A DNA stretch of 64,000 nucleotides from contig JBAYJA010000004.1 in assembly GCA_041665345.1 (NCBI GenBank), positions 48,122-112,121 on the forward strand, given 5' to 3'. The position numbers and the translations under genes are program-made. Source of the stretch: Patescibacteria group bacterium. Its GTDB lineage: Bacteria > Patescibacteriota > Patescibacteriia > PEXW01. Within the stretch, counting starts at the first letter, position 1. Every line of letters starts with the position of its first letter. Below the pieces are notes generated by a model. It saw only the letters and a list, made by a program, of their open reading frames with translations, did not search any database and was not told where the DNA came from. Positions 1 through 64,000 of this stretch are shown in pieces.

Positions 1-610
1 TGATCTCCGCATCTGCCTTGGCATACCAGCTGCTCTGCTTGGGGTGGCTGGGTGACGAAATGACGGGTGATTGTGGGGAGGCAACTGGCTCAGGCTCTGG
101 TTCGATTGGCGTGACGGCTACGGCTTTGGCAATAGCAATGGTTCCTGAACCATACCCCGTAAGCACGTTTGTCCCTTCCCCATCATTAGCCAGCACAAGC
201 CCAGAGGTGAAGCGTAACGCTGCAGTACCAACGGCTTTGGCTCGGAAGGTGACGCTGATAATACCGCCACTACTCCCAGAATATCCTGGGCTCGGTACCC
301 CGCCAGCAAAGCTCACTGTGCCGTTGGAGTTGGAGTAGGTGGGTTCCACTGTCCAGTACTTGAAGGTGCTGGCTTTTGCCACGCTGGTTACCTGCAGTTT
401 ATCTGCGGGGAAACTGAGCGTGCCTTGGCTAGCGTTAATTGCTACGCCGCCACTGTTCACGTACAGCGTGACGGTTTTGGTTGCCCCAACAGTCATGCTG
501 GACGTACTTGGGGACACGCCCAAAGTTGCGCCAGCGTGCGCACCCTGCGGCAGCCCGAAGCCAAAGCACAGAACCGTCACTGCAATGCTGGCGAAAAAGC
601 GTTTGTGCAT
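1..610 (-). CDS. Cohesin-like domain surface protein, paralog 1 (partial: N-terminus at 610, runs off window)
   Basis: ATG at 610-608 on the minus strand is not in the ORF track because the ORF leaves the window. My translation MHKRFFASIAVTVLCFGFGLPQGAHA... has a signal peptide. The rest aligns with the N-terminal domains of 615..2117 and 2148..3266: TLYVNSGGVAINASQGTLSFPADKLQV...YSNSNGTVSFAGGVPSPG, then SSPSHPKQSSWY. Confidence 0.55.
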   Translation of the reverse strand, partial: MHKRFFASIAVTVLCFGFGLPQGAHAGATLGVSPSTSSMTVGATKTVTLYVNSGGVAINASQGTLSFPADKLQVTSVAKASTFKYWTVEPTYSNSNGTVSFAGGVPSPGYSGSSGGIISVTFRAKAVGTAALRFTSGLVLANDGEGTNVLTGYGSGTIAIAKAVAVTPIEPEPEPVASPQSPVISSPSHPKQSSWYAKADAEI

Positions 611-614
611 ATAC

Positions 615-2117
615 CTACTGCTGCCCAGTTGGTGGACTTGTCCGTCCAAAGTCGTCATTCGACGACGCAGGCGGATGGAGAAAATCAGCTGGTTGCTCAG
701 GGGTTTGCGGAGGTTGCTGCGCTGATGCAGTCCCAACTCTGGATTGCAGGCTCCGCTGCAACTCCTGGGCCTCTTGTTGATGAGAAAACTGCTGCTCAAT
801 GGACGCCTCCAGAGAGTGCGCCGCCTGAATGGTACGGACCAATTCTGATTCCTTGCGTAACGTCTCCTGTTCCAATTTATGGATATCATGGATCACGTCA
901 CCTGCCCGCCGGCGCCAGCGAATGACCAGCCAGGTTGCAAGAACCAGCACCAGGAGCCCGGCAATAATAAGTGCTACGTTGGTGAAGAGGGTATTCTGCA
1001 GCAAAGGTGTGCGACCAATAATGGATCCGCTCTGCGCAGCCGCAACTGTGAAATCCAACTTCCCATCCGTGGAATTTCCCGCTTGGTCAAACGCCCGCAC
1101 CAACACTTGGTACCGACCGGCAGTCAGCTCTGGGAGACGAACTGGGCTCACCACTTCGGTGAAGAATGGGGTTGCTTGGTTTGGATCATCCAAGGCCAGG
1201 AGCTGCATTTCGTAGTGATCAATGCCAGACATGGCATCGGTGGTCAGGAACTTCAGCTCGGGTCGCTTGCCTGGTTCTGGCGTGGGGGGGTCAACCGTGG
1301 GGGTAAAGGCAGCTGGCGGCGTCCCATCAATGAGCACAGCACCGTGGCTGGTGCCGCCCCAGCTGGTTACTTTTGCGCGCAGGTGGAAGTACCACCGACC
1401 ATCTCGGTCAGCGGTGACCGAGGTGCTGCGTGCGGGCGTGGCATCTTGGCGTTCGGGTGGCGTGGTACGCGGGTTTTGATCAAAGACGTAACTGTACCCC
1501 ACGGCATTTGGGACTTCATCCCAGTTGTACTCCACGGTTCGGTTTTGGTACCACGTATTCTGGTCGGGGTGGGAAGGCGAGGAAAGCACTGGGCCTTCTG
1601 GTGCAGCCAAGTTCAGCGTAAAATTTGCATCCCCACGAGAGTTAAGAATATTCGTGCCTTGGCCATCATTCGCCAGCACTTGCGAAGCGCTGGTGAAAAC
1701 GAGCTTGGCCGTCCCAGGTGCAGTCACCCGGAAGGTAATGGTACTCATTACCCCGGCATCAGTTTTGATGCCCGGATTTGGCAAACCACCTTGGAAGGAA
1801 ATTGTGCCCGCGGTGTTGGAGTAGGTTGGCTGGCTTACCCAAATGGAAACGAAGGACGTGCCGGCTGATGGGTTCACCACTTGCAAGCGCGAGGCCGGAA
1901 AGGTAATGTCCGCCCGCACCGCATTTACGGATTTTCCACCCGTGTTCACCAAAACGGAGACGTTGAAGGTGCTCCCAACGGTAAATGCGCCGGTTGCGGG
2001 TGAGAAAAGCAAACTCGCCCCATCTGCGGCGTGCATGGAGTTTGGAAGAAAGTACAGCGTCAGGGCGAAGAACGCAATGATACTCGCTTTACGGATTGTG
2101 CTTTTTCGTACCTCCAT
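615..2117 (-). CDS. Cohesin-like domain surface protein, paralog 2 (signal peptide, cohesin-like beta domain, SPSHP-WY module, C-terminal TM helix plus cytoplasmic coiled-coil tail)
   Basis: 500-aa ORF with ATG start. N-terminal signal peptide MEVRKSTIRKASIIAFFALTLYFLPNSMHA. Cohesin-like signature SVLVNTGGKSVNAVRADITFPASRLQVV...GTISFQGGLPNPG...ITFRVTAPGTAKLVF. TM helix LFTNVALIIAGLLVLVLATWLVI followed by RRRAG. Confidence 0.6.
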   Translation of the reverse strand: MEVRKSTIRKASIIAFFALTLYFLPNSMHAADGASLLFSPATGAFTVGSTFNVSVLVNTGGKSVNAVRADITFPASRLQVVNPSAGTSFVSIWVSQPTYSNTAGTISFQGGLPNPGIKTDAGVMSTITFRVTAPGTAKLVFTSASQVLANDGQGTNILNSRGDANFTLNLAAPEGPVLSSPSHPDQNTWYQNRTVEYNWDEVPNAVGYSYVFDQNPRTTPPERQDATPARSTSVTADRDGRWYFHLRAKVTSWGGTSHGAVLIDGTPPAAFTPTVDPPTPEPGKRPELKFLTTDAMSGIDHYEMQLLALDDPNQATPFFTEVVSPVRLPELTAGRYQVLVRAFDQAGNSTDGKLDFTVAAAQSGSIIGRTPLLQNTLFTNVALIIAGLLVLVLATWLVIRWRRRAGDVIHDIHKLEQETLRKESELVRTIQAAHSLEASIEQQFSHQQEAQELQRSLQSRVGTASAQQPPQTPEQPADFLHPPASSNDDFGRTSPPTGQQ

Positions 2118-2147
2118 ACCCAGTAGTATAGCGCGTCTGCTCCAGTT

Positions 2148-3266
2148 TTACCGCTTCTTCCTTTGCACCCACCAGGCTGCTCCAAGAAGAGTGAGGGCAA
2201 TGACTGCGCCACCGCCAATCCACACCCACTGCGGCACGCCAGCTGCGGAAGCAGCAGGAATGAACGCCACCCGCACGTTCCCAGCTTGATCGTACGCACG
2301 GACGGTCAGTGTAAACCGTTGATGGACATCGCTCACCTGGTAGGGGCTTGCTGCTGGTTGAAATGCTCCATCCCCTTCCTGCACTTCGTATCGCTCTATC
2401 CCAGATGTACGATCCTCAGCTTGGAAAACCAAAGCGAGTTTGCCTGGAATGACGTCTCGCCTCAACTGCGGGGTAAAGGGCTCTGGCTGAGTGGTGTCAA
2501 TGAGTACCCGCCGCCGAACCAATGCACCCCACGTATCATTAGGTAGCTTTTCTTGGATGGTAAAGTAGTACGCACCGTCTGCCTGACTGGGAAATGTAGT
2601 CTCACCTACGAACCGGGCTTGCTGCACATCGGGCACTGCGTTGCGGTCGGTGGTGAGCAGAAACGCGTACGGTGTCTCCTTGGCCGCTTGCCACTGCATG
2701 CGCACGGTGCTGATGGCATACCACTGATGCTCATTGGGATGCGATGGTGAAGTAATGCCCAGGGTATCTGCAGTCACGACAACATCGACGTAGAGCGAGC
2801 GCAAACGGAGGGCAGCTTTCGTTCCCAGACCGTCATTCAGGTACACCCCAGCTGTTCCGCCATCAATGCTTAGTTGGGTAGTGCCAAGTTTCTTGGCCCG
2901 GAAAATGACCTGCAGTACCCGGCCGTCAATAACGTAACTCCCATTCGGAATCCCACCGGCAAAGGTAATCACTCCGGTTGCTGGATCGCTCTTTGGCTCT
3001 TCTGGCCAGAGCGAAAGCACAGAACCAGCTTTCTCCAGGCCAACTATTTCCAGAGCATGAGGATCGTACGTCAACCGCGCCTGCACAGCATTGATCACCT
3101 CTCTTTCGCTATCAACGCGCACTTCAACAATGAAGGTTTGGTCTTGCCCAACCTGCGGATTAGCGGTTTGAACAGTCAGAGTTGCTGCATGTGCAAGATT
3201 GGGCACACTGCACAGCAGGACCGCGCTCCAGAGCACAACGCCAATTCGCATGATATGTGTGCGCAT
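2148..3266 (-). CDS. Cohesin-like domain surface protein, paralog 3 (signal peptide, cohesin-like domain, C-terminal TM anchor)
   Basis: 372 aa. Signal peptide ending LAHA. Segment TFIVEVRVDSEREVINAVQARLTYDPHALEIVGLEKAGSVLSLWPEEP...GVITFAGGIPNGSYVIDGRVLQVIFRAKKLGTTQLSIDG matches the cohesin pattern. C-terminal VWIGGGAVIALTLLGAAWWVQRKKR is a TM helix. Confidence 0.6.
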   Translation of the reverse strand: MRTHIMRIGVVLWSAVLLCSVPNLAHAATLTVQTANPQVGQDQTFIVEVRVDSEREVINAVQARLTYDPHALEIVGLEKAGSVLSLWPEEPKSDPATGVITFAGGIPNGSYVIDGRVLQVIFRAKKLGTTQLSIDGGTAGVYLNDGLGTKAALRLRSLYVDVVVTADTLGITSPSHPNEHQWYAISTVRMQWQAAKETPYAFLLTTDRNAVPDVQQARFVGETTFPSQADGAYYFTIQEKLPNDTWGALVRRRVLIDTTQPEPFTPQLRRDVIPGKLALVFQAEDRTSGIERYEVQEGDGAFQPAASPYQVSDVHQRFTLTVRAYDQAGNVRVAFIPAASAAGVPQWVWIGGGAVIALTLLGAAWWVQRKKR

Positions 3267-3268
3267 AG

Positions 3269-4129
3269 CTATTTCGTTCCCGTCCAGAAGTAGAGCATGA
3301 CGCTGAAGTCAATGATGTTCACCGTGCCATCCTGGTTAATATCTGCCCTGGCATTTGCTGGATTCCGCTTATTCCAGTAGAACAGCAAAATACTGAAGTC
3401 TACCAAGTCCACTTTCCCATCACAGTTAATATCCCCTTTCGTCTTACCCGCGCAGAGTTCCGTAGTCGCTACCTGGAAAGCCACGGAGCGGCTGAATTCG
3501 GAAACTGACCCGTCTGGATCAGTGGCTTTGGACCGGACACTGTGCGAACCAATCTGCAAATCAGAAGCTTGGAACTGCTTTGACCAAGCACCTGCGGTTG
3601 AAGCTGATACCTGCGAGGAAGTTTCGGTTTCTGAACTCACGTAAATCTGCACCGTGCTGCTGGGGCTCGTTGTTCCAAAAACCGTGATGGTATCTCCCAA
3701 GCGCACTTCGGTTTTATCCGCGGCAATGGTGGGTCCCAAGAATATCCCGGTAATGGTCACGGAAGTTCCGGTTGCCAAGGTCAAAGTAAAATTCGAGGTT
3801 GGTCCGTCTCGGCCATCTTGGTCCACGCTGAAGACCCCAAATGTGTACGTTCCTGCGGTTAACCCACCAATGGTCACGTCAAAGCGTGCTTGCGGGTCAG
3901 CGGGCACTTGCACTGCAGTAACCCCATTTTGCAAAATCGTCACCGTCGACCCTGGGTAGGCAATACCTTTGAGGATGACAGACGTTGCCGTTGGTTCCGG
4001 TGGTGCAATACTGGGCACAGTTGCTGAAACGGAAACCGTAATGTCAGCATTGGCTGGCAGGACAAGCAAAGGAAAAACAAGAATCATCACTAGGAGTGAT
4101 CGGCCAAGAGTTCGCACCACAGGGCGCAT
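3269..4129 (-). CDS. Secreted Ig-like repeat protein with C-terminal dockerin module
   Basis: Start trimmed to ATG 4129 (MRPVVRTLGRSLLVMILVFPLLVLPANA, signal peptide); 4195 is an upstream in-frame ATG that would overlap the preceding gene. The C-terminus has two dockerin-type Ca-binding repeats: GDINCDGKVDLVDFSILLFYW and ADINQDGTVNIIDFSVMLYFW. Confidence 0.6.
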   Translation of the reverse strand: MRPVVRTLGRSLLVMILVFPLLVLPANADITVSVSATVPSIAPPEPTATSVILKGIAYPGSTVTILQNGVTAVQVPADPQARFDVTIGGLTAGTYTFGVFSVDQDGRDGPTSNFTLTLATGTSVTITGIFLGPTIAADKTEVRLGDTITVFGTTSPSSTVQIYVSSETETSSQVSASTAGAWSKQFQASDLQIGSHSVRSKATDPDGSVSEFSRSVAFQVATTELCAGKTKGDINCDGKVDLVDFSILLFYWNKRNPANARADINQDGTVNIIDFSVMLYFWTGTK

Positions 4130-4142
4130 GTATTCGTTCTGC

Positions 4143-5207
4143 TTATTCTCCCGTCGGCGGCGTCTTGGTTGACGCGCGTCGGCGAATCCAAGCATTGTAC
4201 TTCAGGATTGCAAAAATCAGCAGGAAGAGCACGACCAGCAACCCAACTCCGTACACCACCAAGACATGCCAAGGGAGTACCCAGAAGCTTATTGCAGCTG
4301 AGCTTTGCACACCCGCCGCGGGCACTGTGGTTGCCAGTTCTGACGTGGCTTGCCCCGTTCCAACAGACAGCGTTGCGGTGTACTTCCCAAGGGCAAAGTT
4401 CTTCCGTTCATTACGGAATGCAGTCCAGAAGCGGTTCCATCCATTGCCGTACAGATCTTCGTTCTGTCCGGTTTGCCAGGTCGTCTTGTACGTTCGGGAG
4501 GATTTGGGCAACGTTGCGCCTTTGGGTTCGTTGAAAGCCAAAAGGGCGGACTGCTTCTTCAAAGTGTTGGTGATGGTTACATTCCCTACTGGCTTGAGGT
4601 GAATATTCCCCGTATTCTGGTACACCGTGGTGAATTCAATTGGTAACTGAGTGAATGTATCCTTGGCAACAGAAAAGCTGGTAATTACCGCGCTCTCCTG
4701 CACATCACCCTCAACTTTAACGAATAGGAGGGTGCCAATCCCCTGCGCAACAGCCACTTGGGGCTTCGCGTTGCCTTCCGCGGTTGGCGGCGTGGTGGAA
4801 AAAGCAACCACACCGTAGTGACCACCCGGCCCAGCATTCGCGGGGACATCAACGGTTACCAAGACTGCTTGGCGACCCTGAGGTTCCAGGACGATTGGCG
4901 CGGGATCCAGTTTCACCCAGGTAGCAATGTCTTCCTTCGGTGCTGCAAAGTCATACACCGGTATTCCAGCTTCGGGACCTGAAGTAAACGTGGTGGTGTT
5001 GATGTACAGCACCTGCTTTTGGTCAGTTTCATTGTAGAGTTTCACCACAAAGTCAGCCTGATTCCCAGGCTGGGCGGTGAACTCAATGGAAGGCGGGCTA
5101 ATCGTCAACGCTTGGGCTGTAGTGATGCTCGTAAGCACACCAACAAAACCAAGGGTAACAACCAGGAAACCTCGAACCAAAAATGAAATTTTCTTTGCTC
5201 TTTCCAT
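4143..5207 (-). CDS. Secreted protein with C-terminal membrane anchor (CscA/DUF916-like or PapD-like surface-complex component; inference)
   Basis: 354 aa with a signal peptide. N-terminal beta domain ISPPSIEFTAQPGNQADFVVKLYNETDQKQVLYI. C-terminal hydrophobic helix LVVYGVGLLVVLFLLIFAIL followed by KYNAWIRRR. Confidence 0.5.
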   Translation of the reverse strand: MERAKKISFLVRGFLVVTLGFVGVLTSITTAQALTISPPSIEFTAQPGNQADFVVKLYNETDQKQVLYINTTTFTSGPEAGIPVYDFAAPKEDIATWVKLDPAPIVLEPQGRQAVLVTVDVPANAGPGGHYGVVAFSTTPPTAEGNAKPQVAVAQGIGTLLFVKVEGDVQESAVITSFSVAKDTFTQLPIEFTTVYQNTGNIHLKPVGNVTITNTLKKQSALLAFNEPKGATLPKSSRTYKTTWQTGQNEDLYGNGWNRFWTAFRNERKNFALGKYTATLSVGTGQATSELATTVPAAGVQSSAAISFWVLPWHVLVVYGVGLLVVLFLLIFAILKYNAWIRRRASTKTPPTGE

Positions 5208-5339
5208 GCGTTTATTTAGTCAAAAACTGCCCTCATAGTATACCACTTTTCCTGCCCACTCACTACTCCATCATACAACTCGCCTGAAGCGTCAATAATC
5301 GAGGCTTCAGGCGAAGAGCGGTAAACGTCGAAAAGTCAG

Positions 5340-6431
5340 TTAGAAAGTGCCGGTTGCGATATAGGTAATCGCTGTGGAGTAGCTGCCGGCTTCTGTGGCC
5401 GCCGAAATATTCGCAATGTAGTGCGCGTCGATGGTCGCAGCTGCTGTAGGTCCGGCAATGGACAGGATAGCCGTGGTAGTGCCAGCAACGAACTTGAAGT
5501 TATTCGCGGACTCATCGTAGGCTGCGGTATCAGCAAAGGTGAAGGTAGCAGCGTTATCGTCAAAGCCTATTGCAAACTGCTCGGAGCCTGGGGTGCCATC
5601 CGCATCACCAGCAATGGTTGCTACGGAAATTGTGTCGCCACCGCTCGTCAGTGTGGCACCGGTGTACGTCAGGGCAACACCGTCTGTGGCATTTGTCCCT
5701 AATTGGAAGGTATGCGCAGCCTCTGGTGTAGTATCGCAGGCCGCAGGTGGTGTACCATTCGCCCAACACTCTTGCGTGGCATCCAAAACCCCAAACCCAA
5801 TGGCCACGTCCGAAATGGAGAAGGTGACGGATGGGTCAACCGTGGCGGTAACATTCACTGTATCATCATCCAGAATGGCAACTGCAAAAGAACCGCTGTC
5901 TGACGTGGTGGTGATGTCAATTTTGTAGACCGCTGCTGAGCTGGGATTGGTAATCTCGTTATTGTCGATGGTAAAGGCGATAGCACCAGCAGGAACCGTA
6001 TCGCCAGTGCAGACAGTTAACGTGTAACTTTCTCCTGGGGCACTCGCGTCAACGGATGGGTACACCTCATCTGTTGCACCAGCACATGCACCAATGTTTG
6101 CAACAATGGTCAAACCCGAAGCAGCCGAAAAATCCGTACTTGCAATAGTACCATCGAGAGTAAAGGAATCAGCCGCTGTGTCGAATGCGATAGTAATTGT
6201 CTGCGTGGCAGTGAGGTTCGTTGCGGTAGTAAAGGAAAAAGCATGCGTCCCAGCTACACTCTTCTCCAAACGGGACATGGTGTCCTTCATCCCGGTCAGT
6301 GCAGCTGCACCCACTGGCTGAATTGGCATAAAAAACCCAAGTACCCCAAGCACCGTAAAGAGCACAACGACGGTTCGGGTCGTGCCACGTTTCATGCCAC
6401 GTTTCATAAGTAGCTTGATGGGATTTTTCAT
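5340..6431 (-). CDS. Secreted protein carrying the conserved C-terminal beta domain shared with the giant protein (SCPU-like / WxL-like; inference)
   Basis: 363 aa with a signal peptide. The last roughly 165 aa (TFSISDVAIGFGVL...CWANG...GVALTYTGATLTSG...IAGDADGTPGSEQFAIGF...EAGSYSTAITYIATGTF) align with the C-terminus of the 6656..17620 protein. Confidence 0.6.
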   Translation of the reverse strand: MKNPIKLLMKRGMKRGTTRTVVVLFTVLGVLGFFMPIQPVGAAALTGMKDTMSRLEKSVAGTHAFSFTTATNLTATQTITIAFDTAADSFTLDGTIASTDFSAASGLTIVANIGACAGATDEVYPSVDASAPGESYTLTVCTGDTVPAGAIAFTIDNNEITNPSSAAVYKIDITTTSDSGSFAVAILDDDTVNVTATVDPSVTFSISDVAIGFGVLDATQECWANGTPPAACDTTPEAAHTFQLGTNATDGVALTYTGATLTSGGDTISVATIAGDADGTPGSEQFAIGFDDNAATFTFADTAAYDESANNFKFVAGTTTAILSIAGPTAAATIDAHYIANISAATEAGSYSTAITYIATGTF

Positions 6432-6517
6432 AAAAATTTGCCTAAGGTAAAGACTTTTTATTTTTAACTATCTACAGTATAACACAGTTTCTTGAAAAAA
6501 GCAAATCCTACCCTTTT

Positions 6518-6646
6518 GTCATTCTGTGAGACGGAGTAGAGACTGTAGTCTCTCTGCAGATACAGACCAGAGGCTTCCGCCATAGGCGGATCTGCTGAGA
6601 AGTCTCTACTCCGATATATCATCATTCACGTAAGTCGAAGAATGAC
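6518..6646. repeat. MITE-like palindromic element with about 9-bp terminal inverted repeats GTCATTCTG / CAGAATGAC; contains the GGAGTAGAGACT...AGTCTCTACTCC hairpin
   Basis: Ends gtcattctg (6518-6526) and agaatgac (6639-6646). Internal 12-nt arms ggagtagagact (6534-6545) and agtctctactcc (6601-6612). Related element at 50506..50623. Confidence 0.4.
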
Positions 6647-6655
6647 AGCATATTC

Positions 6656-9600
6656 CTAGAACGTCGTCGTTGCAATGTACGTGACATTTGTACTGTATGC
6701 ACCCGCCGTCGTAGCACTGGAAATGTTACAGATGTAGTAAACACTAGCCGTCTCGATTACCGTAGACCCAGCTTCAGACATCAACGTGGTTGCAGTGCTG
6801 GGAACGAACGAATAATTGTCACTTGCTTTCTGGTACGCAGAGGGAATGGTTGCATTGCCATCTGTGGTTATTGATAAAGCAAATTGTTCACTACTTGGTG
6901 TGCCATCTGCATCTCCTGTAAAGGTTGCGGCAGTAATATCCTCGGGCCCTGACAGGGTAGACCCAAAGTAAGTTAATGCATACCCGCTCCGAGCATTGGT
7001 GGTCACGGCTAATGTATGTGCGGACACGGCACTGGCAGAGCCGGTTGCCGCCCCATTTGCCCAACGGGCTGCTGCAGAGGAAAGTGTCCCAAAGCCCACC
7101 GCGGTATCAGAAATGCTGAAAGTCAAAGTATTAATATTCCAGCATGGGTTGTTGGTCGAATCGTAGTTTGTACCGTCTGTGGCATCAATGTCATCCCCTG
7201 GGCAGGCATTGGAATCACGTACATCCGTATTGGAGACGGTTTGCGTTCCCAGGCTATTGAGGTCCCACAGGGTTCCTGTGGTTGACGAACGCAAGAACAC
7301 GCGTGTGCCAGTTGCTTGGCCGTTGAAGGCAATATTGTTGAATGTATACGTACCGCCGGCCAGGAAGCGCAGCTTCGTATTTGCTGTCTGCGCTGTGAAC
7401 GTTGCTGCAGTTTCTGCCGCAGCCGCAAAAATGACAGAGGGCGAAGTGACCGGATCCGCACCGGAGCTATTGGTAATAGTGAGGTTATTGAACCGATCAC
7501 TTGCACCAGTCAATTGCCCATCAACCGTTTGCTGAGCGGCGCCATCCAGGGTCACTGTCCCGGTGTTGTCCGTGAAATCACCATTGTTCGTCCAGTTCCC
7601 CGCAACCGTGAAACTTGCGGTTGATGATCCATTCAGCAGGCCTTTTGAGGTAATTGTTACTGCACCATTGGCATCAAGAATCCGATCATTGGTTTCATTA
7701 TCTAGCGTCGTCACATTCGAATCACTCGCGTTCCCAATCGTGAGCGTTCCCGAAACAATAACCTGCCCGGTTCCACCCGTAGCAAACGTAACCGTACGGT
7801 CTGTGGCGCCTGAGGTTTCAAAGGAAAGATTATTGAACGTCCAGTTATTTGCATTTGCTGTGCTGCCAAAATTTTTAGCAGCCGCAACCCGATGCAAAAA
7901 TGTGCCACCTGACCGGGTTACGGTTCCACCCCCAGCCAATGTGCCATACATGGTGATATCTGTTGCGCCCAGCAAGCTCCCGGCGGTCACCGTCAGATCA
8001 TTCCCCACAGTCATGGCGGTATTCGTGGTCCACTCCCCACCGCTGCCGTTGAATACGAGGTCGTAAAAGTCGTCAAGATCGCCCATTGTACCACCAATGG
8101 TATTTCCAGTATCGGTCGCGGTAAAGGTGACTGTCGCCGATCGGGCCGTAAAAGAATCGTTATTTGTCCAGTTATTGCCAACCGAGATGCTGTTACTCTC
8201 ACCAGTTTTCGTATCCAGAACCCCGCCGGTGATCGTAATGTTATTCGTAACAACCAGCGGGTCCTCCACTTCAACGGTGAGGGTGTACGTCCCACCACCG
8301 TCATTCACAATGACGTTGTAGGGGTTTCCAGTGCCAACGGTAATAAGGTCTGTGGTGGCATTTGCAACGACCGTACTTGCAAGCGTCATAGTCAACGTGG
8401 ACTGATCAGGCGTGAAGGTTCCACCAGTCTGTAGGTCGAATTTCCCATCCGTATCCATGAACGTTTCATCAGTTTCCACATCATCGGTAGCGTCCAACGT
8501 CCCAACGATGGTTATGCCGCCCGTGCCAATATCCAGGTCGTAACCATTCGTATTGAAGATATCACCCGTCGGGATGGTTACTGACTTTGCAGTAAAGTCA
8601 GAACCCAAGTCCGTCGTACCAGGCGACAACCCAACCTGCACATTGCCCATATCCTGTTTCGGTGAGGTGTTATCCGTGAAGGTCATCGGTGTAGGATTCC
8701 CATCCATGATTAGAATGCCAGAACCTGTAGCTGCAGTGAAAGTCGTTCCCGTTGCAATGGTGAAATTACCGTAAACTGTAAGGTTGGCATTTGCCGCCTG
8801 CGTAAAGCCTCCCCCCGTGATGTCGAACGTCTTATTCACCAACACTGCGTCTGCGGTGGCAACGCTTCCACCAGACACTTCAAACTTCTGCAGTTCGTTT
8901 CCCGCAGCGGTGAGCGTCTTGGACGTGCCGTTCATCTTCAGGGTATTGTCAGTGGACGCCGTGTACGTCCCCCCAGTGAAATCCACGTTCCCACTGACGG
9001 TCCACACCCCCGTGCCCGAGGTAATCACTTCGCTTCCACCTCCAGTACCGGTGAAGTCAACATCCCCACCCACCGTGACCGTCGGGTTATTCGAGGCGCC
9101 AATCAGTGTGGCATCTCCTACACCATCGGTAATCACGTAAAGGTGTGAACTTGCGCCGGAAAGGGTGAACGACCCAGTGGGGAAAGTGAAGGTTTTTGCC
9201 GTGCCACTATTGGTGAACAGCTCTACCCGTCCACCATACGTCCGCGCGTCCAGAGTCGTGGACGCAATGTTCGCTGACGAACCATCGTAACGGACAATAC
9301 TACTGAGGGTTCCGCCCGTCCCTGGACCGGATGAAGCGTCGGTGAACCGCAAGGTTCCATCCCCGCTTATGGTTCCCGTGGTATTAAGCGTCAGCGTTCC
9401 AGGCGCATTCACAATTCGACCGCTACCAATAGATAGAGTGTCGCCATCTGCCACATCGAGCGCGCCAGACACCGTGAGATCCGACGTGCTCACTGTTATT
9501 GTCCCTGTGGAAGCAGGATTAATAGTAAGGTTGTTGAAGGTGGTTGCCGTGGATCCAGTTAAACTGTTCGACGTACCGGTCATGGTTATGGTGGATGTGC

Positions 9601-12600
9601 TCTGCGTAAAGGTACCGTTATTCGTAAGCGTCCCGGCAATGGTGTACACACTGTTCCCACCTGAGGTGAGCGCGCCGCCAATGGTCACATTCTTCGCGGT
9701 TACGGTTTCTGTGCCACCAATCGTCAACGTGGCGCCAGAGAGAATGCTCAGCGTGGCGCTGGTGTACGTTCCACCTGCCTGAGCAGCCAAGGTGGAGGAA
9801 TTTGCCGTGTGTACAATATTTTCATTATCATCAGCATCATACTGGCCCATGTTGGTTACCGTCACCGATGGATTGTCCACGCTCCCAATGGTCAGCACAT
9901 TTGTGTCCAAGACCAGGCCAGTAATGTTCCCCGACCCGTCATAATTCGTAACGGCTGTTGTTTCCGCACTATCGGCAACGCCATCCACAAAAACCGTAAC
10001 CGTATTCCCTGTGGCCACGGTAACGCCAGAAATAGTCCACGTTCCAGCCAAGGTTGTGGTTTGAGCTTGAATGCTCCCATTCACCGCTACTTTCACTGTC
10101 CCGCCTGAACTGTTCGACGTGCCAGCTACGTCTATACCACAGGTTGCGCCAGCACTGACTGTAATATTCGTATTTCCGCTATTCGTAGACTGGGAGAAGG
10201 TGGCACATATTGCTGCGCCAGCATTATTTGCATCGCTAATGTCTACGTAGGAAAGTGACGCTGAAGTTGGGTTGACGTTCCAAGCGTTGCCCACACTGGA
10301 TGATTGCAGGGTGATCAGCTGGCCCAAAGCTCCAGTGACTGTCCACGTACCCGCGATGGTCTGTGTTGTGGCAGCGGTAACGGTAATTACCTTTGCCGCA
10401 CCAATACTGGTGACCGAAAGATTATTGAAGGTTGTACTGCCGGCAATAGTTGAAGCCGCTGTAGTAGTAAGCGCAATGGTGCCGGAATTATGGGTGAACG
10501 TGCCAGCATTAGAGAAGCCGGCTCCAAAATTTGTGGTGGTAGCTGAGCTTGCCTGGAAAACCGTATCCGCCGCAATCGTCACATTACCGGTGACAGTGAA
10601 GGTTGGATCCCAGGTATTCACCTGGAAAATCGTAGTGCTGGAACCGGTGCCAGTGTTCAATAGGTCCAGCGTGGAGGCGATGGTCAGGGTTTGCGAACCC
10701 GCAGTGCCGGCAGTCACCGTGCGCCCCGCCGTCGTGCCACTATTATCAATTTCCACTTTTTGGTAATCCGTGCGGGCACCCATGGATTGATCAGTGGCCG
10801 TGGCGTCCATTCGTAAAATGAGACTTGCGCCCAGTGTCCCGCCGGTTGGGAAAGTTGTAGCACTTCGGTAGGTAAGCCGACCCGGGCCGTTGATAGTGCC
10901 GCTTAAGGTAAGCGTGGCGCCAGTGTGGGTAATAGTGCGGCCGGAACTAATGGTCAAGACGTTACTTGCTCCAGACAATAGTAGAGTATTTGTAACAGCA
11001 ATATCTGATGTTTGTACCGTTACAGCTCCACTGGCGTTTCCAATATCCAGGTCATAAAATGTTGTGCTACTTGAGCCGTCAATTGAGCCTGCGCTCCCTG
11101 TAAGACGTACTCGACTGTCATTATGGGTAAAAGTTCCGTTGTTCGTGAATGTCCCACCAACCGTCAAGTTTGATGTGGATGTAAATGTGCTTGGGGTCAA
11201 TGATCCAGAAATCAACAATGCATTACTTACGGTTAAGTTATTTGCAATACTCATGCTGCCACTCGACGTAAAATTGTAGAGTGTGCTACCTCCAGTATAT
11301 GCGGTTAATGTTTTTGAGGTGCCATCCATGATGACCGTATTCCCAGTTGACGCAACGTAACAATACGTAGCCAGAAAAGAGTTGCATGTTGCATCAAAAT
11401 TTCCTGAGATAGTCCAGATCCCAGAACCCGACGACACTGGTTCCGTGCCGTCGCCAGTACCCAATATATCAAAGTCACCACCAATATTCACCGTGGGATT
11501 ATTGGTTACACCGGTGACAGCCATATCCCCAGTGCCATTAGCATAGACGTAAAAGTGGCTACTGGCGCCAGAAAGTGTATACATTCCAGTGGCAAAAGTC
11601 GTAGTTCGACCCGTTGCGCCACTATTGAAGAACTCAACCGTGTTCCCATACGTCCGCGCGTCAAACGTCGTGCTAGCAATATCTCCACCAGTGGCATCGT
11701 ACCTCGTAATCGCACTTATGATTCCCACCGTACCTGGACCACCACTCGTGTTGGTAAAGGTGATGCGGCCCGGACCGGCAATGGTACTGGAACTTGTAAG
11801 CAATACGTTTGCTCCAGTATGCGTCAATGTTATCCCACTGGCTATGGCCAGCGTGGCGTCCGTGTTGACGAGGAGGGTATTTGTAACCGTCAAATCTCCC
11901 GTCTGCAAGGTCAGGGTACCTGTACTCACTGGGTCATAGCGAAGATTGTAGAGAGTCTGACCATTGCTGGTTATGGTTTTCCCAATACCGGTGGTGAACA
12001 CCGTTCCAGTCCCTGCATCCACGGTTAATCCAGAAGCCATTACAAAATTTCCATCGATATGTGTGGAAGACCCTAGCGTGTAGGTGGGTGTTCCACTTGC
12101 TTGCTGCAAGGTTAGGTTATTGAAGTTGCCTACGTAAATTGTGGTCGCACCAGTACCGCTGTATACAAAAGTTGAAGTGCCAGGAATGAGTACTGTGAAG
12201 CCAGACTCATCCACTATCGGTGTCCCTGAGCCGGACAGGGTCCAGGTTTTTGCCCCAGCATTGAGCGAGTGCATGTTAAAACTCTCCCCGGCGGCAGTTG
12301 CCTCAAGAGTAAGCACATTAGTGACAGTTACCCCGCCATTCCCTGTAGCTGTTGTGGTAAAAATGTTTCCCCCAGATTGCTCCAAAGTGAGGTTATAGAA
12401 TGTCCACCCAGTGGCACCACCAAAGTTCCCTGTCTCACTAAGCGTGAAAGTTGGTGTGCCGCTTGTAGTTGTTACCGTTCCATCACCTGTGACGGCCCCA
12501 CCATTCACGGTCATATCTGCATTTACAGTCAGGGTTGAACTCGTGTCCACGACAACATCCCCAGTGACGGTGAAAGTCCCAACTGCAACCGTGAGTGCCG

Positions 12601-15600
12601 AAGCCACACTCCCATTCCCCACAGTTAGGTTATTGGAAACCGTTGCAGCTTTCTGCAAAGTCGTTGTCGCGGCTGTCCCATCGCCAATCACTAAATTGTA
12701 AATGGTAATTGCTCCGCTGGCGCCATTGGTTCCCAAATTTCCAGTCCCGCGCATGGTTACGGTGGGAGTTCCACTGGATGCGATGATCCCGGTTGTCGTA
12801 TTTGTAAAGTCGCCGCCACCGACGGTCAGGTTTGCGCCAACCGTGAAGGTTGACCCAGTACCCACTGTCACATCACCGCCAGTTACAGTAGTCGCAGCGG
12901 AGCTCAATGCAGTGGTTGCCGTAGTACCATCACCAATCAGGAGATTGTAAAACGTAAGTGTAGGGGTTGTGCCACCACCAATACTCCCACTACCCCGCAT
13001 GGTTGTAGTTGCGGTCCCAGTGGAACGAGTAACAACAGCACTCGTGCCTGCAGTTGTAATATCACCGCCAGCAACAATCGTGTTTGCATCAATATTCAAC
13101 GTTGCCCCGCCATCCACCAAAATATCCCGGCCAATGGTATTCGTGGCGGTGTCGAGAGATGCCGTACCACCGTCATCTATGTGAAAATCTCCGCCTGTAC
13201 TATTGGTGGTCACGGTCCCGCCCGGATCGTACGTGTCACCCGCCCACACATGAAACTCCATGCCAGACTCCACGGTCAAGTTACCAGTAGTAACGCTATA
13301 CCGAACACCAACATTCGCTCCAGTATCAGCTGTCGCTAATTTTGCATTTGTCATGGGCCCTGCGTCTTCGTGACGCACCGAGGTGTGATCTTGATAAATG
13401 TGCAAATCAACAATATCTGACGTCGTGTCAGCAGCCAGGGTCACCGTTGTCCCCTTAATTGCTTCAACGCTATCAATGAAAATTGCAATTGGGTCTGCGG
13501 CGGTGCTTGGGCGAGCAGCTGCGATAGCAAATGAACCATTACTCAAGGTGCAGTCAGCGGTCTGCTCAGACGCACTGCCATTCACGGACGCACGGACGGT
13601 TATGGCATTTGCCGAACAGTCATACGCCGTTGGGGTTTCATTGGTGTAGATTTTCCCATAGATCGAAATGGATGCTGGCACATACTCAACTAAGAGCCAC
13701 AGCGTTGTTACCTGCAATTGTTCGGGAGAGAGGAGGTTGCTTGTATTTAAATTGCGAACACCGATTTGCGCGCTATCCAGGGTCGTCGTTGTCCAGGCGG
13801 TTAACTGCTGCGGCCGGGTATAGGCGGTCATGCCATAAATTCTTGGAATCGCCGAATGGTGCGACATCCATGTCGTTGTCGTGAAATTCTCTTTCGTCCC
13901 TTCAATAACCGCCCCACTCGCACTATCTTTCAATCGAACTGCGGTTGTGAAAGCCGACGTATTCCCGATGTTGGCACGCATACCAGCAGAAACCAGAGAA
14001 ATTGTGTCTGAAGCACCAATGGACTGTGTCGAACTATCAAAAAGATTAACGTCCGTAATAGTGTTCGCTGTGGCTGTGTACAGGTAAGTTGTTGCATCAT
14101 CTGGGTCTGCTTCATCCACATAGGTATAGTCATTCGTAAAACCCGTATTATCCCCGGCGGCATTTGGTTTCAGGTGTGCTATCGACCCTGCGCCAGGGTA
14201 TCCATTTTGCGTTGTACCAGCATTCTGGTTCACCGCCACATCATCGAAGTACCAATCGCCTTGCGTTTGCGCTTCAGAATTTAGGTTGCCACCAAGTGCA
14301 ATTGTTGTTACACCATTAAGAAGGTCTCTGGTTGAGCTGGATCCAAAATTGGTTCCATTTATTCTGCCTTCAACCGTATCAGTTGCACCCGCACCAGACG
14401 AATTTATTTGGAATTCCACCCGGTACCATGTGCTGGTACTCAAGGCGGCTGACGTGCCAATCGGCGTCCCGCCAGAATCTTCATCGTGTAGCTCCAGTGC
14501 GCCAGTGCTGGTCAGCACCAGGAACACTCGGTCTGTAGTCCCGGAATCTCGAAACGACATGATGCGATTACTCGCACTCGGCAAGGTTTCAATCCGGAGA
14601 TACGCCCGGGCATAGTATGGGCCGTCTGCATTCGCTGCCACAAAATCTTGATTCACACCTTCAGCCGAACCCGAACTCATCCCGTTAATGCGCAACGATG
14701 CGCCTCCAGAGCGGTAGTAGGTTGCAGTTGTGTTGATGGTTGGTCCGCCTGCAATCCCCGCCCACTCTTCACCCGCGCTTACCGTTTGCATTTCAAAACC
14801 AGATGACCACAACCGACCACCTTCTGCTGGCTCATACTCCACCAGCAACCACATCGTCGTTACCAGGAGATCGGGAATTGCATCAGTTGCGGTCACGCGT
14901 AATAAACCATCGTCAATGTTCGCAGCGGTCATTACATCGTAATCTGCAGCCGAGGTTTGATCACCGTAGGAAGTTTGCTTGTAGGTTCGTGGAGCCGCGT
15001 TGCCATTGGTGGTATAGGCGGTCGCGCTATCAGAAATACTCGTTGACTGGTCAACTGCATTCCCACTTGGGATTTTTACCTGCAGATTATGGGCACCAGC
15101 TGCTGCACTGAGACGCGTATACCGAATCCCAGCTTGCGTCAAAATTATTCTATCTTTCGCATTCATACCCTGACTTCCTGTACTTTCTAGGGACACCTCA
15201 AGAAAATCCGTCCCGGCGTCACTATCACAGGTCACCGTTGTTGTCGTATCATCTGGTCCACCAGCGCCACGATCATTTACGGCATCCCATGAGCTAGTTG
15301 ACCCACTGCAGGTATTCGAAGAAGCGCCGCTTGGTTGTCCATCTGGCATGAGGTGTACAATTTTTCCCGCCCCTGGCCAGTTTTCCGGTATGCTTGGGGT
15401 GATGCCGGCATCGTCAGAATTAATTGCCAAATCGTCCCAGAATATTGTTGAGGCTCCACCCGTATCAGTTGAAAGCGTACCAATGCGTACAACGTTGGAA
15501 CCATTCGCATGGTTCACCGTGCCTGACGAGAACGTCACGCCATCCACCTTGGCCTCAAGGTAGGTAGTGCCAATCGTTGTGGTGTCACTCCGAAACTCAA

Positions 15601-17620
15601 GCCGATACCAAGTACTAGTGGAGAGAGCTGCAGAAGTCCCGGTCTGCTGCGCGTTGTCTTCATCATTCCACAATTCCAATGTCCCATCACTATTTAACCG
15701 AATACTCGCCTGAACAGAGGGGCCACTGTCGTAAAACTCCATAATATTCACACGCGTTTCTGGCATATTGGTGATATTCACATACGCGCGGAAGTAGTAG
15801 TCATTCGTTGCATTTGCGTTCGAATATTGGAATGTTGCGCCCGAAGTTGCTGCACTCTCATTTGTTTGCAGCGCCGCAACGCCAGAACGAAAGGTGGAGG
15901 TATCAATAGTGGGTGCAGTACCAACTGTCGCTGTAAATTCTTCATTTGCCGTGACGGTTTGCAATTCAAACCCAGAGCTCCACAGACGTGTAATACTTGC
16001 CGAACCCACCGCGTCACTCGCAATCTGCCAGTGGCGTAACTCTTCAAACACTGGCTCGGCACTCCCAGTCTTTATCAAGCGCGCCTTCCCCAGCAAGAAA
16101 AGTTCCGGGCTAATGTCTGGTGGATTCACTCGGTAGGTCAGCGTGTATATCTTCCCGCCCTTCCACTGCACAGGCCAGCGTATGGTCAGCCGATTGTCAG
16201 CAGCAACAGTTTTCCCTTTGCCAGACACCGCAGACACCTCAAAGGAAGTTGGAACCGAGTCTTCAAAAAAACCGGCCACGTCTTTTTGCGGACGTACGGT
16301 GAGAGTAACTGGATAATCTTCAACCGGATAGATGCGGGTAGGCGCATCACGATGCACGTCCAATGTCACCATAGCTCGCACGGCAATTGCATCTTGGATT
16401 GTGTACTCGCCAAACTTGGTCTCCGCTTTGAGATCCAAGGTGTACATCCCTTCATCGCCACCCTCATACACTGCACTGTAGTCAGGCGTATTGGTCACGG
16501 TAATGGGGCCACACTCTGTGGAACGCGTAATTGACCCAGCATCAGTGGTGAAGGTTTGCACTCCCCGACTTGGGTTGGTTATAGTAAGCCATAATTTCGC
16601 ATCGCAAATGGTGTGCCCTTGCGGATCCAGCACACCCATCCCCACGTCAATATTTTCCCCTGGGTGGTAAATGGATTTTGGTGTGTTCAGCACCAGCACT
16701 CCCCAGTAGAAATCTTTCTTCACCGTGGTTTCTTTGTTCCCCTGCACAATGGTAATTTCCGCCGTATACTTTCCAGGCTTGTGCAGCATTTCGTTCCGCA
16801 CTTCAATGCGTTCGTAAGTAGACCGGCCCTCCGTCACCCGCGTCACGTCATACTCTGCCGGGACTTCCGCGCCATCAGGCCCAACCAGCTTCTTGGCTTC
16901 CACGGTTCGCTCAGTTTTGGTGAATGGTAAAAAGGAGAAGCGGGATTGCTTTTCCACTTCCACCTTCAGCACAGGGTCTTCAGAGTTCTTCAGCTGCGTG
17001 TCTTCCACCTGCACCACATCCCCAGAGAGGAACAGCGGTTCTCGCTTTGGCTTGGCCACCTGCTCCACATCCAAACCTATGCCATCCACGTAGACGGTTG
17101 CTGCTGCATCTGGAGACAAGGCAATGTACCGCACCCGAACCTGAAACGTATCAATATTCCCACGGTGTAGCAGCGGAAAAGCGGCTCGCCAGTACCCGCC
17201 ATGCTGCGCGTTACTAACATCTTGGTTCAACCCAAAAGAATCAAGCCGTGTCCAGGTCTTGCCATCCAAACTGGATTCCATCACCACCAAGTCTTCAGAA
17301 TCTTGACCAGCTTTCCCAGCCAAGGAGAGCACAAGCTCTGCTTGGGAAAAAGACGCGTCCGGATGAAAGTCACTTGGTAGGGCAAAATTCTTGCAGACCA
17401 GCTGCGCTGCCCCAGAACCACCACCCGCTTGGGCTGAAGCATCTTGGGGGAATTGCGCTAGCCCAGTATTTCCCAATGCTTGAATTTCCTGCGCCTTGTC
17501 ACTTCGATCCCAGCCTGTGCATGACTGCGGCCGAATATGCAGCGTCTGCGGTTCAGTCTCTGCACGCGACACCAGGGCTACACCAAAGAAGAGCAGACAG
17601 CTCAGGCTCGCCAGTACCAT
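6656..17620 (-). CDS. Giant secreted surface protein (about 3655 aa mature ORF): Thr/Gly-rich beta-helix-like repeats, two tandem ConA/LamG-like lectin modules, C-terminal conserved beta domain
   Basis: Single 11.3 kb ORF. The track start 17932 is a TTG preceded by an implausible basic leader. ATG at 17620 begins MVLASLSCLLFFGVALVSRAETEP, a signal peptide. LamG-like blocks: ...IRLNSDGTLELWNDEDNAQQTGTSAALSTSTWYRLEF and ...LTSTGALELHDEDSGGTPIGTSAALSTSTWYRVEF. Large internal duplications, for example ...RYDGSSANIASTTLDARTYGGRVELF versus ...RYDATGGDIASTTFDARTYGNTVEFF. The C-terminus ends YIATTTF. Confidence 0.7.
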   Translation of the reverse strand: MVLASLSCLLFFGVALVSRAETEPQTLHIRPQSCTGWDRSDKAQEIQALGNTGLAQFPQDASAQAGGGSGAAQLVCKNFALPSDFHPDASFSQAELVLSLAGKAGQDSEDLVVMESSLDGKTWTRLDSFGLNQDVSNAQHGGYWRAAFPLLHRGNIDTFQVRVRYIALSPDAAATVYVDGIGLDVEQVAKPKREPLFLSGDVVQVEDTQLKNSEDPVLKVEVEKQSRFSFLPFTKTERTVEAKKLVGPDGAEVPAEYDVTRVTEGRSTYERIEVRNEMLHKPGKYTAEITIVQGNKETTVKKDFYWGVLVLNTPKSIYHPGENIDVGMGVLDPQGHTICDAKLWLTITNPSRGVQTFTTDAGSITRSTECGPITVTNTPDYSAVYEGGDEGMYTLDLKAETKFGEYTIQDAIAVRAMVTLDVHRDAPTRIYPVEDYPVTLTVRPQKDVAGFFEDSVPTSFEVSAVSGKGKTVAADNRLTIRWPVQWKGGKIYTLTYRVNPPDISPELFLLGKARLIKTGSAEPVFEELRHWQIASDAVGSASITRLWSSGFELQTVTANEEFTATVGTAPTIDTSTFRSGVAALQTNESAATSGATFQYSNANATNDYYFRAYVNITNMPETRVNIMEFYDSGPSVQASIRLNSDGTLELWNDEDNAQQTGTSAALSTSTWYRLEFRSDTTTIGTTYLEAKVDGVTFSSGTVNHANGSNVVRIGTLSTDTGGASTIFWDDLAINSDDAGITPSIPENWPGAGKIVHLMPDGQPSGASSNTCSGSTSSWDAVNDRGAGGPDDTTTTVTCDSDAGTDFLEVSLESTGSQGMNAKDRIILTQAGIRYTRLSAAAGAHNLQVKIPSGNAVDQSTSISDSATAYTTNGNAAPRTYKQTSYGDQTSAADYDVMTAANIDDGLLRVTATDAIPDLLVTTMWLLVEYEPAEGGRLWSSGFEMQTVSAGEEWAGIAGGPTINTTATYYRSGGASLRINGMSSGSAEGVNQDFVAANADGPYYARAYLRIETLPSASNRIMSFRDSGTTDRVFLVLTSTGALELHDEDSGGTPIGTSAALSTSTWYRVEFQINSSGAGATDTVEGRINGTNFGSSSTRDLLNGVTTIALGGNLNSEAQTQGDWYFDDVAVNQNAGTTQNGYPGAGSIAHLKPNAAGDNTGFTNDYTYVDEADPDDATTYLYTATANTITDVNLFDSSTQSIGASDTISLVSAGMRANIGNTSAFTTAVRLKDSASGAVIEGTKENFTTTTWMSHHSAIPRIYGMTAYTRPQQLTAWTTTTLDSAQIGVRNLNTSNLLSPEQLQVTTLWLLVEYVPASISIYGKIYTNETPTAYDCSANAITVRASVNGSASEQTADCTLSNGSFAIAAARPSTAADPIAIFIDSVEAIKGTTVTLAADTTSDIVDLHIYQDHTSVRHEDAGPMTNAKLATADTGANVGVRYSVTTGNLTVESGMEFHVWAGDTYDPGGTVTTNSTGGDFHIDDGGTASLDTATNTIGRDILVDGGATLNIDANTIVAGGDITTAGTSAVVTRSTGTATTTMRGSGSIGGGTTPTLTFYNLLIGDGTTATTALSSAATTVTGGDVTVGTGSTFTVGANLTVGGGDFTNTTTGIIASSGTPTVTMRGTGNLGTNGASGAITIYNLVIGDGTAATTTLQKAATVSNNLTVGNGSVASALTVAVGTFTVTGDVVVDTSSTLTVNADMTVNGGAVTGDGTVTTTSGTPTFTLSETGNFGGATGWTFYNLTLEQSGGNIFTTTATGNGGVTVTNVLTLEATAAGESFNMHSLNAGAKTWTLSGSGTPIVDESGFTVLIPGTSTFVYSGTGATTIYVGNFNNLTLQQASGTPTYTLGSSTHIDGNFVMASGLTVDAGTGTVFTTGIGKTITSNGQTLYNLRYDPVSTGTLTLQTGDLTVTNTLLVNTDATLAIASGITLTHTGANVLLTSSSTIAGPGRITFTNTSGGPGTVGIISAITRYDATGGDIASTTFDARTYGNTVEFFNSGATGRTTTFATGMYTLSGASSHFYVYANGTGDMAVTGVTNNPTVNIGGDFDILGTGDGTEPVSSGSGIWTISGNFDATCNSFLATYCYVASTGNTVIMDGTSKTLTAYTGGSTLYNFTSSGSMSIANNLTVSNALLISGSLTPSTFTSTSNLTVGGTFTNNGTFTHNDSRVRLTGSAGSIDGSSSTTFYDLDIGNASGAVTVQTSDIAVTNTLLLSGASNVLTISSGRTITHTGATLTLSGTINGPGRLTYRSATTFPTGGTLGASLILRMDATATDQSMGARTDYQKVEIDNSGTTAGRTVTAGTAGSQTLTIASTLDLLNTGTGSSTTIFQVNTWDPTFTVTGNVTIAADTVFQASSATTTNFGAGFSNAGTFTHNSGTIALTTTAASTIAGSTTFNNLSVTSIGAAKVITVTAATTQTIAGTWTVTGALGQLITLQSSSVGNAWNVNPTSASLSYVDISDANNAGAAICATFSQSTNSGNTNITVSAGATCGIDVAGTSNSSGGTVKVAVNGSIQAQTTTLAGTWTISGVTVATGNTVTVFVDGVADSAETTAVTNYDGSGNITGLVLDTNVLTIGSVDNPSVTVTNMGQYDADDNENIVHTANSSTLAAQAGGTYTSATLSILSGATLTIGGTETVTAKNVTIGGALTSGGNSVYTIAGTLTNNGTFTQSTSTITMTGTSNSLTGSTATTFNNLTINPASTGTITVSTSDLTVSGALDVADGDTLSIGSGRIVNAPGTLTLNTTGTISGDGTLRFTDASSGPGTGGTLSSIVRYDGSSANIASTTLDARTYGGRVELFTNSGTAKTFTFPTGSFTLSGASSHLYVITDGVGDATLIGASNNPTVTVGGDVDFTGTGGGSEVITSGTGVWTVSGNVDFTGGTYTASTDNTLKMNGTSKTLTAAGNELQKFEVSGGSVATADAVLVNKTFDITGGGFTQAANANLTVYGNFTIATGTTFTAATGSGILIMDGNPTPMTFTDNTSPKQDMGNVQVGLSPGTTDLGSDFTAKSVTIPTGDIFNTNGYDLDIGTGGITIVGTLDATDDVETDETFMDTDGKFDLQTGGTFTPDQSTLTMTLASTVVANATTDLITVGTGNPYNVIVNDGGGTYTLTVEVEDPLVVTNNITITGGVLDTKTGESNSISVGNNWTNNDSFTARSATVTFTATDTGNTIGGTMGDLDDFYDLVFNGSGGEWTTNTAMTVGNDLTVTAGSLLGATDITMYGTLAGGGTVTRSGGTFLHRVAAAKNFGSTANANNWTFNNLSFETSGATDRTVTFATGGTGQVIVSGTLTIGNASDSNVTTLDNETNDRILDANGAVTITSKGLLNGSSTASFTVAGNWTNNGDFTDNTGTVTLDGAAQQTVDGQLTGASDRFNNLTITNSSGADPVTSPSVIFAAAAETAATFTAQTANTKLRFLAGGTYTFNNIAFNGQATGTRVFLRSSTTGTLWDLNSLGTQTVSNTDVRDSNACPGDDIDATDGTNYDSTNNPCWNINTLTFSISDTAVGFGTLSSAAARWANGAATGSASAVSAHTLAVTTNARSGYALTYFGSTLSGPEDITAATFTGDADGTPSSEQFALSITTDGNATIPSAYQKASDNYSFVPSTATTLMSEAGSTVIETASVYYICNISSATTAGAYSTNVTYIATTTF

Positions 17621-17950
17621 TCGAGTTCGGTAGGTCACTTGCACCCGTTGGTGCTGCCGCGTTTGTAACTCATGCCGCATTGCCCGTTGGAAACTGTGCG
17701 TGCGGGCACGGTACACCTTTCGCGCTGACTGGGGAGCTCCGGCAACCGATGACTTTTTTGCAACTACAGTTTTCTGTCGAATCACCCCGCGTTTTGCAAC
17801 AACTCGACGACCTCTGAGTCCAAGTGGACGCGACTTTAGGTACGTCGTTGTGCTTTGCGGTTTGGGCATGGAGGAACGTTTTGTTCGCCGAACGAAGCAC
17901 TTGGCCTTCCGTGTCTTTATACAAGAATCCAATGTATATTATGCCACATT

Positions 17951-17994
17951 TTCACAACAATAACAAAATTGGAGCAAACGTAAGTTTGCTCCAA
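17951..17994 (-). terminator. Rho-independent terminator (minus strand) upstream of the giant-gene start
   Basis: Hairpin ttggagcaaac-gtaa-gtttgctccaa (17969-17994), followed on the minus strand by ttttgttattgtt. Confidence 0.4.
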
Positions 17995-18310
17995 TGAATG
18001 AGCTTTACCAACTCATCGCCCAGCTGCAGTCCTTGGCGCTGCAACTGGCATGGTAACTAATGCCAAAGTCGTTGCCTGTTGAAGATGCTTTGTCGAAAAG
18101 GACATTTGAATGCCCGTTTGGACAAAAGAGATTACTCGCATCACACATAATACCGTTTGGGCCGGACTGACCTATGCCCAAGCGTCGTACGATTTCATCT
18201 TGTAACGCACGTTCTGCTGAACTAAAATCTGTTGCTTCCACTCTGCCTCCAATCAAAAAACGTTTTATCTTTTATAATACCGCCAAGCATAGCTGCATTT
18301 CGCTCTGCTG

Positions 18311-18706
18311 TCAACCCTGCAACTTCCGGTGCTCAACCATAATGCACGTCCCAGGGTCATTCACCGTCATACCCAAATGCCCAGCCAAAATGGTGGTTTC
18401 TTGTGATTCTGCTCCAGGTTGAAACCAAATTTTAGTAAACCCATAGTGGTGGGCTTCGTGCAGAATGTGCAAACCAATCTGGGGTGGGACAACGAACACC
18501 AGCACATCTGGCTTCTTGGGAATTGCTTCAATACTGGCGTAGCACGGCACACCAGAAACCGAAGAGTACTTTGGATTCACACCCACAACGTCCAGCTGAT
18601 GCGCATGCAGGTACTGCAAGACACGAAAACCATACTTTTCCACGTTTGTCGTTGCACCAACAACGGCGTAGCGAAAATTCTTCTGAAAAAAAACTTTGGT
18701 ATCCAT
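18311..18706 (-). CDS. CoA-binding domain protein (YccU-like)
   Basis: MDTKVFFQKNFRYAVVGATTNVEKYGFRVLQYL...VVGVNPKY, typical CoA-binding fold. ATG at 18706 chosen; the track start 18748 is TTG. Confidence 0.55.
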   Translation of the reverse strand: MDTKVFFQKNFRYAVVGATTNVEKYGFRVLQYLHAHQLDVVGVNPKYSSVSGVPCYASIEAIPKKPDVLVFVVPPQIGLHILHEAHHYGFTKIWFQPGAESQETTILAGHLGMTVNDPGTCIMVEHRKLQG

Positions 18707-18741
18707 ACGTACAGTATGCCTGAAATACGCAAGCTGAAAAC

Positions 18742-18770
18742 TTGACAATAACCTCTATTTTTGGTATGAT
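18742..18770 (+). promoter_or_regulatory. Sigma70-type promoter TTGACA-N17-TATGAT driving the dockerin metalloprotease gene
   Basis: ttgaca at 18742-18747, 17-nt spacer, tatgat at 18765-18770, about 75 nt upstream of ATG 18846. Confidence 0.45.
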
Positions 18771-18845
18771 GTATATATTACGAGAAGTGAAAATGATTTC
18801 ACTTTTCCTTCAGCAATTTCGCCCCTAACCTTGTAATTTACGTCT

Positions 18846-21767
18846 ATGGCACATGCACATGCCTCAGCACTTCGTCATCAGTCAAAAGCATCTGTACCTC
18901 GGTTTAGTGCTTTTTTGGTCATTATTCCTGCTGCCTTAGTTGTCTCCGGATTACTCTTCTCCCTTCCCCACTTGCAAGCCGGTGGAGCAGGCTTGAGTTT
19001 TCTTGGCTTCAAAAAACCAGCGCCTAGCCAAAAGTACGTCTGCCCCAGTGCCTCCTATACAAAGGACTTTACTAGTGTCTTGAAAAATGGAGTGCCAGCC
19101 AGTTCCGCACAAACCGTAGTGGAAACCAATGCGCGGTTACTGGGCCAAGCTGAGCCAAGTAAGGATCTCATTGCGAGCCGCACAGATCTCACTGCCCGGA
19201 AAACTGCACTCCTTGGTCTCATGGCAACCGCACCAGACAAAGCCTTAGCTGCAGTTTTGAGCCCAAATATTGGGGATGCGTACCAAACATGGACGACGAA
19301 CTGCGTGGAAGAACGCGTGACCGTGACGGGAAAAGTGACGGAATATGATTATACTGCGGCGAAAGGCATTGCTCCAAAAGGGCCCGATGCACTGTTCATG
19401 TTGCAAACTGTTTCTGGTAGCACTCTTGCGCTTCAACCAGCCAAAGCACTGCACACCGCCTTTCTTACAGGCGATACGCTAACCATTACCGGCTTTCAAC
19501 TTGATGACCGTATAGTTTTTGATGGTCGGTCTTCAGTGACAGTGGATCCATCCGGCCTGGGAACTGGCTACACTGTAGCGAAGGAGAAGACTAATCGTGA
19601 TGCAGTAACCGGCCCCCAAGAGACTATTGTACTGCTGGTGAATTTCCAAAATACACCTCAGCCGGCATATCCGGTTTCAACTATTGAAAACATCGTCTTC
19701 TCACAAATGAACAGCTACTACCAGCAGAATTCGTACAACAAAATTAGCATAGTTGGTGATGTGGAAAATTGGCGGACGATCCCGATGGACACGACCTGCG
19801 ATTTTGCCTCAACCATTGGGCCAGTGGTCCAAGCTTTTGATGCCGACGTTGACTTTCGTCAGTACGAACGGCTCGTGGTGTTTGCGCCGCTTGGACCCTC
19901 ATGCCCTTTCATTGGCATCAGCAGCGTTGGGCAAACCACGGTAGCGACGAATGATGGTCCGGTTGTTATGTCAACGTCCTACATCTTGTCCAATTACGCC
20001 GGCGTTGCGCTAACCGCGCACGAGTACGGCCATGGTTTGGGTCTGCACCATGCAAGTTTTTACAATTGCCCAAATACCCCCTACCAAGAAACTGGCTGCG
20101 ATATTACTGAGTACGGCAGTCCATACAGTACCATGGGTAATCATGCACTCTTTGGCTACTTCAACGCTCTGGAAAAAGATTTCCTTGGGTGGTTTGTACC
20201 ATCCAATATCGAGACGGTAACCGAAAGTGGCACCTATACCATAGATCACCTAGAAGTTGCATCAACCAATCTGAAGGCACTGAAGTTTCAGCGCTCAGCA
20301 AATGACTTTTTGTACGCTGAATACCGGCAACCAATTGGGCATGACACAGGATTTGGATCGACGAATGCCTATGACGGTGCGCTCCTCCACATTCGCGCAA
20401 ATACGGGCGTATCTGGCCCACAGGCGAACCGTTCTTTCTTGCTTGATGCTGCGCACCCACCAGTGTGGGGAAGCGCAAATGACGCAGCGTTGACCGTTGG
20501 ACAAACTTTTGTTGACCCCCTGACCAATACTTCTGTAAAGACAGTCGAAAAGGGCGACGGGGACGTAGACATCCAGGTGCAAATTGGCAAACATGACTTT
20601 ACCGCACCGCAAGTGAGTATTACATCGCCAGCTGAGGGCAGCACGGTGAGTGGCCAATTTACCGTCACTGTTGACGCACAAGATGCATCTGGAATCGAAA
20701 AAGTTGTGTTGCAGAACGGGTCACTGTTATTCCGATCTGAAATTGGCACTGACACGCAAGCCCCGTTTGCATTTAACGTCGACAGTTCCATGTTCCCAGC
20801 CGGGATCGCGACTCTCGTTGCAGTTGCCTATGATAAGTCTGGTGCGCCCTATGGAGTGGCAAATAACTCTGGGAGCAGTGGCTTCTTTACGGTGAATATC
20901 GTGGGTGGGGATGTAACTCCTCCGACCACCAGCATGACAGCTCCGCTGAACAATACCGCTGTACGAAATCTGGTCACCGTCAGTGCCCAAGCAGATGACA
21001 ACGGATTCATTAGCCAGCTGAAGCTCTTCGTGGATGGGGTACAGAAGTTCTTCCAATTTGGTGATGCCTCCAGCATCTCCGGGGTACTGGATTTAACCCA
21101 AGGGACGCACACCGCGTATTCGGTTGCAGTAGACCAAGCAGGATTAACGACGCAAAGCGCAACTTCAACTTTCGTCGTTGACAATACTGCCCCAACCGTC
21201 AGCCTGGTGGATCCTGCTCAAGGAGCTTCCGTTTCGGCCAGCATCGCACTCACCGCCACCGCTGCGGACAATGACGCTATTCAGAAAGTGGTCTTCGTTC
21301 GCGACTCTGGCACGGTCATTGGTGAAGATCCCACCGCGCCATACAGCGTTACCTGGGATACCTCACTTGTTCCTCCTGGGCCACACACCCTTGGAGCCGT
21401 GGCGTATGACCGCGCAGGGAATACCGCAACATCAAGCACGCACGCAATCACTGTGCAGGCCACTGCTACCTACGTCTGCGGGGATAGTGACAGCAACCAA
21501 ATAGTCACCATCTCCGACGCCGTCCACCTCATCAACTACATCTTCAGCGGTGGACCCGCCCCAAGCCCCTTGGTGGCAGCGGACGCCGACGGGAGTGGCG
21601 TAGTAACCATCTCCGACTCCGTCCACCTCATCAACTACATCTTCAGCGGTGGGCCGACACCAAGCTGCGTTACCAACCCACCCAGTGTGAAACTGGCACC
21701 GGATCCAACCGAAGGCCAAACCTTGCAGAGTTTCAAAGCTGCACACCCAGAGATTTTTAGCCAGTAA
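18846..21767 (+). CDS. Secreted zinc metalloprotease (HExxH) with Ig-like/BIG repeats and C-terminal dockerin module
   Basis: 973 aa. Signal-anchor LVIIPAALVVSGLLFSL. Zinc motif TAHEYGHGLGLHHA. Repeated Ig-like domains (FTAPQVSITSPAEGSTVSGQFTVTVDAQDASGIEKV...). C-terminal dockerin repeats GDSDSNQIVTISDAVHLINYIFSGG and ADADGSGVVTISDSVHLINYIFSGG. Confidence 0.7.
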   Translation: MAHAHASALRHQSKASVPRFSAFLVIIPAALVVSGLLFSLPHLQAGGAGLSFLGFKKPAPSQKYVCPSASYTKDFTSVLKNGVPASSAQTVVETNARLLGQAEPSKDLIASRTDLTARKTALLGLMATAPDKALAAVLSPNIGDAYQTWTTNCVEERVTVTGKVTEYDYTAAKGIAPKGPDALFMLQTVSGSTLALQPAKALHTAFLTGDTLTITGFQLDDRIVFDGRSSVTVDPSGLGTGYTVAKEKTNRDAVTGPQETIVLLVNFQNTPQPAYPVSTIENIVFSQMNSYYQQNSYNKISIVGDVENWRTIPMDTTCDFASTIGPVVQAFDADVDFRQYERLVVFAPLGPSCPFIGISSVGQTTVATNDGPVVMSTSYILSNYAGVALTAHEYGHGLGLHHASFYNCPNTPYQETGCDITEYGSPYSTMGNHALFGYFNALEKDFLGWFVPSNIETVTESGTYTIDHLEVASTNLKALKFQRSANDFLYAEYRQPIGHDTGFGSTNAYDGALLHIRANTGVSGPQANRSFLLDAAHPPVWGSANDAALTVGQTFVDPLTNTSVKTVEKGDGDVDIQVQIGKHDFTAPQVSITSPAEGSTVSGQFTVTVDAQDASGIEKVVLQNGSLLFRSEIGTDTQAPFAFNVDSSMFPAGIATLVAVAYDKSGAPYGVANNSGSSGFFTVNIVGGDVTPPTTSMTAPLNNTAVRNLVTVSAQADDNGFISQLKLFVDGVQKFFQFGDASSISGVLDLTQGTHTAYSVAVDQAGLTTQSATSTFVVDNTAPTVSLVDPAQGASVSASIALTATAADNDAIQKVVFVRDSGTVIGEDPTAPYSVTWDTSLVPPGPHTLGAVAYDRAGNTATSSTHAITVQATATYVCGDSDSNQIVTISDAVHLINYIFSGGPAPSPLVAADADGSGVVTISDSVHLINYIFSGGPTPSCVTNPPSVKLAPDPTEGQTLQSFKAAHPEIFSQ

Positions 21768-21785
21768 ACATTACGGCAACAAAAA

Positions 21786-21818
21786 GAAAGAGCTCGCCAA
21801 TATGGTGAGCTCTTTTTG
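21786..21818. terminator. Bidirectional rho-independent terminator between convergent genes
   Basis: agagctcgcc-aatat-ggtgagctct, flanked by an A-run on the 5' side and ttttt on the 3' side. Confidence 0.5.
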
Positions 21819-21858
21819 ATAGAGAGACGCTGCCCATGCATGTGAACTGTACATCGTA

Positions 21859-22701
21859 CTAGTCGATTTTCAGTGAACCAGGATTGACCCAGTGCTCCTC
21901 GGTAACGTAGCAAATTGCAAGCGGCACCGGAATGCCCGGGCGCGTGAACCAGAGAAGGAATGGTTCGTCGATGATGAGATCCGGCGGCTTTGGTGCGTGT
22001 GCAGAACCAAAGACCATGGTCCGAATGTGCACCTCACTCTTCACGTGTGCGCCAACGACATTGACCCGCAGCTTCGTCGTTTGCTTGGCTGAAGCAATGA
22101 TTGCTGGGTAGTTTTCCGCGCTCGTTGTGCTCATCTTCTCCAGCCAATCAATATTCGGTGCATCGTCCAATTTCACCATGGGAAATTGCACACCATCAAA
22201 CCCGAAGTACACTGCAGTAATTTCCTCCGTGTGGGTCAGTGTACGGACATATGCATCAAGCACGGTTCCACGCAGAGGGTGAGGAGCTTGCGTGATGAAC
22301 ACGCGATCGCCCGACTTCGTTTCCAGAATTGCTATGGGGTACGGATGCACTTTGGTTGTGTATATTGCAATGTGCTCATGTGCCAGCCGCACACCGGGGA
22401 ATTCTTTCATGGTACGCGACTGCACAATGGTTCGTTCGTCACCAACCTTCACCCATTGCACAGTGACGTCCAGCACACTTGTAGCATCCACTGCCACCAG
22501 ATTGTTATCCATCTTCTCCGTGGATACCGAAGCGGTTAGTTCTGGAATCTGGTCAAGGTGTGGCCGAAGTTCCGACAAATGCATCTCCAGGAATGCACGC
22601 TGCTCTGCATTCACCGGTGTCCACTGCTCGCCTGCACCAATGGCTTTTTCGGTTTCCACCAGCGCTTTTGCCACGGGTAGCAACGTTGAGGTTGCACTCA
22701 T
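21859..22701 (-). CDS. Hypothetical protein
   Basis: The track start is TTG. ATG at 22701 (MSATSTLLPVAKALVE...) has AAAGGAG 7 nt upstream. No confident family match; serpin-like C-terminal resemblance rejected. Confidence 0.45.
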   Translation of the reverse strand: MSATSTLLPVAKALVETEKAIGAGEQWTPVNAEQRAFLEMHLSELRPHLDQIPELTASVSTEKMDNNLVAVDATSVLDVTVQWVKVGDERTIVQSRTMKEFPGVRLAHEHIAIYTTKVHPYPIAILETKSGDRVFITQAPHPLRGTVLDAYVRTLTHTEEITAVYFGFDGVQFPMVKLDDAPNIDWLEKMSTTSAENYPAIIASAKQTTKLRVNVVGAHVKSEVHIRTMVFGSAHAPKPPDLIIDEPFLLWFTRPGIPVPLAICYVTEEHWVNPGSLKID

Positions 22702-22769
22702 ATTTTCTCCTTTCAAAGAGTTTTTCTTTCCACCACCTTACGTAGTGGAACCCTCACTGTCAATAGGGA

Positions 22770-22796
22770 AAGCCGTTCACAAATTGTGAACGGCTT
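22770..22796. terminator. Perfect 12-bp-stem hairpin between two minus-strand genes (terminator/attenuator candidate)
   Basis: aagccgttcaca-aat-tgtgaacggctt. Confidence 0.35.
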
Positions 22797-22802
22797 ATTT
22801 GT

Positions 22803-23525
22803 TTACTCGTGAAGAATGAACAGGTAATCTCCAGCATCCGGTATATCCTCTGGTTTCCAGATGCATGCACTCTGGACGGAACTGAAGTGTCGGTGGAAAA
22901 CTGGCTCCAGTTTGGCAAGTGAAGTCTTGTACTCCCAACCAAGAACATCACTTCGTATGATATCAACTGCAGCCTGGACAATATCCTCCGGTGGGTTCTT
23001 CTCCAGCACGGCCAGCAAAGTTTGATAGCCGAATGCGGCGGCATTGCGTTTCCGCTCACGCTCAGTTTTGTACGGGGCAATGAACCGATCAGCGCAGATT
23101 GCTGTCCCACCGGGTTTCAGGAACGTTTTCAATTTTGCGATGAACGACGCTTGATCCTTATACGGCAAGTGATGAATGCCGGCAGTGCATACGACATAGT
23201 CAAACCGCATTCCCATATTCCATTCTTGAGTGTCCCACGTCCGAACATCTGCTTGGGTGAAACGTATCCCTGGATTGTGCACCATGGCATATGGGATGTA
23301 GCGCCAATCACAATCCACACCATAAAGCTCCAAATCCGGGCGCTTCTTCTTCAAACGACCTAGTAACTGTCCGGGTCCACACATGAGATCCAAAATCGAA
23401 CCACGTTTTGGCGCTTTTTGTGAAATTAGGTGCAGCACATTTTGGATGAGTTGTCCCCAAGGGAAAAACTGCATTTCCCGTATATACACGTCGGGATCAG
23501 GAAGAAAAAAATCTTGGTTTTTCAT
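22803..23525 (-). CDS. Class I SAM-dependent methyltransferase
   Basis: Motif ILDLMCGPGQLL (GxGxG-type SAM motif I). Start trimmed to ATG 23525 (MKNQDFF...) with AAAGGAG 5 nt upstream. Confidence 0.6.
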   Translation of the reverse strand: MKNQDFFLPDPDVYIREMQFFPWGQLIQNVLHLISQKAPKRGSILDLMCGPGQLLGRLKKKRPDLELYGVDCDWRYIPYAMVHNPGIRFTQADVRTWDTQEWNMGMRFDYVVCTAGIHHLPYKDQASFIAKLKTFLKPGGTAICADRFIAPYKTERERKRNAAAFGYQTLLAVLEKNPPEDIVQAAVDIIRSDVLGWEYKTSLAKLEPVFHRHFSSVQSACIWKPEDIPDAGDYLFILHE

Positions 23526-23707
23526 AGAACTCCTTTCGTTTGTATGTATTTCCCACCACCTTACTCGGCGGTACATTACATGTCAAGGAAGGATAAATGC
23601 TACTTGCTTATATTCGTGTGACACATCCCTTTGGCCCATGGGTTTCAAAAAGCCTCTTATAGCTTTACGGCTTACAGCTTATGGCTTCCCCTTGGTATAC
23701 TTTCCCT

Positions 23708-24313
23708 ATGCGCCTTGTCTTTGCCACCCACAACCCTGGGAAAATTCCAGAAATGCAAGCTATCTTGGCTGGACTGCCTTTGACCGTGTGCAGCGCTGAT
23801 GATGCCGGCGTGCATGAGGATGTGGTGGAGGACGGACAGACATTTGCCGAAAATGCCTTGAAGAAGGCGAGGTTCGTGGCGAAGCAGAGCGGTGAGTGGG
23901 CGGTGGCGGATGATTCTGGTCTGTGCATTGCAGCCTTGGATGGAAAACCCGGCGTATATTCCGCGCGCTGGGCCGGAGAAAGTGTATCTGGTGATGCGCT
24001 GATTGCGTACACCTTAGCCGCACTCAAGACTGTTCCTGAAGGCAAACGCCAAGCTTGGTTTGAGTCCTGCGCCGCACTGGTTGCGCCTGATGGTCGAGAA
24101 TGGACGTTCAGTGGAAAAATTACTGGCATCATTCCACTCACCCCCCGAGGAACACCCAGACCCAAGCTACCCTACGATACCATCTTCATTCCTGACGGGC
24201 ATGGCCGAACGTTTGCAGAAATGTCGGACACGGAAAAGAATAGTCTCAGCCACCGGGGACAGGCGTTTGGGGAACTTCGGAAATTTCTTCAGGAAATATT
24301 TGAAAAGGCATAA
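23708..24313 (+). CDS. rdgB: Non-canonical purine NTP pyrophosphatase (RdgB/Ham1 family ITPase)
   Basis: MRLVFATHNPGKIPEMQAIL...DDSGLCIAALDGKPGVYSARWAG...SHRGQAF. The track start 23681 lies inside an intergenic GGCTTAC repeat, so the second ATG was chosen. Confidence 0.7.
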   Translation: MRLVFATHNPGKIPEMQAILAGLPLTVCSADDAGVHEDVVEDGQTFAENALKKARFVAKQSGEWAVADDSGLCIAALDGKPGVYSARWAGESVSGDALIAYTLAALKTVPEGKRQAWFESCAALVAPDGREWTFSGKITGIIPLTPRGTPRPKLPYDTIFIPDGHGRTFAEMSDTEKNSLSHRGQAFGELRKFLQEIFEKA

Positions 24314-24315
24314 CC

Positions 24316-25125
24316 ATGTCTACTGAAATCCACCCGGTTCTCCAGCACCTGCTGGCTCGCCGGGGCAAAACCGTGCCCGTGCAGGATGGGAGAAAAATTG
24401 CCCTGGTGCTGTACGGCGGCGCCATGGCTGGTATTGTCGGTGGTGGTGCAGTCCAAGCCTTGCACGAGCTTGGACTTGACCAGGCGTTTGATCATATTTT
24501 TGCAAACTCCGCTGGGTTTTGTAATGCTTCCTACTTTTTAGCAAACCAGGTTCGGTTAGGTATCACCATCTATTCAGAAAATCTGACGAGCAAACGTTTT
24601 ATTAATCTCTGGCGATTTTGGAAAATGGTTGACGTGGACTATGCCGTGGAAGTAATGCGAAACGTGAAGCCGCTCAAAGTTGAGCATATATTAGCCTCCG
24701 CTACAAAGTTACACGTGTCATTGTATAACCAAACCACGAAAAAAGACGCTTTCCTGGAAGTGCATGACCATCCGGCACATAGCTATTTCGATATTGTACA
24801 TGCGGCGACGGCCATTCATTTTTTTCATCCTGGTGCCACCCAAATTGACAGCCAACGGTATATGGATACCAAGATTGGCCAGGAAATTAACCGACTGCAG
24901 TACGCACGCGCACTTGGCTGTACGGATATCCTGATTATTTACAACCGAAAGGAAAATACCCCGGCAAAAGACCTGAATCAAAAGGATACCTTTGAAATTC
25001 GGCCTGATAGAGATTGGAATATTTCGCAGTTTGAGAGAAATCCTACAAAATTACTTGCGGCGTGTCGAGGTATGGGTCACAAAGTGAAAGTAACATTTGG
25101 TCTGGACAAACCAATTACTATTTAA
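24316..25125 (+). CDS. Patatin-like phospholipase, paralog 1
   Basis: LVLYGGAMAGIVGGGAVQ (oxyanion GGxxxG) and FANSAG (GxSxG-like nucleophile elbow). Paralogous to 38658..39569. Starts 2 nt after the rdgB stop. Confidence 0.6.
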   Translation: MSTEIHPVLQHLLARRGKTVPVQDGRKIALVLYGGAMAGIVGGGAVQALHELGLDQAFDHIFANSAGFCNASYFLANQVRLGITIYSENLTSKRFINLWRFWKMVDVDYAVEVMRNVKPLKVEHILASATKLHVSLYNQTTKKDAFLEVHDHPAHSYFDIVHAATAIHFFHPGATQIDSQRYMDTKIGQEINRLQYARALGCTDILIIYNRKENTPAKDLNQKDTFEIRPDRDWNISQFERNPTKLLAACRGMGHKVKVTFGLDKPITI

Positions 25126-25126
25126 T

Positions 25127-25489
25127 ATGACAAAGGTGGGATCATTTCATAATCGGGTGTTCGCTGCTGTCCGTCGCATTCCCTCAGGCAGGGTAGCAAC
25201 CTATGGACAGATTGCCGGGCTCATTGGCTCACCCCGCGCAGCACAGCAGGTAGGTTGGGCCTTGCATTTACTGGAAAAACGGCCTGACCCCACTGTTCCC
25301 TGGCAGCGGGTCATCAACCGGCATGGCATGCTGTCCATTGTGAACCTACGCTACGCGGCCGATGAACAGGCCAATCTGCTCCAGGCCGAAGGGGTTGTGG
25401 TAAGCAAGAAAGACGACGTTTGGTTTGTTGATTTGGAAAAGTACCTGTGGGAACCAAAAGAAAACCCACGCTCGGTTGAACGTGGGTAA
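25127..25489 (+). CDS. Alkyltransferase-like protein (ATL; Ogt/MGMT DNA-binding domain with Trp replacing the catalytic Cys)
   Basis: MTKVGSFHNRVFAAVRRIPSGRVATYGQIAG...VPWQRVINRHG: PWQRV in place of PCHRV. ATG at 25127 lies 2 nt after the patatin stop; the track start 25097 is a non-ATG extension. Confidence 0.55.
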   Translation: MTKVGSFHNRVFAAVRRIPSGRVATYGQIAGLIGSPRAAQQVGWALHLLEKRPDPTVPWQRVINRHGMLSIVNLRYAADEQANLLQAEGVVVSKKDDVWFVDLEKYLWEPKENPRSVERG

Positions 25490-25604
25490 AGGCGCTACTT
25501 TCCTTTGGATTGATTTTTGGGTTTGCCCTTCTTCACTGGTTGGGGGTTTTTAGGCAATCCCGCTGAGCCTGTATTTGCACCAGCCACATAACCTCCTTTC
25601 TGGG

Positions 25605-26759
25605 TTAGGCGAGGATAGATGAAAAGATGTGTTTTTCTTTTACTAGTGCCTGCACGCCAAAGTGCATTTGCCAATTTTGGACGCCGTTTTGGTAGAGAAC
25701 ACGGAAAGAACTTCCTGAGTGGATTTGCGCATTCGTGTATGGTCTGACGTTTTGACCAAACCGTGACGTTCCACGTTGGAGCTCAGTCAGGGTAAATGCA
25801 ATCGCGTATGGCGCGCGGTACGTGGCATCAGCATCAATAACAAAGGTCTCGGTTGGACTGACGGATTGGGGGTAGAAAGTAACTTCCACACCCTCAAGGA
25901 CAAATTGTATTGCGCCTGGCGCAACGATTGCCTGCTCAACTGCGGAACAAAACCTAGCCTTTCCAACAACCTGCGCAAGTTTGGCAATATCCTCAGCCAC
26001 GTAGATTCGAAAGTGGATGGGCCGAAGTGTGTTAGCCGCAACAATTTGCTGCCAGGCAATGTTGAACTCGTGCTGATTCAATGCGAACAGTGCAATTTTA
26101 GGTCGGGCAGGGGTTAAGGTGGTAACGTGCCATTCGCCTACTTGATGCGGGAGTGCGTTTTCCGTAGCCAAAATACTTGCATAATTCAGTTTGGTTACGG
26201 TGAAAAGCGAGTGTACCCGGCCATTTGGCTGGAGGTAGGTTTGCGCCTCCGCAATCCCTCGCATTGCCTGTGCATACGATTTTGCATTTCCCCGTTGGAG
26301 ATTGTGAATCTGCTCAGGACCGTCCAGAGAAATGTCCAGCCAGTCAAAAGCAAACCCAGACGTATGCAAACTTCGGTCATGCACGAGGTATGAACCATTA
26401 TCAATCATGCCAATCTTGATGTCTGGTCGGGCTTTCCGAACAGCCAGCAGCCAGGCGAGATGCTGCGGACGGAAGATCCTGCCTTCATGGACAAGGCAGG
26501 CACCCTCTGGCATCTGCTGGGCAATATGGAGGACTACTACATCCAGGTCAGAACAATGTGACATTTTGTCAGAAGACGTCTCTGCTTGAAAAATGCAGTG
26601 TTTACATTGGAGGTTGCAGGTTCTTTCCGCTACAACAGAGAGAATATGCGGGGGCTCCTGCGCAAGTGCAGCGTACATATTTTCAATGAGCCATTTATCC
26701 TGGCTATTCTCCACAACCAGAGCGTACCAGAGATCAATTGATGTGTATTTTTGTTGCAT
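25605..26759 (-). CDS. Radical SAM domain protein
   Basis: CNLQCKHC = CxxxCxxC cluster near the N-terminus. 384 aa. Confidence 0.55.
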   Translation of the reverse strand: MQQKYTSIDLWYALVVENSQDKWLIENMYAALAQEPPHILSVVAERTCNLQCKHCIFQAETSSDKMSHCSDLDVVVLHIAQQMPEGACLVHEGRIFRPQHLAWLLAVRKARPDIKIGMIDNGSYLVHDRSLHTSGFAFDWLDISLDGPEQIHNLQRGNAKSYAQAMRGIAEAQTYLQPNGRVHSLFTVTKLNYASILATENALPHQVGEWHVTTLTPARPKIALFALNQHEFNIAWQQIVAANTLRPIHFRIYVAEDIAKLAQVVGKARFCSAVEQAIVAPGAIQFVLEGVEVTFYPQSVSPTETFVIDADATYRAPYAIAFTLTELQRGTSRFGQNVRPYTNAQIHSGSSFRVLYQNGVQNWQMHFGVQALVKEKHIFSSILA

Positions 26760-26931
26760 GTTTTTTGCTCCACTCTTTTTTTGTCCGCTCAGTATCTCTC
26801 AAATATGAATGTTGTCAATTAATATATCTAATATATTGTCATAAATACCAATAAATAATAGGTATTATTAAAAGTATTGGATAGTTGTCAGAAGTATTGA
26901 CAGATTAATCAATTTTCACTATCCTCTACTT

Positions 26932-27663
26932 ATGGAAAAAATCTTAGAAAGCTTAATGAATATTGGACTCAACCGGAAAGAAGCGCAGGTGTACTACGCC
27001 CTGCTACAGCTGGGGCAAAGCTCTGCGCAAGCAGTAGCCCAAAAGGCAGGTCTGAAGCGACCAACAACCTACCTTATCCTGGGTGAGCTCATGCAACGCA
27101 GCCTGGTATTGAAGGTGCCCAAACTCCGGAAGCAAATGTTCATTGCAAAATCACCGCGTGCGTTTGTGGCAGCAGCCGAAGAAAGACTCCAAGCCACCAA
27201 AGCCATGCTCCCCGCCTTGGAAGCAGCAACGAAAGCGCAGGAAAAGGTCCGAACCTTGTACTTCGAAGGTGTGTCCGGCATTCGTGAAGCATTGTTCTAC
27301 CGAATACCTGAATTTGCAGGTACAGAAATCAATGCCTTTTTTGGCAACTCCAAAGCAGCTTCAGACGCCTTAAACCAGGTTTTCCATGAATGGAATGCAA
27401 AAGTGTTTCAGGTAGGTGCAACCATTCGATCTATTGTCCCAAAAGCTCCCTTTCTGGAACAATTCCGGAAGCAGGATACAGCATATAACTTCCTTTCAAA
27501 AATTGTTCCGCCTGATCTCTATACCTCACGATGTTCCATTGACATCACTCCATTCTTCGTTCGGGTCATTCTCTTCAAGGAGGAGCAGGCAGTGATCATT
27601 GAAAGTCCTGATGCGGCAAGAGCAATGAAAGAAATTTTTGAGATGGTGTACCGTCAGGAGTAG
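26932..27663 (+). CDS. TrmB-family transcriptional regulator, paralog 1
   Basis: N-terminal wHTH MEKILESLMNIGLNRKEAQVYYALLQLGQSSAQAVAQKAGLKRPTTYLILGEL. Confidence 0.6.
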   Translation: MEKILESLMNIGLNRKEAQVYYALLQLGQSSAQAVAQKAGLKRPTTYLILGELMQRSLVLKVPKLRKQMFIAKSPRAFVAAAEERLQATKAMLPALEAATKAQEKVRTLYFEGVSGIREALFYRIPEFAGTEINAFFGNSKAASDALNQVFHEWNAKVFQVGATIRSIVPKAPFLEQFRKQDTAYNFLSKIVPPDLYTSRCSIDITPFFVRVILFKEEQAVIIESPDAARAMKEIFEMVYRQE

Positions 27664-27747
27664 AAAATATTGAGATCTGCCAACATGTGCAAGGTATAGA
27701 CATGAAGCAATATTTATGGAAAGCTACCTGAAGTAGCGTCACATTTT

Positions 27748-27821
27748 GCGGGCATCGTATAATGGTAATACCTCAGCTTTCCAAGCTGATGCCGGGGGTT
27801 CGATTCCCCCTGCCCGCTCCA
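27748..27821 (+). tRNA. tRNA-Gly (anticodon UCC), CCA encoded
   Basis: GCGGGCATCGTATAATGGTAATACCTCAGCTTTCCAAGCTGATGCCGGGGGTTCGATTCCCCCTGCCCGCTCCA folds as a cloverleaf with a 7-bp acceptor stem, anticodon loop TTTCCAA (anticodon TCC) and a T-arm GGGGG-TTCGATT-CCCCC. Confidence 0.8.
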
Positions 27822-28085
27822 TGAACCACTCGCTGCGCTCGGGTTCATGGCAAGCCAGCATTTAGTGATTCAGGCCAACTCGTTTCGCACGTCAAACTCC
27901 ATATGACGCGGTTTTGCCGCATCCACTTTGGCCTGCCTCTTGGCCGGAGGCTGAGCGAAGCTCCCGCACCAGTTCATTTCAATCCGGTACGGGGCAGACT
28001 CGTTTTACCCTGGAAGGACTTGACATTCTTTCTCTTTTTGCTAAGCTGGGCGATAAACAAAATCTTTACAAGGAAGGGGTTACCC

Positions 28086-28763
28086 ATGCAATTTTCACGA
28101 TGGAGAAAAGCGCGCCTACACCAAGAGCCGACCTCAGCAGTATCTGCACTACCACTGCCAAAACTGCTGCAGCTATATAAGTCGGAGCACGACTACCTAC
28201 AGAGCCTTGGCAAGCACCGGGATGAATTTCTCACGGATGCGGACTACAAACGCATTGGGTTCATAGAAGCTCAGCTCCAGGAGCTTCTGCCGGATCCGCT
28301 GCAGTACCTGGTTACTCAGGAATGTGTTCTCCACGGCATGCATCCAGATAACTTCGTGGATCCGAACCACTGGCGCACTGCGCTCCAGGAAACCGTGCGG
28401 GCAATTGTCCACTTTCTGCACTACGGTGAGCCATACCCAGTAGTGTCAGAGCCGCCGCGGCTCTACTTCCCAGGCGATGTCTTTCTGCTGTGGTTGCTCC
28501 AGGAAGCAAAAGCTGGCACTGCTGGAGATGCGAAAGCCAACATGGCAGCTGCCTTGGAGCAAGTTGTCACATCTGGATCCATTCTTGGCAGGCCGTTCAC
28601 GCCAAAAACGGCAAATGACTTTGGTGGGCGTATCATTCTCCTCTTCTATGGTGACTACACTGAAGGACTTAGCATGCTCATTGCTATCTACAGTGCAAGC
28701 GAAGCTGGCGAGCAGCTCATCCGAGAAATAGTAGGCTGCTACAAACTCGCTCCGATCCCCTAA
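28086..28763 (+). CDS. Hypothetical protein
   Basis: ATG at 28086 (MQFSRWRKARL...) has GGAAGGGG upstream. The track's 5' extension would overlap the tRNA flank. Confidence 0.4.
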   Translation: MQFSRWRKARLHQEPTSAVSALPLPKLLQLYKSEHDYLQSLGKHRDEFLTDADYKRIGFIEAQLQELLPDPLQYLVTQECVLHGMHPDNFVDPNHWRTALQETVRAIVHFLHYGEPYPVVSEPPRLYFPGDVFLLWLLQEAKAGTAGDAKANMAAALEQVVTSGSILGRPFTPKTANDFGGRIILLFYGDYTEGLSMLIAIYSASEAGEQLIREIVGCYKLAPIP

Positions 28764-29559
28764 AGGTCGGAGTTTTTTTACCTCCCAATTTGTCCTCCTT
28801 TCTCATTACCTGGATGCGTTGTAGTGTGGTGAGCTGCCCAGCGTAGAGGTTTGCGTTCTTGGGTATCCAGAGGGTTCCTTTCTCATTTTGCACAACCCCA
28901 CCTGCCTCTCGTACAATGCACACCCCAGCGGCCACGTCCCACAGGTTAATTGGTCCGGCAATGACCACGGCATCTAAACGACTGGCTGCGGTGTACGCCA
29001 AATCTAGTGCCGTGGAACCCGCGTGGCGAACAGAGCGTGCATGCCAGCTTAGACGCTCCGCCATGAGCAATGATGCATGGAGGGACGGCAAGCTGTGGCT
29101 GTACCCGTAGCCGATGATCGCTTCGCGAAGCGGTCGAGCAGGAACCATGTGCAATGGTCTGCCATTTCGTTCCGCACCCTGATTTCTGGCAGCAACAAAC
29201 TGTTCGCCTGTTGGCGGGCAAGCGACAATCCCAAACAGTACATCGTCCCCATCCATGAGCGCAATGGACACACCAAAGAATGGAACATGGAGCACAAAGT
29301 TCGTGGTGCCATCCAGTGGATCCACAACCCAACGAAGCTTCCCAGGCTTGTTCCCACCCTCTTCGGAGAGAAAACCTATTGCTGGGAAAGCTTTCCGAAG
29401 TGTGCGTTGGATGAGGAGATTCGATGCTTTATCCGCTGCAGTTACCAGCTCATGGGCAGACTTTGCGGTCGCGTCAACTCGATGCAATTTACGGAACCGC
29501 TGGAGCAGGAGTTTCCCGGCTGCAGCTGCAGTTTTTTGAGCTAAGGCAATTGGTTGCAT
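28717..29559 (-). CDS. Inositol monophosphatase family protein (SuhB/IMPase-like)
   Basis: WVVDPLDGTTNFV and GIVACPPTGE motifs typical of IMPase/FIG-family phosphatases. Confidence 0.65.
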   Translation of the reverse strand: MQPIALAQKTAAAAGKLLLQRFRKLHRVDATAKSAHELVTAADKASNLLIQRTLRKAFPAIGFLSEEGGNKPGKLRWVVDPLDGTTNFVLHVPFFGVSIALMDGDDVLFGIVACPPTGEQFVAARNQGAERNGRPLHMVPARPLREAIIGYGYSHSLPSLHASLLMAERLSWHARSVRHAGSTALDLAYTAASRLDAVVIAGPINLWDVAAGVCIVREAGGVVQNEKGTLWIPKNANLYAGQLTTLQRIQVMRKEDKLGGKKTPTFRGSERVCSSLLFLG

Positions 29560-29723
29560 AAGTAGAAGATTGGATAACGGAATTAGGCGAACGGTTTCGC
29601 TACCCGCCCGCCTGGCGACGAGGCAGGTATTGTGAGACTGTTTTGGATGACGCGGTACGGATCGTATCCCGTTCCACGATTTGCGTAAACCGATACGGGT
29701 GGCGACCCCGTATTCCGATTTCC

Positions 29724-30488
29724 CTACCTCTCCCCTTTCAACCAGTAGTACACATTCGCCGCGTACTCACGGAGGACAACTTTTGTCCCTTGCAACCGGC
29801 GGGATACCGTGTGCTGCTCTACTGCTTCACGATCAGCTGCTCGGCAAATGACGTCTGCCCCTGCCCGGCGGAAGAAGGTGCAGGCTCGGCTCGTATGGAA
29901 GTCTGAAGTGAGGACAATGAGCTTCCCCCACCCTTGCGTTTTTGCCATCGCAACCACGTTCGCCGCATTCTCCAAGGTGTTCTGCGCCAGGTCATCTTGG
30001 AAAATTTGATTCTCCACCACACCCAAGCGGGTTAGGAGTTCAGCCATGGCTGGCGCTTCGGCAAATGGATTGTCACCTACCTTCCCGCCAGTCACTACTA
30101 CAACGGGAGCAATACCCTGGGCGTAAAGTGCTGCGCCGCTTCGCACCCGCTCTTCGGTTTTGAAACCCAGTTGCCCCGTCTTGGCAGAAATGCCTCCACC
30201 CAAAATAACCAGGGCGTCAGCAGCGGCTACAGGCTGCTGCTCGATCAAAGGTCTGCTAATGAACGCGTTAAAATCTGTAAACCCAACCAGAATAAAAAGA
30301 CCCACAAGTAGGATGACAGTTTTAAATAATTTCCCACGGGCATTCCAAAATCTTCGCACGCTAAATTTTTGTGCGTGGCCGGTGGAACGTGGATTTTGCT
30401 GGCCAACAGTTTCCGAGGCAGTGCGTCTTTTTACCTCAGCTTCGTCACCAAGGTTACTGAGCAGGGTTCGGCGACCATCATTGCTCAT
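29724..30488 (-). CDS. DUF218 (YdcF/SanA-like) domain membrane-associated protein
   Basis: N-terminal TM segment. LVILGGG...LIVLTSDFHTSRA. The start ATG overlaps the nfo stop as ATGA. Confidence 0.5.
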   Translation of the reverse strand: MSNDGRRTLLSNLGDEAEVKRRTASETVGQQNPRSTGHAQKFSVRRFWNARGKLFKTVILLVGLFILVGFTDFNAFISRPLIEQQPVAAADALVILGGGISAKTGQLGFKTEERVRSGAALYAQGIAPVVVVTGGKVGDNPFAEAPAMAELLTRLGVVENQIFQDDLAQNTLENAANVVAMAKTQGWGKLIVLTSDFHTSRACTFFRRAGADVICRAADREAVEQHTVSRRLQGTKVVLREYAANVYYWLKGER

Positions 30489-31327
30489 ACGTTTCGGAGT
30501 TTCTTCAGGGTAGTCAGGTCAACAATGTGCTGGCCATCATGGTGCGTCTCCAAGAGCATGTCCACATTTTTAAGCTTTGGATGCTGGACTAATGCACGGA
30601 AACCCGCCAGGCCAATCTTCCCCTTCCCAATGTGCTCATGCCGGTCTTTATGTTCACCCAAGCCCGCCATGCTGTCATTCGCGTGGAAGAGTTTGAGGAA
30701 CTGCAGGCCAATGTGCTTATCAAATTGCTTCAGGAAGCTATCAACATCTTGTTTGGTTCGCAAGTCGTAGCCACTAGCAAAGGCATGGCAAGTGTCAATG
30801 CAAATGCCAATATGCTTTCGTTGCCCGGCTGGAATTTTTTTGATCAGGAACGCCAGGTCTTCCAGGGTGTCACCAATGACTTTTCCCGCCCCTGCAGAAT
30901 TTTCCAGGAGAAAAGTTGCGGTACCTGTGTACCCCTTCAGCACGGCAACCAGCCCAGTTGCAACCATGGGCAGAGCTTTTTTCTCAGGTACGTCTTTGGC
31001 TGAACCCAAGTGGGTCATGATTGCCGTGACGCCCAGGAGTGAGGCGCGATCCAGCTCCCCGCGGACAATCTCGATTGACCCTTTTTGCAGACGTGGATTG
31101 GCTGAGGCAAAGTTAATGAAGTACGGTGTATGAATGTACGTTCGGGGAATGTCATACTCTTGGTTACTCGCTTTGAACGCGGTAACAATCTCGGGAGTGA
31201 GCTTTGGCGCTGCCCCGCCTTGGGGGGAACGCGAGAAGAATTGGAAAACTTCACACTTCAGGTCGTGAGCATTTTTGGGCGCGTTCTGGGCACCACCGGC
31301 GGCGGAGACGTGGAGGCCGAAGAGCAT
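30485..31327 (-). CDS. nfo: Endonuclease IV (AP endonuclease, Nfo family)
   Basis: MLFGLHVSAAGG...HLGSAKD...KIGICIDTCHAFASGYD (TIM-barrel endonuclease IV motifs). The track start 31384 is TTG, so ATG 31327 was chosen. Confidence 0.7.
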   Translation of the reverse strand: MLFGLHVSAAGGAQNAPKNAHDLKCEVFQFFSRSPQGGAAPKLTPEIVTAFKASNQEYDIPRTYIHTPYFINFASANPRLQKGSIEIVRGELDRASLLGVTAIMTHLGSAKDVPEKKALPMVATGLVAVLKGYTGTATFLLENSAGAGKVIGDTLEDLAFLIKKIPAGQRKHIGICIDTCHAFASGYDLRTKQDVDSFLKQFDKHIGLQFLKLFHANDSMAGLGEHKDRHEHIGKGKIGLAGFRALVQHPKLKNVDMLLETHHDGQHIVDLTTLKKLRNV

Positions 31328-31343
31328 ATGGGGATAGTATAGC

Positions 31344-32096
31344 TTAGCCTGGCGGCAATGGGAGAGTTTTCCAGATTGTCTCAAACATCAAACGCTGCAT
31401 GTCAGCAATACGCTTATCCTGGATTTCCACGGCAAGGAAACTGTTTTGGTAGTCAATAATAATGATCTTGTCGTGAAAAATGTACACGCCAGAGCCAAAG
31501 TCATTTGAAGCATTGCTACTTGGAAGAATCCTGGTTTCGGCAAAAAATCTCTTAGAGTCAGCTAAGGCTTGTCTTGCCAGCGGACTATCATTCAAAATTG
31601 TACGCGTTTTTATCTTCGCTGCCGCACGCCGTTTCTTGAAGTCAGAGATCCAATGTACATCCATATTCATCCAGCTGTCTTCCGGCGCAAAAATCAGATA
31701 CTCCTTTAAGCCCTTGGTACGCACGATATCGTTGTACATTTCCTTAATAGCGCTTAAACCTTCATAGTACTTTATCTTTGGTCGACCTTTAGCTGAACGG
31801 TAAAGCGCTTTGAGTTCTGGAAATGAGGCTTTGAGTAAACGGGTGGATTCTTCGCTCACATTCAAAATTTTCTGCGGATCTTCCGCTGAATAGGTCATGA
31901 CTTTGCTGTCTTTGAGTGCAAAGATAAGGTTTTTTGCGATGAGTGCTTCGAGAATGCTGTAGCAGGTAGAGCGCATGAGCCCACTTTTCCTGGATATCTC
32001 CTGAACTGTGGCTTTCCCAAGCTCCAAAGTAGCCAAATAGACTTTTGCTTCTTTGCCGGAAAGCCCAAATTTTTCTAGTGATTCGTTGAGTAGCAT
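31344..32096 (-). CDS. TrmB-family transcriptional regulator, paralog 2
   Basis: MLLNESLEKFGLSGKEAKVYLATLELGKATVQEISRKSGLMRSTCYSILEAL aligns with the N-terminus of 26932..27663. The track start 32135 is TTG. Confidence 0.55.
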   Translation of the reverse strand: MLLNESLEKFGLSGKEAKVYLATLELGKATVQEISRKSGLMRSTCYSILEALIAKNLIFALKDSKVMTYSAEDPQKILNVSEESTRLLKASFPELKALYRSAKGRPKIKYYEGLSAIKEMYNDIVRTKGLKEYLIFAPEDSWMNMDVHWISDFKKRRAAAKIKTRTILNDSPLARQALADSKRFFAETRILPSSNASNDFGSGVYIFHDKIIIIDYQNSFLAVEIQDKRIADMQRLMFETIWKTLPLPPG

Positions 32097-32276
32097 ATGT
32101 TTAATATGTATACTTGCCGACGATTTCGTCAACAACTATGCTTATTTTTTAGCGAATATTAGCGATTTTTATGGTTGCACTATGTATATATTCTATACTA
32201 TTGACACTTTTTTGTAAAGCCATATACTACGCTATTAAAGAAAATTGATCATTAAAAATTTGAAAAGGAGTTTGAA

Positions 32277-32813
32277 ATGAAGGTACTTGTTATTGATGAC
32301 CAAAAGCGGAACATCGCTTCAGCCCAGAAGCTGGAAGAGCACGGCCATGACGTAGTGGCAGTTAGCACAGTCCAAGAAGCTGAAGAGTTGCTTACGAAGT
32401 GTCTCGGCAATTTCGATGCGGTGTTAACCGACCTGCATATGCCCGTAGGCCAGTTTACCGGCGCGATGGCACGGTCGATCCCGGCTCCGAAGGAAGAGAT
32501 ACCAGTTGGTCTGGTATTTGCCATTACCGCGGCTAACTTCGGAATCCGAACGGTAATCTGCACAGATTCTAACCATCACCGTGACTGGATATGTACCTTA
32601 CTAGACATGGTGCATTACACGGGAGACTCCGCAGTTCGGAAAGTGGCATTCGTGGAAGCTCGTTGCTGCCCGCTAGAGGCATATTACGACGAGGAAACAC
32701 AGAATCTCGTTGGATGTGACCTCGAGCAGCTGAATGACAAACCAGTAGTGAAAGACTGGTTTAGAGCAATGCGGCGTTCCGGCCTATTTCCAGAGCTCAT
32801 CGGCGCCAAGTAG
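32277..32813 (+). CDS. Stand-alone receiver (REC)-like domain protein
   Basis: MKVLVIDDQ...AVLTDLHMP (acidic pocket plus phospho-acceptor Asp context). AAAAGGAG ribosome-binding site 7 nt upstream. Confidence 0.45.
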   Translation: MKVLVIDDQKRNIASAQKLEEHGHDVVAVSTVQEAEELLTKCLGNFDAVLTDLHMPVGQFTGAMARSIPAPKEEIPVGLVFAITAANFGIRTVICTDSNHHRDWICTLLDMVHYTGDSAVRKVAFVEARCCPLEAYYDEETQNLVGCDLEQLNDKPVVKDWFRAMRRSGLFPELIGAK

Positions 32814-32969
32814 ATGGCGTGGCAACAGCAGTTCCTCATGGTGCAAGCCGGTAGGAACATCTACAACGAACTTTGAAGAAGCACCTTGGAAACTTGGTGC
32901 TTTTTTCGTAAGCCTGACCTTGACAAACAGTGATTATTTGTTACACTCATATGCAACCTGGAGGTATTC

Positions 32970-33101
32970 ATGAAAACCAAAAAGCCAACCACCCGCATTC
33001 CCCTACCCGCTAAAAAGGGTAAACCGCAAACCACCAAGAAAGGCAAGCGCGGGTATGACCGGAAGCGGGAACGAAGCAATGCGTTCCTTGATGAGGCGTG
33101 A
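32970..33101 (+). CDS. Small basic protein (43 aa), absent from the ORF track
   Basis: GGAGG 6 nt upstream of ATG 32970. Translation MKTKKPTTRIPLPAKKGKPQTTKKGKRGYDRKRERSNAFLDEA, stop TGA at 33099-33101. A perfect terminator hairpin overlaps the stop. Confidence 0.4.
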   Translation: MKTKKPTTRIPLPAKKGKPQTTKKGKRGYDRKRERSNAFLDEA

Positions 33102-33122
33102 CCAACTATCACGCCTCTTTTT
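33093..33122 (+). terminator. Rho-independent terminator
   Basis: gaggcgtga-ccaacta-tcacgcctc followed by ttttt. Confidence 0.5.
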
Positions 33123-33196
33123 GCATTGACAATCCTGGTGGATTGCCGGTAGGGTGGAGGCAGGAAAACACACTTGCACTTTGAGAAAGGAGCAAT

Positions 33197-34279
33197 ATGC
33201 CCAAAGAAACGGAACGGCGGTTTATTCTGCCTGGAGTCACACCTTCTGCTGTGCTCACTAATCCACGGGAGCTTACGCAGGGATACCTCAATACGCCACC
33301 GCATTCGATTTTCCGGGTACGCGAAACAGCTGGCAACCAATTTGAGATGACCACGAAACTTGGCCATGGTGTTGCACGAGAGGAAGAAAATTGTGAGCTC
33401 AATGAGCAACAATTTCACTTCATTTACCAAGCCTGCCCTTACCCCCTAGCCAAGCGGCGTGCGGATTGTGGAGTCTGGACAGTGGATACGTACCATGGGC
33501 CTCTCCAAGGGCTCGTGTGTATTGAGGATGAGGCGGCTCCTGGCGCACCATTTCCGGCATGGGTTGACCCAGCGCTGGCAATTGAGGTGACCAATACCGT
33601 GACCAATTACGACTTAGCCCGCCTGGCACGGGAGTTAACGCACAATCCTCTGCACGGCGGCATGACCGTCTACACATTCCTGAAGGCTTCGGTGGAGATG
33701 CCGATGGATGTGGTTACCGGACCACCCTGTTCTGGTAAGAGTAAGGCTTTGGTCGAGTTAAATGAAAAATTCGGCGAGCAGATTCATTTTGTTCCTGAAG
33801 CCGCATCCATTATTATCGGTACGGTTGGCGTCCCATTCCCGGCTGGTGATGCCTTCGCCATTGCCCGCTTCCAACAGTCTTTGGCGACAATTCAACGCAG
33901 CTTCGAATTTTTAGCAAAAACCGAAGCCATTCGTTCTGGGAAACTGGGCGTGGTACTGGATCGAGGTGACGTTGACTGCGCCGCCTACTTGCCCAACGGG
34001 CTGGACGATTTTGAAGTGCTCACCCAAACCGATCGCACCTATGCCTACTCCCGGTATAGTAGCGTCTTCTGCTTGGAGATTCCCTCTCGTGCTATTTACG
34101 AGCAGCACAAAGCTGATAATCTCGTTCGCAGAGAGTCGTACGAAGAGGCCTGCGCCTTAGGTGAAGCCATGCAGCGGGTATGGTGTGGGCACCCAAACTA
34201 CACGTTCATTCGAAATGCCGACTCCTGGGAGGCGAAATTTGAAACTATTCGCAATGCCTTCCTCCGTAAGATTGCCTAA
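33197..34279 (+). CDS. CYTH (CyaB/ThTPase-like) domain fused to P-loop NTPase/kinase-like domain
   Basis: N-terminal ETERRFILPG (the CYTH EXEXK-type motif). C-terminal Walker A VVTGPPCSGKSKAL. AAAGGAG ribosome-binding site. Confidence 0.55.
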   Translation: MPKETERRFILPGVTPSAVLTNPRELTQGYLNTPPHSIFRVRETAGNQFEMTTKLGHGVAREEENCELNEQQFHFIYQACPYPLAKRRADCGVWTVDTYHGPLQGLVCIEDEAAPGAPFPAWVDPALAIEVTNTVTNYDLARLARELTHNPLHGGMTVYTFLKASVEMPMDVVTGPPCSGKSKALVELNEKFGEQIHFVPEAASIIIGTVGVPFPAGDAFAIARFQQSLATIQRSFEFLAKTEAIRSGKLGVVLDRGDVDCAAYLPNGLDDFEVLTQTDRTYAYSRYSSVFCLEIPSRAIYEQHKADNLVRRESYEEACALGEAMQRVWCGHPNYTFIRNADSWEAKFETIRNAFLRKIA

Positions 34280-34286
34280 CAAACCA

Positions 34287-34316
34287 CAGGCGCTCACACA
34301 TGAGCGCCTGTTTTTT
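34287..34316. terminator. Rho-independent terminator shared by convergent CYTH gene and tig
   Basis: caggcgctca-caca-tgagcgcctg followed by tttttt. Confidence 0.5.
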
Positions 34317-35610
34317 ACTTGCTCGTTTTTCCTTCGGCCTTCTCCGTCAACCACTTAATAACATTGCGGTTGGTGAGAACCATTCGGAGGTAATCTCGAT
34401 ACGCTTCGGTTTCCAATTCCTTCAGCAATTCTTGCTGGTTGCTCAGCCGGAGCTTCTCTTTGCTAATCTCCCCTTCCACTTCAGCCGGCGTGGCCAGCAA
34501 ATTGTTTGCATCAGCAATGGTGCGGAGGAGCAGGGCAACCTTCACTCGCTGCTCAGCTTTCTTCGTGAACTCGTGCATCAGCTCCTCACGGGTTTTCTTG
34601 ATGGACTTCAGGTAGTCTTCAAACTTTCCACCATCTTGCTCAATTGCGTGCTGAAGCTCGTGCACCATTTTGTCCTCTTCCGAGTGGACGAGGATGTGCG
34701 GCACCTCACCCACCGTGCTCTTCTGCAACGCAGCTTCCACAATGGCTTGCTCAAAGCGCTGCTGCTCGCGATTCTCTGCTTCTTCTTTAAGGTTTTCCAT
34801 GATCTTTGCGCGGAGCTGTTCCATGTTTTCAAACTGGCCCATGCGCTTGGCAAAAGCATCGTCCAGTGCGGGCAGCTGCACGTCGTACACTGCAGAAACT
34901 TTTACTTTGAAATCAGCAAGTTTCCCCTGCAAGTCTTTTTTGCCATAGTCCTTGGGGAAAGTGAGCTGGAAAGTCTTTTCCTCGTCAACCTTCATGCCCA
35001 CCAGGTTGTCTTCAAACCCAGGAATGAAAACCTTGTCACCCAACGTCAGCGGGGTGTTCTTGGCTTGGCCACCATCCAGCGGTACTTTATCAATGGAGAC
35101 ATTGAAATCCACATCCACCCGGTCGCCCATCTTCGCTGGTCGGTCTGCGCGGACTTCCGAAGCCTGCAACCGTTGCAATCGCTTGAGGGTGTCATCAGCA
35201 TGGTCAGCCTTCAGCTCCACGGGCTTGCGCTCAGCTTTGAGATTGGAAAAGTCGCCGAGTTTCACTTCCGGGAGAACAGCGACATTGGCTGTGAAAATGA
35301 AAGGATTACCCTCAGCTAACTTTTCGACGTGGATATCCGGACTGCCAATGGACTTCACATTTTTTTCCGTCACCACCTTGGGGTACACGGAACGCACGGC
35401 CAAATCCGCAGCTTGTTCCATAATAGCTGCATTCCCCACCTTCTTCTCCACAATCTCCCGGGGCGCTTTGCCCGGCCGAAAACCAGCCAGCTTCACCTCG
35501 CTACTCAAGGCCTGGACGGCCTGGGCAATGTACGGGGCAAATTCCTCTGGTGTTAATTCAACTTTGAGGCTAACAATGCTCTGTGGCTGGGGGGTAACAG
35601 TGGTCTGCAT
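34315..35610 (-). CDS. tig: Trigger factor
   Basis: 431 aa. VKLAGFRPGKAPREIVEKK ribosome-binding N-domain, central PPIase region and C-terminal arm typical of Tig. Confidence 0.8.
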   Translation of the reverse strand: MQTTVTPQPQSIVSLKVELTPEEFAPYIAQAVQALSSEVKLAGFRPGKAPREIVEKKVGNAAIMEQAADLAVRSVYPKVVTEKNVKSIGSPDIHVEKLAEGNPFIFTANVAVLPEVKLGDFSNLKAERKPVELKADHADDTLKRLQRLQASEVRADRPAKMGDRVDVDFNVSIDKVPLDGGQAKNTPLTLGDKVFIPGFEDNLVGMKVDEEKTFQLTFPKDYGKKDLQGKLADFKVKVSAVYDVQLPALDDAFAKRMGQFENMEQLRAKIMENLKEEAENREQQRFEQAIVEAALQKSTVGEVPHILVHSEEDKMVHELQHAIEQDGGKFEDYLKSIKKTREELMHEFTKKAEQRVKVALLLRTIADANNLLATPAEVEGEISKEKLRLSNQQELLKELETEAYRDYLRMVLTNRNVIKWLTEKAEGKTSK

Positions 35611-35717
35611 ACAGGCAAAAAAGACGGGGCGAGAGTTTCACGCTACCGTATTTCCATGGCCTGGTCAACCCAATGAAAAGAGCTCCCACATTTAATGAGA
35701 GCTCGTTTAGTATTTCC

Positions 35718-36485
35718 TTAATCAAGGAGCTGCAAAGCTTGCTGAAGGTAGGAACCAGCCATTTCCCAGACAATCGGATCTTGCGCACTACCACTTGACC
35801 GAAGCTGACCTTGTGCGTCAATGCTCAAGTTTGGAATTTCTTCAGCGAGCGGTTTGACCAAGTGAAGTGTACTCGGCCCCAGTCCACCAGCCGCGCCAAT
35901 ACCTAGTGTTGGAAAAGCTTGTTTGATTGCCCTTGCAAACAGAAGGAGTCCGGCAGCATCCATCCCCTTGCCTTGGCCCATGCTTTTATCAAGGAGGACT
36001 CGGTGAATAACCCCCTCATAATCTTCGAGTTTTCTCACAACAAGCTGAGGATCATTTTCTGCTTCATCCAACGCATACTTTCCAAGCTGCAGAATTACTT
36101 CCACATTCTTGCGTGACGTATGCACTGCGTTTGCAATCTGCCCAGGTTCAGGCCAAATCATATCCAACTGCAGAGCATGAATATGAATTCCGCCGTGGGA
36201 AATTGCTTGAGAAATACTTTTCCAAGCTTCTGGGTACCCATCGTAATCTGCGTAGTGTATGCAGTTATAGGTTTCCAAAGAGCTGAATATTTTTCGGATT
36301 TGATTCTTATCCGGAAAAATTCCACTCCACTTGCTTGGAATTCCGTTGAGGGTTTTGTAGCTCATCATTACCCCCACGTGCAATTTTCGCTGCGAACCTG
36401 GCCGCAAATGCGTGTTGAATACTTCCAGCATTGCTTCCACCTGTGTAAATTTCGTGAAATCAGTAATGCCAATGTACGGGTCCAT
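35718..36485 (-). CDS. TIM-barrel protein, phosphoribosylanthranilate isomerase (TrpF)-like (weak)
   Basis: YIGITDFT..., LLDKSMGQGKGMD..., IGAAGGLGPSTL resemble the TrpF blocks GIT, GGsGktfDW and LaGGl. Low-confidence family call. Confidence 0.35.
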   Translation of the reverse strand: MDPYIGITDFTKFTQVEAMLEVFNTHLRPGSQRKLHVGVMMSYKTLNGIPSKWSGIFPDKNQIRKIFSSLETYNCIHYADYDGYPEAWKSISQAISHGGIHIHALQLDMIWPEPGQIANAVHTSRKNVEVILQLGKYALDEAENDPQLVVRKLEDYEGVIHRVLLDKSMGQGKGMDAAGLLLFARAIKQAFPTLGIGAAGGLGPSTLHLVKPLAEEIPNLSIDAQGQLRSSGSAQDPIVWEMAGSYLQQALQLLD

Positions 36486-36686
36486 ATTATTCTCCTTTGG
36501 AAAAGATCTTTTTGTCTAGGACTACTTTGGCATACGGCTGTGAAAAATGCAATAAAGCAAATTGCATTGTATATAAATCGTTATTTCTTGAACTTTCCAA
36601 GCACTCTTGCCTCTTTTGATTGCTTCCTTTAAGGTGGAGGGAATATAAAGAATCTTTGACAAATAACCCAATAAATGGAGGTTCAT

Positions 36687-37037
36687 ATGAAGCGATGCTT
36701 GCATGGCATCGGCTACCTGCTTTCTTTAAGCGTTTCAATGCTTGCGTGGTTTTTTACCTTCGTCGGTTGTGTGGTGTGCATGCCTTCCGGCTATGGACTT
36801 GAGCTGAAAATTATTCCCCTCGGTGTGGTGATGATCACCTCGTTTTTTTTCTTTGTCTACCAGGTCTCCATCGCATACGATTGTTTTAAGAACGTACTGC
36901 GAGGAACAGAACGCTGGAACAAAAATGCCGTCGACTGGAATCCCCTGAGTCTGTACTTGTACAAGCTGCCAAGAGCAATCTGGGAATACGGTAAAAAGTG
37001 CATTGCCAATGAAACGGCATTCCTCACGAAGGTGTAG
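36687..37037 (+). CDS. Small membrane protein (paralog of 37111..37845)
   Basis: GGAGG 5 nt upstream of ATG 36687 (MKRCLHGIGYLLSLSVSMLAWFF...). The ATG at 36675 is part of the ribosome-binding site itself. Confidence 0.45.
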   Translation: MKRCLHGIGYLLSLSVSMLAWFFTFVGCVVCMPSGYGLELKIIPLGVVMITSFFFFVYQVSIAYDCFKNVLRGTERWNKNAVDWNPLSLYLYKLPRAIWEYGKKCIANETAFLTKV

Positions 37038-37110
37038 TCAAGTGTTTTTCTTCAGGTTGGAACAAGGTCTTCCCTAAAGTATAAAACGTAAATTTTTCTC
37101 GGAGGTTTCC

Positions 37111-37845
37111 ATGAAGCGAAGTTTTCACATTGGTATTGCCTGCGCCTGTGGTGCTGGCATTGGCACGTTGATTGCTCTCTCAATTGGCGGGCTCTGGTGG
37201 TGGGTTGGCGCACTGATTGGTGCGCTGTGCGGGTACATTATCATTGATTTCCGGGGGATACCGAAGAAAATCAAAACTGCATGGCTGAGTACGTTTACCT
37301 GGTGGGGAGACAAAGCTAACATTCGAGTGTTTGCTCATTTCAGCGCCTGTCTTTCTATCATGTTGCTTTGGCTCGGTATTCTGGCTCTATCATTTACTAT
37401 CGCAGCATCGAACCCAGGTACATTTCTCTCCGGACTTATGGGAGTTGGTTTTATAGTTTCTATAGGAATGGTGCTAATAACCTTAGCAATAATGGATGGA
37501 TCCGCTCCGAATGTAAAGAATGGAACCGACTCGTGGTACGAAGCAGCGCTTGCTATAAACCCTCTCGCGGTATTCTTGTATTGGATACCTAAAGGTGCCT
37601 TCATATTCTTTGCCCAGCTCCTACCCAGTTTTGCCAAAAAATTCAGCGCATTCCTCAAGGTAGCCTTCCGCCTTATCCACTCCGACGTCCGCGTGCTCTG
37701 CGCCGTGGATGCAGCCCTTGGCACCTGCCTCGGCTACTTCCTTGGCCATGTGTTCTACGGTGTTGGCTTTGGATTCGTATTTGGCCTCTTGTCTTACGAG
37801 ATTGTTTCCAAACGCATCCAAAAGCGCATTCCTGTTCGTTCGTAA
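37111..37845 (+). CDS. Multi-pass membrane protein
   Basis: GGAGG ribosome-binding site. MKRSFHIGIACACGAGIGTLIALSIGGLWWWVGALIGALCGYIII. Shares the FLYWIPKGAF-like motif with the upstream paralog. Confidence 0.5.
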   Translation: MKRSFHIGIACACGAGIGTLIALSIGGLWWWVGALIGALCGYIIIDFRGIPKKIKTAWLSTFTWWGDKANIRVFAHFSACLSIMLLWLGILALSFTIAASNPGTFLSGLMGVGFIVSIGMVLITLAIMDGSAPNVKNGTDSWYEAALAINPLAVFLYWIPKGAFIFFAQLLPSFAKKFSAFLKVAFRLIHSDVRVLCAVDAALGTCLGYFLGHVFYGVGFGFVFGLLSYEIVSKRIQKRIPVRS

Positions 37846-37864
37846 AATAGTTCTCCATCTAAAA

Positions 37865-37895
37865 AAGCTCGTCTACCAAAGACGGGCTTTTTTTA
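37865..37895 (+). terminator. Rho-independent terminator
   Basis: aagctcgtc-taccaaa-gacgggctt followed by ttttttt. Confidence 0.5.
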
Positions 37896-38025
37896 TGCAA
37901 AAAATTTAAGCAATTTTGCCATTGCGCTGATTGTACTTGACACTTCTCGTTTCCTGTGAGAATATGGCTCGAAAACTAAAAATCAACCATAAACATACAC
38001 AAACGTACTTTAAGAAAGGAACACA

Positions 38026-38598
38026 ATGAAGTGTGAAGAATTTTTTCGCCATCTGAGTACCCTGCTGGTCTATGACCTGATTCGCCAGGTGAAGGCTTTC
38101 CGCGATGACTTTGAAACGTGGTATTGCAAGACCGGGCACCAAAAAAGTCGCTTGCCATTGCTAGGCCACTACGATGTTGATCCAGAATCCTTCTATCTTC
38201 TGAAGGCGGTAAGGAAATACCTGAAAACGCAGATTTGGCCAACAGTTGAACGGGGAGGTGAGCCAGGCATGTTCGAATGTGAAACAATTGACTGTCTCCT
38301 TCGTACAAGCGCGGAAGACGTTTTCGACTTCAAGTCAGACACTTGGGTGGAGGAATCACCGTTTCCATTCTCAAGTTACTTACGGAACACATTCCGGCAG
38401 CGGGCAGTTGCGCAGATGGTCAAAGAAATCAAACGAGCCATACGAGACGAAAAAATCACAGACCCATTGAAACTGCATGACCTCGTTGCCGAGCACATTC
38501 TCAACCATATTGGAAGGATTGCCGTGAAATACACTCGGTCTCGAGGATCATTAACTGACTTTGTTTTATCAAAAGCCGCAGCCAAGTACGGCAAATAG
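38026..38598 (+). CDS. Hypothetical protein
   Basis: AAAGGAA ribosome-binding site. 190 aa with no confident family. Followed by a perfect terminator. Confidence 0.45.
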   Translation: MKCEEFFRHLSTLLVYDLIRQVKAFRDDFETWYCKTGHQKSRLPLLGHYDVDPESFYLLKAVRKYLKTQIWPTVERGGEPGMFECETIDCLLRTSAEDVFDFKSDTWVEESPFPFSSYLRNTFRQRAVAQMVKEIKRAIRDEKITDPLKLHDLVAEHILNHIGRIAVKYTRSRGSLTDFVLSKAAAKYGK

Positions 38599-38605
38599 CC
38601 GCCGC

Positions 38606-38637
38606 AAGCCTGTCTTACCAAGCGACAGGCTTTTTTA
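38606..38637 (+). terminator. Rho-independent terminator
   Basis: aagcctgtc-ttaccaagc-gacaggctt followed by tttttt. Confidence 0.5.
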
Positions 38638-38657
38638 TGGCCTCACATCTCAGTCAC

Positions 38658-39569
38658 CTACTGCAAAAACGCCCGCAGCGCTTCGTTCTGCAACGTATCA
38701 TTGTACCCCCGGGTAAAAACTGTATTTGCATTTGCATTGTCGATATCCCATGGGGCCATATTGAGGTTGGTCTTTGGGATCAAATACGTAAGCGCCACAT
38801 TTGGTGGGGGCACAAAATGCGCTATCTGTTGGATGTAGGCCAGCTGATTTTTACGGAACGTTTTGTTCCGTACCTTGGCTAAAAATTTGCTAAAGAGTAA
38901 ATTGCCCCTATTATCCTCAGCATGCCAACTATCAAAGATAAGAATTTTGGTTGCACCTTCCTGTATAGCTTTCGCAACATGCGGTTGGTAACTGGCTGAT
39001 GCAGTTGAGTCTGAGTAGTCTTTCCCGTTGATGGTTACCCCTTGGATATGAAAAAGGTTAGTGAAGAAGGGTACTGACTTTGCCGCCCGGAGCACTTCCC
39101 AGGTGTCAACAGCATCGGTGTTGGAAAAGTATTCCAGTTGGCCCGTTTTGGAATTGGTCAAAGGGAATAGTATCTTTATTGGCGAGGTGGCAACCTTCGC
39201 CATATCCAAAGGGTTATCTTTTTTTAAAACTGTATCAATTAAGTAATCAATGTCCACAACTTTCCAAAATCGCAAAAAATTTACAAATTTCTTGGTGGAG
39301 AGTGCTTTGCACCAGACATTTTTTATTGTCTCGTGTTGCCCAGTGACGTAGCACAAACTTGTTGCCGCGCTACCCGAGCATGCAATGATGATGTCTGGCT
39401 GTATTGGGTGTAATTGACACACCGCGTACAGAGAACCTGCGGTGTAGACAGTCCGAGCGGCTCCCCCGGCCAGAATCCAGGCAATTTTTTCTTTGGGTTG
39501 TTCTGACTCGTTCATGGTTGCGAAAAATGTATTATCTACCTTTAGCGAAGGAGGAAATGCAGTCCACAT
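38658..39569 (-). CDS. Patatin-like phospholipase, paralog 2
   Basis: IAWILAGGAARTVYTAGSLYAV and IIACSGSAAT align with paralog 1 (24316..25125), including the shared block NFLRFWKVVDIDYLID versus NLWRFWKMVDVDYAVE. GGTGAGGG ribosome-binding site before ATG 39569. Confidence 0.6.
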   Translation of the reverse strand: MWTAFPPSLKVDNTFFATMNESEQPKEKIAWILAGGAARTVYTAGSLYAVCQLHPIQPDIIIACSGSAATSLCYVTGQHETIKNVWCKALSTKKFVNFLRFWKVVDIDYLIDTVLKKDNPLDMAKVATSPIKILFPLTNSKTGQLEYFSNTDAVDTWEVLRAAKSVPFFTNLFHIQGVTINGKDYSDSTASASYQPHVAKAIQEGATKILIFDSWHAEDNRGNLLFSKFLAKVRNKTFRKNQLAYIQQIAHFVPPPNVALTYLIPKTNLNMAPWDIDNANANTVFTRGYNDTLQNEALRAFLQ

Positions 39570-39768
39570 ACCCTCACCTCGCCAAGCCGAGGCATGCCTG
39601 CCCGCCGTACTCCGAGTGAAACTCGGAGGCAGGTGGGAAAGCCTCGGCTACCCTCCTTGGTTCAAAAAACTTACTCTGATGCATCTACACCGCAGCTTAG
39701 AGAAGCTGCTGCTGGGTTTTTTGGTCTTGGCTTACGGCCTACGGCTTACCGGCTTATGGCTTCCCCCC

Positions 39769-41220
39769 TCAGTTCTTCGGTCTCTCATCCACTACCCGCT
39801 TCTCCTTCAATTCGCTCTCCATGCCAATCATGCGGAGCACATCAGCGAGATCGCTCTTGCGGATACGGACGGAGACCCCGGTTTCGTTCAGCACGCTACG
39901 GTGAATGGTGTGTTCTAAGGCGCTGAAGTCCGCATGTGGCTTGGGCGCAACGTGGAGCACGAGCTCATCCACTTCAAAAGGATCGTCGTTCACTTTGCGG
40001 ATTTGGAGCTGCCACTCGTCTACGTCCGGCATGCCGGAGAGCAACGGGTAGAAAGCATTCAGATCCACCAACTCGCCCTTCACCTTGGTGAGGTTGAATT
40101 CTTTAATGTCGGAATTGCGGCGAATGTCTTTGCGGATCCTGGGCACGGTGCGGCCGCAGTGGGGACAGGGGCCGCGGTCAATCCCCTGCACCAAGTCACC
40201 TGTGCGGTAGCGCACCATCACTGTCCCACGCCAACCCAAGCTGGTAATTGCAAGTTCACCGGGTTGGCCATCCGGCACGCGATTGCCCTGCGCATCCACC
40301 ACCTCAAAGAATTCTTGGTCTGGGTAGGTGTGGTAGCCAGTTTCTTCACTGCACTGCACCCAAGCGGCCTTCCCTTCGGTGAGTGCGTACGTCGCAAAAA
40401 TCTTGGCCTCACCCGCGCCAACCTCCCGAAGCAGATCCTTCACTTTCGCCCGAAGTGCATCGCTTACTCGCTCACCGCCAAAGACAATGTACTGCAGGTT
40501 GGACCAATTTTTCTTCTGCGCCACGGCCTCCCGGAGAATGTGGTAGAAGTACCCAGGAATAGCAGTAACGACCTTGGCTTTCAGACGTTCAATGGCGTCA
40601 ATAATTTTCTGCGTACCCATCACTTTACCCCCACCGCTCTGGAGCGTCGTGAGCTGCAGGGACGAAGTGGCGTAGAAGGTTAGCCAAAAGGCCAGGTGTG
40701 GCGCGTATGGAAACGCATTCACCACCACCGCATCACCAGGAATGCCCATGGTGTTGAACAGCCGGTACGCGGATTCTTTCAGCGTGAGTAAATCTTTGGT
40801 GGTGTAGCCAACAACCGTGGGCAAAGCAGTGCGACCAGTGGTGAAGTGTAGGTGGGTGGGTTTGTACTCCCATTCCAACTTCTTCTTCACATCCTTTCCC
40901 AAAATTTTCTTCGCTACAATCCCCAAGAGTTTCCCTTTACTGGCGTACTGCTTCAGCAGGTGCTCATCTGGCTGCAGCATGAAGCCGCGGGGCCGGGCTG
41001 GGTCTTCCGCGGTTGGAGCAAGGTCAGCCTTGCTGGTGAAAGGCACTTTTTGTAAATCATCCGTGGATTGGATGTCAGCGAACCGAACATTGTGGTCGGC
41101 AAAGTGTTTGCGGAAAAACGGACTGTAGGGCAGTTCGTGACGGAAAAATGTGCGGAGCGCTCGGTTCTGGAGCGCGGCTATTTCTTCAGGGGCAAGGTGG
41201 TCCAGGGTGTGCCAATCCAT
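39769..41220 (-). CDS. Adenylate-forming enzyme, phenylacetate-CoA ligase (PaaK)/coenzyme F390 synthetase-like
   Basis: 483 aa. N-terminal ...NRALRTFFRHELPYSPFFRKHFADHNV..., then TSGTTGKP-like and ...YALTEG blocks of the PaaK/ANL superfamily. Confidence 0.6.
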   Translation of the reverse strand: MDWHTLDHLAPEEIAALQNRALRTFFRHELPYSPFFRKHFADHNVRFADIQSTDDLQKVPFTSKADLAPTAEDPARPRGFMLQPDEHLLKQYASKGKLLGIVAKKILGKDVKKKLEWEYKPTHLHFTTGRTALPTVVGYTTKDLLTLKESAYRLFNTMGIPGDAVVVNAFPYAPHLAFWLTFYATSSLQLTTLQSGGGKVMGTQKIIDAIERLKAKVVTAIPGYFYHILREAVAQKKNWSNLQYIVFGGERVSDALRAKVKDLLREVGAGEAKIFATYALTEGKAAWVQCSEETGYHTYPDQEFFEVVDAQGNRVPDGQPGELAITSLGWRGTVMVRYRTGDLVQGIDRGPCPHCGRTVPRIRKDIRRNSDIKEFNLTKVKGELVDLNAFYPLLSGMPDVDEWQLQIRKVNDDPFEVDELVLHVAPKPHADFSALEHTIHRSVLNETGVSVRIRKSDLADVLRMIGMESELKEKRVVDERPKN

Positions 41221-41256
41221 AAGCGTATGGGTTAAAGAGCGCCCAGCATTGCTGCT

Positions 41257-41904
41257 TTAAGCGGGCGACGGGAACGGGGAAGGCCGGTTGGAAAGCTGGC
41301 CAATTGGATCCATGATGGCACGCGTGGTCTGAATGAGCAACTCCTTGGTGATCTGCTCGTCCGGGGTTTTGGGGAAACGCAACGGGGCGCCAATACGGAG
41401 CGTCATATCTTTCCGGGGGGTAAGGAAGGCACGGAGTCCTTGATTAAATGACCACGTTGCCGGACCTTGAAAGCCAAAAGGAACCACGGGTGCCCCAGAC
41501 CACAAGGCTAATCTGGCAACTCCAGTTTTTCCGGGTAAAACGAAAGGGGCAGAGTTCCGCATGCCTTCGGGGAATATACCCACAGGGTTTCCGGCGGCTA
41601 ATTCACGTCGCAGCTCCACTAAGCAGGCATCGGGCGCTGCTTCATTTTTTTCTACCAAATGCACCCAGCGTCGCGCAAATTTCTTCCCCAGCATGTGGGT
41701 AATGATATCCATGGCCACGAAGGTAATGGGCCGCCGGACGTGGCTGTACACTTCAGCAAAAATGAACGCTGGATCGGCTGATCCAACGTGATTGCCAGCA
41801 AGAATAAAAGGTCCAGAGCGTGGGAGATGCTCTGTTCCCAGAACTTCCCGAAACCGCCAACGCGCAATGGGGATGAGCCAGTGCAGGCCAAGGTAGGATT
41901 TCAT
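41257..41904 (-). CDS. Lysophospholipid acyltransferase (PlsC/LPLAT family)
   Basis: AGNHVGSADP (HX4D-type motif) and FPEGMRN block. The start ATG overlaps the upstream stop as ATGA. Confidence 0.6.
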   Translation of the reverse strand: MKSYLGLHWLIPIARWRFREVLGTEHLPRSGPFILAGNHVGSADPAFIFAEVYSHVRRPITFVAMDIITHMLGKKFARRWVHLVEKNEAAPDACLVELRRELAAGNPVGIFPEGMRNSAPFVLPGKTGVARLALWSGAPVVPFGFQGPATWSFNQGLRAFLTPRKDMTLRIGAPLRFPKTPDEQITKELLIQTTRAIMDPIGQLSNRPSPFPSPA

Positions 41905-42527
41905 CCAACGTATGTTTTGCTAGCGAGGGTTGCCACAGGAGTCATGATAGCACGCATGACAGTGTCCAGGAGCGGCCGGTCTATTGTTCGGTTGTGAAAC
42001 TCTTGTAGATTGATTGCAGAACCAATGGCAATGCGAACCTTGCCAAAAAACATATCTTGGAAGTGCTCACGTTCGGTCTGTGCTGGGGGCGTTGTTCGCT
42101 GCAAACCAACGGGGAAGACAGGCACCTTCGTTTGGAGCGCCAAACGTGCAGCACCAGTTTTCACTTTGGCAATGGTCGGTAATGGATTCACCTTTGCCTC
42201 CGGGTAGATAAGGACAAGTTCACCAGCCTCCAGGTACTGCTGCGCCAGGTGGAGTGTTTGCTGCGGGTCAGCGGCTAATGGAATCGTTTCCAGCCAGGGA
42301 TGCAGGGGCCAGGTTTCAAAAATTTTCCACTTGGTAATGGCATGCACTTTCCGGCCACCGGTAGCCAGGATGACCGCGGTCATGAGCAAGATGGGATCTT
42401 GCAGACCCACGTGGTTGGCCACGAACAAGGCCGGACCGGATTTGGGAATTGTACCCAAACCCTCCGCCGACGCTATACGCCGGCGGAGGAGTGGTCCAAA
42501 GATGTGTCTGGAAAATGCGTAGGCCAT
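41901..42527 (-). CDS. Lysophospholipid acyltransferase (PlsC/LPLAT family), second copy
   Basis: VANHVGLQDP (HX4D) and YPEAKVN block. Confidence 0.6.
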   Translation of the reverse strand: MAYAFSRHIFGPLLRRRIASAEGLGTIPKSGPALFVANHVGLQDPILLMTAVILATGGRKVHAITKWKIFETWPLHPWLETIPLAADPQQTLHLAQQYLEAGELVLIYPEAKVNPLPTIAKVKTGAARLALQTKVPVFPVGLQRTTPPAQTEREHFQDMFFGKVRIAIGSAINLQEFHNRTIDRPLLDTVMRAIMTPVATLASKTYVG

Positions 42528-42546
42528 GGTTGGCCTGTGACCAGGA

Positions 42547-44553
<2,007 letters not shown>

Positions 44554-44592
44554 ACAATTAGATTACGAAAGGAAATGGAAAAATGGAGAAAA

Positions 44593-45972
44593 CTACTCTG
44601 CCTTGGCTTCAGCCGCAGGCGCTGGTTCTTCTGGTTTGGCCTCAGCTGGTGCTTCCACTTCTGGAGCAGCAGGTTCGGCCGGCGTTTCTGCGGTTGCCTC
44701 AGGGGCTGCGTCAGTCGGCGCTGCCACGGCGTCAGCAGCTGGGCGAGGTTCACCACCTTCTCCTACAATATCAATGCGCCACCCAGAGAGTTTGGCAGCT
44801 AACCGGACGTTTTGTCCAGCCTTGCCAATAGCCAGAGAAAGTTGATCCTCTTTGACCTCCACCTTGGCAGTGTGGCTGGCTTCGTCCAGGGAAATGGAAA
44901 TGACCTTGGCGGGTGAGAGCGCGTTGCCGATGAATGCCACGGGATCGTCGGACCATTCAATAATATCCACCTTCTCACCGCCGAGTTCGTTAATGACGGT
45001 TTGCACACGGCTGCCCCGCTGACCCACGCACGAACCAATGGGATCAATGTTCGGCTGGGTGCTGGCCACCGCAATTTTGGTGCGGTGCCCGGCTTCACGC
45101 GCCACGGCTTTAATGTCCACGGTGCCATTCTGAATTTCCGGCACTTCCACGGAGAAGAGCTTCTTCACCATTTCCGGGTGCGCGCGGGACACCACAATTT
45201 CTGGACCCTTCGTCGTCGCGTTCACGGACACAATGTACACCTTCAACCGGCTACCAGCGCGGTACTGTTCGGTTGGCAACTGCTCACTAGGGGGCATAAT
45301 GCCCATGGTGTGCCCAATGTCGAAAATCACCAAGCGACCTTCCTGGCGCTGGACGGTGGCGTTAATCAATTCACCTTCACGATCTTTGAATTCTTTGAAC
45401 ACCATGTCGCGCTCTGCTTCGCGCAGCTGCTGGATGATCACTTGCTTGGCAGTTTGCGCAGCCATGCGGCCGTAGGAGGCAGGTGGGAAAAGTTCGGTGC
45501 GAATCACATCACCCACCACCGAACCGGGCTTCAACTTTTCGGCATCCGAGACGGTGATCTCCGTCTTTGGGTCAAAACGTTCAAAGGCGGATTCTGCTGC
45601 TTCTTCCGTTGCTACCTCGGGTGCAGCTACAGGTGCTTCCACAGGCGCATCTTCTGGCCGGACGACAATTTCCCCAGCCGCAACTTTCGCTTGGCGTTCG
45701 GCTTCCTCTGCTTCCAACCGAGCTTTGCGCTCGGCGTCGTAGGCTTCGGTTTGGGCTTTCTTGGCATCTTCCACCACCGTTTTCACGTCAAAGACCCGGC
45801 TGGATCCGTCTTCAAGACTAAAATCCACCTTCACGTTTTGGTCTTTCTCACCAAAATCTTTGCGGTAGGCAACTGCTAGCGCAGCTTCCACCGTGTGCAC
45901 AATCGCCTCCATGGGAATGTGCTTCTCATCGGCGATCTGCTGCATTGCGGCTACAATTGGGCTTTCGGCCAT
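44593..45972 (-). CDS. nusA: Transcription termination/antitermination factor NusA with acidic Ala/Pro/Glu-rich C-terminal tail
   Basis: N-terminal domain, S1 and KH regions (GQNVRLAAKLSGWRIDI). Roughly 55-aa low-complexity acidic tail. Confidence 0.8.
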   Translation of the reverse strand: MAESPIVAAMQQIADEKHIPMEAIVHTVEAALAVAYRKDFGEKDQNVKVDFSLEDGSSRVFDVKTVVEDAKKAQTEAYDAERKARLEAEEAERQAKVAAGEIVVRPEDAPVEAPVAAPEVATEEAAESAFERFDPKTEITVSDAEKLKPGSVVGDVIRTELFPPASYGRMAAQTAKQVIIQQLREAERDMVFKEFKDREGELINATVQRQEGRLVIFDIGHTMGIMPPSEQLPTEQYRAGSRLKVYIVSVNATTKGPEIVVSRAHPEMVKKLFSVEVPEIQNGTVDIKAVAREAGHRTKIAVASTQPNIDPIGSCVGQRGSRVQTVINELGGEKVDIIEWSDDPVAFIGNALSPAKVISISLDEASHTAKVEVKEDQLSLAIGKAGQNVRLAAKLSGWRIDIVGEGGEPRPAADAVAAPTDAAPEATAETPAEPAAPEVEAPAEAKPEEPAPAAEAKAE

Positions 45973-46077
45973 GGGCGTACGTATGTAAAAAAAGAAACAG
46001 TCTCCATATGGACTGCTTGGCTAGAGTATACAGGGAACCTGGGGAATGTCAAGGTCAGTAAATAAGGAGGGAGTGTT

Positions 46078-47038
46078 TTATGTACGGACATTTGGCGGGT
46101 TGGAACGAAGATACTTCCCTAGAAATTCATTTGGCGTTACGCCCTGTAGTCCGCAGTGCTCCAGGTTGTTGTACGTAGTATTCCACTGCACTAGCTTCCT
46201 GTGCAACTCCGCAGCGGAGGCAAAGGTGTTGCGATCATAGAAAGTCTCCTGGTCGGAGCGGTGGGATCGTTCCACAGTACCGTTCTGCGCTGGCTTCCCT
46301 GGATCAATGAGGTAGTGGGCGATGTCGTGCACCGCACAGTACTGGTCGAGGCCATGGACGGTCTGCACGGTCAGGTCGCTCCGTCGGTTCGTTCCCACAT
46401 ACCGGTTGGTGAAGATGCTCCCGTTATCGGTCTTCACGGCCTGGATGCGGGTGCGGGAAGTGCCGCCGCACCTCCTGCAAGAATCGTATGGCGTGCCAGG
46501 TGCTCTCGTGCTCGTAGATGGCGAGGTACCGCCAGCGTGAGGCACAGTCGATAGCGGTGTACTGGTAGTATTTCAGCCCTGCCACTGCGCCAGGAACGTG
46601 CTTCACGTCTATTTCGACCAGTTCTCCTGGCTGCCGCTCGGCTTTGAGGTATTTGTACTTTATGCGCTTCGTTCGGTACCGCCGAACTAACCCCTCAACT
46701 TTGAGGATCTTGCCAACAGTCCGTTCATGCAGACAGACACCCTCTTTCGCTAACCGCCACGCCAGTTTCAGGGCGCAGAGTTTCGTGGCCTTGCGGAGGG
46801 CGATGACCTGTTCTTTGGTGTGCATGGGTGTCTCCTGGGGGTGGGTTTTCGGCCTGGTGGACTTTGGCACCAGTCCGGTGGCACCGTGCTGGCGATAGAG
46901 GGTCACCCATCGCTCGAGAGTGCGTTGACCGTACGGGAAGACCTTGGCCACATCACAGAGCCGCACCTGCTTCTCGATGATTGGCAGAACCCAACGCAAC
47001 CGTTCTTCTTGGATTGTAGTGACCATATGGGTAGACAT
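46078..47038 (-). pseudogene. IS481-family DDE transposase, split by a -1 frameshift into two overlapping ORFs (46424..47038 and 46078..46545)
   Basis: The N-terminal ORF has an HTH plus the start of the rve domain (...YQYTAIDCASRWRYLAIYEHESTW...FLQEVRRHFP). The C-terminal ORF continues ...RIQAVKTDNGSIFTNRYVG...HYLIDPGKPAQNGTVERSHRS. The two overlap by about 120 nt in different frames. Confidence 0.55.
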
Positions 47039-47075
47039 TTCCCCAGTGTATGGGAAACCGCCATATGTCTGTACA
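46081..47075 (-). mobile_element. IS481-family insertion sequence (about 995 bp) with imperfect 21-bp terminal inverted repeats
   Basis: Left inverted repeat tgtacggacatttggcgggtt (46081-46101). Right inverted repeat aaaccgccatatgtctgtaca (47055-47075). 18 of 21 positions match in inverted orientation. The transposase stop abuts the left repeat. Confidence 0.55.
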
Positions 47076-47153
47076 CATTACCGGAGGGCATTGACAAAAT
47101 GCATATAATAACTTATACTATAAGTAGTAAGTTAATAATTAATCCAAAATTTT

Positions 47154-47645
47154 ATGGGCATAGAATCAGGAAGACCCTCGGGAGTAGAAATGGGTCTAAC
47201 TCCAAAAGTAGACTCCATTGACGATGACTTAGATCTTGTTTCCGAAAAAAAAGAAGTGAAGGATGTCGTCCCGGGTGATTGGATGCAAGTGGATAGCATG
47301 GTAGTTACTAATGACATTTCGCTTGGGAAAAAAGATTCGATTGTTGAGCGGAGTAATGACACGAATGATTCTGGAAAGTACGAAAGCAATAATGGCGTAC
47401 TTACCTATGTTACCCCTAAGGGGGAAAAATTTGTTGGCCCACGAACAGATGCACAGCTTCAGGCATTAGAGGATGCAGGGTATGAGCGACAAGGCATGTT
47501 TGTCCCCCTGTCCCATGGTGAGATGCCAATGGATCCGGAGCAACGTAAATTGTGGAAAGACATGTTAGCACGAGGCAGTGGACAAGTTGAAAAAGAGAAT
47601 CAAGAGGCTCGAGAAAAAGAATATCGGAAATCAGCAGAGAAATAA
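47154..47645 (+). CDS. Hypothetical protein (AT-rich island)
   Basis: 163-aa ORF in a low-GC segment next to the IS. Acidic/Lys-rich; no family recognised. Confidence 0.3.
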   Translation: MGIESGRPSGVEMGLTPKVDSIDDDLDLVSEKKEVKDVVPGDWMQVDSMVVTNDISLGKKDSIVERSNDTNDSGKYESNNGVLTYVTPKGEKFVGPRTDAQLQALEDAGYERQGMFVPLSHGEMPMDPEQRKLWKDMLARGSGQVEKENQEAREKEYRKSAEK

Positions 47646-47917
47646 TATCTATACAATCCAATAAACCCCTTCACATATCTTCTATGTGAAGGGGTTGTTG
47701 TATAGATTTATAAAAACTCTCCCCGCCCACTTGGATTTCATTAGAAAATATAGCGATTACTCCTGGTCGCCACCAATACCCCCATGCTGGCATAGTATCG
47801 AAAATGGACAATACTAGAGACGTTCTTATTCTTTAATTCGCAAAATAACGAGTTAGCTAGAATGACTAAAAATCTTAATCCAAATTTAAGTATGGCAACC
47901 CAAATGCTGAAAAAATA

Positions 47918-48298
47918 TTGTTGTTCGTGATTGTGTTAGTAATAGTTCTTGCTGCTACGTTACTTACCTTCTATCAAATGGAATCAAAAGGGAATTCCAA
48001 TGTAGTTGTAGGTAGCGCCAATACATCATTAGTTAATAATAGTAATTCATTTCCGATCTCAAACATCCAAAAGAATATTAACGCATCTCTTAATAATCTT
48101 GATATAAGTCTGAATATTTTTGTATTGAAGACTTGTTTAGATTCAGCTCAAAGTGATTTTGATGATCGTTACAGAAATACCTGTAAACAGGAAGGAATGA
48201 ACTATGTTTGTGATTTTTATGCACCTGTTTTTGATAAAAAATTTCAAGATGGAAAAACTAAATGTTTTGATGACTTTGGAACGTCAGTGTCTAAATAG
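47918..48298 (+). CDS. Hypothetical membrane-anchored protein (AT-rich island)
   Basis: TTG start with N-terminal hydrophobic helix LFVIVLVIVLAATLL. Asn/Ser-rich. Confidence 0.25.
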   Translation: MLFVIVLVIVLAATLLTFYQMESKGNSNVVVGSANTSLVNNSNSFPISNIQKNINASLNNLDISLNIFVLKTCLDSAQSDFDDRYRNTCKQEGMNYVCDFYAPVFDKKFQDGKTKCFDDFGTSVSK

Positions 48299-48447
48299 TT
48301 GTTGCATAACATCCTTTTTGTGACTCTCGTGTGCAGGGGGATGCCTCGTGATGTCGCGAGTTTGGTTTTTACTTGAAAAATCCTTTGTCCGTTGATAGTA
48401 TTATCTTATCTCGTCAGTCAATTCATCTATATCAATCATCCACAAGT

Positions 48448-48822
48448 ATGCGAGAAAATACCTCAAACCACGTTGAGCAAGCATATACTGAAGCAACTAC
48501 CCAACGTATTGAGCCAACGAAATTCCTCACAAAACATGAGGAAGCAATTACCACAGCTGATGCTGAAAGAGCAGACGGTAGTGAATGTGGCTTTACGGTT
48601 GTGATGCGGATATTAGCCTCCGAAACCCAGTCTTTTCCCAGGGAGCGGATGATGAAAGAGATTGAAGAAGAAATTCGGGAAAATCAAAAGTTGAACGACA
48701 CCGTAGATGAAGCTGAAGTGGAAAAGCATCTTCAACGTTACAATGTTGTCGTAGAGAATCTACTACAATCAGGAGTTCTGGTTGAAGAAGAAGGAATATT
48801 AAAACTTGAAAGAACTGTGTAG
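48448..48822 (+). CDS. Hypothetical protein (AT-rich island)
   Basis: ATG at 48448 (MRENTSNHVEQ...). The track start is TTG. Glu-rich C-terminus. Confidence 0.25.
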   Translation: MRENTSNHVEQAYTEATTQRIEPTKFLTKHEEAITTADAERADGSECGFTVVMRILASETQSFPRERMMKEIEEEIRENQKLNDTVDEAEVEKHLQRYNVVVENLLQSGVLVEEEGILKLERTV

Positions 48823-48999
48823 GATTTTGCAGAAGCCTTATTATTGTTAGACTCTTTACTAGGTCGTAAAGTAGTAACCCTGTAAGAATCAAAAATTTTT
48901 GTAAACCTCTTACTCTTGCGTGAGGGTACTTTAGCGTAAGTTTTTTTTCATTCTCTCCATCTTGACCAGATGGGTAGACTCGCCTACCCTCTATAGCAT

Positions 49000-49542
49000 A
49001 TGCCAAATCTCGTGCCCGTCGCCACCACGACCAGACACACGTTCCACACCAAGCACCGGCAAGAATTCATTACCATCACCCAGCAGGTGGAGGCGGCAAT
49101 TGCTGCATCCGGCGTGCAGATGGGGACAGTGACCATTCAGAGCCTCCACACCACGGCCAGCATTTGGGTAAACGAAGATGAAAAAAATTTGATTGGCCCA
49201 AACCAGAAGCTGGGCTACACCAGTGACTTGTCCCGGGTGTTGGATCGGTTTGCCGATCCAGAAGAAGACTACGGGCACAATGACGTGCGCGATGCCCGGA
49301 ATCCCAAAGGCAAGCGAGACACCCACCTGTGCGATGCTGACTCCTGCGGCATTGTGCATGAGTGCATCAACGGCCACGCGCATGCTCAGGCCATGATCCT
49401 CCCCTGCTCCGTCACCATGATTGTGGAAAATGGAAAGTTGGTAAAAGGTCGGTGGCAGCAGATCATGCTCATTGAGCTGGACCACGACCGCGAACGCCAA
49501 GTAACGATTCTTGTGCAGGGCATCGGGGAGAAAAAAGCGTAA
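49000..49542 (+). CDS. YjbQ/UPF0047 family protein (secondary thiamine-phosphate synthase-like)
   Basis: ...GTVTIQSLHTTASIWVNEDE...YGHNDVRD...GHAHAQAMILPCSVTMIVENGKLVKGRWQQIMLIELD matches the YjbQ fold signature. Confidence 0.6.
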   Translation: MPNLVPVATTTRHTFHTKHRQEFITITQQVEAAIAASGVQMGTVTIQSLHTTASIWVNEDEKNLIGPNQKLGYTSDLSRVLDRFADPEEDYGHNDVRDARNPKGKRDTHLCDADSCGIVHECINGHAHAQAMILPCSVTMIVENGKLVKGRWQQIMLIELDHDRERQVTILVQGIGEKKA

Positions 49543-49596
49543 CCAAGAATATACCAATACCAGAGCAGCCTCTCCAGGCTGCGATGCTTTTCCGAT

Positions 49597-49630
49597 TAAA
49601 AAAACCCGCTCCATGGTGGGCGGGTTAAAA
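49597..49630 (-). terminator. Rho-independent terminator (minus-strand sense) after 49647..50114
   Basis: aacccgc-tccatggtg-ggcgggtt with the A-run on plus equal to a U-run on the minus transcript. Confidence 0.45.
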
Positions 49631-49646
49631 ATTCAAATAGCAGGGT

Positions 49647-50114
49647 TCAATCGAGCCAATAGTAGGTGATTGCGCCGTCTTCATGCAAATCATCAACTTC
49701 ATTGAGAGCTTTGTCGATTTGCATTTTCACGTCTTCTCCTGTCGGTTCGGTTTTGAAAAAAAGCAGTAGGTGCACCATGAAGCATTCTTTTTCCGACGGA
49801 TGTGGGACAACTTTTATGGTGTTCCCGGTACTGTCTCTCGTAAACGGATCGAAGATTGCGTGCAGGAGCAACGTAGCGTTCTCAGAAAACGTAGGAGACA
49901 GTTCATCGAAAGGGAGTAAGACATATCGTTCATACGTTTGCCGGTACAGCCAGCCTTGGTAATAAAGTATGAGCTGACCAGTATGCTGGTGATGTGACAG
50001 AGTGGCCCAGTTCATGCACAGACCTAAATCGTCAAGTGACCGTACAGCATTCCCTGGACTGTCACACACTAGTGATTTAAACTCCGGCTTCCCTTGTAAT
50101 GTAACAAATGACAT
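49647..50114 (-). CDS. Hypothetical protein
   Basis: Strong ribosome-binding site AAGGAGG 6 nt upstream of ATG 50114. 155 aa. Confidence 0.45.
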   Translation of the reverse strand: MSFVTLQGKPEFKSLVCDSPGNAVRSLDDLGLCMNWATLSHHQHTGQLILYYQGWLYRQTYERYVLLPFDELSPTFSENATLLLHAIFDPFTRDSTGNTIKVVPHPSEKECFMVHLLLFFKTEPTGEDVKMQIDKALNEVDDLHEDGAITYYWLD

Positions 50115-50198
50115 TGTTCCTCCTTCTTAGTTTTTGCTTTTTCTTTACACATCATCCTATCCTTCGGACGTTTGCTCGTCAAGCGCTATACTACCTCC

Positions 50199-50480
50199 AT
50201 GACCCTTGACCCCACCGGCGCTACGCTTGGACTGGGCTCAGCAGACTTGAAGGTAGTTGTCCTCTCCACGGTCAGCTTTGTGTTGGGCTTGCTGACACTC
50301 ATTCAGACCATTGTGGTGCTCTACAGTGGTTTCATGTGGCTCACCGCCCGGGGTGACGATGAACGGAAGCACGAAGCAAAAATGACCCTCTTTCGCTCAG
50401 TGGTCGGCACCTTCATTGTTGGGGTTGCCTGGGGAATTGTCCTGTTCTTGTTCCGGTTGGTGGAGCGAGCAACGACATAG
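50199..50480 (+). CDS. Small two-TM membrane protein (VirB2/TrbC pilin-like topology; inference)
   Basis: MTLDPTGATLGLGSADLKVVVLSTVSFVLGLLTLIQTIVVLYSGFMWLTARGDD...TFIVGVAWGIVLFLF. The track start is TTG. Confidence 0.35.
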   Translation: MTLDPTGATLGLGSADLKVVVLSTVSFVLGLLTLIQTIVVLYSGFMWLTARGDDERKHEAKMTLFRSVVGTFIVGVAWGIVLFLFRLVERATT

Positions 50481-50505
50481 CCGGATCTTCCTCCCTCTCC
50501 TCTCT

Positions 50506-50623
50506 GTCATTCTGAGTCTTCGACCTGCCCGCCGTACTTCGTCGCGAAGGCAGGCGGGAGAATCTCCGAACAATTTTTACAAACCATGGAGATTCTTCAT
50601 CCCGAAGCGGGATTCAGAATGAC
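50506..50623. repeat. MITE-like palindromic element with terminal inverted repeats GTCATTCTGA / TCAGAATGAC (relative of 6518..6646)
   Basis: Ends gtcattctgag (50506-50516) and tcagaatgac (50614-50623). Internal mini-palindromes cttcgtcgcgaag and atcccgaagcgggat. Confidence 0.4.
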
Positions 50624-50676
50624 AAAGAAGAGACCTCTACAGCTCTACGGCTTTATAGCTCTACGGCTCATCCCCC

Positions 50677-51036
50677 CTACTCCCCCACGTTTTCCAAATG
50701 CACTACCTGCTCCTTGCCGGTCGTGTTCGTAATGGCAATGACGTCCAGTTGGTACTCACCTGTCCAGCCTCGTTGTTCCACAATCCACTCCATGGATTGC
50801 TCCAGGCGTTCCAGCTTTGCCGCGTTGATTGCTGCTTCCGGTGGGCCAAAGCCCGTGGAGGTACGGTACTTCACTTCCACACCAACCAGCACCTTTGCTT
50901 TGGTGCAGAGAATGTCCACTTCCCCATAGGGTGTGCGGACATTTTTTTCAATCTTGGTGTACTTCTTTTTCTGCAATAAAGCCACGGCCAGTTGCTCACC
51001 GTACTTCCCGCGTTCGTGTGCCAGTACGGCACTCAT
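50677..51036 (-). CDS. YraN/UPF0102 family endonuclease-like protein
   Basis: ERGKYGEQLAVALLQKKKYTKIEKNVRTPYGEVDILCTKAKVLVGVEVKYR is the UPF0102 signature. ATG 51036 has AAGGAG upstream; the track's 5' extension was rejected. Confidence 0.55.
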   Translation of the reverse strand: MSAVLAHERGKYGEQLAVALLQKKKYTKIEKNVRTPYGEVDILCTKAKVLVGVEVKYRTSTGFGPPEAAINAAKLERLEQSMEWIVEQRGWTGEYQLDVIAITNTTGKEQVVHLENVGE

Positions 51037-51037
51037 C

Positions 51038-51601
51038 CTACTCCTTGGTGAACACCAAGCCGAAGTGGTAGGGACCGGGCACAAACTCTTCCACAAAGGT
51101 AAAACCAACTTGATCCGCAGACTTCCGAATACTGGAAGCGTGTGCCAGACCATCCACATTGTGCGGCCCCATCCGCATGCCAGATACCTTCCAATCAATA
51201 ACCAACAGCCGACCGCCAGGCTTGAGCATGCGGTACGTCTCCTTCAAAATCTCCACCGGCTTCTTGCTTTGGAAAAGGAGGTTGATGAGTAACCCAAGAT
51301 CCACAATCTCATCCCGCACCAGACGCGCGCCACGGAATACTTCCAGGTTAGACCACACCGGAATGATGTTCGGTAAGCCTGCTAACTTTGACCGGCTGAC
51401 CAAGTTTGAAAGTGCGGACTTCAGCACATCAATTCCAAACACCGTCCCTTTGCTGCCCACCATCTTGGCCGCTTGCAACACGAAGTAACCGGAGCCACCG
51501 CAGCCTAAATCCGCTACCACTTGGCCAGGCCCCAAGCCCACCCGGTGGAGAATGTGCTCAGTGTCGAAAAGTTTGGTACCCGAAGGAATTTTGCTGGCCA
51601 T
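51038..51601 (-). CDS. Class I SAM-dependent methyltransferase
   Basis: VVADLGCGGSGYFVLQAAKMVG...GTVFGIDV. Confidence 0.55.
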   Translation of the reverse strand: MASKIPSGTKLFDTEHILHRVGLGPGQVVADLGCGGSGYFVLQAAKMVGSKGTVFGIDVLKSALSNLVSRSKLAGLPNIIPVWSNLEVFRGARLVRDEIVDLGLLINLLFQSKKPVEILKETYRMLKPGGRLLVIDWKVSGMRMGPHNVDGLAHASSIRKSADQVGFTFVEEFVPGPYHFGLVFTKE

Positions 51602-51607
51602 AAGTAT

Positions 51608-52444
51608 TTAGCGTTTGGACGAACGGCGTTTGCGAGAAACTTTTTTGGGAGTGACGCGGCGCGCCTTTGTGATACGAGGTTTTCCTTTTGCGAGCTTCCG
51701 CTTTGGAAGAGCTTTCCGTGGCTTGGGTTTCGCAATGACTTTCTTCTTCACAACTTTTCGTTTTACCCGTGCTCCAGTCTTCTTCTTTGGCTTCACTTTC
51801 GTCTTCTGCTTTTTCACTTTCAATCCTAACCGCGCCTTCACGGGAGCAAAAGATTTTCGGTGCTCTGGTGTTGGTCCGTGCAACGTTAATAACTGCTGGT
51901 GCAGTGCTGTGCCGTACCCTTTATGAATGTGAAACTGGAAAAGTGGGTACAACCGGTGCAGTTCTGAACTCATGATCCGATCGCGTACGACCTTCGCCAC
52001 AATCGATGCCGCGCCAATGGTTCGCTCCAAAGCATCGCCATCAATAATGCTCACCACCGGAATGTTGGTGAAAGTAAGTGGGAAGGCATCCACCAGCAAC
52101 GCATCCGGTTTGATGTACAACTTTGCCGTTGCACGTTCCAGTGCTTGGCGGTTGGCTTCGGTTATCCCTTCCTTATCTATGACCGCCGCTGGGACAATGT
52201 GCACCGCCCAGGCAATCGCCTTTTTCGTGATCGCCACAAAAAGCTCCTCACGCTGCTTTGGGGAGAGTAGTTTAGAGTCCGTAACCCCTGCTGGAACATC
52301 ATTCGTATCCAAAATCACGGCAGCTGCCACTAATGGGCCAGCCCAGCTGCCTTTGCCAACTTCATCCACGCCGGCAATGTGCCGGTGACCGGCCTTGCGC
52401 AAGCGGTGTTCGTGCTCATTTGTTGGTTTCTTCCATTTTGCCAT
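51608..52444 (-). CDS. rnhB: Ribonuclease HII with about 70-aa lysine-rich C-terminal tail
   Basis: IAGVDEVGKGSWAGPLVAAAVIL...DSK...ASIVAKV catalytic core. Tail KVKKQKTKVKPKKKTGARVKRKVVKKKVIAKPKPRK.... ATG 52444 chosen; the track start is a 5' extension. Confidence 0.65.
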   Translation of the reverse strand: MAKWKKPTNEHEHRLRKAGHRHIAGVDEVGKGSWAGPLVAAAVILDTNDVPAGVTDSKLLSPKQREELFVAITKKAIAWAVHIVPAAVIDKEGITEANRQALERATAKLYIKPDALLVDAFPLTFTNIPVVSIIDGDALERTIGAASIVAKVVRDRIMSSELHRLYPLFQFHIHKGYGTALHQQLLTLHGPTPEHRKSFAPVKARLGLKVKKQKTKVKPKKKTGARVKRKVVKKKVIAKPKPRKALPKRKLAKGKPRITKARRVTPKKVSRKRRSSKR

Positions 52445-53325
52445 ACGCAGAGTATAGCGCATTCCCCAGCTTTTTTCTCCTTTCCTTATTCTCTGCAATA
52501 ATCCCTTACTTCAAAAAAATAACCAATTAAAAAAGGGCGCGAGCGTCCAAATATCATAGATAATAAGGGGACTGCGCCCTTTAGAATTCTCAAAAGTAGA
52601 TATTTGCCGCTACGTTTACCGTTCCTCCGTAGAGAAGCCGTCAACGTAGCAGCAACTACCATAAACCTTATGAGAATGTATATTCTTCATTCCCACTTTC
52701 TTGAAGAATGTTTTTAACGCCAACCGCTCTTGTGGTTATACTCCCTGCCCGAGAGCTCAGAAGTTAACCTTTTAGTTCCAGTGGCTTTTTATAACCTCCT
52801 GGAGTTTTATTTTACAGACAGGCGTGTGGGACGCCTATGACGAGCAGTAGGACAGGGAGGTCACAACGCGTTTTGGGTGACATTGACTGCCCGACTTCTC
52901 GGTCTTTAGTAGCAAGAGTAGTTTTTTGCGTTGATTTAAAGAGCGTTCTTTATCTAACAGCGGAAGTATAGCACTGTTTTGACGTAATGTCAAATATCTG
53001 GTTTGGCTAAGATTAGCGGAAATTACGAATAGGGTTACGTCCCGCCACTGAGGCGGGATCCCGCCTTCCTCTTCTCAGAAGCAAGAAGTGGCGGGAAATT
53101 ACGAAAAGAATGCTACGAAACTACGAATGTACGAATTGGGAGGGAGAATGCAGTTTTTTCGGAGTGCGGGCAGCTCTCGTAGAGTCTGAGCGACCCCGAG
53201 TCTGCTCGAGGGGGAGTCGAAGACTACCCGCTGCTCGACCGGGGAGGTTTTGGAGGGGGAAAGAATTCGGAGGATTTAGATTTGATTTGCATAAAGCCTT
53301 CCTCATGTAATACAGACGTTGCACT

Positions 53326-53448
53326 GGTAAGGGTTACCTCCCCCAACCCCTCCTTCGAAAGGAGGGGGGTGTTTGTGGTTTATGAAAACCAAGATCTTTA
53401 AACGTTCCTCCCCTTTCGAAGGGGAGGACAGGTGGGGTAACCCTTACC
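53326..53448. repeat. Nested GC-rich palindrome: outer 13-bp inverted repeat enclosing two CCTCC(C)-TTCGAA-GGAGG hairpins
   Basis: ggtaagggttacc (53326-53338) pairs with ggtaacccttacc (53436-53448). Inner hairpins at 53347-53367 and 53407-53427. Confidence 0.4.
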
Positions 53449-53469
53449 GGGAGAGGAATGCAAATAAAC

Positions 53470-54057
53470 CTAGCTATTTTTTACATAGACTATCTCGCTT
53501 CTACTTCCCTCCCACTCCCGATAAGCCTTTTTCACTTTACTTATGACTTGTCGAAGTGGAATCTTGGTGGTATCCAACACAAAGCTGTACTGCTTTCGCA
53601 GAAAGACATTCACCCCGTACAGTCTTTTGTAGCGTCGTGTGTCGGATTTCACCCGTTGTTTATTGATTTTCATGATCTGCGTCAGGGTTGGCAACTCACC
53701 CACTTCATTTTTCCGGTTTTTCTGGTCTGCCAGTACCCGCCGAGCACCTTCCCTGGGTGCAACATCCAAAAAAACGTTGAAAGCTCTGGGGAAAAAGTGA
53801 AAGGCCGTGCGGCTACTCAGCACCAAGTTCGGATATTTCCGCGCTTCCTTCACTAAGGCCTTATCAAATGCCCGGTCACCAGCATCTGGGTGCGCTTCAG
53901 CCCACGCATTGAAGGCATGGAGGGTGAGCCCGCGTTTGGTCGCCTCAGCACGGCGCAGGTGCCCCACGTCTAGTTGCCGGTATTTGAGTTGTTTTGCCAA
54001 GGCACGACTTACACTGGACTTGCCCGAACCAATAGCGCCGCTGATGGTGATAATCAT
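53470..54057 (-). CDS. Cytidylate kinase-like P-loop NMP kinase
   Basis: MIITISGAIGSGKSSVSRALAKQLKYRQLDVGHLRR (P-loop plus the NMP-kinase architecture of archaeal/short bacterial CMP kinases). Confidence 0.55.
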   Translation of the reverse strand: MIITISGAIGSGKSSVSRALAKQLKYRQLDVGHLRRAEATKRGLTLHAFNAWAEAHPDAGDRAFDKALVKEARKYPNLVLSSRTAFHFFPRAFNVFLDVAPREGARRVLADQKNRKNEVGELPTLTQIMKINKQRVKSDTRRYKRLYGVNVFLRKQYSFVLDTTKIPLRQVISKVKKAYREWEGSRSEIVYVKNS

Positions 54058-54160
54058 TTAATTTACGAATTACGAAAAGTGGTACGAATATACGAATGAA
54101 GAAGTACGGAGTAGAGACTTCAGTCTCTTGTACGATCCAGAGGCTGAAGCCTCTAGTCCA

Positions 54161-54649
54161 TCATGCTTGCACCGTGTGCGTGAGGAGGTCTAAAGAATAA
54201 CGTTTACCAGCTTGGTAGTCACGGACCATTTGCTTAATGTCTACGTCACGCAAGGTTGCACCGTCCATGGCTGCAATTTCCTCTGGGGTGAACCAACGTG
54301 TTTCCGTGGAGTCGTCAGCAAGTGCTTGCTGCGTTCCTGTAACTGTCCCGACGAAAATAAGTTTTATTGCATGAGGCATTACCGTTTCATTTTCTCGGAT
54401 ATCATGCCGGACAAGTGAGTATACTCCAAGTATATGCGTGGGTGTAAATGTGAAGCCACTCTCTTCTTGAGCTTCTCTTTGCACAGCATCAACTGGATTT
54501 TCACCTACATCAATCCAACCAGCCGGATGACTCCACTTTCCTGCATCTGGCCCTTTTCTTCCCGCTTCGCGCATGAGTAAGAATTTGCCGTCACGTTCAA
54601 TGATGGCACCAACAACGCCAAAGGTTTGAGTGAAGACACGTTGTGTCAT
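54161..54649 (-). CDS. NUDIX hydrolase
   Basis: Nudix box GWIDVGENPVDAVQREAQEESG. ATG at 54649 chosen over the TTG track start. Confidence 0.6.
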   Translation of the reverse strand: MTQRVFTQTFGVVGAIIERDGKFLLMREAGRKGPDAGKWSHPAGWIDVGENPVDAVQREAQEESGFTFTPTHILGVYSLVRHDIRENETVMPHAIKLIFVGTVTGTQQALADDSTETRWFTPEEIAAMDGATLRDVDIKQMVRDYQAGKRYSLDLLTHTVQA

Positions 54650-54651
54650 AT

Positions 54652-55053
54652 TCAATGTGCTTTAGAGGTCCTGCGCAGGATAAAATAATCACTAGCAAAC
54701 ACCGCGGCCACGAATAGACCAAACCCGGTGTACGCCCAGTAGCCAACTTTGTACCAGATGCTGGCCGCGTAGCAGATAGCAACCAGAATGAGCACGGCCT
54801 TGAAGACGATGGTTGTGAAGCGTAACGCCGGATGACGATCAAAACCCCAGACTTGCCGCAAGGTGAAGAAGCAGTCCAGGATAATGAGAGTACTACTGAT
54901 CGCGCCTGCCCACACCAATTCATTAGACAGACCGTAGCGTTGGGCCACGAACGTCATGATGATCACGACCAACCAACCACGGAAGAGGTAGGTGAACAGG
55001 AGGATGATCTCAGTGAGTGGTCGAACCTTACGCGGTTTGGTGAGGTGATACAT
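54652..55053 (-). CDS. Small multi-pass membrane protein
   Basis: Four hydrophobic helices. 133 aa. Confidence 0.4.
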   Translation of the reverse strand: MYHLTKPRKVRPLTEIILLFTYLFRGWLVVIIMTFVAQRYGLSNELVWAGAISSTLIILDCFFTLRQVWGFDRHPALRFTTIVFKAVLILVAICYAASIWYKVGYWAYTGFGLFVAAVFASDYFILRRTSKAH

Positions 55054-55164
55054 GGGTGAAGTATAGCAAGGGGTTGGTCAAGAAGTTAGGTTTGGGTAGA
55101 GCGGCGAGTATGGATAAAGGTTGCAGGTGTGGGGAAATGCAGAAGTTTCAATCATTGAGTGGGG

Positions 55165-55193
55165 TTGACAAAACTGAATAAATGCGCTACACT
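55165..55193 (+). promoter_or_regulatory. Sigma70-type promoter TTGACA-N17-TACACT, giving a roughly 150-nt 5' UTR for the CSD-fusion gene
   Basis: ttgaca at 55165-55170, tacact at 55188-55193, ATG at 55348. Confidence 0.4.
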
Positions 55194-55347
55194 ACAGCGT
55201 TCTCAACAATTGTAGGTACTTTGAAAATTGACAATTTTCATCTCCAGTTCCTTGCGTGGGAAATTCGTCTTGCGCAGGGTTGCTGGAGGTGAAAGGGATA
55301 TCTCCGAAGCAATGTGTGTGTTTGCCTGATCCCTAGAGGGAGGCGTA

Positions 55348-56751
55348 ATGCCTTACCAACAGTATTCCGGTGAAGTAGTCACCGTGAATGTCGAGAAACA
55401 ATTTGGCTTCATCGGCTTGCTGACCGTACGTTTATCGAACGACCAGGAACACGACCTGGTAACGTCGGAAGATATTTTCGTCCACCAAAATGACGTCGAC
55501 ACGACGTTAATCCCAGGATTGCGTGTTGCCTTTGACGTGGAACTCGATGACAAGCGTGGCGACGGTACGTTCCGGGCAGTGAATGTCATCGCTCTGGTGG
55601 AGCACGACTTGCTGCCGGCTATGGTGGAACCGATTCCTGGTTTCCACGTGGTGGTGCCAGCGGGTCAGAGTTTCAAACTCACCGCCTATCACGCGCAGAT
55701 GAAGGACGTGCGACCCGAGGTAGTAGCTCAGGTGGAGGCAAATCAGCCGCTGCCGGGTATTCCACGGGAAGATATCCGATTGGACAATGAAGAGACCAGG
55801 AAGTTCTTGCAGGCTTTCCTGCTGTACACGTTTCCTTCGTTGGTAGATTATGGGGCCGATTTCAACATCGGCACCCCGGATGACACGGCCATGCAGCTCA
55901 CGCTACAGGAAGCAATCGAGAGCCACCGCGCACTTGGGTTAACTTCCCAGGTGGAGGTGCTTGAAGAGGAAGTCAAACGTTTTGGTAAGTTTCGTGGGGC
56001 ACTGAACTTACTCTGGGCAGATGGCGTTGCACGGCCGGGATCTATTATTCCGATCGAGAATTTGCCGGATCTCTTTATGGCGGTTCCAGTCTGGTACCAC
56101 TACTTCGCCAACGATACCCAAGGGAAGAGTGAGGCAGTTGAAGCAGCGAATACGGATGATCCATGGGTGCATGCGCGCACTGCTTTCTTCTGCGACCTCG
56201 TGCCAACCCGGCGTTGGTCGGACCTTTACCAGATGTTCAACCGTCGGTTGCGAACCCTGGAAAACTACAAGGGGGACATCATTCCACCGCATGTTGCACG
56301 ACGGCTCCAGAACGCTGCTGAGGTGTTTGACTACTTAGTCATCGCAACTCCGTACCTGGAAGAAGCTGGTAAGGACTGGGAAAACCTGGACTGGATTCGC
56401 TCCATTGATCCGTACGTCCTGGGTTTCATCAAGGATTCTCCTGTGTTCTTCGTAGTGGCACGGTTCAGTAACAGTGGGACGTTCCCGCTGTACAACGAGC
56501 TACTCGGCGACACGGTGGAATTTCTCCGGTCGAACCGATCCAAGTTGGATGGGTTTAATACCGTCAGTAGACCGTTCTGGTACAGGGGTGGCGATACCGG
56601 CGTGAATGACGGCAACCCCTTGCGGGATTGCTTTGATGGTTTGTTAGGTCAGCATCTGAGCAAACTCACTGAAGAGCTGCTCAGGCAGTTTGACCAGGGC
56701 ACACTCTTCCCCTGGATTCGTCAGGAAGAAGAGCAACCTACTAAACAGTAG
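55348..56751 (+). CDS. Cold-shock-domain protein fused to a roughly 390-aa domain of unknown function
   Basis: N-terminal GEVVTVNVEKQFGFIGL...DIFVHQNDV...GLRVAFDV...GTFRAVNV is a cold-shock domain. The C-terminal domain has no match. AGGGAGG ribosome-binding site. Confidence 0.6.
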   Translation: MPYQQYSGEVVTVNVEKQFGFIGLLTVRLSNDQEHDLVTSEDIFVHQNDVDTTLIPGLRVAFDVELDDKRGDGTFRAVNVIALVEHDLLPAMVEPIPGFHVVVPAGQSFKLTAYHAQMKDVRPEVVAQVEANQPLPGIPREDIRLDNEETRKFLQAFLLYTFPSLVDYGADFNIGTPDDTAMQLTLQEAIESHRALGLTSQVEVLEEEVKRFGKFRGALNLLWADGVARPGSIIPIENLPDLFMAVPVWYHYFANDTQGKSEAVEAANTDDPWVHARTAFFCDLVPTRRWSDLYQMFNRRLRTLENYKGDIIPPHVARRLQNAAEVFDYLVIATPYLEEAGKDWENLDWIRSIDPYVLGFIKDSPVFFVVARFSNSGTFPLYNELLGDTVEFLRSNRSKLDGFNTVSRPFWYRGGDTGVNDGNPLRDCFDGLLGQHLSKLTEELLRQFDQGTLFPWIRQEEEQPTKQ

Positions 56752-56771
56752 ATTTTTACTGAGTACTTTCA

Positions 56772-56803
56772 AAGCAACCTCGCTCCACGGGGTTGCTTTT
56801 TTC
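56772..56803 (+). terminator. Rho-independent terminator
   Basis: aagcaacc-loop-ggttgctt followed by tttttt. Confidence 0.5.
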
Positions 56804-56831
56804 TTGACTTCCTTTCACCGCATGCTACACT
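56804..56831 (+). promoter_or_regulatory. Candidate promoter TTGACT-N16-TACACT for the HAD gene
   Basis: ttgact at 56804-56809, tacact at 56826-56831. Same -10 hexamer as the CSD-gene promoter. Confidence 0.35.
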
Positions 56832-56867
56832 TCGCGGAAATACGAAAACAAAAACAAGGAGGAAAAA

Positions 56868-57698
56868 ATGGTACGTATCCAACACGCGTTCTGTGATTTA
56901 GATGACACGCATTTACATTTCATGGCTGGCCATCGACCCGCTATTGCCTTTCTTGCCAAGGAGGTTGGCCAAAAATTTGCAAATGCATTTGATGCCACGT
57001 ATCAAGTGCTGCACCTTGGTGGTCAAGCGCAAGATGGGGATTGGTCCATGGTCCCTGGTGGCCAGGAGGCATACGAACAGCTTCGCAAGAAATTGCAACT
57101 GACAAAAATTGGCAGCCGATCCTTCCCCTGGTCACGCGAACTCGCGGCACTGCATGCGGCGCAAGTTGTGGACATGCAACTGCATCCAAGAGAGGCAGTG
57201 GAAATTGCGGCAAAGTACTGGGCGATATTGAGTAGCAATATTACGCTCTACCCAGATGCGCTGCGTTTCCTGGGCCGCTTAAAAGCAGAAGGTGTGCAGA
57301 ACCACATCTCCACTGGGTCTGACAGCAGTCTGCGCTGGGCAGAAAATGGTTGGGTGTATGACCCAAAATTGGCCAAGAAAATTAAAATGTTCCGCGTACG
57401 AGTACTTGATGAGTTTGGTTTTTCTCCGGCTAGTGTCACAACCGGAGATCCAATTGACAAACCCGATAAAGCATTTTACGAACAGGTTATGCTCAATGCG
57501 TGCATTGAAACTGACCTGACGACAATTGATCCCGCAACCTGCATCACGGTAGGTGATTCTTTCCGGGGCGACGTCGCAATGCCCATGCAGTGCCTGGGCA
57601 TTCCGCAGGGGTACTGGCTCCAGCGAGGACAACCAAGACGGCAGCTGACAGAGAACATTCACCTGATTGGCTCCTTGGACGAAATTCCGTTGGAGTAA
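56868..57698 (+). CDS. HAD-superfamily hydrolase
   Basis: Motif I FCDLDDTH (DxDxT). AAGGAGG ribosome-binding site. Confidence 0.6.
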   Translation: MVRIQHAFCDLDDTHLHFMAGHRPAIAFLAKEVGQKFANAFDATYQVLHLGGQAQDGDWSMVPGGQEAYEQLRKKLQLTKIGSRSFPWSRELAALHAAQVVDMQLHPREAVEIAAKYWAILSSNITLYPDALRFLGRLKAEGVQNHISTGSDSSLRWAENGWVYDPKLAKKIKMFRVRVLDEFGFSPASVTTGDPIDKPDKAFYEQVMLNACIETDLTTIDPATCITVGDSFRGDVAMPMQCLGIPQGYWLQRGQPRRQLTENIHLIGSLDEIPLE

Positions 57699-57720
57699 TC
57701 CGCTCATTAGCACAACAGTC

Positions 57721-58944
57721 TCACACATGTGAGGCTGTTTTTGCTTGAAAATATTTTTGGATTCGCCGTAACCATCTTCCGGTAAGTGACCCAATAACCA
57801 TCAGCCAAAAAATTCCAGTCCATCCGTACAAATCAAGCAATGGACTCCGTGTTGCATCCCACCAAGTCCAAGAGATAACGAATTGCGTCACCACAAAGCT
57901 AAAGCAAAATAGTACTACCGCCCGCAGCCAATGTCTTGGAAGAAAATAGGCGAGTGATATACTTGGCCCCAGAGTGAGTACGAGCGCTAGGAAGAATGAA
58001 TGCGTGATAAAAACAAGCACGGACATCCCCACCCCAAGAATGACCAAAATACCTGATGGCTCATTCCGTACCTGTCGTGCCACTGCGGTACGAAATGTTT
58101 GTAATCCCAAAAGCACAAATGTTACAGCTGCAACGCCGAAGGAAATGAAATGCCGTTGGATGAGAATCGGATCCATAGCATCTTTGATCGGATTGGCCAC
58201 ATAATCTATCATTTCCCTTTTAAAAGGCCAGAATACAGATTCAAGAAAAAACTCCATGAAAATAAAAACCAAAAAGGGTACGCCGATCAGCAAAAAACTA
58301 TTCAGGTAGAGCCGATCGAGTTTGAAGCGTGTCGGACCAAAGTCAGTAGGCTGTTCCATAATTCCCGCAACAAGTGTTACTGCACTTAATCCAATAGTAA
58401 CCGGAATTGCTGTCAGGAAACTGAGTAGTATATCCCAACCCACGGACTGCGGTCCGCCACCAGCGGGTGGTGTCAACATTGCCACCGTAGTGCTATATAT
58501 GAGAACCAAAATTCCAAGGTGAACAAAAAAACGCGTTAATGCATTTCCGGAACGATGCATTCTGGTCGCGGTTCGACCAACCCAAATCGCCATTGCCGTA
58601 CATCCAAAGTAGGCTACGAATTTTCCTAACATATAACTCAAACTTGCCTGCACAGATTGCCCAATGTTCGGAGCATTTTTTCCAAGGAGAAACCCTAGTG
58701 CAAGAAAAAACGCGATGCCGACAATCGGGACAAGCTGTAAACGAAAATTTGTATGCAACCACCCAATATGCACTCGGTTCAGCCGGGTGGCGAGTTGATC
58801 GGGTTTGCCCAGGGCATCTTCAGCAGATTCCGACTCGTCAACATCATCCAAATGCCCTTGCACTTCGGCAATGAGCTCTGCCCGTTTAGGTTCCCCTACC
58901 CGGAGTTTGGCGGTGAAGAGCTCTAAAAATTCCTGGGGGCTCAT
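57721..58944 (-). CDS. PadR-associated membrane protein (DUF1700-like N-terminus)
   Basis: ATG 58944 (MSPQEFLELFTAKLRVGEPKRAELIAEVQGHLDD...) overlaps the PadR stop as ATGA. Multiple TM helices. The track's 5' extension was rejected. Confidence 0.5.
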   Translation of the reverse strand: MSPQEFLELFTAKLRVGEPKRAELIAEVQGHLDDVDESESAEDALGKPDQLATRLNRVHIGWLHTNFRLQLVPIVGIAFFLALGFLLGKNAPNIGQSVQASLSYMLGKFVAYFGCTAMAIWVGRTATRMHRSGNALTRFFVHLGILVLIYSTTVAMLTPPAGGGPQSVGWDILLSFLTAIPVTIGLSAVTLVAGIMEQPTDFGPTRFKLDRLYLNSFLLIGVPFLVFIFMEFFLESVFWPFKREMIDYVANPIKDAMDPILIQRHFISFGVAAVTFVLLGLQTFRTAVARQVRNEPSGILVILGVGMSVLVFITHSFFLALVLTLGPSISLAYFLPRHWLRAVVLFCFSFVVTQFVISWTWWDATRSPLLDLYGWTGIFWLMVIGSLTGRWLRRIQKYFQAKTASHV

Positions 58945-59267
58945 ATAGCTGCAGCGTGCACAATGCGCGTGATGGTTTTTTGGAAAACCGCCCAATCCTG
59001 TTTCAACGCCTTCAGTTCCTTTTGCCCGCGCGTGGTCAGTTCGTACACCCGGCGCTTGCCTGAACTCACTTCTCGCCACGTACCGGTGATGAAACCCTTC
59101 TTCTCCAGATTGTGCAGGAGTGGGTAGAGCATGCCCATCCCGAATTTAAAGGTATCCGGCATTTGGTCACGAAGCGCCTGAGCCAAGGCATACCCATGCA
59201 TAGCTTTCTGGTCCAACGCGGCCAGGATGAGCATCCGCGAATGGCCTTTGAGTTGTTCTTTATTCAT
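58941..59267 (-). CDS. PadR-family transcriptional regulator
   Basis: LILAALDQKAMHGYALAQAL...GMLYPLLHNLEKKGFI (PadR wHTH signature). Confidence 0.7.
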   Translation of the reverse strand: MNKEQLKGHSRMLILAALDQKAMHGYALAQALRDQMPDTFKFGMGMLYPLLHNLEKKGFITGTWREVSSGKRRVYELTTRGQKELKALKQDWAVFQKTITRIVHAAAI

Positions 59268-59380
59268 ATTGTATATCGTATTACGATATAGAGAGTATAG
59301 AACATACTTTTCTTATGTCAAATGTGTACGATCTAAAAAACAGCGCACCTTTCGGTACGCTGTCAAAGAACGAAAATCAG

Positions 59381-60250
59381 TTACACTGGCCGGTTTGTCA
59401 CTAAGACAACCATCAGTACCCAAACAAGCGCGGTTACGGCGTGGTGTGTGCCGCGAATAAAGAATGTACGCAGGCCGGAAATCAACCACGTGAAGAGTAA
59501 ACACAAACCAAGGAGGAGGCATAGATACCCAGTGTTCAGTAAAGGACTACCCTCATGCGGGAATACAAGCGTAAAAAAAGTAATGGTAAATAGTGCTACG
59601 ATTCCCGCTACCCGCATACCGCCGCCAATGCCAATGTACACCGGTGGATCTTCAATGCTTACCTTCAGCGGCATATCTGCCAGATCAGGATTGCGACTTG
59701 CTTCATCTAATCGCTTCAACACTTCTCGCAAAAGATACGTTGAAAATGTAAACAACATTAGCTGTCCAATGACGCTACCCTGAGCAAAACTTGCGTCCAA
59801 TGATCCCATAACGACGCAATTCATGCAGATATAGGCGACAATTGTGCTTTGGTAAAACCAGTATCGAGTCTTACCGCAGACCAATGTGTATGCCATTACC
59901 GCCATACCTTGCATGAGCATGATCAGTAATCCTACCCATGGTAAGAAGCGGGCGCATAGGATCAAGGCGAGCAAGAAGGAAGCTGCCGCCGCCAGGAAGA
60001 GCACATGTCGGTACTCTGGGAGTGGGCGGTCAATGAATTTTGGGAGGTACTTCATTCCTCGCCACGGTGAGCCAGCGTAGAACAAACTTGCTGCCAGACA
60101 GCATAAACTCATGACCACGGCTGGCATGAACGCTGCAACTGACCACGGGTCGATCATTGTCGTGAGAAGTGTGGTTGCCCACGTGCCAGCAAAGGCAGTG
60201 AGGCAGGCGACTGGCCGGGTAGCCAGGCAAAAAATTTTTAAAGGACTCAT
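59381..60250 (-). CDS. Multi-pass integral membrane protein, unknown function
   Basis: About 8 TM helices. GGAGG ribosome-binding site upstream of ATG 60250. Confidence 0.45.
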   Translation of the reverse strand: MSPLKIFCLATRPVACLTAFAGTWATTLLTTMIDPWSVAAFMPAVVMSLCCLAASLFYAGSPWRGMKYLPKFIDRPLPEYRHVLFLAAAASFLLALILCARFLPWVGLLIMLMQGMAVMAYTLVCGKTRYWFYQSTIVAYICMNCVVMGSLDASFAQGSVIGQLMLFTFSTYLLREVLKRLDEASRNPDLADMPLKVSIEDPPVYIGIGGGMRVAGIVALFTITFFTLVFPHEGSPLLNTGYLCLLLGLCLLFTWLISGLRTFFIRGTHHAVTALVWVLMVVLVTNRPV

Positions 60251-60561
60251 CTTTTCCTCCAGGTTTTAAGTATTTTGAGTTTTTTTCACCTTAGCTCCGG
60301 ACCGATGGAATGTCAAAAGGCTAGGACTTCTTTTGAAGGAGTAGGGACTTTAGCCTCTCGTAAGTATAAGAGACTAAAGTCTCTACTCCGCCAGTAGCGA
60401 TCTATGTTCGGTTTTATGTAACCAAAAGGCGAGGTCAAGGGACCTCACCTACCCACATAAGCAATAACGAAAAGAAATGATTGACAACCGTACCGGCTGT
60501 TGGTAGGGTCAAAAAAAGACAGGATTAAAAAGATATTTACAAACCCCAAGGAGGTACGCAT

Positions 60562-61125
60562 ATGAGTAAACGTGATTGGATCATCGGTGGCCTGTTTTTC
60601 CTGGCAACACTTGTTATGTTCGCCATTTGGAAAGACAAAATGCTGGAGGTGGATGATGAGCAAACGCGAGCTGCCCAGGTTGATTACTCCATTCCGATTC
60701 TGGAGCTGCTGGCACAGCACGGGTATGATTACTCAACATCAGAAAAGCGAATTGTCGCTATCGATGATCGAAGTGATACAGCGTTCACTTTTGTTCCGGT
60801 GACGTTCTACTGTTTTTCAGACACCGGCCTAACGCCCGATACAATCTTGCAATTCTTTACGGCAGAGGGAATGGAACCTGCGACCCTTCGGGAGGCGTGC
60901 ATAGCGCTTGGTACAAATTCCCTGGTGTCTGGGGATTTCTGTGTCATCGCTTTAGGAACGAAGATGAAGGATGACCGATTCGTCAATGATGACTATAGTA
61001 CTTTTCGATTTGCTCGGTTGACGTATTGCTTGGGTGTCAAAGGTGCACAAATGGCACTGGACAATCCGATGTTGCCCGACGCAATAAACTACTACGCTGC
61101 AAAACCGAGAGCGAAGCAAACGTAA
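60562..61125 (+). CDS. Hypothetical signal-anchored protein, flanked by 32-bp direct repeats
   Basis: GGAGG ribosome-binding site. N-terminal TM segment IIGGLFFLATLVMFAIW. The repeats are at 60425..60456 and 61187..61218. Confidence 0.45.
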   Translation: MSKRDWIIGGLFFLATLVMFAIWKDKMLEVDDEQTRAAQVDYSIPILELLAQHGYDYSTSEKRIVAIDDRSDTAFTFVPVTFYCFSDTGLTPDTILQFFTAEGMEPATLREACIALGTNSLVSGDFCVIALGTKMKDDRFVNDDYSTFRFARLTYCLGVKGAQMALDNPMLPDAINYYAAKPRAKQT

Positions 61126-61149
61126 TCCACTGAAGCACATTGATGTAAT

Positions 61150-61180
61150 AAGCCGCAGGTTTGCACCTACGGCTTTTTTG
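61150..61180 (+). terminator. Rho-independent terminator
   Basis: aagccgcagg-tttgca-cctacggctt (one mismatch) followed by tttttt. Confidence 0.45.
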
Positions 61181-61233
61181 TTACGCAAAGGCGAGGTCAA
61201 GGGACCTCGCCTACCCACCTTGGGATTTACTAA

Positions 61234-63591
61234 CTAGAAATTTCCTGGACCACCACCACTGTCGTCGCGATGTGGGACGGGCCGTGGACCACGGTCGTGG
61301 AACCGGCCACCACCTCCGCCGCGAGAACCACCCCGGTCATGGAAGCCGCCGTTGCGGCCCATAGGCCGAGGCGCGTGACGACCAAAGCCACCACCGGCGT
61401 CGCTGTGGTCAAAAGCGGATTCAGGGACAACCAGGTCACTCTCTGGACCCAGAGCTTTTACGGACAGGCCAATGCGTCCGCGCTCCTTGTCCACTTCCAT
61501 CACTTTCACCTTCAGCTTCTGGCCAACCTGCACCACGTCGGACACAGCGCGGATGCGGCCATTGGCGAATTCGGAAATGTGCACCATGCCGTCCTTCCCA
61601 GGAGTGAGTTCCACAATTGCGCCAATCTCGCTCCCGGAATTCCGGTCTTTCATAATCTGGGTTACCGTCCCTTCAAACACTTCGCCTGGGGTAATTTCCC
61701 GGGTAATGTTCTCAATCCAGGTTTTGGCTTTGTCGGCCATTTCCGCATTGGTGGAGGTAATGAAGATCATGCCATCGTCTTCAATGTCAATCTTGGTCAC
61801 GTCAATGCCACCGCACTCATCAATAATCTTGTTGATCGTTTCCCCACCCTTCCCAATCACTTCGCGGATCAGGTCTGGATTGATCTTCAGAGTGGTGATG
61901 CGTGGCGCGTATGGTGAAAGTTCCGCACGTGGTGCAGCAATGGCTTCACTCATGACCTGCAGGATTTGCAGCCGGGCTTTCTTGGCGCCGGTGAGCGCTT
62001 CTTCCACCATGGGCATGGTCAGGCCGTCAATTTTAATGTCGACCTGAATGGCGGTAATGCCTTCGGCTGTGCCGGCGACTTTGAAGTCCATGCCGCCGCT
62101 GTGATCTTCAATACCTTGAATGTCGGTAATGATCTTGTAGCGGTTGGCATCCTTGGGATCCACAATCACCCCCATGGCAATACCTGCCACTGGAGCGGTG
62201 ATAGGCACACCCGCGTCCATCAACGCCAGGGATGAACCGCAGGCAGAGGCCTGTGAGGTGGAACCGTTGGAAGACAGCACTTCGGAAACCACGCGAATGG
62301 TGTACGGGAACGCTTCCTTCTCTGGGAGCACAGGCAGCAAAGCTTTTTCCGCCAAGGCGCCATGACCAATTTCCCGGCGGCCAGGGCCGCGGTTGGGTTT
62401 CACTTCACCCACAGAGTAGGAAGGGAAATTGTAGTGGTGCATGTAGCGCTTCTTGCCCGTCTCTTCCATGCCGTCCAAGGTCTGCTCATCCCCAGGGCTG
62501 CCCAAGGTGATGATGGACATGACTTGGGTTTCACCACGTTGGAACAAACCTGAACCGTGGGTGCGTGGTAACAGAGCAACGGCAGCACTGAGCGAGCGCA
62601 CTTCATCCAATGCTCGGCCATCCACGCGCTTGCCAGTTTCCAGCACCAACTCAGTGGCAGCTTCGTCAGCCAAGTCTGCCAACATGCCCACGCCAGCGGC
62701 GCGGAGCTCTTTAGACACTTCGTTGTCGGCTTTCAGCTGGACATCCAGCTCTTCCTTCAATTTTGCCATCGCGGCTTTCTGCTCAGCTTTGTCTGGACTG
62801 GCGAACAAGCTGGCTTTGCGTTCAGCGGTCAAGAAAGCTTTCACTTTCGTCTTCACTTTTTCCGTGTCGGCATTCGCTTCGGCGGTTGTCAGCTCAACCT
62901 TGGGTTTGCCAACGGCAGCAACCACGTCTTCAATGAGCGCAATGACTTTCCGAATGTGCTTCTGACCAAAATTGATGGCGTCTACCACGGTCTGCTCTGG
63001 TACCTGCTTGGCGCCGGCTTCCAGCATGACCACCTTGTCTTTGTTGGCTGCGAGTACCAGGTCAATGGCGCTCTTGTCGCGTGCTTCGTAGCTGGGGTTC
63101 AAGACCCACTCGCCGTTAATTTGGCCAACGCGGACACCGGCCAAGGGACCGTTCCACGGAATTTCGGACATGCTCAAAACCGTGGCCGCGGCAATCAACG
63201 CCGGCACGTCGGGGTCGTTCTCTTGGTCAACGGAAAGTACCAAGATGCTGACCTGCACGTCGTTCCGCGTGGACTGGTTGAACAGCGGGCGGATGGAGCG
63301 GTCAATCACCCGGCCGGTGAGGATGGCCTCATCCGTGGGGCGACCTTCCCGCTTGATGAAGCGGGAGCCTTTAATTTTGCCGGCGGCGTACAGCCGTTCT
63401 TCGTAGTCCACCATCAGGGGGAAGAAATCAATTCCTTCCCGCACGGAGTTGGAGCGAACCACGGTGGCGAGCACCACGGTGTCTCCGTAGCGTACGGTGC
63501 AAGCGGCGTTGGCGAGACCGGCGTACTTACCGGTTTCGATACTGAGGGTTTTGCCGCCAATCTCGGCGGAAAACATTTTGGGTTCTGACAT
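61234..63591 (-). CDS. pnp: Polyribonucleotide nucleotidyltransferase (PNPase) with Arg/Gly-rich C-terminal tail
   Basis: Two RNase PH domains, KH and S1 domains; phosphate-binding signature SACGSSLALMDAGVPI (conserved PNPase/RNase PH motif). Tail GGGFGRHAPRPMGRNGGFHDRGGSRGGGGGRFHDRGPRP. ATG 63591 chosen (MSEPKMFSAEIGG); the track start is GTG. Confidence 0.85.
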   Translation of the reverse strand: MSEPKMFSAEIGGKTLSIETGKYAGLANAACTVRYGDTVVLATVVRSNSVREGIDFFPLMVDYEERLYAAGKIKGSRFIKREGRPTDEAILTGRVIDRSIRPLFNQSTRNDVQVSILVLSVDQENDPDVPALIAAATVLSMSEIPWNGPLAGVRVGQINGEWVLNPSYEARDKSAIDLVLAANKDKVVMLEAGAKQVPEQTVVDAINFGQKHIRKVIALIEDVVAAVGKPKVELTTAEANADTEKVKTKVKAFLTAERKASLFASPDKAEQKAAMAKLKEELDVQLKADNEVSKELRAAGVGMLADLADEAATELVLETGKRVDGRALDEVRSLSAAVALLPRTHGSGLFQRGETQVMSIITLGSPGDEQTLDGMEETGKKRYMHHYNFPSYSVGEVKPNRGPGRREIGHGALAEKALLPVLPEKEAFPYTIRVVSEVLSSNGSTSQASACGSSLALMDAGVPITAPVAGIAMGVIVDPKDANRYKIITDIQGIEDHSGGMDFKVAGTAEGITAIQVDIKIDGLTMPMVEEALTGAKKARLQILQVMSEAIAAPRAELSPYAPRITTLKINPDLIREVIGKGGETINKIIDECGGIDVTKIDIEDDGMIFITSTNAEMADKAKTWIENITREITPGEVFEGTVTQIMKDRNSGSEIGAIVELTPGKDGMVHISEFANGRIRAVSDVVQVGQKLKVKVMEVDKERGRIGLSVKALGPESDLVVPESAFDHSDAGGGFGRHAPRPMGRNGGFHDRGGSRGGGGGRFHDRGPRPVPHRDDSGGGPGNF

Positions 63592-63708
63592 AGGCACAGG
63601 TGGCACGCCCGCTCGCCCATAGTTTGCAGTGAGTGCAGCGCCAAAAGGCAGACGCGGCGGTCACTTCAAACTTTGAACTGTGCGGTGGGTGCGGTTAAAA
63701 AAAGAGAA

Positions 63709-64000
63709 CTACCGACGGAGTAAACGGAGCCGACCTTCACGGGCCAGGCGGCTGGGTATAATGAACGAACGTTTATCTTTGGAAAGGTCGGTGAAGAGGT
63801 CAACTTCTTCTTTGAGTTTGATGGCTGTGGATTCACCGTAGGCCATGCCTTCCACCCGCACACCTTGGTGCTGCAAGGCCTGGACCAGGGGAATGAAGTC
63901 ACCATCACCCGTGACGAGAATGACGACGTCCAGCTTGGGGGCGAAGCGCAGCGCGTCCACGGTCATGCCCACATCCCAATCACCTTTCTTCGTCCCATCG
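63709..64000 (-). CDS. NYN/LabA-like domain protein (partial, continues beyond window)
   Basis: ...DVGMTVDALRFAPKLDVVILVTGDGDFIPLVQALQHQGVRV is the NYN nuclease-like signature. The ORF stays open in frame upstream of the track's Met to the window edge. Confidence 0.45.
   Translation of the reverse strand, partial: DGTKKGDWDVGMTVDALRFAPKLDVVILVTGDGDFIPLVQALQHQGVRVEGMAYGESTAIKLKEEVDLFTDLSKDKRSFIIPSRLAREGRLRLLRR

Follow-up and report, generated by a model that had tools for sequence, protein, structure and literature searches.

A candidate Pam-type pilus operon in a Patescibacteria bacterium, with a dockerin protein proposed to plug the pilus into membrane-anchored cohesins

The window, that is, the whole 64,000-nucleotide stretch of DNA analyzed here, carries on its minus strand (1..17932) what is probably a single operon of a Patescibacteria (CPR) bacterium, encoding a Pam-type pilus built by donor-strand exchange. 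We propose that the pilus has a giant tip protein, a shaft of pilin and a dockerin terminator docked on membrane cohesins, and we put the probability of one such operon, as of the model as a whole, at roughly 0.6. The most likely role of the dockerin protein is to end the pilus and plug it into membrane-anchored cohesins. The original prediction had seen the cohesin and dockerin genes as a free-standing display system; they are instead the 3' end, the last four genes, of this conserved gene set, and the relevance to host attachment that had been suggested for them would plausibly come through the pilus. The domains are already annotated in NCBI, and it is the link between them at the level of a system that appears to be undescribed; we found no description in the literature of a pilus fastened to its cell by a cohesin-dockerin pair.

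A seven-gene locus on the minus strand

The genes follow each other in the order giant protein, pilin, chaperone-like transmembrane (TM) protein, dockerin protein and three cohesin-TM proteins, with intergenic gaps of 2-30 bases within the window among the chaperone-like gene, the dockerin adaptor and the cohesin genes. The coordinates given earlier for the cohesin and dockerin genes were confirmed, and the genes lie on the minus strand (Table 1). The pilin gene lies inside the range covered by the original prediction, where it was overlooked. The assignment to a small-genome Patescibacteria bacterium holds, and the same proteins occur on a 1.08-Mb contig. Upstream, a hairpin and a promoter-like site (17938..17995) probably form the operon boundary, judging from consensus matches of kinds that are no more frequent in 1..19000 than in shuffled sequence; the true start codon of the giant protein is probably downstream of 17932.

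Table 1. Positions of the operon genes, their modules and the neighboring features in the window
Feature	Position	Strand	Basis or remark
coh3, third cohesin-TM paralog	1..610	-	N-terminal 203 codons only; runs off the window start
coh2, second cohesin-TM paralog, 500 aa	615..2117	-	Pfam Cohesin 29.7 bits
coh1, first cohesin-TM paralog, 372 aa	2148..3266	-	Pfam Cohesin 30.1 bits
coh1 TM helix, residues 346-371	2154..2231	-	
coh1 cohesin domain, residues 28-163	2778..3185	-	
Dockerin adaptor, 286 aa	3269..4129	-	Pfam Dockerin_1 38.8 bits, Big_13, Big_6
Dockerin module, adaptor residues ~231-286	3272..3439	-	two Ca-loop repeats, DINCDGKVDLVD and DINQDGTVNIID
Proposed donor strand DITVSVSATVPS, adaptor residues 29-40	4010..4045	-	directly after ANA signal-peptidase site
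TM-anchored two-beta-domain protein, 354 aa	4143..5207	-	candidate pilus chaperone, PamC/PamD-like, WxLIP-like
Pam-type pilin, 363 aa	5340..6431	-	NCBIfam NF058581 CPR_Pam_pilin_C, 75 bits (cut-off 55)
Pilin linker strand DTVNVTATVDPS, residues 190-201	5829..5864	-	alignment and strand consensus
Giant secreted protein, up to 3758 aa	6656..17932	-	proposed tip adhesin
Pilin-like C-terminus of giant protein, last 165 aa	6659..7153	-	alignment with pilin C-terminal domain
Promoter-like site	17938..17966	-	beyond the hairpin; consensus scan only
Terminator-like hairpin	17968..17995	-	12-bp stem; consensus scan only
HExxH metalloprotease, three Big_7 repeats and dockerin	18846..21767	+	Pfam, NCBIfam
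Protease dockerin, residues 879-932	21480..21641	+	Dockerin_1 31.5 bits

Two familiar kinds of surface assembly can be set aside. A sortase-assembled Gram-positive pilus was ruled out, with no LPXTG sorting signal above cut-off and no sortase among the operon products in Pfam and NCBIfam scans; the TM segment of coh2 has a sub-threshold Gram_pos_anchor match (16.1 bits against a cut-off of 20) with about 95 residues beyond it. A cellulosome was likewise ruled out, with one cohesin per protein and no GH, CBM or SLH match in the scanned window proteins; the absence of glycoside hydrolases among them agrees with the non-cellulosomal character predicted originally.

Cohesins, dockerin and the proposed donor strand

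Both coh1 and coh2 score above the Pfam Cohesin gathering cut-off (PF00963, 24.1 bits). The partial coh3 product has no Pfam cohesin match, and it aligns to coh2 with 42% identity over 198 residues (E = 5e-46); coh1 and coh2 align end to end (29% identity, E = 7e-39). The AlphaFold2 models, of the coh1 and adaptor monomers, gave a mean pLDDT of 91.9 for coh1, and in Foldseek the best PDB matches of this model are cohesins (2w1n, E = 3e-11), with target-normalised TM-scores of 0.75-0.81 to 6kgc, 2vo8 and 2xdh and of 0.68-0.81 over solved type I cohesins including 6kgc, 2vo8, 1aoh and 2xdh. Thus, as modeled, the N-terminal domain of coh1 (about 140 residues) is a beta-sandwich jelly-roll cohesin fold rather than an alternative one, and the sequence blocks first quoted as cohesin-like (VINAVQARLTYDPHALEIVG, GVITFAGGIPNG and VIFRAKKLGTTQL) are all located in the coh1 product.

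The original prediction gave each of the three paralogs a signal peptide, a cohesin and a C-terminal TM helix. This description stands for coh1 and coh2, the latter with a tail of about 95 residues beyond its TM helix and already named 'cohesin domain-containing protein' by NCBI (MFA6042149.1). Because coh3 runs off the window start, its TM helix is visible only in orthologs from loci L001 and L003 (579-582 aa), which have a TM helix and a charged tail that is probably a coiled-coil. What had been taken for a single SPSHP..WY module after the cohesin is actually two Fn3-like beta domains (residues ~173-256 and 267-336 in coh1), as indicated by the family profile, the AlphaFold2 model and Foldseek; the profile of this region matches the chitinase A1 FnIII domain (E = 8e-5), and the motif variants SPSHPNEHQWY, SPSHPDQNTWY and SPSHPKQSSWY are spread over the three paralogs.

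In the adaptor, a signal peptide is followed by a free N-terminal strand, a Pro-rich spacer, a pair of Ig-like domains and, as had been anticipated, a dockerin that scores well above the Dockerin_1 cut-off (PF00404, 22.9 bits). Both of its repeats match the predicted Ca-loop pattern D-x-[ND]-x-D-G-x-[IVL]-x3-D, and the monomer model (mean pLDDT 90.3) places two dockerin helices at residues 242-250 and 272-283 (pLDDT about 95). In this model the C-terminus is a type I dockerin of two tandem segments, each a predicted EF-hand-like Ca loop plus helix. The tandem Ig domains match RbmA (4be5, 4kkq; E about 2e-6), and more than 246 homologs of the adaptor were found. The adaptor has no TM helix: this strand-bearing, two-Ig protein ends in a dockerin, and the TM helices sit on the cohesin proteins.

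[quoted passage not shown] The mature N-terminus of the adaptor and the linker between the two pilin domains share the consensus V-x-V-[ST]-A-T-V; in the adaptor strand A36 is found in 61/61 and V38 in 60/61 sequences, the same A and V are near-invariant in the pilin linker, and 117 of 119 adaptor homologs have such a strand shortly before their first Ig domain. Moreover, eight long natural variants of the adaptor (e.g. P0120) combine a pilin N-terminal domain, the strand, two Ig domains and a dockerin, and residues 21-213 of the window pilin align with residues 8-213 of P0120, through the strand (E = 3e-13). On these alignments the adaptor N-terminus is homologous to the pilin linker, and we infer that the V-x-V-T-A-T-V strand is the donated one; in the monomer model of the adaptor it is without secondary structure (pLDDT 59-72). 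The best-conserved part of the pilin alignment is DD-x-V-x-V-T-A-T-V-D-P-T-x-T-F-S-I-S, and the NCBIfam Pam_pilin_C model begins about 20 residues beyond the V-x-V-T-A-T-V strand, so that the next strand, VTFSIS, may be donated instead, in which case the giant protein would carry a donor strand too.

The giant protein begins with a hydrophobic segment followed by an SRA|E signal-peptidase-like site and ends in a domain that shares 46% identity with the C-terminal domain of the pilin (E = 7e-33) and scores 48 bits on Pam_pilin_C (below the cut-off of 55; E = 1.3e-12); the linker strand V-x-V-[ST]-A-T-V is absent from the giant protein. The same arrangement of a giant protein with an acceptor-domain end recurs in L003, L006, L009, L010, L012, L085 and L086. 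The chaperone-like protein, which has a C-terminal TM helix, is encoded where a Pam chaperone would be expected. It had no NCBIfam match, and its Pfam matches to fn3_5 and WxLIP_PGBD are weak and under the gathering score. WxLIP_PGBD matches recur in 16 of 26 members of its family, and the family profile matches EfmWxLIP1 (9i25) at a marginal E of 6.5e-4.

Conservation and likeness to known systems

We surveyed 79 adaptor loci from GTDB species representatives. Where enough sequence was available, a cohesin-TM gene starts within 1.5 kb downstream of the adaptor on the same strand in 68 of 70 loci, and a chaperone-like gene lies within 2.5 kb upstream in 48/67; HMMs detected pilin domains in 26 of the 53 loci with at least 5 kb of upstream sequence. 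The order of giant, pilin, chaperone-like, adaptor and cohesin-TM genes recurs across Patescibacteria: it is kept in L001, L003 and L004, L002 has the same gene set rearranged, and the whole set is present in each of the four loci found with the pilin as seed. Two to four conserved cohesin paralogs face one adaptor, for which a one-to-one anchor does not account.

In the Pam pilus, whose type system is that of the CPR bacterium Ca. [quoted passage not shown] The window operon resembles this system in its pilin, with a CPR_Pam_pilin_C domain and what appears to be the same layout, in a proposed tip subunit that has only a groove, in a candidate chaperone with two beta domains and a TM anchor, in a proposed terminal subunit whose N-terminal strand precedes two tandem Ig/FnIII (RbmA-like) domains, and in the absence of an usher or sortase from the operon. 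It differs in that the proposed terminator, compared with PamR as the paper describes it, has a dockerin instead of a TM helix, the TM anchor coming from separate cohesin proteins. Furthermore, the proposed tip has about 3700 aa, whereas PamT is small and single-domain, one chaperone-like gene takes the place of PamC plus PamD, and the lineage is Paceibacteria/Kerfeldbacteria-like rather than Saccharimonadia or Microgenomatia. Because the terminator is not of the TM-anchored PamR type, we call the window system a Pam variant.

The cohesins and dockerins belong to the same folds and HMM families as the cellulosomal and non-cellulosomal pairs (C. thermocellum anchoring scaffoldins, C. perfringens GH84C 2w1n, A. 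fulgidus 2xdh), with which they share the duplicated Ca-loop dockerin, the cell-bound cohesin and the secreted dockerin partner, and with 2w1n also the succession of cohesin and FnIII. Unlike those pairs, the window system is without enzymes, CBMs or a multi-cohesin scaffoldin, its cohesins are anchored by a C-terminal TM helix, as predicted originally, rather than by SLH or sortase, and the proposed cargo is a whole pilus docked through its terminal subunit. With chaperone-usher pili (Pap/Fim; tip adhesin, Nte donor strand, PapH terminator) it would share the subunit logic of a groove-only tip, a strand-plus-groove shaft and a growth-ending terminator, and its proposed donor strand likewise has alternating hydrophobic residues; it has, however, neither outer membrane nor usher, its candidate chaperone is membrane-anchored, and its adaptor is entirely without a groove and carries a docking module. 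Finally, the 354-aa protein resembles the WxLIP proteins (DUF916-DUF3324-TM) of Firmicutes in having two Ig-like domains and a C-terminal TM helix, a likeness to WxLIP_PGBD that is repeated across the family but weak and marginal. For WxLIP, insertion of a strand into the partner protein has been predicted (Hassan et al. 2023, PMC10599100; PDB 9i25); unlike in WxLIP systems, general domain scans noted no WxL-domain protein in the window operon.

Proposed anchoring of the pilus and alternative readings

In the model that we favor, all operon products would be exported by Sec. The giant protein, with a pilin acceptor domain at its end and no donor strand, would be the distal tip adhesin, and the shaft would be a polymer of the pilin, which carries both the donor linker strand and an acceptor domain, assembled with the 354-aa protein as membrane-bound chaperone. 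Since the adaptor would donate a strand from its mature N-terminus without an acceptor domain of its own, it would enter only as the last, cell-proximal subunit and so stop polymerisation. This polarity of the fiber we infer for a Pam variant. The adaptor dockerin would then bind, in a Ca-dependent manner, the cohesin of at least one of the three membrane proteins, in each of which a cohesin and two Fn3-like stalk domains precede a TM helix, and this would fasten the pilus to the cytoplasmic membrane; together, adaptor and cohesin-TM protein would stand in for the single TM-anchored PamR.

An alternative that we regard as unlikely is general surface display, with the TM cohesins as sockets for several dockerin proteins, among them the metalloprotease and the Ig-repeat protein, and the pilus genes nearby merely since all are cell-surface functions. 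Two dockerin proteins of different sequence types do occur within 22 kb, several conserved cohesin paralogs per locus are consistent with several specificities, non-cellulosomal pairs are widespread, and one of the best structural matches is 2xdh, a cohesin from A. fulgidus. The second dockerin, on the metalloprotease, was correctly predicted; the protease has an HEYGH motif and matches Reprolysin_5 and Reprolysin_4 barely over the cut-offs. Its role as cargo, however, has nothing behind it beyond the presence of that dockerin, which is of a type unlike that of the adaptor; an ORF, the terminator-like hairpin and a promoter-like site of its own part the gene from the operon, and no homolog was found in 84 related loci. 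The metalloprotease is hence not a conserved part of the cohesin-dockerin pilus system. The conserved partner of the cohesins is rather the adaptor, which has the pilin strand and in some natural variants also the N-terminal domain of a pilin, and which almost always has a cohesin gene next to it.

Cohesin-dockerin interactions in cellulosomes are tight and long-lived, which argues against a second and quite improbable alternative, namely that the cohesin-TM proteins hold the adaptor or the pilins only transiently during polymerisation, in an usher- or chaperone-like manner, with the finished pilus released or kept in the wall by other means. A subunit that donates but does not accept a strand can only be terminal, and a separate chaperone-like gene exists. 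In favor of such an assembly platform, several cohesin paralogs with post-TM tails could make a complex, and the Pam paper notes that the pili seem to come loose easily and that its authors found no trans-envelope machinery (bioRxiv 10.64898/2026.03.03.709456). A reversed polarity is very hard to credit. Here the N-terminal hydrophobic segment would keep the giant protein in the membrane, and the dockerin subunit would be the distal cap, so that the pilus tip would bind cohesins of sister cells and aggregate them. This reading fits the presence of that segment, and a subunit that only donates would be terminal in either orientation. Against it, the segment is followed by the signal-peptidase-like site, subunits from TM-anchored chaperones could not reach an acceptor domain some 3600 residues away, and growth in chaperone-usher pili, as in the published Pam model, proceeds from the base, with the tip formed by the groove-only subunit.

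Beyond docking of the dockerin terminator on membrane cohesins, a wider reading is tentative and, taken jointly, rather doubtful: in much of the Patescibacteria, cohesin and dockerin may serve as a non-covalent plug and socket for donor-strand-exchange pili on the cytoplasmic membrane; the terminator may have evolved from a pilin whose acceptor domain gave way to two Ig domains and a dockerin; a membrane socket complex may be formed by the several conserved cohesin-TM paralogs, of which two have coiled-coil-like post-TM tails; and this complex may also take other dockerin proteins, such as the metalloprotease. If this were true, the socket complex might couple the pilus to the cell interior. 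Among more distant adaptors, other N-terminal modules are found, with Gly-rich spacers and Cys-rich repeats.

Cohesin and dockerin proteins of the operon

The first part of the window (1..17932) holds seven genes, every one on the minus strand, with gaps of 13, 2, 30 and 4 bases between the last five. The original prediction placed membrane-anchored cohesin-like proteins next to a dockerin protein here, and this observation is upheld: every sequence block that it quoted is found in the translated genes, HMM matches were obtained, and the fold recovered is that of a cohesin and not a different one. Two of the cohesin-TM paralogs, coh1 and coh2, score 30.1 and 29.7 bits against Pfam Cohesin, both above the gathering score of 24.1. 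The fragment of the third, coh3, gave no Pfam Cohesin match in the 203 codons scanned; it is 42% identical to coh2 (E 5e-46), and the alignment of coh1 with coh2 is full-length (E 7e-39).

Genes and signals of the operon, with the putative donor-strand-exchange features and proposed positions of three products
Feature	Position	Strand	Description	Donor strand	Acceptor domain	Proposed position
Giant ORF	6656..17932	-	up to 3758 aa; first in transcription order	no	yes	distal tip
Pilin gene	5340..6431	-	363 aa; second	yes	yes	shaft
Chaperone-like gene	4143..5207	-	354 aa; third			
Adaptor gene (dockerin protein)	3269..4129	-	286 aa; fourth	yes	no	cell-proximal end
coh1	2148..3266	-	372 aa; fifth			
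coh2	615..2117	-	500 aa; sixth			
coh3	1..610	-	first 203 codons only, gene leaves window; seventh			
Promoter-like site	17938..17966		just upstream of giant ORF; consensus match only			
Terminator-like hairpin	17968..17995		just upstream of giant ORF; 12-bp stem; consensus match only			

An AlphaFold2 model of coh1, built from an alignment of 31 homologs (mean pLDDT 91.9), comprises a signal helix, a beta domain (residues 28-163), two further beta domains and a TM helix (346-371). When this model was compared with the PDB using Foldseek, cohesins ranked top, with the cohesin-FnIII pair 2w1n at E 3e-11 and target-normalised TM-scores of 0.75-0.81 for CaCohA2 (6kgc), the C. perfringens cohesin 2vo8 and the A. 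fulgidus cohesin 2xdh, and of 0.71 for CipA 1aoh. The cohesin-TM family profile also matches chitinase A1 at its FnIII domain (E 8e-5), and the model, the Foldseek results and the profile matches together give the domain order cohesin, Fn3-like, Fn3-like, TM helix. The cohesin domain covers about residues 33-175 in coh2 and about residues 27-165 in coh3. Single-sequence searches with coh1 and coh2 against PDB sequences returned nothing useful, and informative results came only from the family profile and the fold search. Coh1 stops right behind its TM helix and has no tail. The end of coh2 (615..920) runs about 95-100 aa past the TM helix and is charged and coiled-coil-looking, and orthologs of coh3 in two related loci (L001 12843..14591; L003 12655..14394) have the same kind of tail; the tails of coh2 and coh3 may couple to something intracellular.

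The dockerin protein, here called the adaptor, scores 38.8 bits against Dockerin_1 (cut-off 22.9), as the original prediction would have it, and also matches Big_6 and Big_13. Both repeats of its dockerin, which spans about residues 231-286, match the Ca-loop pattern applied, and its structural model (mean pLDDT 90.3) contains two Ig domains and two dockerin helices. The signal-peptidase site lies between ANA and D, so that the mature N-terminus begins DITVSVSATVPS; behind this N-terminal strand come a Pro-rich spacer and then the first Ig domain. No secondary structure is seen for residues 23-49 of the monomer model, and pLDDT is 59-72 over residues 11-40. Matches to the tandem Ig domains include V. 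cholerae RbmA (E ~2e-6), a generic signal given that many tandem-Ig structures were matched. Two near-invariant cysteines, C226 and C236, flank the point at which the first dockerin repeat begins (ELCAGKTKGDINCDG), and a disulfide between them may stabilise the dockerin.

Pilus subunits and a proposed mode of anchoring

Cryo-EM of filaments from Ca. Mycosynbacter amalyticus led in 2026 to the description of the Pam pilus, in which the C-terminal domain of a pilin takes up the linker strand of its neighbour (bioRxiv 10.64898/2026.03.03.709456). That report proposes PamC and PamD as PapD-like chaperones with a TM anchor, PamT as a linker-less tip subunit and PamR (WP_260763282.1) as the terminator that also anchors the fibre. 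PamR has one additional strand at the N-terminus, two FnIII domains like those of RbmA, its reported analogue, and a TM helix at the C-terminus. For the anchoring of this pilus to the cell there is so far a model, and the words "cohesin" and "dockerin" are absent from the paper (bioRxiv 10.64898/2026.03.03.709456).

The pilin of the operon scores 75 bits (cut-off 55) against NCBIfam NF058581, "CPR_Pam_pilin_C, Pam pilus system pilin subunit"; its C-terminal domain takes in residues 202-363. In the giant protein, the final 165 residues share 46% identity with the pilin C-domain (E 7e-33); the C-terminal 200 aa of the giant protein, scanned alone, score 48 bits against NF058581 (cut-off 55), and the full-length protein has no NCBIfam match. 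The Pfam scan of the giant protein yielded nothing apart from a weak, sub-cut-off MG2 (alpha-2-macroglobulin-like) match of 23.1 bits in the N-terminal part (14933..17620), which is also faint in the L003 ortholog (L003 1..6749); by eye, the rest resembles beta-helix-type repeats and two LamG-like modules.

The 354-aa protein, composed of two beta domains followed by a TM helix at the C-terminus, is a candidate pilus chaperone. Its family profile weakly matches the structure of an Enterococcus WxL-interacting protein (E 6.5e-4), and 16 of 26 family members match Pfam WxLIP_PGBD; WxLIP is a two-Ig-domain, TM-anchored protein with predicted strand insertion into its partner (PMC10599100). The resemblance of the family to Firmicutes WxLIP (DUF916-DUF3324-TM; PDB 9i25) is weak and recurrent, and hints at a possible tie of WxL surface-complex proteins to the Pam chaperones of CPR bacteria.

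The adaptor and the pilin have similar strands. In 61 adaptors, the consensus reads V32 (46 V, others I/L), x, V34, S/T, A36 (61/61), T, V38 (60/61), P/E, S, followed by P43-P44, and in the linker of 13 diverse pilins it reads V192 (12/13), x, V194, S/T, A196 (11/13), T197 (11/13), V198 (13/13), D, P, T. Of 119 adaptor homologs, 117 have an alternating strand of this kind immediately before the first Ig domain. In eight natural long variants of the adaptor (P0053, P0057, P0059, P0063, P0111, P0120, P0122 and P0129; 431-460 aa), a pilin-like N-terminal domain precedes the same strand, which is followed by two Ig domains and a dockerin; these variants represent natural fusions linking the adaptor with the pilin family. 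Residues 21-213 of the window pilin align with residues 8-213 of P0120 (31% identity, E 3e-13), with DTVNVTATV of the pilin paired with DSVQVSATV of P0120, and the similarity ends beyond this strand. A different strand, VTFSIS, may be the one that is donated, since the NF058581 C-domain model starts about 20 residues past V-x-V-T-A-T-V. In the giant protein, the acceptor domain begins at LTFSISD, with no V-x-V-[ST]-A-T-V strand before it.

With V-x-V-T-A-T-V as the donated strand, donor-strand exchange as it operates in chaperone-usher pili and in the published Pam model would place the giant protein at the tip and the adaptor at the cell-proximal end. Hence we infer that the operon most likely encodes a pilus in which the giant protein would be the distal tip, presumably an adhesin, the pilin would build the shaft, and the adaptor would enter as the final subunit and stop growth. 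The dockerin of the adaptor would then bind a cohesin carried clear of the membrane by its two Fn3-like stalk domains and TM helix, and the terminating and anchoring jobs of PamR would be divided between two proteins, joined by the cohesin-dockerin bond. Compared with the published description of PamR, the putative terminator carries a dockerin, and the TM helix resides on separate cohesin proteins.

Much of bacterial diversity belongs to the CPR/Patescibacteria, which live fixed to the cells of a host by means that are, to our knowledge, little understood. If the adaptor is the pilus terminator, then the way in which monoderm-like CPR cells hold their pili can be examined as an interaction between proteins, because recombinant cohesin and dockerin modules are easily assayed, and the role of cohesin-dockerin pairs widens from the docking of enzymes and toxins to the fastening of whole filaments. 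Such a role, if true, would also explain the many proteins annotated as "cohesin domain-containing" or "dockerin type I repeat-containing" in CPR MAGs. The domain annotations, non-cellulosomal cohesin-dockerin pairs and the Pam pilus are already known. The conserved build-in of a cohesin-dockerin pair into Pam-type operons appears undescribed, as does a dockerin-bearing subunit with a pilin strand that is partly pilin-derived; our literature search, of incomplete coverage, returned no paper tying cohesin or dockerin to CPR pili, and an earlier description elsewhere is possible. The only dockerin protein of a CPR bacterium mentioned in the literature searched is one reported as essential for the epibiotic growth of Southlakia epibionticum (PMC10633639).

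Conservation across Patescibacteria

The same gene order is present on contigs reached through homologs of coh1: a giant protein (2900-3500 aa), a pilin (~362), a TM protein (~350), a dockerin protein (~286) and cohesin-TM proteins of ~370, 500 and 580 aa; one locus (L002) has a rearranged form. A scan with the adaptor alignment detected the adaptor in at least 193 GTDB species representatives, a number that bears on the CPR MAG annotations, and the best 80 of these relatives were kept for locus analysis. Most of those kept carry CPR lineage labels (Parcubacteria/Paceibacterota, Kerfeldbacteria, Falkowbacteria, Giovannonibacteria, Doudnabacteria, Berkelbacteria, CPR2, WWE3, Saccharimonadia and Minisyncoccia). 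Several TPA MAGs with a CPR-type operon (L007, L008, L009, L011, L025, L034 and others) are titled "uncultured Gammaproteobacteria bacterium" or "Planctomycetia bacterium", titles that are probably wrong or placeholders.

Genes at the adaptor loci were counted with local HMMs on six-frame ORFs. A cohesin-TM gene starts within 1.5 kb downstream on the same strand in 68 of the 70 loci with enough downstream sequence, with one, two, three or four such genes in 14, 46, 4 and 4 loci, respectively, and a homolog of the 354-aa protein lies within 2.5 kb upstream in 48 of 67. Pilin domains were detected in 26 of the 53 loci with at least 5 kb upstream using broader HMMs (17/53 with the narrow first set); hence linkage to a pilus is shown among the closer relatives, but not at every distant adaptor locus. 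All four loci found with pilin seeds, two of them in complete genomes (CP060230.1 and CP060223.1), have the full set of a giant protein with acceptor domain, one to three pilins, a chaperone-like protein, an adaptor and two cohesin-TM genes. The 120 matches listed from a search with the diverse-pilin profile were all close relatives, and the M. amalyticus pam operon was not among them.

Among the more distant adaptors (L013-L066 range; e.g. L018, L033, L040, L059, L071), long poly-Gly runs replace the Pro-rich spacer, and some have N-terminal Cys-rich modules (CDDGNN..GDGC); these forms still have cohesin-TM genes behind them. Three pilins occur in tandem in L086 (8765..12149), and L087 has a second pilin and chaperone pair downstream of the cohesins (16722..18890), extra copies that suggest mixed-subunit shafts, PamA/PamB-like.

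The proteins described here are also found in NCBI, on a 1,075,605-bp contig of a "Patescibacteria group bacterium" MAG that holds MFA6042149-56. There, MFA6042149.1 and MFA6042150.1 are named "cohesin domain-containing protein", the adaptor (MFA6042151.1) "dockerin type I repeat-containing protein", the chaperone-like protein and the pilin "hypothetical protein", and the protease "Ig-like domain-containing protein".

The protease and other genes of the window

The protease (18846..21767, plus strand) has an HEYGH motif, reprolysin-like and M6-like matches, three Big_7 repeats and a Dockerin_1 match of 31.5 bits, and it may dock onto one of the cohesins. As a conserved partner of the operon it is rejected for now: no homolog was found in 84 related loci, nor in the region preceding the giant gene at L085 and L088. 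Its dockerin (residues 879-932), with the repeats DSDSNQIVTISDAVHLINYIF and DADGSGVVTISDSVHLINYIF, is strongly unlike the adaptor dockerin, its gene lies on the strand opposite to the operon, and between the two are a 145-aa ORF, a terminator-like hairpin and the protease's own promoter-like site (11/12 consensus matches). A sortase-type pilus was rejected, with no sortase among the operon products and only a sub-threshold Gram_pos_anchor match on coh2, as was a cellulosome, with one cohesin per protein and no GH, CBM or SLH match in the proteins scanned.

The promoter and terminator scan was overall at chance level, and the single strong hairpin upstream of the giant gene was kept as a suggestion; tRNA and Rfam scans gave nothing relevant. 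The 145-aa ORF between the giant and protease genes (18311..18748, minus strand), followed by this hairpin, resembles by eye a CoA-binding (YccU-like) protein. Two patatin-like phospholipase genes, at 24316..25125 (plus strand; Pfam 38.6 bits) and 38658..39569 (minus strand; 35.8 bits), are present in this small-genome bacterium, and their products could target host membranes. A radical SAM/SPASM-like enzyme is encoded beside a TrmB-family regulator (25605..26759, minus strand, and 26932..27663, plus strand), with a second TrmB-family regulator further along (31344..32135, minus strand).

Follow-up and report, generated by a model that had tools for sequence, protein, structure and literature searches.

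What kind of surface structure might be encoded by a locus in which a giant protein, a far smaller protein with the same C-terminal domain and a membrane-anchored protein are specified side by side? We addressed this question for a stretch of 64,000 nucleotides (the window) from the genome of a CPR bacterium. CPR bacteria are obligate episymbionts. The three genes lie on the minus strand: the gene for the giant at 6656..17869, that for a protein of 363 residues at 5340..6431, and that for a protein of 354 residues at 4143..5207. The original prediction held that the shared domain was novel and that the trio resembled either a WxL-type (Csc) surface complex or pilin subunits of the SCPU type. 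It placed the three open reading frames on the correct strand, but the giant gene starts neither at 17620 nor at the TTG at 17932; the public gene call gives an ATG at 17869 and a protein of 3,737 residues.

The giant and the 363-residue protein do share a C-terminal domain. In particular, the last ~160 residues of the two proteins align with 84 of 181 identities (46%; BLASTP, E = 7e-34), and the four blocks quoted in the original prediction all fall inside this one alignment. By Smith-Waterman the pair scores 366, whereas 2,000 shuffles gave 55.8 +/- 8.8 (maximum 103; z = 35) and 42 other 160-residue segments of the giant gave at most 75. Moreover, a profile built from pilin homologues matches residues 3498-3654 of the giant in 3654-numbering (HMMER, bias filter off, E = 2e-58). 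(Because the default bias filter of HMMER silently drops this protein, the counts given here were obtained with --nobias.) In the 3,737-residue gene call the domain occupies residues 3573-3737; it is encoded at 6659..7129 (minus strand) and runs from TFSISD to YIATTTF-COOH, both proteins ending in YIAT(G/T)TF-COOH. No third copy of the domain was found within the window.

The domain is nevertheless not novel, as had been claimed, but is already known: it is named by NCBIfam NF058581, "Pam pilus system pilin subunit", and homologous filaments have been solved (Troman et al. 2026). The 363-residue protein matches this model at 75 bits (cut-off 55, E 6e-21) and the C-terminus of the giant at 46.6 bits (E 3.6e-12), which is under the 55-bit cut-off. 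Pam pili, first recognised in 2026, are donor-strand pili of CPR bacteria that were described by cryo-EM in a preprint on Candidatus Mycosynbacter amalyticus (Troman et al., bioRxiv 10.64898/2026.03.03.709456; NCBIfam NF058581/NF058579). Their parts comprise the pilins PamA/PamB, the chaperones PamC (WP_260763277.1) and PamD (WP_260763284.1), the tip PamT and the anchor PamR (WP_260763282.1); PamA/PamB have a nine-strand N-domain, a donated linker and a retained C-domain that forms the subunit interface, PamC/PamD are PapD-like with a C-terminal TM helix, and the assembly model is AlphaFold-based and at the preprint stage (bioRxiv 10.64898/2026.03.03.709456). Judged by its sequence, the shared domain is that part of the Pam pilins which accepts the donated strand. 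The earlier suggestion of a polymerisation or anchoring module holds up, with subunits that would be joined by strand insertion. We regard the locus as very probably a Pam-type pilus cassette.

Among the 150 best of 344 cluster representatives, the NF058581-type domain forms the extreme C-terminus in all 150, the carriers ranging from ~200 to 3,737 residues with F or Y as the final residue. An alternative that would fit this constant terminal place, the conserved aromatic end and the very different passengers (~300 to 3,737 residues) is that the domain serves as a sorting or attachment tag of the T9SS CTD or PEP-CTERM type, which would send many unrelated cargoes to a machine for processing or anchoring and for which the 354-residue protein would be the receptor. 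That reading is highly improbable given that the C-domain is kept in the solved Pam filaments as a subunit interface, that the pilins carry a matching conserved linker (see below), and that the conserved cassette contains no peptidase or sortase-like gene.

Membership of the WxL (PF13731) or SCPU (PF05229) families, which the original prediction had offered, did not hold up. Neither model matched any of 58 members of the pilin family at E <= 0.1, and when 129 C-domains were compared with 116 WxL proteins, hhalign returned a probability of 5.8% and aligned only the last 16 columns, which are the terminal strand and in which the Trp of WxL is replaced by Tyr; block-shuffled controls equalled this score (reversed controls were also run). 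Because only this strand scores in the controlled comparison, homology to WxL is not claimed across the domain, and an alignment by eye of the three WxL motifs to FG, GY-L and YxTxITY of the Pam domain was rejected. A profile search of the PDB with the pilin did not recover the WxL chain of 9i25, and neither single-sequence nor profile searches of the PDB with this protein gave a real match.

The 363-residue protein is organised as a signal peptide, a nine-strand N-terminal beta-sandwich (aa 46-187), a linker (aa 188-201) and the C-domain (aa 202-363), with two cysteine pairs, and we refer to it as the shaft pilin. In its AF2 model (pLDDT 90.5), DSSP assigned the nine strands of the N-domain and left residues 188-201 as unpaired coil, with the C-domain at 202-361. 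The giant, which has a different N-region, does not share this two-domain layout. Homologues of the pilin (n=324) all come from CPR bacteria, and in 89 pilins the motif DDxVxVTATVDP is kept before TFSISD, with V at 97-99%. From this conservation, the coil state in the monomer model and the cryo-EM description of a donated linker in Pam, we infer that the linker, DDDTVNVTATVDPS (5829..5870, minus strand), is the donor strand. The motif is absent from 50 non-pilin carriers of the C-domain, the giant among them. Whether a subunit has the VxVTATV donor motif, the acceptor domain or both may offer a simple sequence rule for classifying it as tip, shaft or base.

The 354-residue protein had been described as having a signal peptide, a beta domain and a C-terminal TM anchor, and its AF2 model (pLDDT 90.4) agrees: the signal peptide is followed by two Ig-like domains, and residues 313-346 form the C-terminal TM helix. 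A low-confidence loop (aa 138-155) holds a candidate donor strand, KPQVAVAQGIG. The best Foldseek matches were the WxLIP structures 9i1y/9i25 (E 2.5e-11), followed by RbmA and the chaperones of chaperone-usher systems. For CfaA, CsuC, Caf1M, EcpB and DraB the E values lie between 1e-8 and 1e-6, and RbmA, which has a PamR-like fold, matches about as well as these. The structural alignment with 9i1y spans ~300 columns and includes the second Ig domain. Consistent with the fold comparison, EfmWxLIP1 ranked first in a profile search of the PDB (E 6.5e-4). The earlier suggestion of a PapD-like protein thus stands at the level of the fold, but PapD_N and PapD_C were absent from all 54 members of the chaperone family, and no usher domain (PF00577) was found in the cassette genes. 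NCBIfam models likewise gave no match to this family, loci of the Saccharibacteria type included.

The proposal that this protein is DUF916-like fared better for the family than for the window protein itself. Thus, 32 of the 54 members match PF06030 (DUF916) at E <= 0.01 (best 9e-8), whereas the window protein scores 19.4 bits, under the curated cut-off of 27.3. By hhalign, domain 1 matches DUF916 of Enterococcus with a probability of 96.9% (E 1.5e-10), and a comparison of ectodomains only with WxLIP gave E 9e-9, with domain 1 carrying the signal; the second domain compared with DUF3324 gave a non-significant 5.4%. (A full-length comparison with WxLIP at E 5e-19 was set aside because the signal peptide and the TM helix had exaggerated its significance.) These findings support homology of the first domain to DUF916. 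Note that a scan for a PamR-like donor strand on WxLIP-like proteins gave one hit in 98, a false match within the signal peptide.

We asked how far the likeness to WxL systems extends to the genes around the chaperone. The CscC/CscB/CscA-like logic that had been proposed for the trio is sustained by gene order: the Enterococcus plasmid clusters L080 and L081 run large client, small client, WxLIP, as in the window, and in CPR genomes a non-pilin carrier of the C-domain lies upstream in 47 of 62 loci (15 of 62 have no large upstream carrier). Moreover, the chaperone gene is found <=400 nt from the pilin gene in 71 of 74 loci. The cassette of large protein, pilin and chaperone was found in ~70 CPR loci/genomes. 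As in the WxL/Csc clusters of Firmicutes, the clients share one C-terminal domain, the large client has N-terminal binding modules, and the TM-anchored protein, whose first domain is homologous to that of WxLIP and whose best structural matches are 9i1y and 9i25, is predicted to complete the client sandwich with a strand. For WxLIP itself (DUF916-DUF3324-TM), the published prediction is that the equivalent loop supplies the strand that completes the WxL sandwich (Hassan et al. 2023, PMC10599100). The two systems differ in that the client domain here is not detectably WxL, DUF3324 is undetected by sequence, and the small client has a further domain at its N-terminus as well as a donor linker; moreover, descriptions of WxL systems are of complexes bound to peptidoglycan rather than of filaments.

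Might the locus, then, encode a WxL-like display complex, in which the WxLIP-like protein holds a small and a giant client at the cell surface by their shared domain with no polymer being formed, the arrangement proposed for the WxL clusters of Firmicutes? WxLIP is the closest relative of the chaperone by both fold and profile, the locus does not differ from the Enterococcus clusters in gene order or architecture, it has a single pilin and a single chaperone-like gene, and the published model already has WxLIP completing the WxL sandwich. We nonetheless consider such a complex unlikely. The small protein scores above the Pam pilin cut-off, and PamA/PamB are filaments resolved by cryo-EM; a near-invariant unpaired linker that is present in pilins and absent from the large proteins fits a polar polymer, whereas a 1:1 complex needs none; and the dockerin protein encoded next to the chaperone bears the same motif. 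A Pam-type pilus is therefore the reading that we prefer. That the chaperone is homologous to WxLIP suggests that WxL clusters may likewise use chaperone-type strand complementation, and the same homology ties this CPR system to the WxL virulence clusters that enterococci, listeriae and lactobacilli carry. A broader proposal, which we consider possible but doubtful, is that Pam pili and the WxL clusters of Firmicutes form one monoderm superfamily that employs strand complementation with a membrane-anchored chaperone and no usher, the CPR fibre being polar (acceptor-only giant, pilins that are both donor and acceptor, donor-only dockerin adaptor) and fastened at its base by cohesin-dockerin.

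The giant consists of a basic N-terminal extension (kept in one relative), a hydrophobic signal/anchor segment, a head that is kept in at least 12 relatives, two modules of 390 residues, long T/G-rich repeats and the acceptor domain. The original prediction had two ConA/LamG-like lectin modules in this protein. Two tandem repeats of ~390 residues are real (13670..15985, minus strand; aa 546-935 and 936-1317 in 3654-numbering), with 47% identity in an internal repeat alignment (E 1.7e-31), but the support for a lectin fold is weak: Laminin_G_3 matches one of eight orthologous module copies (E 7e-4), whereas the window's own two modules gave no domain match and a profile of the module found nothing in the PDB. 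The modules are possibly ConA-like jelly rolls, each with a second domain. Ten tiles of 420 residues from the giant, searched against Pfam and NCBIfam, returned nothing past a weak match to MG2, and one relative of the giant contains PATR passenger repeats. With an acceptor domain and no donor linker, the giant is on balance likely to be a distal tip adhesin. The cassette recurs in ~70 genomes of other CPR lineages, and such a giant, rapidly varying adhesin with an acceptor domain is a candidate host-binding tip.

Downstream of the chaperone gene are genes for a dockerin protein and for cohesin proteins, all on the minus strand and, from the chaperone gene onwards, separated by 2-30 nt. The dockerin gene (3269..4129; 286 residues from M23) starts 13 nt past the chaperone stop in the gene call and specifies a signal peptide, two Ig-like domains (Big_6, Big_13) and a C-terminal dockerin (Dockerin_1, 38.8 bits, cut-off 22.9) whose repeats are conserved. 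It is followed by the genes for cohesin protein 1 (2148..3266; 372 residues, with a signal peptide, a cohesin domain scoring 30.1 bits, an Ig-like domain and a C-terminal TM anchor) and cohesin protein 2 (615..2117; 500 residues, with a signal peptide, a cohesin domain scoring 29.7 bits, an Ig-like domain, a TM helix and a cytoplasmic tail of ~95 residues); the cut-off for both cohesin domains is 24.1 bits. A third gene, for a cohesin-like TM protein with homologues in related loci, begins 4 nt past the gene for the 500-residue protein in the gene call of the source contig; its 5' part lies at 1..610, where it is cut by the window edge, and the protein has 584 residues in the source contig. 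The adjacency of cohesin and dockerin genes, which had been pointed out before, proved to be a conserved linkage: the order dockerin, cohesin, cohesin is found downstream in 41 of 56 loci, with no dockerin or cohesin homologue in 10 of 56.

At its mature N-terminus the dockerin protein carries DITVSVSATVPS (nt 4010-4045, minus strand). The sequence V-x-[VI]-[ST]-A-x-V follows directly after the signal peptide in 54 of 58 homologues compared with 21 of 768 background ORFs (2.7%), an enrichment of 20-fold, and VxVSATV in the window protein matches the consensus of the pilin linker. We tentatively propose, on the basis of this motif of 7-10 residues, that the dockerin protein could be a donor-only base adaptor, a role that we hold to be somewhat short of probable, and that the pilus base would be held by a cohesin-dockerin pair. 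Were this so, it would be the first pilus known to be anchored through cohesin-dockerin, and a new use of that interaction.

The places given to the giant and to the dockerin protein are derived from motifs alone, and cohesin-dockerin pairs have many surface functions; a divergent metalloprotease with a dockerin, encoded at 18846-21767, suggests that the cohesins may have other clients. Could the giant instead be one of the ordinary subunits of the shaft or of a side branch, or an adhesin in its own right, while the genes for cohesins and dockerin belong to an unrelated surface system that travels with the cassette? We rate this as quite unlikely, since without a donor linker no subunit can follow the giant distally, the enriched N-terminal motif of the dockerin protein fits the pilin consensus, and the genes are nearly contiguous in an order that is kept across loci.

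On the observed domain homology, fold predictions, family assignments, motif distribution and synteny, we think it probable that the locus as a whole is a compact Pam-type pilus operon with a tip, a shaft and a base, and it is from these observations that we infer strand insertion, subunit order, the role of the chaperone and anchoring by cohesin-dockerin. All parts would be exported by Sec, with no usher, and the 354-residue protein would stay in the membrane by its C-terminal helix. A strand of its DUF916-like Ig domain would cap the open groove of newly exported C-domains, as in WxLIP-WxL and PapD-pilin. The giant, presenting its large beta-helix/lectin-like adhesin region, would sit at the distal end, the sole possible place for a subunit with a groove and without a donor linker. 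Pilins would add below it, the linker DDxVxVTATVDP of each entering the groove of the subunit above. The dockerin protein, whose mature form begins with this strand and which has no groove, would plug the last pilin and stop growth, and its dockerin would fasten the fibre to the membrane-anchored cohesin proteins encoded alongside.

Like the Pam system, the locus has a C-terminal pilin domain, a two-domain pilin with nine strands in the N-domain and a linker that would be donated, Sec signal peptides, no usher and a distribution confined to CPR bacteria; its TM-anchored two-Ig PapD-like protein we liken to PamC/PamD by description. Where Pam has three pilins and two chaperones, the present locus has a single gene for each of pilin and chaperone-like protein, and the tip would be an adhesin of 3,737 residues rather than the single-domain PamT. 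Homologues of PamT, PamE and PamR were not found within the window, which has a single WxLIP-like gene; the PamT equivalog model scores only 30.8 and 11.8 bits, with a cut-off of 240. In place of a recognisable RbmA-like PamR, the dockerin protein with its donor motif and the TM cohesins may do the anchoring. Further differences are the lineage, which falls close to CPR of the Kerfeldbacteria/Paceibacteria type and not to Saccharimonadia or Microgenomatia, and the lack of ATP synthase neighbours within the window. The Pam preprint makes no mention of DUF916, WxL, cohesin or dockerin (Troman et al. 2026).

By analogy with chaperone-usher pili (Fim/Pap, archaic Csu, CFA/I), assembly would rely on a two-Ig chaperone and on the complementation and exchange of donor strands, and, as in FimH/PapG/CfaE, the tip adhesin would combine a binding region with an acceptor-only pilin domain while a terminator subunit would stop growth; CfaE was among the fold matches. 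Those pili, however, have an usher and an outer membrane, neither of which applies here, and the chaperone of the present system is membrane-anchored; their donor strand is an N-terminal extension whereas here it would be an inter-domain linker. As with the anchoring scaffoldins of the Clostridium thermocellum cellulosome, a secreted dockerin protein is encoded beside surface-anchored cohesins, but anchoring is by TM helices instead of SLH domains or sortase, carbohydrate-active enzymes are absent, and the proposed cargo would be a pilus. Sortase-assembled pili of Gram-positive bacteria differ in turn: the subunits here have no LPXTG, given their YIAT(G/T)TF ends, and there is no sortase domain among the neighbours.

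How might a shaft subunit be made in excess over a tip encoded in the same operon? The region between the giant and pilin genes (6432..6655, minus strand) contains a long hairpin with a predicted RNA folding energy of -52.5 kcal/mol (z = -4.1, hence stable) and, after it, an extended -10-like site, TGTTATACT, an arrangement that, as read from sequence, suggests separate and higher expression of the pilin. Directly 5' of the giant gene (17938..17995, minus strand), a consensus scan identified a hairpin at 17995-17968 that resembles a terminator of the upstream gene, and then, at 17966-17938, a promoter-like site (TGGCATAAT extended -10), both of which are consensus matches only.

Translation of the minus-strand ORFs at 6656-17620, 5340-6431 and 4143-5207 yielded a giant protein, a 363-aa protein and a 354-aa protein, respectively. 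Consistent with the original observation, the first two have a C-terminal domain in common. In particular, BLASTP joined the 363-aa protein and the C-terminal 300 aa of the giant in a single alignment over 181 columns (46% identity; E = 7e-34), which contains all four blocks of similarity originally quoted. The Smith-Waterman score for the domain pair was 366, compared to 55.8 ± 8.8 for shuffled sequences (n = 2,000; maximum 103; z = 35) and at most 75 when other 160-aa windows were taken from the giant, whose composition is similar. No third copy was found among the remaining ORFs of the 64-kb window. The domain had been thought novel, and it has no match in Pfam, but it is named in NCBIfam (release 20) as NF058581 ("CPR_Pam_pilin_C, Pam pilus system pilin subunit"; curated cut-off 55 bits) and has since been described (10.64898/2026.03.03.709456). 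The 363-aa protein matches NF058581 at 75 bits (E = 6e-21), and the C-terminus of the giant does so at 46.6 bits (E = 3.6e-12), below the cut-off.

The Pam name derives from a 2026 preprint by Troman et al., who used cryo-EM to study filaments of the CPR bacterium Ca. Mycosynbacter amalyticus (10.64898/2026.03.03.709456). These contain two pilins, PamA and PamB, each consisting of an N-terminal beta-sandwich of nine strands, one strand serving as linker, and a C-terminal Ig-like domain whose open side takes up the linker of the adjoining subunit. The same operon encodes PamC and PamD (PapD-like, with a C-terminal TM helix), PamT (a single-domain tip) and PamR (a TM anchor resembling RbmA, with a strand at its N-terminus); the order of assembly rests on AlphaFold, not experiment. 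Our AF2 model of the 363-aa protein (58-sequence alignment; mean pLDDT 90.5) has nine strands at aa 46-187, an unpaired segment at aa 188-201 and then the C-domain, so that the predicted fold follows the same plan as PamA and PamB. Because of this shared plan and the NF058581 match, we identify the shared domain as the acceptor domain of Pam pilins; the original idea of a polymerisation or anchoring module was a good functional intuition. We are confident that the locus is a Pam-type pilus cassette, a variant minimal in pilins and chaperones when compared to described Pam pili, with the giant proposed as tip adhesin.

Scanning one genome per species identified 76 loci, every one in CPR MAGs (Kerfeld-, Nomura-, Doudna-, Uhr-, Harrison- and Taylorbacteria, Paceibacterota, and MAGs labelled Saccharibacteria). 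When annotated with profiles for the pilin N-domain, C-domain and chaperone (HMMER bias filter off), 74 loci contained a pilin and 71 a chaperone-like gene no more than 400 nt downstream of it. An upstream ORF ending in the C-domain without the pilin N-domain (~300 to >3,290 aa) was present in 47 of the 62 loci having enough upstream sequence. When the domain of the giant was used for an exhaustive HMMER search, 344 cluster representatives were retrieved, 229 of them at E ≤ 1e-10; the domain forms the extreme C-terminus in all of the best 150 of 344, and the final residue is nearly always F or Y. Among the matches listed, 57 are of 300-450 aa, 34 of 451-1,000, 18 of 1,001-2,000 and 15 of >2,000, the giant being the longest. 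(Note that several of the MAGs are evidently mislabelled "Gammaproteobacteria"; the titles of ten loci read "uncultured Gammaproteobacteria" or "Pseudomonadales", and the labels of these TPA assemblies seem wrong given that the cassette is CPR-only.) Three loci contain a second pilin-chaperone pair within a few kb of the first, and two pilin paralogues stand in tandem in several; these duplicates may be the counterpart of PamA/PamB-style alternating shaft subunits.

The motif DDxVxVTATVDP lies directly ahead of the TFSISD strand in 89 pilins (V at 97-99%), and the segment is coil in the pilin monomer model. The giant and the other non-pilin proteins with the domain (50 in all) lack it, and DAxDGTNxDxxNNxCWxIN takes its place in giants. 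Since it lacks the donor motif, the giant would appear to be an acceptor-only subunit, a property that the Pam paper gives to the tip (10.64898/2026.03.03.709456) and that FimH and PapG exhibit in chaperone-usher pili. We somewhat favor the idea that the giant is the distal tip adhesin. In the public gene call the giant comprises 3,737 aa and starts with ATG at 17869; a terminator-like hairpin and a promoter-like site are immediately 5' of the gene. The resulting extension (17621-17869, minus strand; ~83 aa) is very basic (MPKPQSTTTYLKSRPLGLRGRRVVAKR...) and precedes a hydrophobic signal segment. Because its motif Y.K..P.GLR..RV.AK is kept at the protein level in the orthologue of the related locus L005, the extension is probably translated, and it could serve either as an extended signal region or as the cytoplasmic tail of a type II anchor. 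The N-terminal head of the giant is kept in at least 12 relatives, the middle region is T/G-rich with internal duplications, and one relative has autotransporter-type PATR repeats.

RNA hairpins of unusual stability (6520-6655 and 5255-5339, minus strand; z about -4.1 each) lie directly 3' of the giant and pilin stop codons, and each is followed by a consensus-level extended -10-like TGnTATACT ahead of the pilin and chaperone genes, respectively. This arrangement would fit production of the shaft pilin in excess of the tip. The public record calls a 39-aa ORF inside the first hairpin region.

The AF2 model of the 354-aa protein (pLDDT 90.4) comprises a signal peptide, two Ig-like sandwiches and a TM helix (aa 313-346), with a loop of low confidence at aa 138-155. 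In a Foldseek search of the PDB, WxLIP of Enterococcus faecium took the top rank (9i1y, and 9i25, the latter "bound to long WxL"; E = 2.5e-11), followed by RbmA and the chaperone-usher chaperones CfaA, CsuC, Caf1M, EcpB and DraB; the family profile likewise had EfmWxLIP1 as its top match among all PDB sequences (E = 6.5e-4). The window protein itself scores under the Pfam threshold for PF06030 (DUF916/WxLIP_PGBD), which 32 of 54 family members match (best 9e-8); none of the 54 matches PapD_N. With five Enterococcus plasmid WxL clusters as the comparison set, hhalign gave 95.7% (E = 9e-9) for the whole ectodomain against WxLIP and 96.9% (E = 1.5e-10) for domain 1 against DUF916, and no significant similarity between domain 2 and DUF3324. 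(For the full-length proteins E was 5e-19, a value inflated through inclusion of the signal peptide and TM helix.) These comparisons support homology of the 354-aa putative chaperone to WxLIP, in keeping with the DUF916-like partner originally proposed. In the prediction of Hassan et al. (PMC10599100), a gap in the WxL sandwich is filled by a WxLIP loop that is disordered beforehand and turns into a strand; this is chaperone-type strand complementation, a term not used there. Neither DUF916 nor WxL is mentioned in the Pam preprint (10.64898/2026.03.03.709456), and the homology is new with respect to the literature searched.

Assignment of the shared domain itself to WxL or SCPU failed. None of 58 pilin homologues matched PF13731 or PF05229 at E ≤ 0.1, and the pilin profile did not retrieve the WxL chain of 9i25 from the PDB. 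Comparing profiles of 129 Pam C-domains and 116 WxL sequences gave a probability of 5.8% (P = 0.007), with the score confined to the last 16 columns, where the terminal strands align (sYsTxiTYiaT and YxTtLTWxL, respectively). Reversed-alignment controls scored 0.19-0.28, and block shuffles with the terminal strand kept scored up to 24.1 versus 24.4 for the real alignment. SCPU identity was thus rejected on the Pfam result, and WxL identity also because only the terminal strand aligns and shuffles score alike. The WxL/Csc-like and chaperone-usher-like logic was nonetheless well judged: when compared to Firmicute WxL clusters, the architecture matches and the chaperones are homologous, the similarity of the client domains being limited to the terminal strand.

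Downstream of the chaperone gene by 13 nt, on the minus strand, is a gene (3269-4129) for a 286-aa protein in which two Ig-like domains are combined with a dockerin. Genes for two cohesin proteins (372 aa, 2148-3266; 500 aa, 615-2117) follow after 2 nt and 30 nt; besides the cohesin, both proteins have a signal peptide, an Ig domain and a TM anchor. A third, cohesin-like TM protein (584 aa, minus strand) begins 4 nt after the 500-aa gene and is cut at the window edge (1-610; 15822-17576 of locus L082); its cytoplasmic tail is charged and coiled-coil-like. The long cytoplasmic tails of the 500-aa and 584-aa paralogues hint at an intracellular partner. The order dockerin, cohesin, cohesin follows the chaperone gene in 41 of 56 loci, and these genes are part of the cassette. 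Most loci lacking them are complex operons of the Saccharibacteria type, where several WxLIP-like paralogues occur together with a PamT-like gene; this suggests that the family has two alternative base-anchoring solutions. Eight loci have this richer layout (pilin, WxLIP-like gene, PamT-like protein, then 2-3 further WxLIP-like paralogues) and contain no dockerin or cohesin genes; the N-terminus of the PamT-like protein matches the PamT model and its C-domain match is weak.

In its mature form, the dockerin protein has the N-terminus DITVSVSATVPS. V-x-[VI]-[ST]-A-x-V occurs right behind the signal peptide in 54 of 58 homologues versus 21 of 768 background ORFs (2.7%), and the N-terminal consensus, A..V.V[ST]ATV, agrees with the linker of the pilins. 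A tether, either Pro-rich or poly-Gly, usually comes next, and the C-terminal double dockerin repeat is kept. Twelve loci have a run of 8-15 glycines directly behind VxVSATV, and in five others a Cys-rich GCGDG...C..C module comes after it; these look like variable tethers after a constant strand. Because its N-terminal motif matches the pilin linker, we tentatively put the dockerin protein forward as a candidate donor-only base adaptor, on the basis of a short motif and synteny; it would end the fibre and attach it to the cohesins in the membrane, taking over the role of PamR. Our literature search found no papers linking cohesin-dockerin to CPR pili, and a conserved cohesin-dockerin module with the pilin donor motif on the dockerin protein is new relative to that literature. 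A gene at 18846-21767 (plus strand), transcribed divergently, encodes a 973-aa protein in which an M6/reprolysin-like metalloprotease region is combined with three Big_7 Ig domains and, at the C-terminus, a dockerin. A homologue turned up in a single related locus (L008), and the protein is a possible second client of the adjoining membrane cohesins.

Follow-up and report, generated by a model that had tools for sequence, protein, structure and literature searches.

A candidate SRM-type hairpin doublet in a Patescibacteria genome and its relationship to the repeats that flank Ssn-type GIY-YIG nuclease genes

Two intergenic palindromic elements lie in the 64,000-nt stretch of Patescibacteria (CPR) DNA analysed here (hereafter, the window), one of 129 nt at positions 6518..6646 (e1) and one of 118 nt at 50506..50623 (e2), and their inverted ends raise the question of whether they are copies of one small mobile element and to which class of repeat they belong. 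An earlier, sequence-only reading had located both correctly, in coordinates and in size, and had placed them in intergenic DNA near stop codons, as we also found (both are intergenic, 9-53 nt from stop codons); it regarded them as one MITE-like family with terminal inverted repeats, made up of non-autonomous mobile elements or REP-like sequences. Our analysis points to a partly different answer. It suggests that e2 consists of two SRM (Ssn-related motif) hairpins in inverted orientation, a repeat of the type known in Neisseria as NTS/dRS3, and that e1 is a decayed or hybrid relative, a reading to which we assign a probability of about 0.78. The nearest named relative of the source genome is Ca. 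Kerfeldbacteria.

The known system was described by Chenal et al. 2025 (Nat Commun 16:2388, PMC11893778), according to which the dRS3 repeat, known for longer, forms part of the NTS repeat of Neisseria (CGTCATTCCCGCGMAVGCGGGAATCYRG). SRM repeats flank ssnA, the gene for a 94-aa single-domain GIY-YIG protein (cd10448), and SsnA binds the hairpin solely as ssDNA and in one (forward) orientation, the cut falling a few nt upstream (5') of the hairpin (PMC11893778). Neither dsDNA nor RNA is acted on, and RNA is not bound; binding depends critically on the C after the palindrome, cutting on the three bases before it, and mutation of Y6, Y17 or E64 abolishes cleavage (PMC11893778). This biochemistry was shown for the Neisseria and Wolbachia homologues; in N. 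meningitidis, SsnA lowers transformation by NTS-bearing DNA (PMC11893778), and the Neisseria repeats restrict the recombination of DNA that enters the cell. The same authors likened NTS-ssnA-NTS to an insertion sequence and to REP/RAYT, mobility not being shown (PMC11893778).

Anatomy of the two elements

The features of the two elements are listed below, where R1 denotes a covariance model of hairpin arms that was built from loci selected by protein similarity.

50506..50623, no strand: e2, read as an inverted doublet of two SRM-type hairpin arms, geneless between them (sequence, R1, doublet comparison and DNA fold)
50505..50564, plus strand: left arm of e2, T-GTCATTCTGAG, TCTTCGAC module, inserted G+C hairpin (about 50524-50558), GAGAATC
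50558..50598, no strand: inner stem of e2, GAGAATCTCC / GGAGATTCTTC around a 20-nt A+T-rich spacer (folds and comparison with arm-ssn-arm units)
50591..50624, minus strand: right arm of e2, minus-strand T-GTCATTCTGA-ATCCCGCTTCGGGAT-GAAGAATC, canonical in form, its mini-hairpin measuring 6 bp
6518..6646, no strand: e1, most likely a composite hairpin that two SRM 5' half-arms close at its base (sequence, folds and shuffles; R1 E=7.8)
6517..6525, plus strand: left half-arm of e1, TGTCATTCT then GTGAG, without a 3' GAAGAATC partner
6532..6613, no strand: interior of e1, a long hairpin with arms CGGAGTAGAGACT / AGTCTCTACTCCG (repeat families D2, I1 and I7)
6634..6647, minus strand: right half-arm of e1, minus-strand TGTCATTCTTCGAC, equal to the e2 left arm minus 6 nt (GAGTCT)

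The overall plan of e2 is a pair of inverted arms, each of the form T-GTCATTCTGA-[mini-hairpin]-GAAGAATC. Its 5' end is GTCATTCTGAG and its 3' end TTCAGAATGAC, the arms are complementary at 11 of 13 positions, and a repeat search that included the flanks returned a palindrome of 23 nt at 87%. The oriented SRM-type hairpin (5' GTCAT, a palindrome, then C) is present in both arms as TGTCATTCTGA...AGAATC. R1 matched the left arm at 50502-50568 (+) with 22.5 bits (E=1e-3), the alignment carrying a 43-nt insertion within the arm loop, and the right arm at 50587-50627 (-) with 35.5 bits (E=4.4e-7); a scan of every window position with the same model gave no other significant match. Because both arms match R1 significantly, e2 is, by its sequence, a bona fide SRM-type doublet, and it is the one confirmed doublet in the 64-kb window. 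The inner stem and spacer occupy the position at which full-length units of the family carry the ssn gene. The element is separated by 25 nt from an upstream pilin-like ORF and by 53 nt from the convergent YraN ORF.

Both elements fold far better than shuffled sequences, as RNA (z -4.1 to -7.0) and as DNA (z -5.4 to -6.8; -5.4 and -6.6 for e2). The terminal inverted repeats that had been described do exist as inverted ends; they are, however, two independent hairpin motifs in opposite orientation. The ends reported for e2 and for the start of e1 (GTCATTCTGTG) are right, whereas e1 ends in CGAAGAATGAC and not in (T)CAGAATGAC, so that its terminal inverted repeat is merely TGTCATTCT/AGAATGACA, 8-9 bp. 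The mirror relationship noticed between the 3' arm of e1 and the 5' arm of e2 also holds, save for the six nucleotides (GAGTCT) removed in e1: on the minus strand, the right end of e1 is GTCATTCTTCGAC, which is the left end of e2 (GTCATTCT[GAGTCT]TCGAC) less 6 nt.

Beyond this, the two elements have little in common. What they share is limited to 8-11 bases at the ends and a TCGAC module, which is short, and their interiors are not homologous; they are therefore not copies of one element, and the proposal of a single MITE family does not hold, e1 also failing the arm model. The best R1 score in e1 (6514-6596 (+), 7.7 bits, E=7.8) is not significant, and a search for the oriented SRM-type hairpin found GTCATTCT at both ends with the 3' half absent. 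The interior hairpin (CGGAGTAGAGACT..AGTCTCT) belongs to a different, genome-specific palindromic family with copies at 54106-54163 and 60334-60390. Nine nucleotides separate e1 from the stop codon of a 3758-aa minus-strand ORF that lies within a cluster of cohesin/dockerin-like surface proteins. Although its membership of the family is not demonstrable, e1 is most likely a decayed or hybrid relative, in which the 5' halves of two arms may have been retained and would pair with each other around another, genome-specific hairpin.

The alternative that e1 has no relation to the family, being instead a separate genome-specific hairpin with ends that match over 8-9 nt by chance, appears unlikely to us, though it deserves serious weight. 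In addition to the failure with R1 and the assignment of the interior to another repeat family, the statistics of the window are compatible with chance: the 10-mer end motif, counted with up to one mismatch, occurs 5 times against 3.35 expected and is thus not enriched, and two inverted pairs of some 8-mer arise in 82 of 150 window shuffles, so that the coincidence within the window alone proves nothing. However, the family 8-mer GTCATTCT is independently defined by a large outside family, which makes its coincidence meaningful, and two inverted pairs of it (those of e1 and e2) were obtained in 0 of 3000 shuffles. The T before and A after the element that are typical of the family also flank e1, and, the 6-nt deletion aside, its right end is identical to the left arm of e2.

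The outside family of doublets and its associated gene

We scanned the pattern GTCATTCTGA-N75-105-TCAGAATGAC in a species-representative genome collection (596 Gb) and in viral contigs. The 20 terminal bases of e2 recur with similar spacing at 120 or more loci in at least 10 bacterial phyla of the genome collection, compared with an estimated chance expectation of about 17 across the whole 596 Gb, and the doublet pattern is present in 9 viral contigs. The hosts among the listed matches are Acidobacteriota, Chloroflexota, Bacteroidota, Ignavibacteria/Chlorobi, Planctomycetota, Deltaproteobacteria, Clostridia, Verrucomicrobia, Beta- and Gammaproteobacteria, and Saccharibacteria. One plan, to which e2 conforms, is followed by all 127 listed copies: T-GTCATTCTGAG-[mini-hairpin]-GAAGAATC, an extension of the stem, a loop that varies, and a mirror image ending in CTCAGAATGAC-A, with CGNAGCG as the commonest mini-hairpin among them. 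The T before and the A after the element are the only conservation in the flanks. No ORF of at least 120 aa overlaps 98 of the 127 listed doublets, though such ORFs fill 80% of the locus bases. R1 also matches doublets at other loci in a Patescibacteria relative at 77% identity (E ~1e-7) and a doublet in a Saccharibacteria contig. Further copies of e2-type arms exist outside the window, and the label of a REP-like family was the better of the two that had been offered, because e2 belongs to a hugely repeated extragenic palindromic family. A literature search with the raw repeat sequence strings returned nothing but primers and vector sequences.

An all-vs-all clustering of the ORFs at the doublet loci revealed that the small family located directly on the elements is a stand-alone GIY-YIG protein (PF01541) of about 95 aa. 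At one locus, its gene lies between a left and a right arm beside an ordinary short element, and at two others, it is flanked by complete short elements. We also collected 80 metagenomic loci by similarity to the GIY-YIG protein only, the DNA motif being unused, and looked for arms with an 11-mer allowing up to 2 substitutions and lying no more than 250 nt from the gene. Arms were found at 79 of the 80 loci, on both sides at 67, on one side at 12 and on neither at 1, with an estimated chance match of about 6% per side. The simplest arm-gene-arm units measure 351-488 bp and are laid out as T|GTCA-arm, 20-60 nt, ORF, approximately 20 nt, and arm-TGAC|A. R1 recovered 267 arms in the 254 kb of the protein-selected loci from which the model itself was built.

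The ~95-aa protein is 49% identical (E=4e-18, tblastn) to a Neisseria gonorrhoeae ORF that is flanked by NTS hairpins (CGTCATTCCCGCG..GCGGGAATC), including inverted doublets of about 105 bp that resemble e2, and the arms are therefore related to the motifs of the Ssn system. Residues Y7, Y17, R27, H31, E64 and N83 are invariant, and Y7, Y17 and E64 correspond to Y6, Y17 and E64 of SsnA. The nearest solved structures are those of UPF0213 proteins, and no specific NCBIfam family matched this nuclease. A homologue with 77% identity on a Planktothrix plasmid lies between MmeI and the DISARM gene drmA and is flanked by doublets of the same tandem-G·A arm subtype as e2.

The arms have the anatomy T-GTC-ATTCT-GA-[G/C mini-hairpin]-GA-AGAAT-C, and in the consensus ATTCT-GA-GC-GNA-GC-GA-AGAAT, a stem of 5 bp leads through a tandem G·A step and two G-C pairs to a GNA triloop; at the tip, either a short stem with a GNA-type loop or a longer hairpin is found. 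At its two variable positions, the stem shows Watson-Crick pairing in 207 and 211 of 215 arms, respectively, and it occurs in several pair types (ATTCT/AGAAT, ATCCT/AGGAT, AGCAT-type, ACCCT/AGGGT, ATACT/AGTAT and ATTCC/GGAAT). In an alignment of 80 arms, 98% of the cells pair and 80 cells are changed on both sides, compared with 18 in shuffles (0 of 500 shuffles reach the observed number), and sliding the partner column abolishes this covariation. Selection thus acts on the hairpin of the arm. Of 14 simple units, 9 have two arms that differ in stem type, each keeping its own pairing, which indicates that complementarity from arm to arm is not the constraint. Pairs of the G·U type are nearly absent, which fits pairing as DNA rather than RNA. 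With standard DNA parameters, an isolated 28-nt arm folds exactly as the consensus at only -1.9 kcal/mol, extra stability of the G·A and GNA features being assumed for the arm. The commonest tip, GCGNAGC, is a GNA triloop closed by a C-G pair, as in the d(GCGAAGC)-type mini-hairpins that are reportedly the work of Hirao and colleagues in the 1990s; the latter are a structural motif and not a genetic element.

The published SRM pattern, HGTCWYN(0-2)YYVSBRHN(0-5)WNVSBRGN(0-2)RNCYNB, is a search aid derived from 29 genomes (PMC11893778). It has no match in the window, in e1 or e2 or elsewhere, it also fails on the canonical arm of the subtype, and it matches only 1 of the 80 loci with an ssn homologue, while the NTS control matches. 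Since the pattern is such an aid built from 29 genomes, the mismatch marks a divergent subtype rather than an exclusion, and on sequence grounds, e2-type arms are a divergent tandem-G·A subtype of SRM. R1 is weak on Neisseria NTS (E=0.086), and the link to NTS therefore rests on the GTCATTC...GAATC frame, the protein homology and the gene association.

The resemblance to NTS/SRM comprises an oriented 5' (C/T)GTCATTC followed by a palindrome and GAATC, an extragenic location, the flanking of a single-domain GIY-YIG gene of about 94 aa on both sides, and the presence of ~105-bp inverted doublets beside the gonococcal gene too. Unlike the continuous NTS stem (ATTCCCGCG), that of e2-type arms (ATTCT-GA-...-GA-AGAAT) contains a tandem G·A step as well as an inserted mini-hairpin that varies; the host is also a member of the Patescibacteria, the copy number seen in the window is low, and no ssn gene was found in the ~69 kb of the host genome that the search covered. 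As with dRS3 and Neisseria intergenic mosaic elements (NIMEs), these are short units bounded by inverted ATTC..GAAT hairpin repeats near surface-protein or variable genes (e2 borders a variable insert of about 5 kb, and e1 follows a giant surface-type gene), but they occur in the window as single units and not in arrays.

Alternative interpretations

It is improbable, in our estimation, that both elements are factor-independent bidirectional terminators or other RNA structures at gene ends and that their shared ends are incidental. Both do follow closely on stop codons, e2 being flanked by convergent genes and e1 by the giant gene and the promoter region of the next gene, and both fold strongly as RNA. 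However, no T/U tract follows either hairpin, and a terminator scan was empty at both. Rfam, searched with gathering and permissive thresholds, detected no family at e1, at e2 or at the canonical copies in 16 loci (tRNAs and one riboswitch were found elsewhere), and yielded a single tRNA over the window. Terminators would not be expected to share a 25-nt arm that is conserved in 10 or more phyla and linked to a single nuclease gene; moreover, the covariation is nearly without G·U intermediates, and RNA is not bound by SsnA (PMC11893778). If either hairpin has a terminator effect, it would be secondary to its putative role as an SRM-type repeat.

We consider it very improbable that the elements are classical MITEs, that is, deletion derivatives of a DDE-transposase IS that are mobilized through terminal inverted repeats with target-site duplication. 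Their length of about 120 bp, inverted ends and intergenic position are those of MITEs and, within a range of about 100-150 bp, of Correia elements, as are possible effects on neighbouring transcripts, and fragments of an rve-integrase gene lie 3-4 kb from e2. The target-site duplications suggested by the MITE interpretation were found at neither element (flanks ACCCTTT / GCATATT for e1 and CTCTCTC / AAGAAGA for e2), nor was a TA duplication, and the interiors are unrelated. Furthermore, full-length units enclose a GIY-YIG gene and not a DDE transposase, no transposase family recurs among the listed 120 loci, and the two arms of a unit often differ while each remains self-complementary; the ends are independent hairpins with no DDE partner. 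The label of a MITE with terminal inverted repeats is thus only an analogy.

The last alternative, a REP/REPIN element mobilized by a RAYT, an IS200/IS605-type Y1 (HUH) transposase, has the exact REPIN layout in its favour (an inverted doublet of self-folding, extragenic hairpins that act as ssDNA structures), but it scarcely merits consideration, because the recurrent ORF families at about 130 doublet loci are only ABC-transporter, two-component and GIY-YIG proteins, the arms flank a GIY-YIG gene at nearly all of the protein-picked loci, and the arms start with TGTCAT and carry no 5' GTAG box. On paper, there is nevertheless a parallel with REP/REPIN-RAYT and IS200/IS605-PATE: self-folding hairpins are recognized as ssDNA by a small nuclease, the inverted doublet would be the spreading unit, and a protein gene present in a single copy has its own repeats on either side. 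The Ssn enzyme differs in being a GIY-YIG rather than an HUH/Y1 protein.

Further readings were rejected. A hammerhead-like one of CTGAGGAG..GAAG was dropped because its core is a poor match and Rfam gives no hit, and neither core motifs nor associated genes of integron attC sites, CRISPR, retrons or DGRs were found.

Mobility and predicted behaviour

Both e1 and e2 are unchanged in three near-identical strains. In relatives at 76-77% identity, NusA directly follows YraN, and a relative at 81% identity has a different set of genes after YraN, whereas the source genome carries an insert of ~5 kb between YraN and NusA that contains a pilin-like gene, hypothetical genes and the rve fragments, with e2 at its YraN edge. 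Among the relatives at 76-81% identity, gene order differs without a homologous junction, and a clean empty site for e2 was not found. The alignment between locus L217, from the relative at 77% identity, and locus L219 begins only past the element of L217, and an all-vs-all megablast of the loci returned only internal repeats of two viral contigs. The earlier description of non-autonomous mobile elements is partly supported in that the gene-less doublets look like a short form of the arm-gene-arm unit, but because no empty site or target duplication was found, mobility is something that we infer.

On the model of e2 as an inverted pair of SRM hairpins, each arm would fold by itself in ssDNA. 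Because the arms are inverted, each strand of e2 carries a single arm in the forward orientation, located at the 5' edge of that strand, and by analogy with the characterized enzymes, either strand, once single-stranded during replication, repair or DNA uptake, would be cut by Ssn just outside the element. For e1, the 3' half of the arm is missing, including the post-palindrome C that is critical for SsnA binding, and e1 is therefore predicted not to be a substrate. Gene-less doublets such as e2 may represent the short form of the arm-ssn-arm unit and were probably spread by the nuclease of that unit. By the same analogy, e2 could limit recombination or uptake in the source organism if a resident ssn gene is present; no ssn homologue was found in the window plus ~5 kb more (~69 kb of a 1.076-Mb contig) or in the loci of the relatives.

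To the insertion-sequence analogy drawn by the Ssn authors, our data add compact units, a doublet form and an arm hairpin that is conserved without arm-to-arm complementarity, with no transposition event among the data. A bolder possibility, which we hold to be doubtful, is that the arm-ssn-arm units of 350-490 bp are autonomous mobile elements, the smallest known, with a GIY-YIG nuclease of ~95 aa as their sole enzyme; the gene-less doublets would then be non-autonomous derivatives, and the tandem-G·A subtype would have spread over 10 or more phyla, reduced CPR genomes among them. The arm-gene-arm units and gene-less doublets provide good material for the question of whether Ssn elements are mobile.

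These findings have several consequences for the family. The published SRM pattern misses an arm subtype that is very common (GTCATTCTGAG..GAAGAATC, the tandem-G·A subtype), and surveys that use this pattern therefore undercount the family. The family also explains, for the annotation of metagenome assemblies, a large class of intergenic palindromes and of short ORFs that are spurious. Finally, an element of probable Ssn/SRM type is now placed in a genome of the Patescibacteria, small DNA-scavenging cells in which control of incoming ssDNA could matter.

A second palindromic family and neighbouring repeats

A second palindromic repeat family, ACGGAGTAGAGACTnnAGTCTCT, occurs in three intergenic regions of the window (6532-6613, 54106-54163 and 60334-60390), where it is arranged either as single copies or as an inverted doublet, and is apparently genome-specific. 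The copy at 6532-6613 forms the interior of element 1, the composite hairpin that carries probable 5' half-arms of the Ssn-related motif (SRM) at its ends. The surface-protein region includes the following genes:

6656-17932, minus strand: giant ORF of 3758 aa, with no Pfam hit on record
615-6431, minus strand: cohesin/dockerin/Big-like surface-protein gene cluster, following the 3758-aa ORF

A tandem duplication of 99 nt (21502-21665) lies within a 973-aa ORF. A 60-nt direct repeat was also observed at 60412-60471 and 61174-61233, with 80% identity between the copies. The repeat contains the hairpin GGCGAGGTC-AAG-GGACCTCGCC, and a 187-aa ORF (60562..61125) is located between the two copies, generating a repeat-gene-repeat layout.

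Other hairpins in the window

Two further structures were identified:

53326-53448: palindrome of 123 nt, with 49-nt arms that are 76% complementary
27819-27850: hairpin CCATGAACC-ACTCGCTGCGCTCGG-GTTCATGG, directly after a tRNA gene (27748-27818)

The palindrome is intergenic, upstream of a cytidylate-kinase-like gene, and its arms themselves contain CCTCCCCTTTCGAAGGGGAGG-type hairpins. The tip of the hairpin following the tRNA gene reads CGAGCGCAGCGAG on the minus strand; on this strand, its tandem-G·A/GCGNAGC core is identical to that of the SRM arms, whereas the outer stem differs.

The YraN-NusA insert

YraN and NusA are separated by a strain-variable insert of ~5 kb (about 45970-50680). 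In this insert, a T4SS-pilin-like gene occurs together with several hypothetical genes and with fragments of rve integrase genes. YraN and NusA are adjacent in four loci of relatives (76-77% identity). In the JGI strain (L002), the content of the insert differs from that of the window past the pilin gene.

ssn homologues and their arms elsewhere

On a Planktothrix agardhii plasmid (NZ_LR882964.1, 18.5-19.5 kb; L223), doublets are present on either side of a homologue of the GIY-YIG single-strand nuclease gene ssn. This homologue has a restriction-modification gene of the MmeI type on one side and drmA of the DISARM system on the other, placing it within a defence island. In some units in which ssn lies between two arms, including one in the doublet-bearing locus L033 (3344-3372), the ssn frame extends into the right arm and stops at the TGA of ..CTCAGAATGAC, yielding the peptide ..DSSLRSE*. 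Because the frame ends within the right arm, the same arms yield many spurious short ORFs in annotations.
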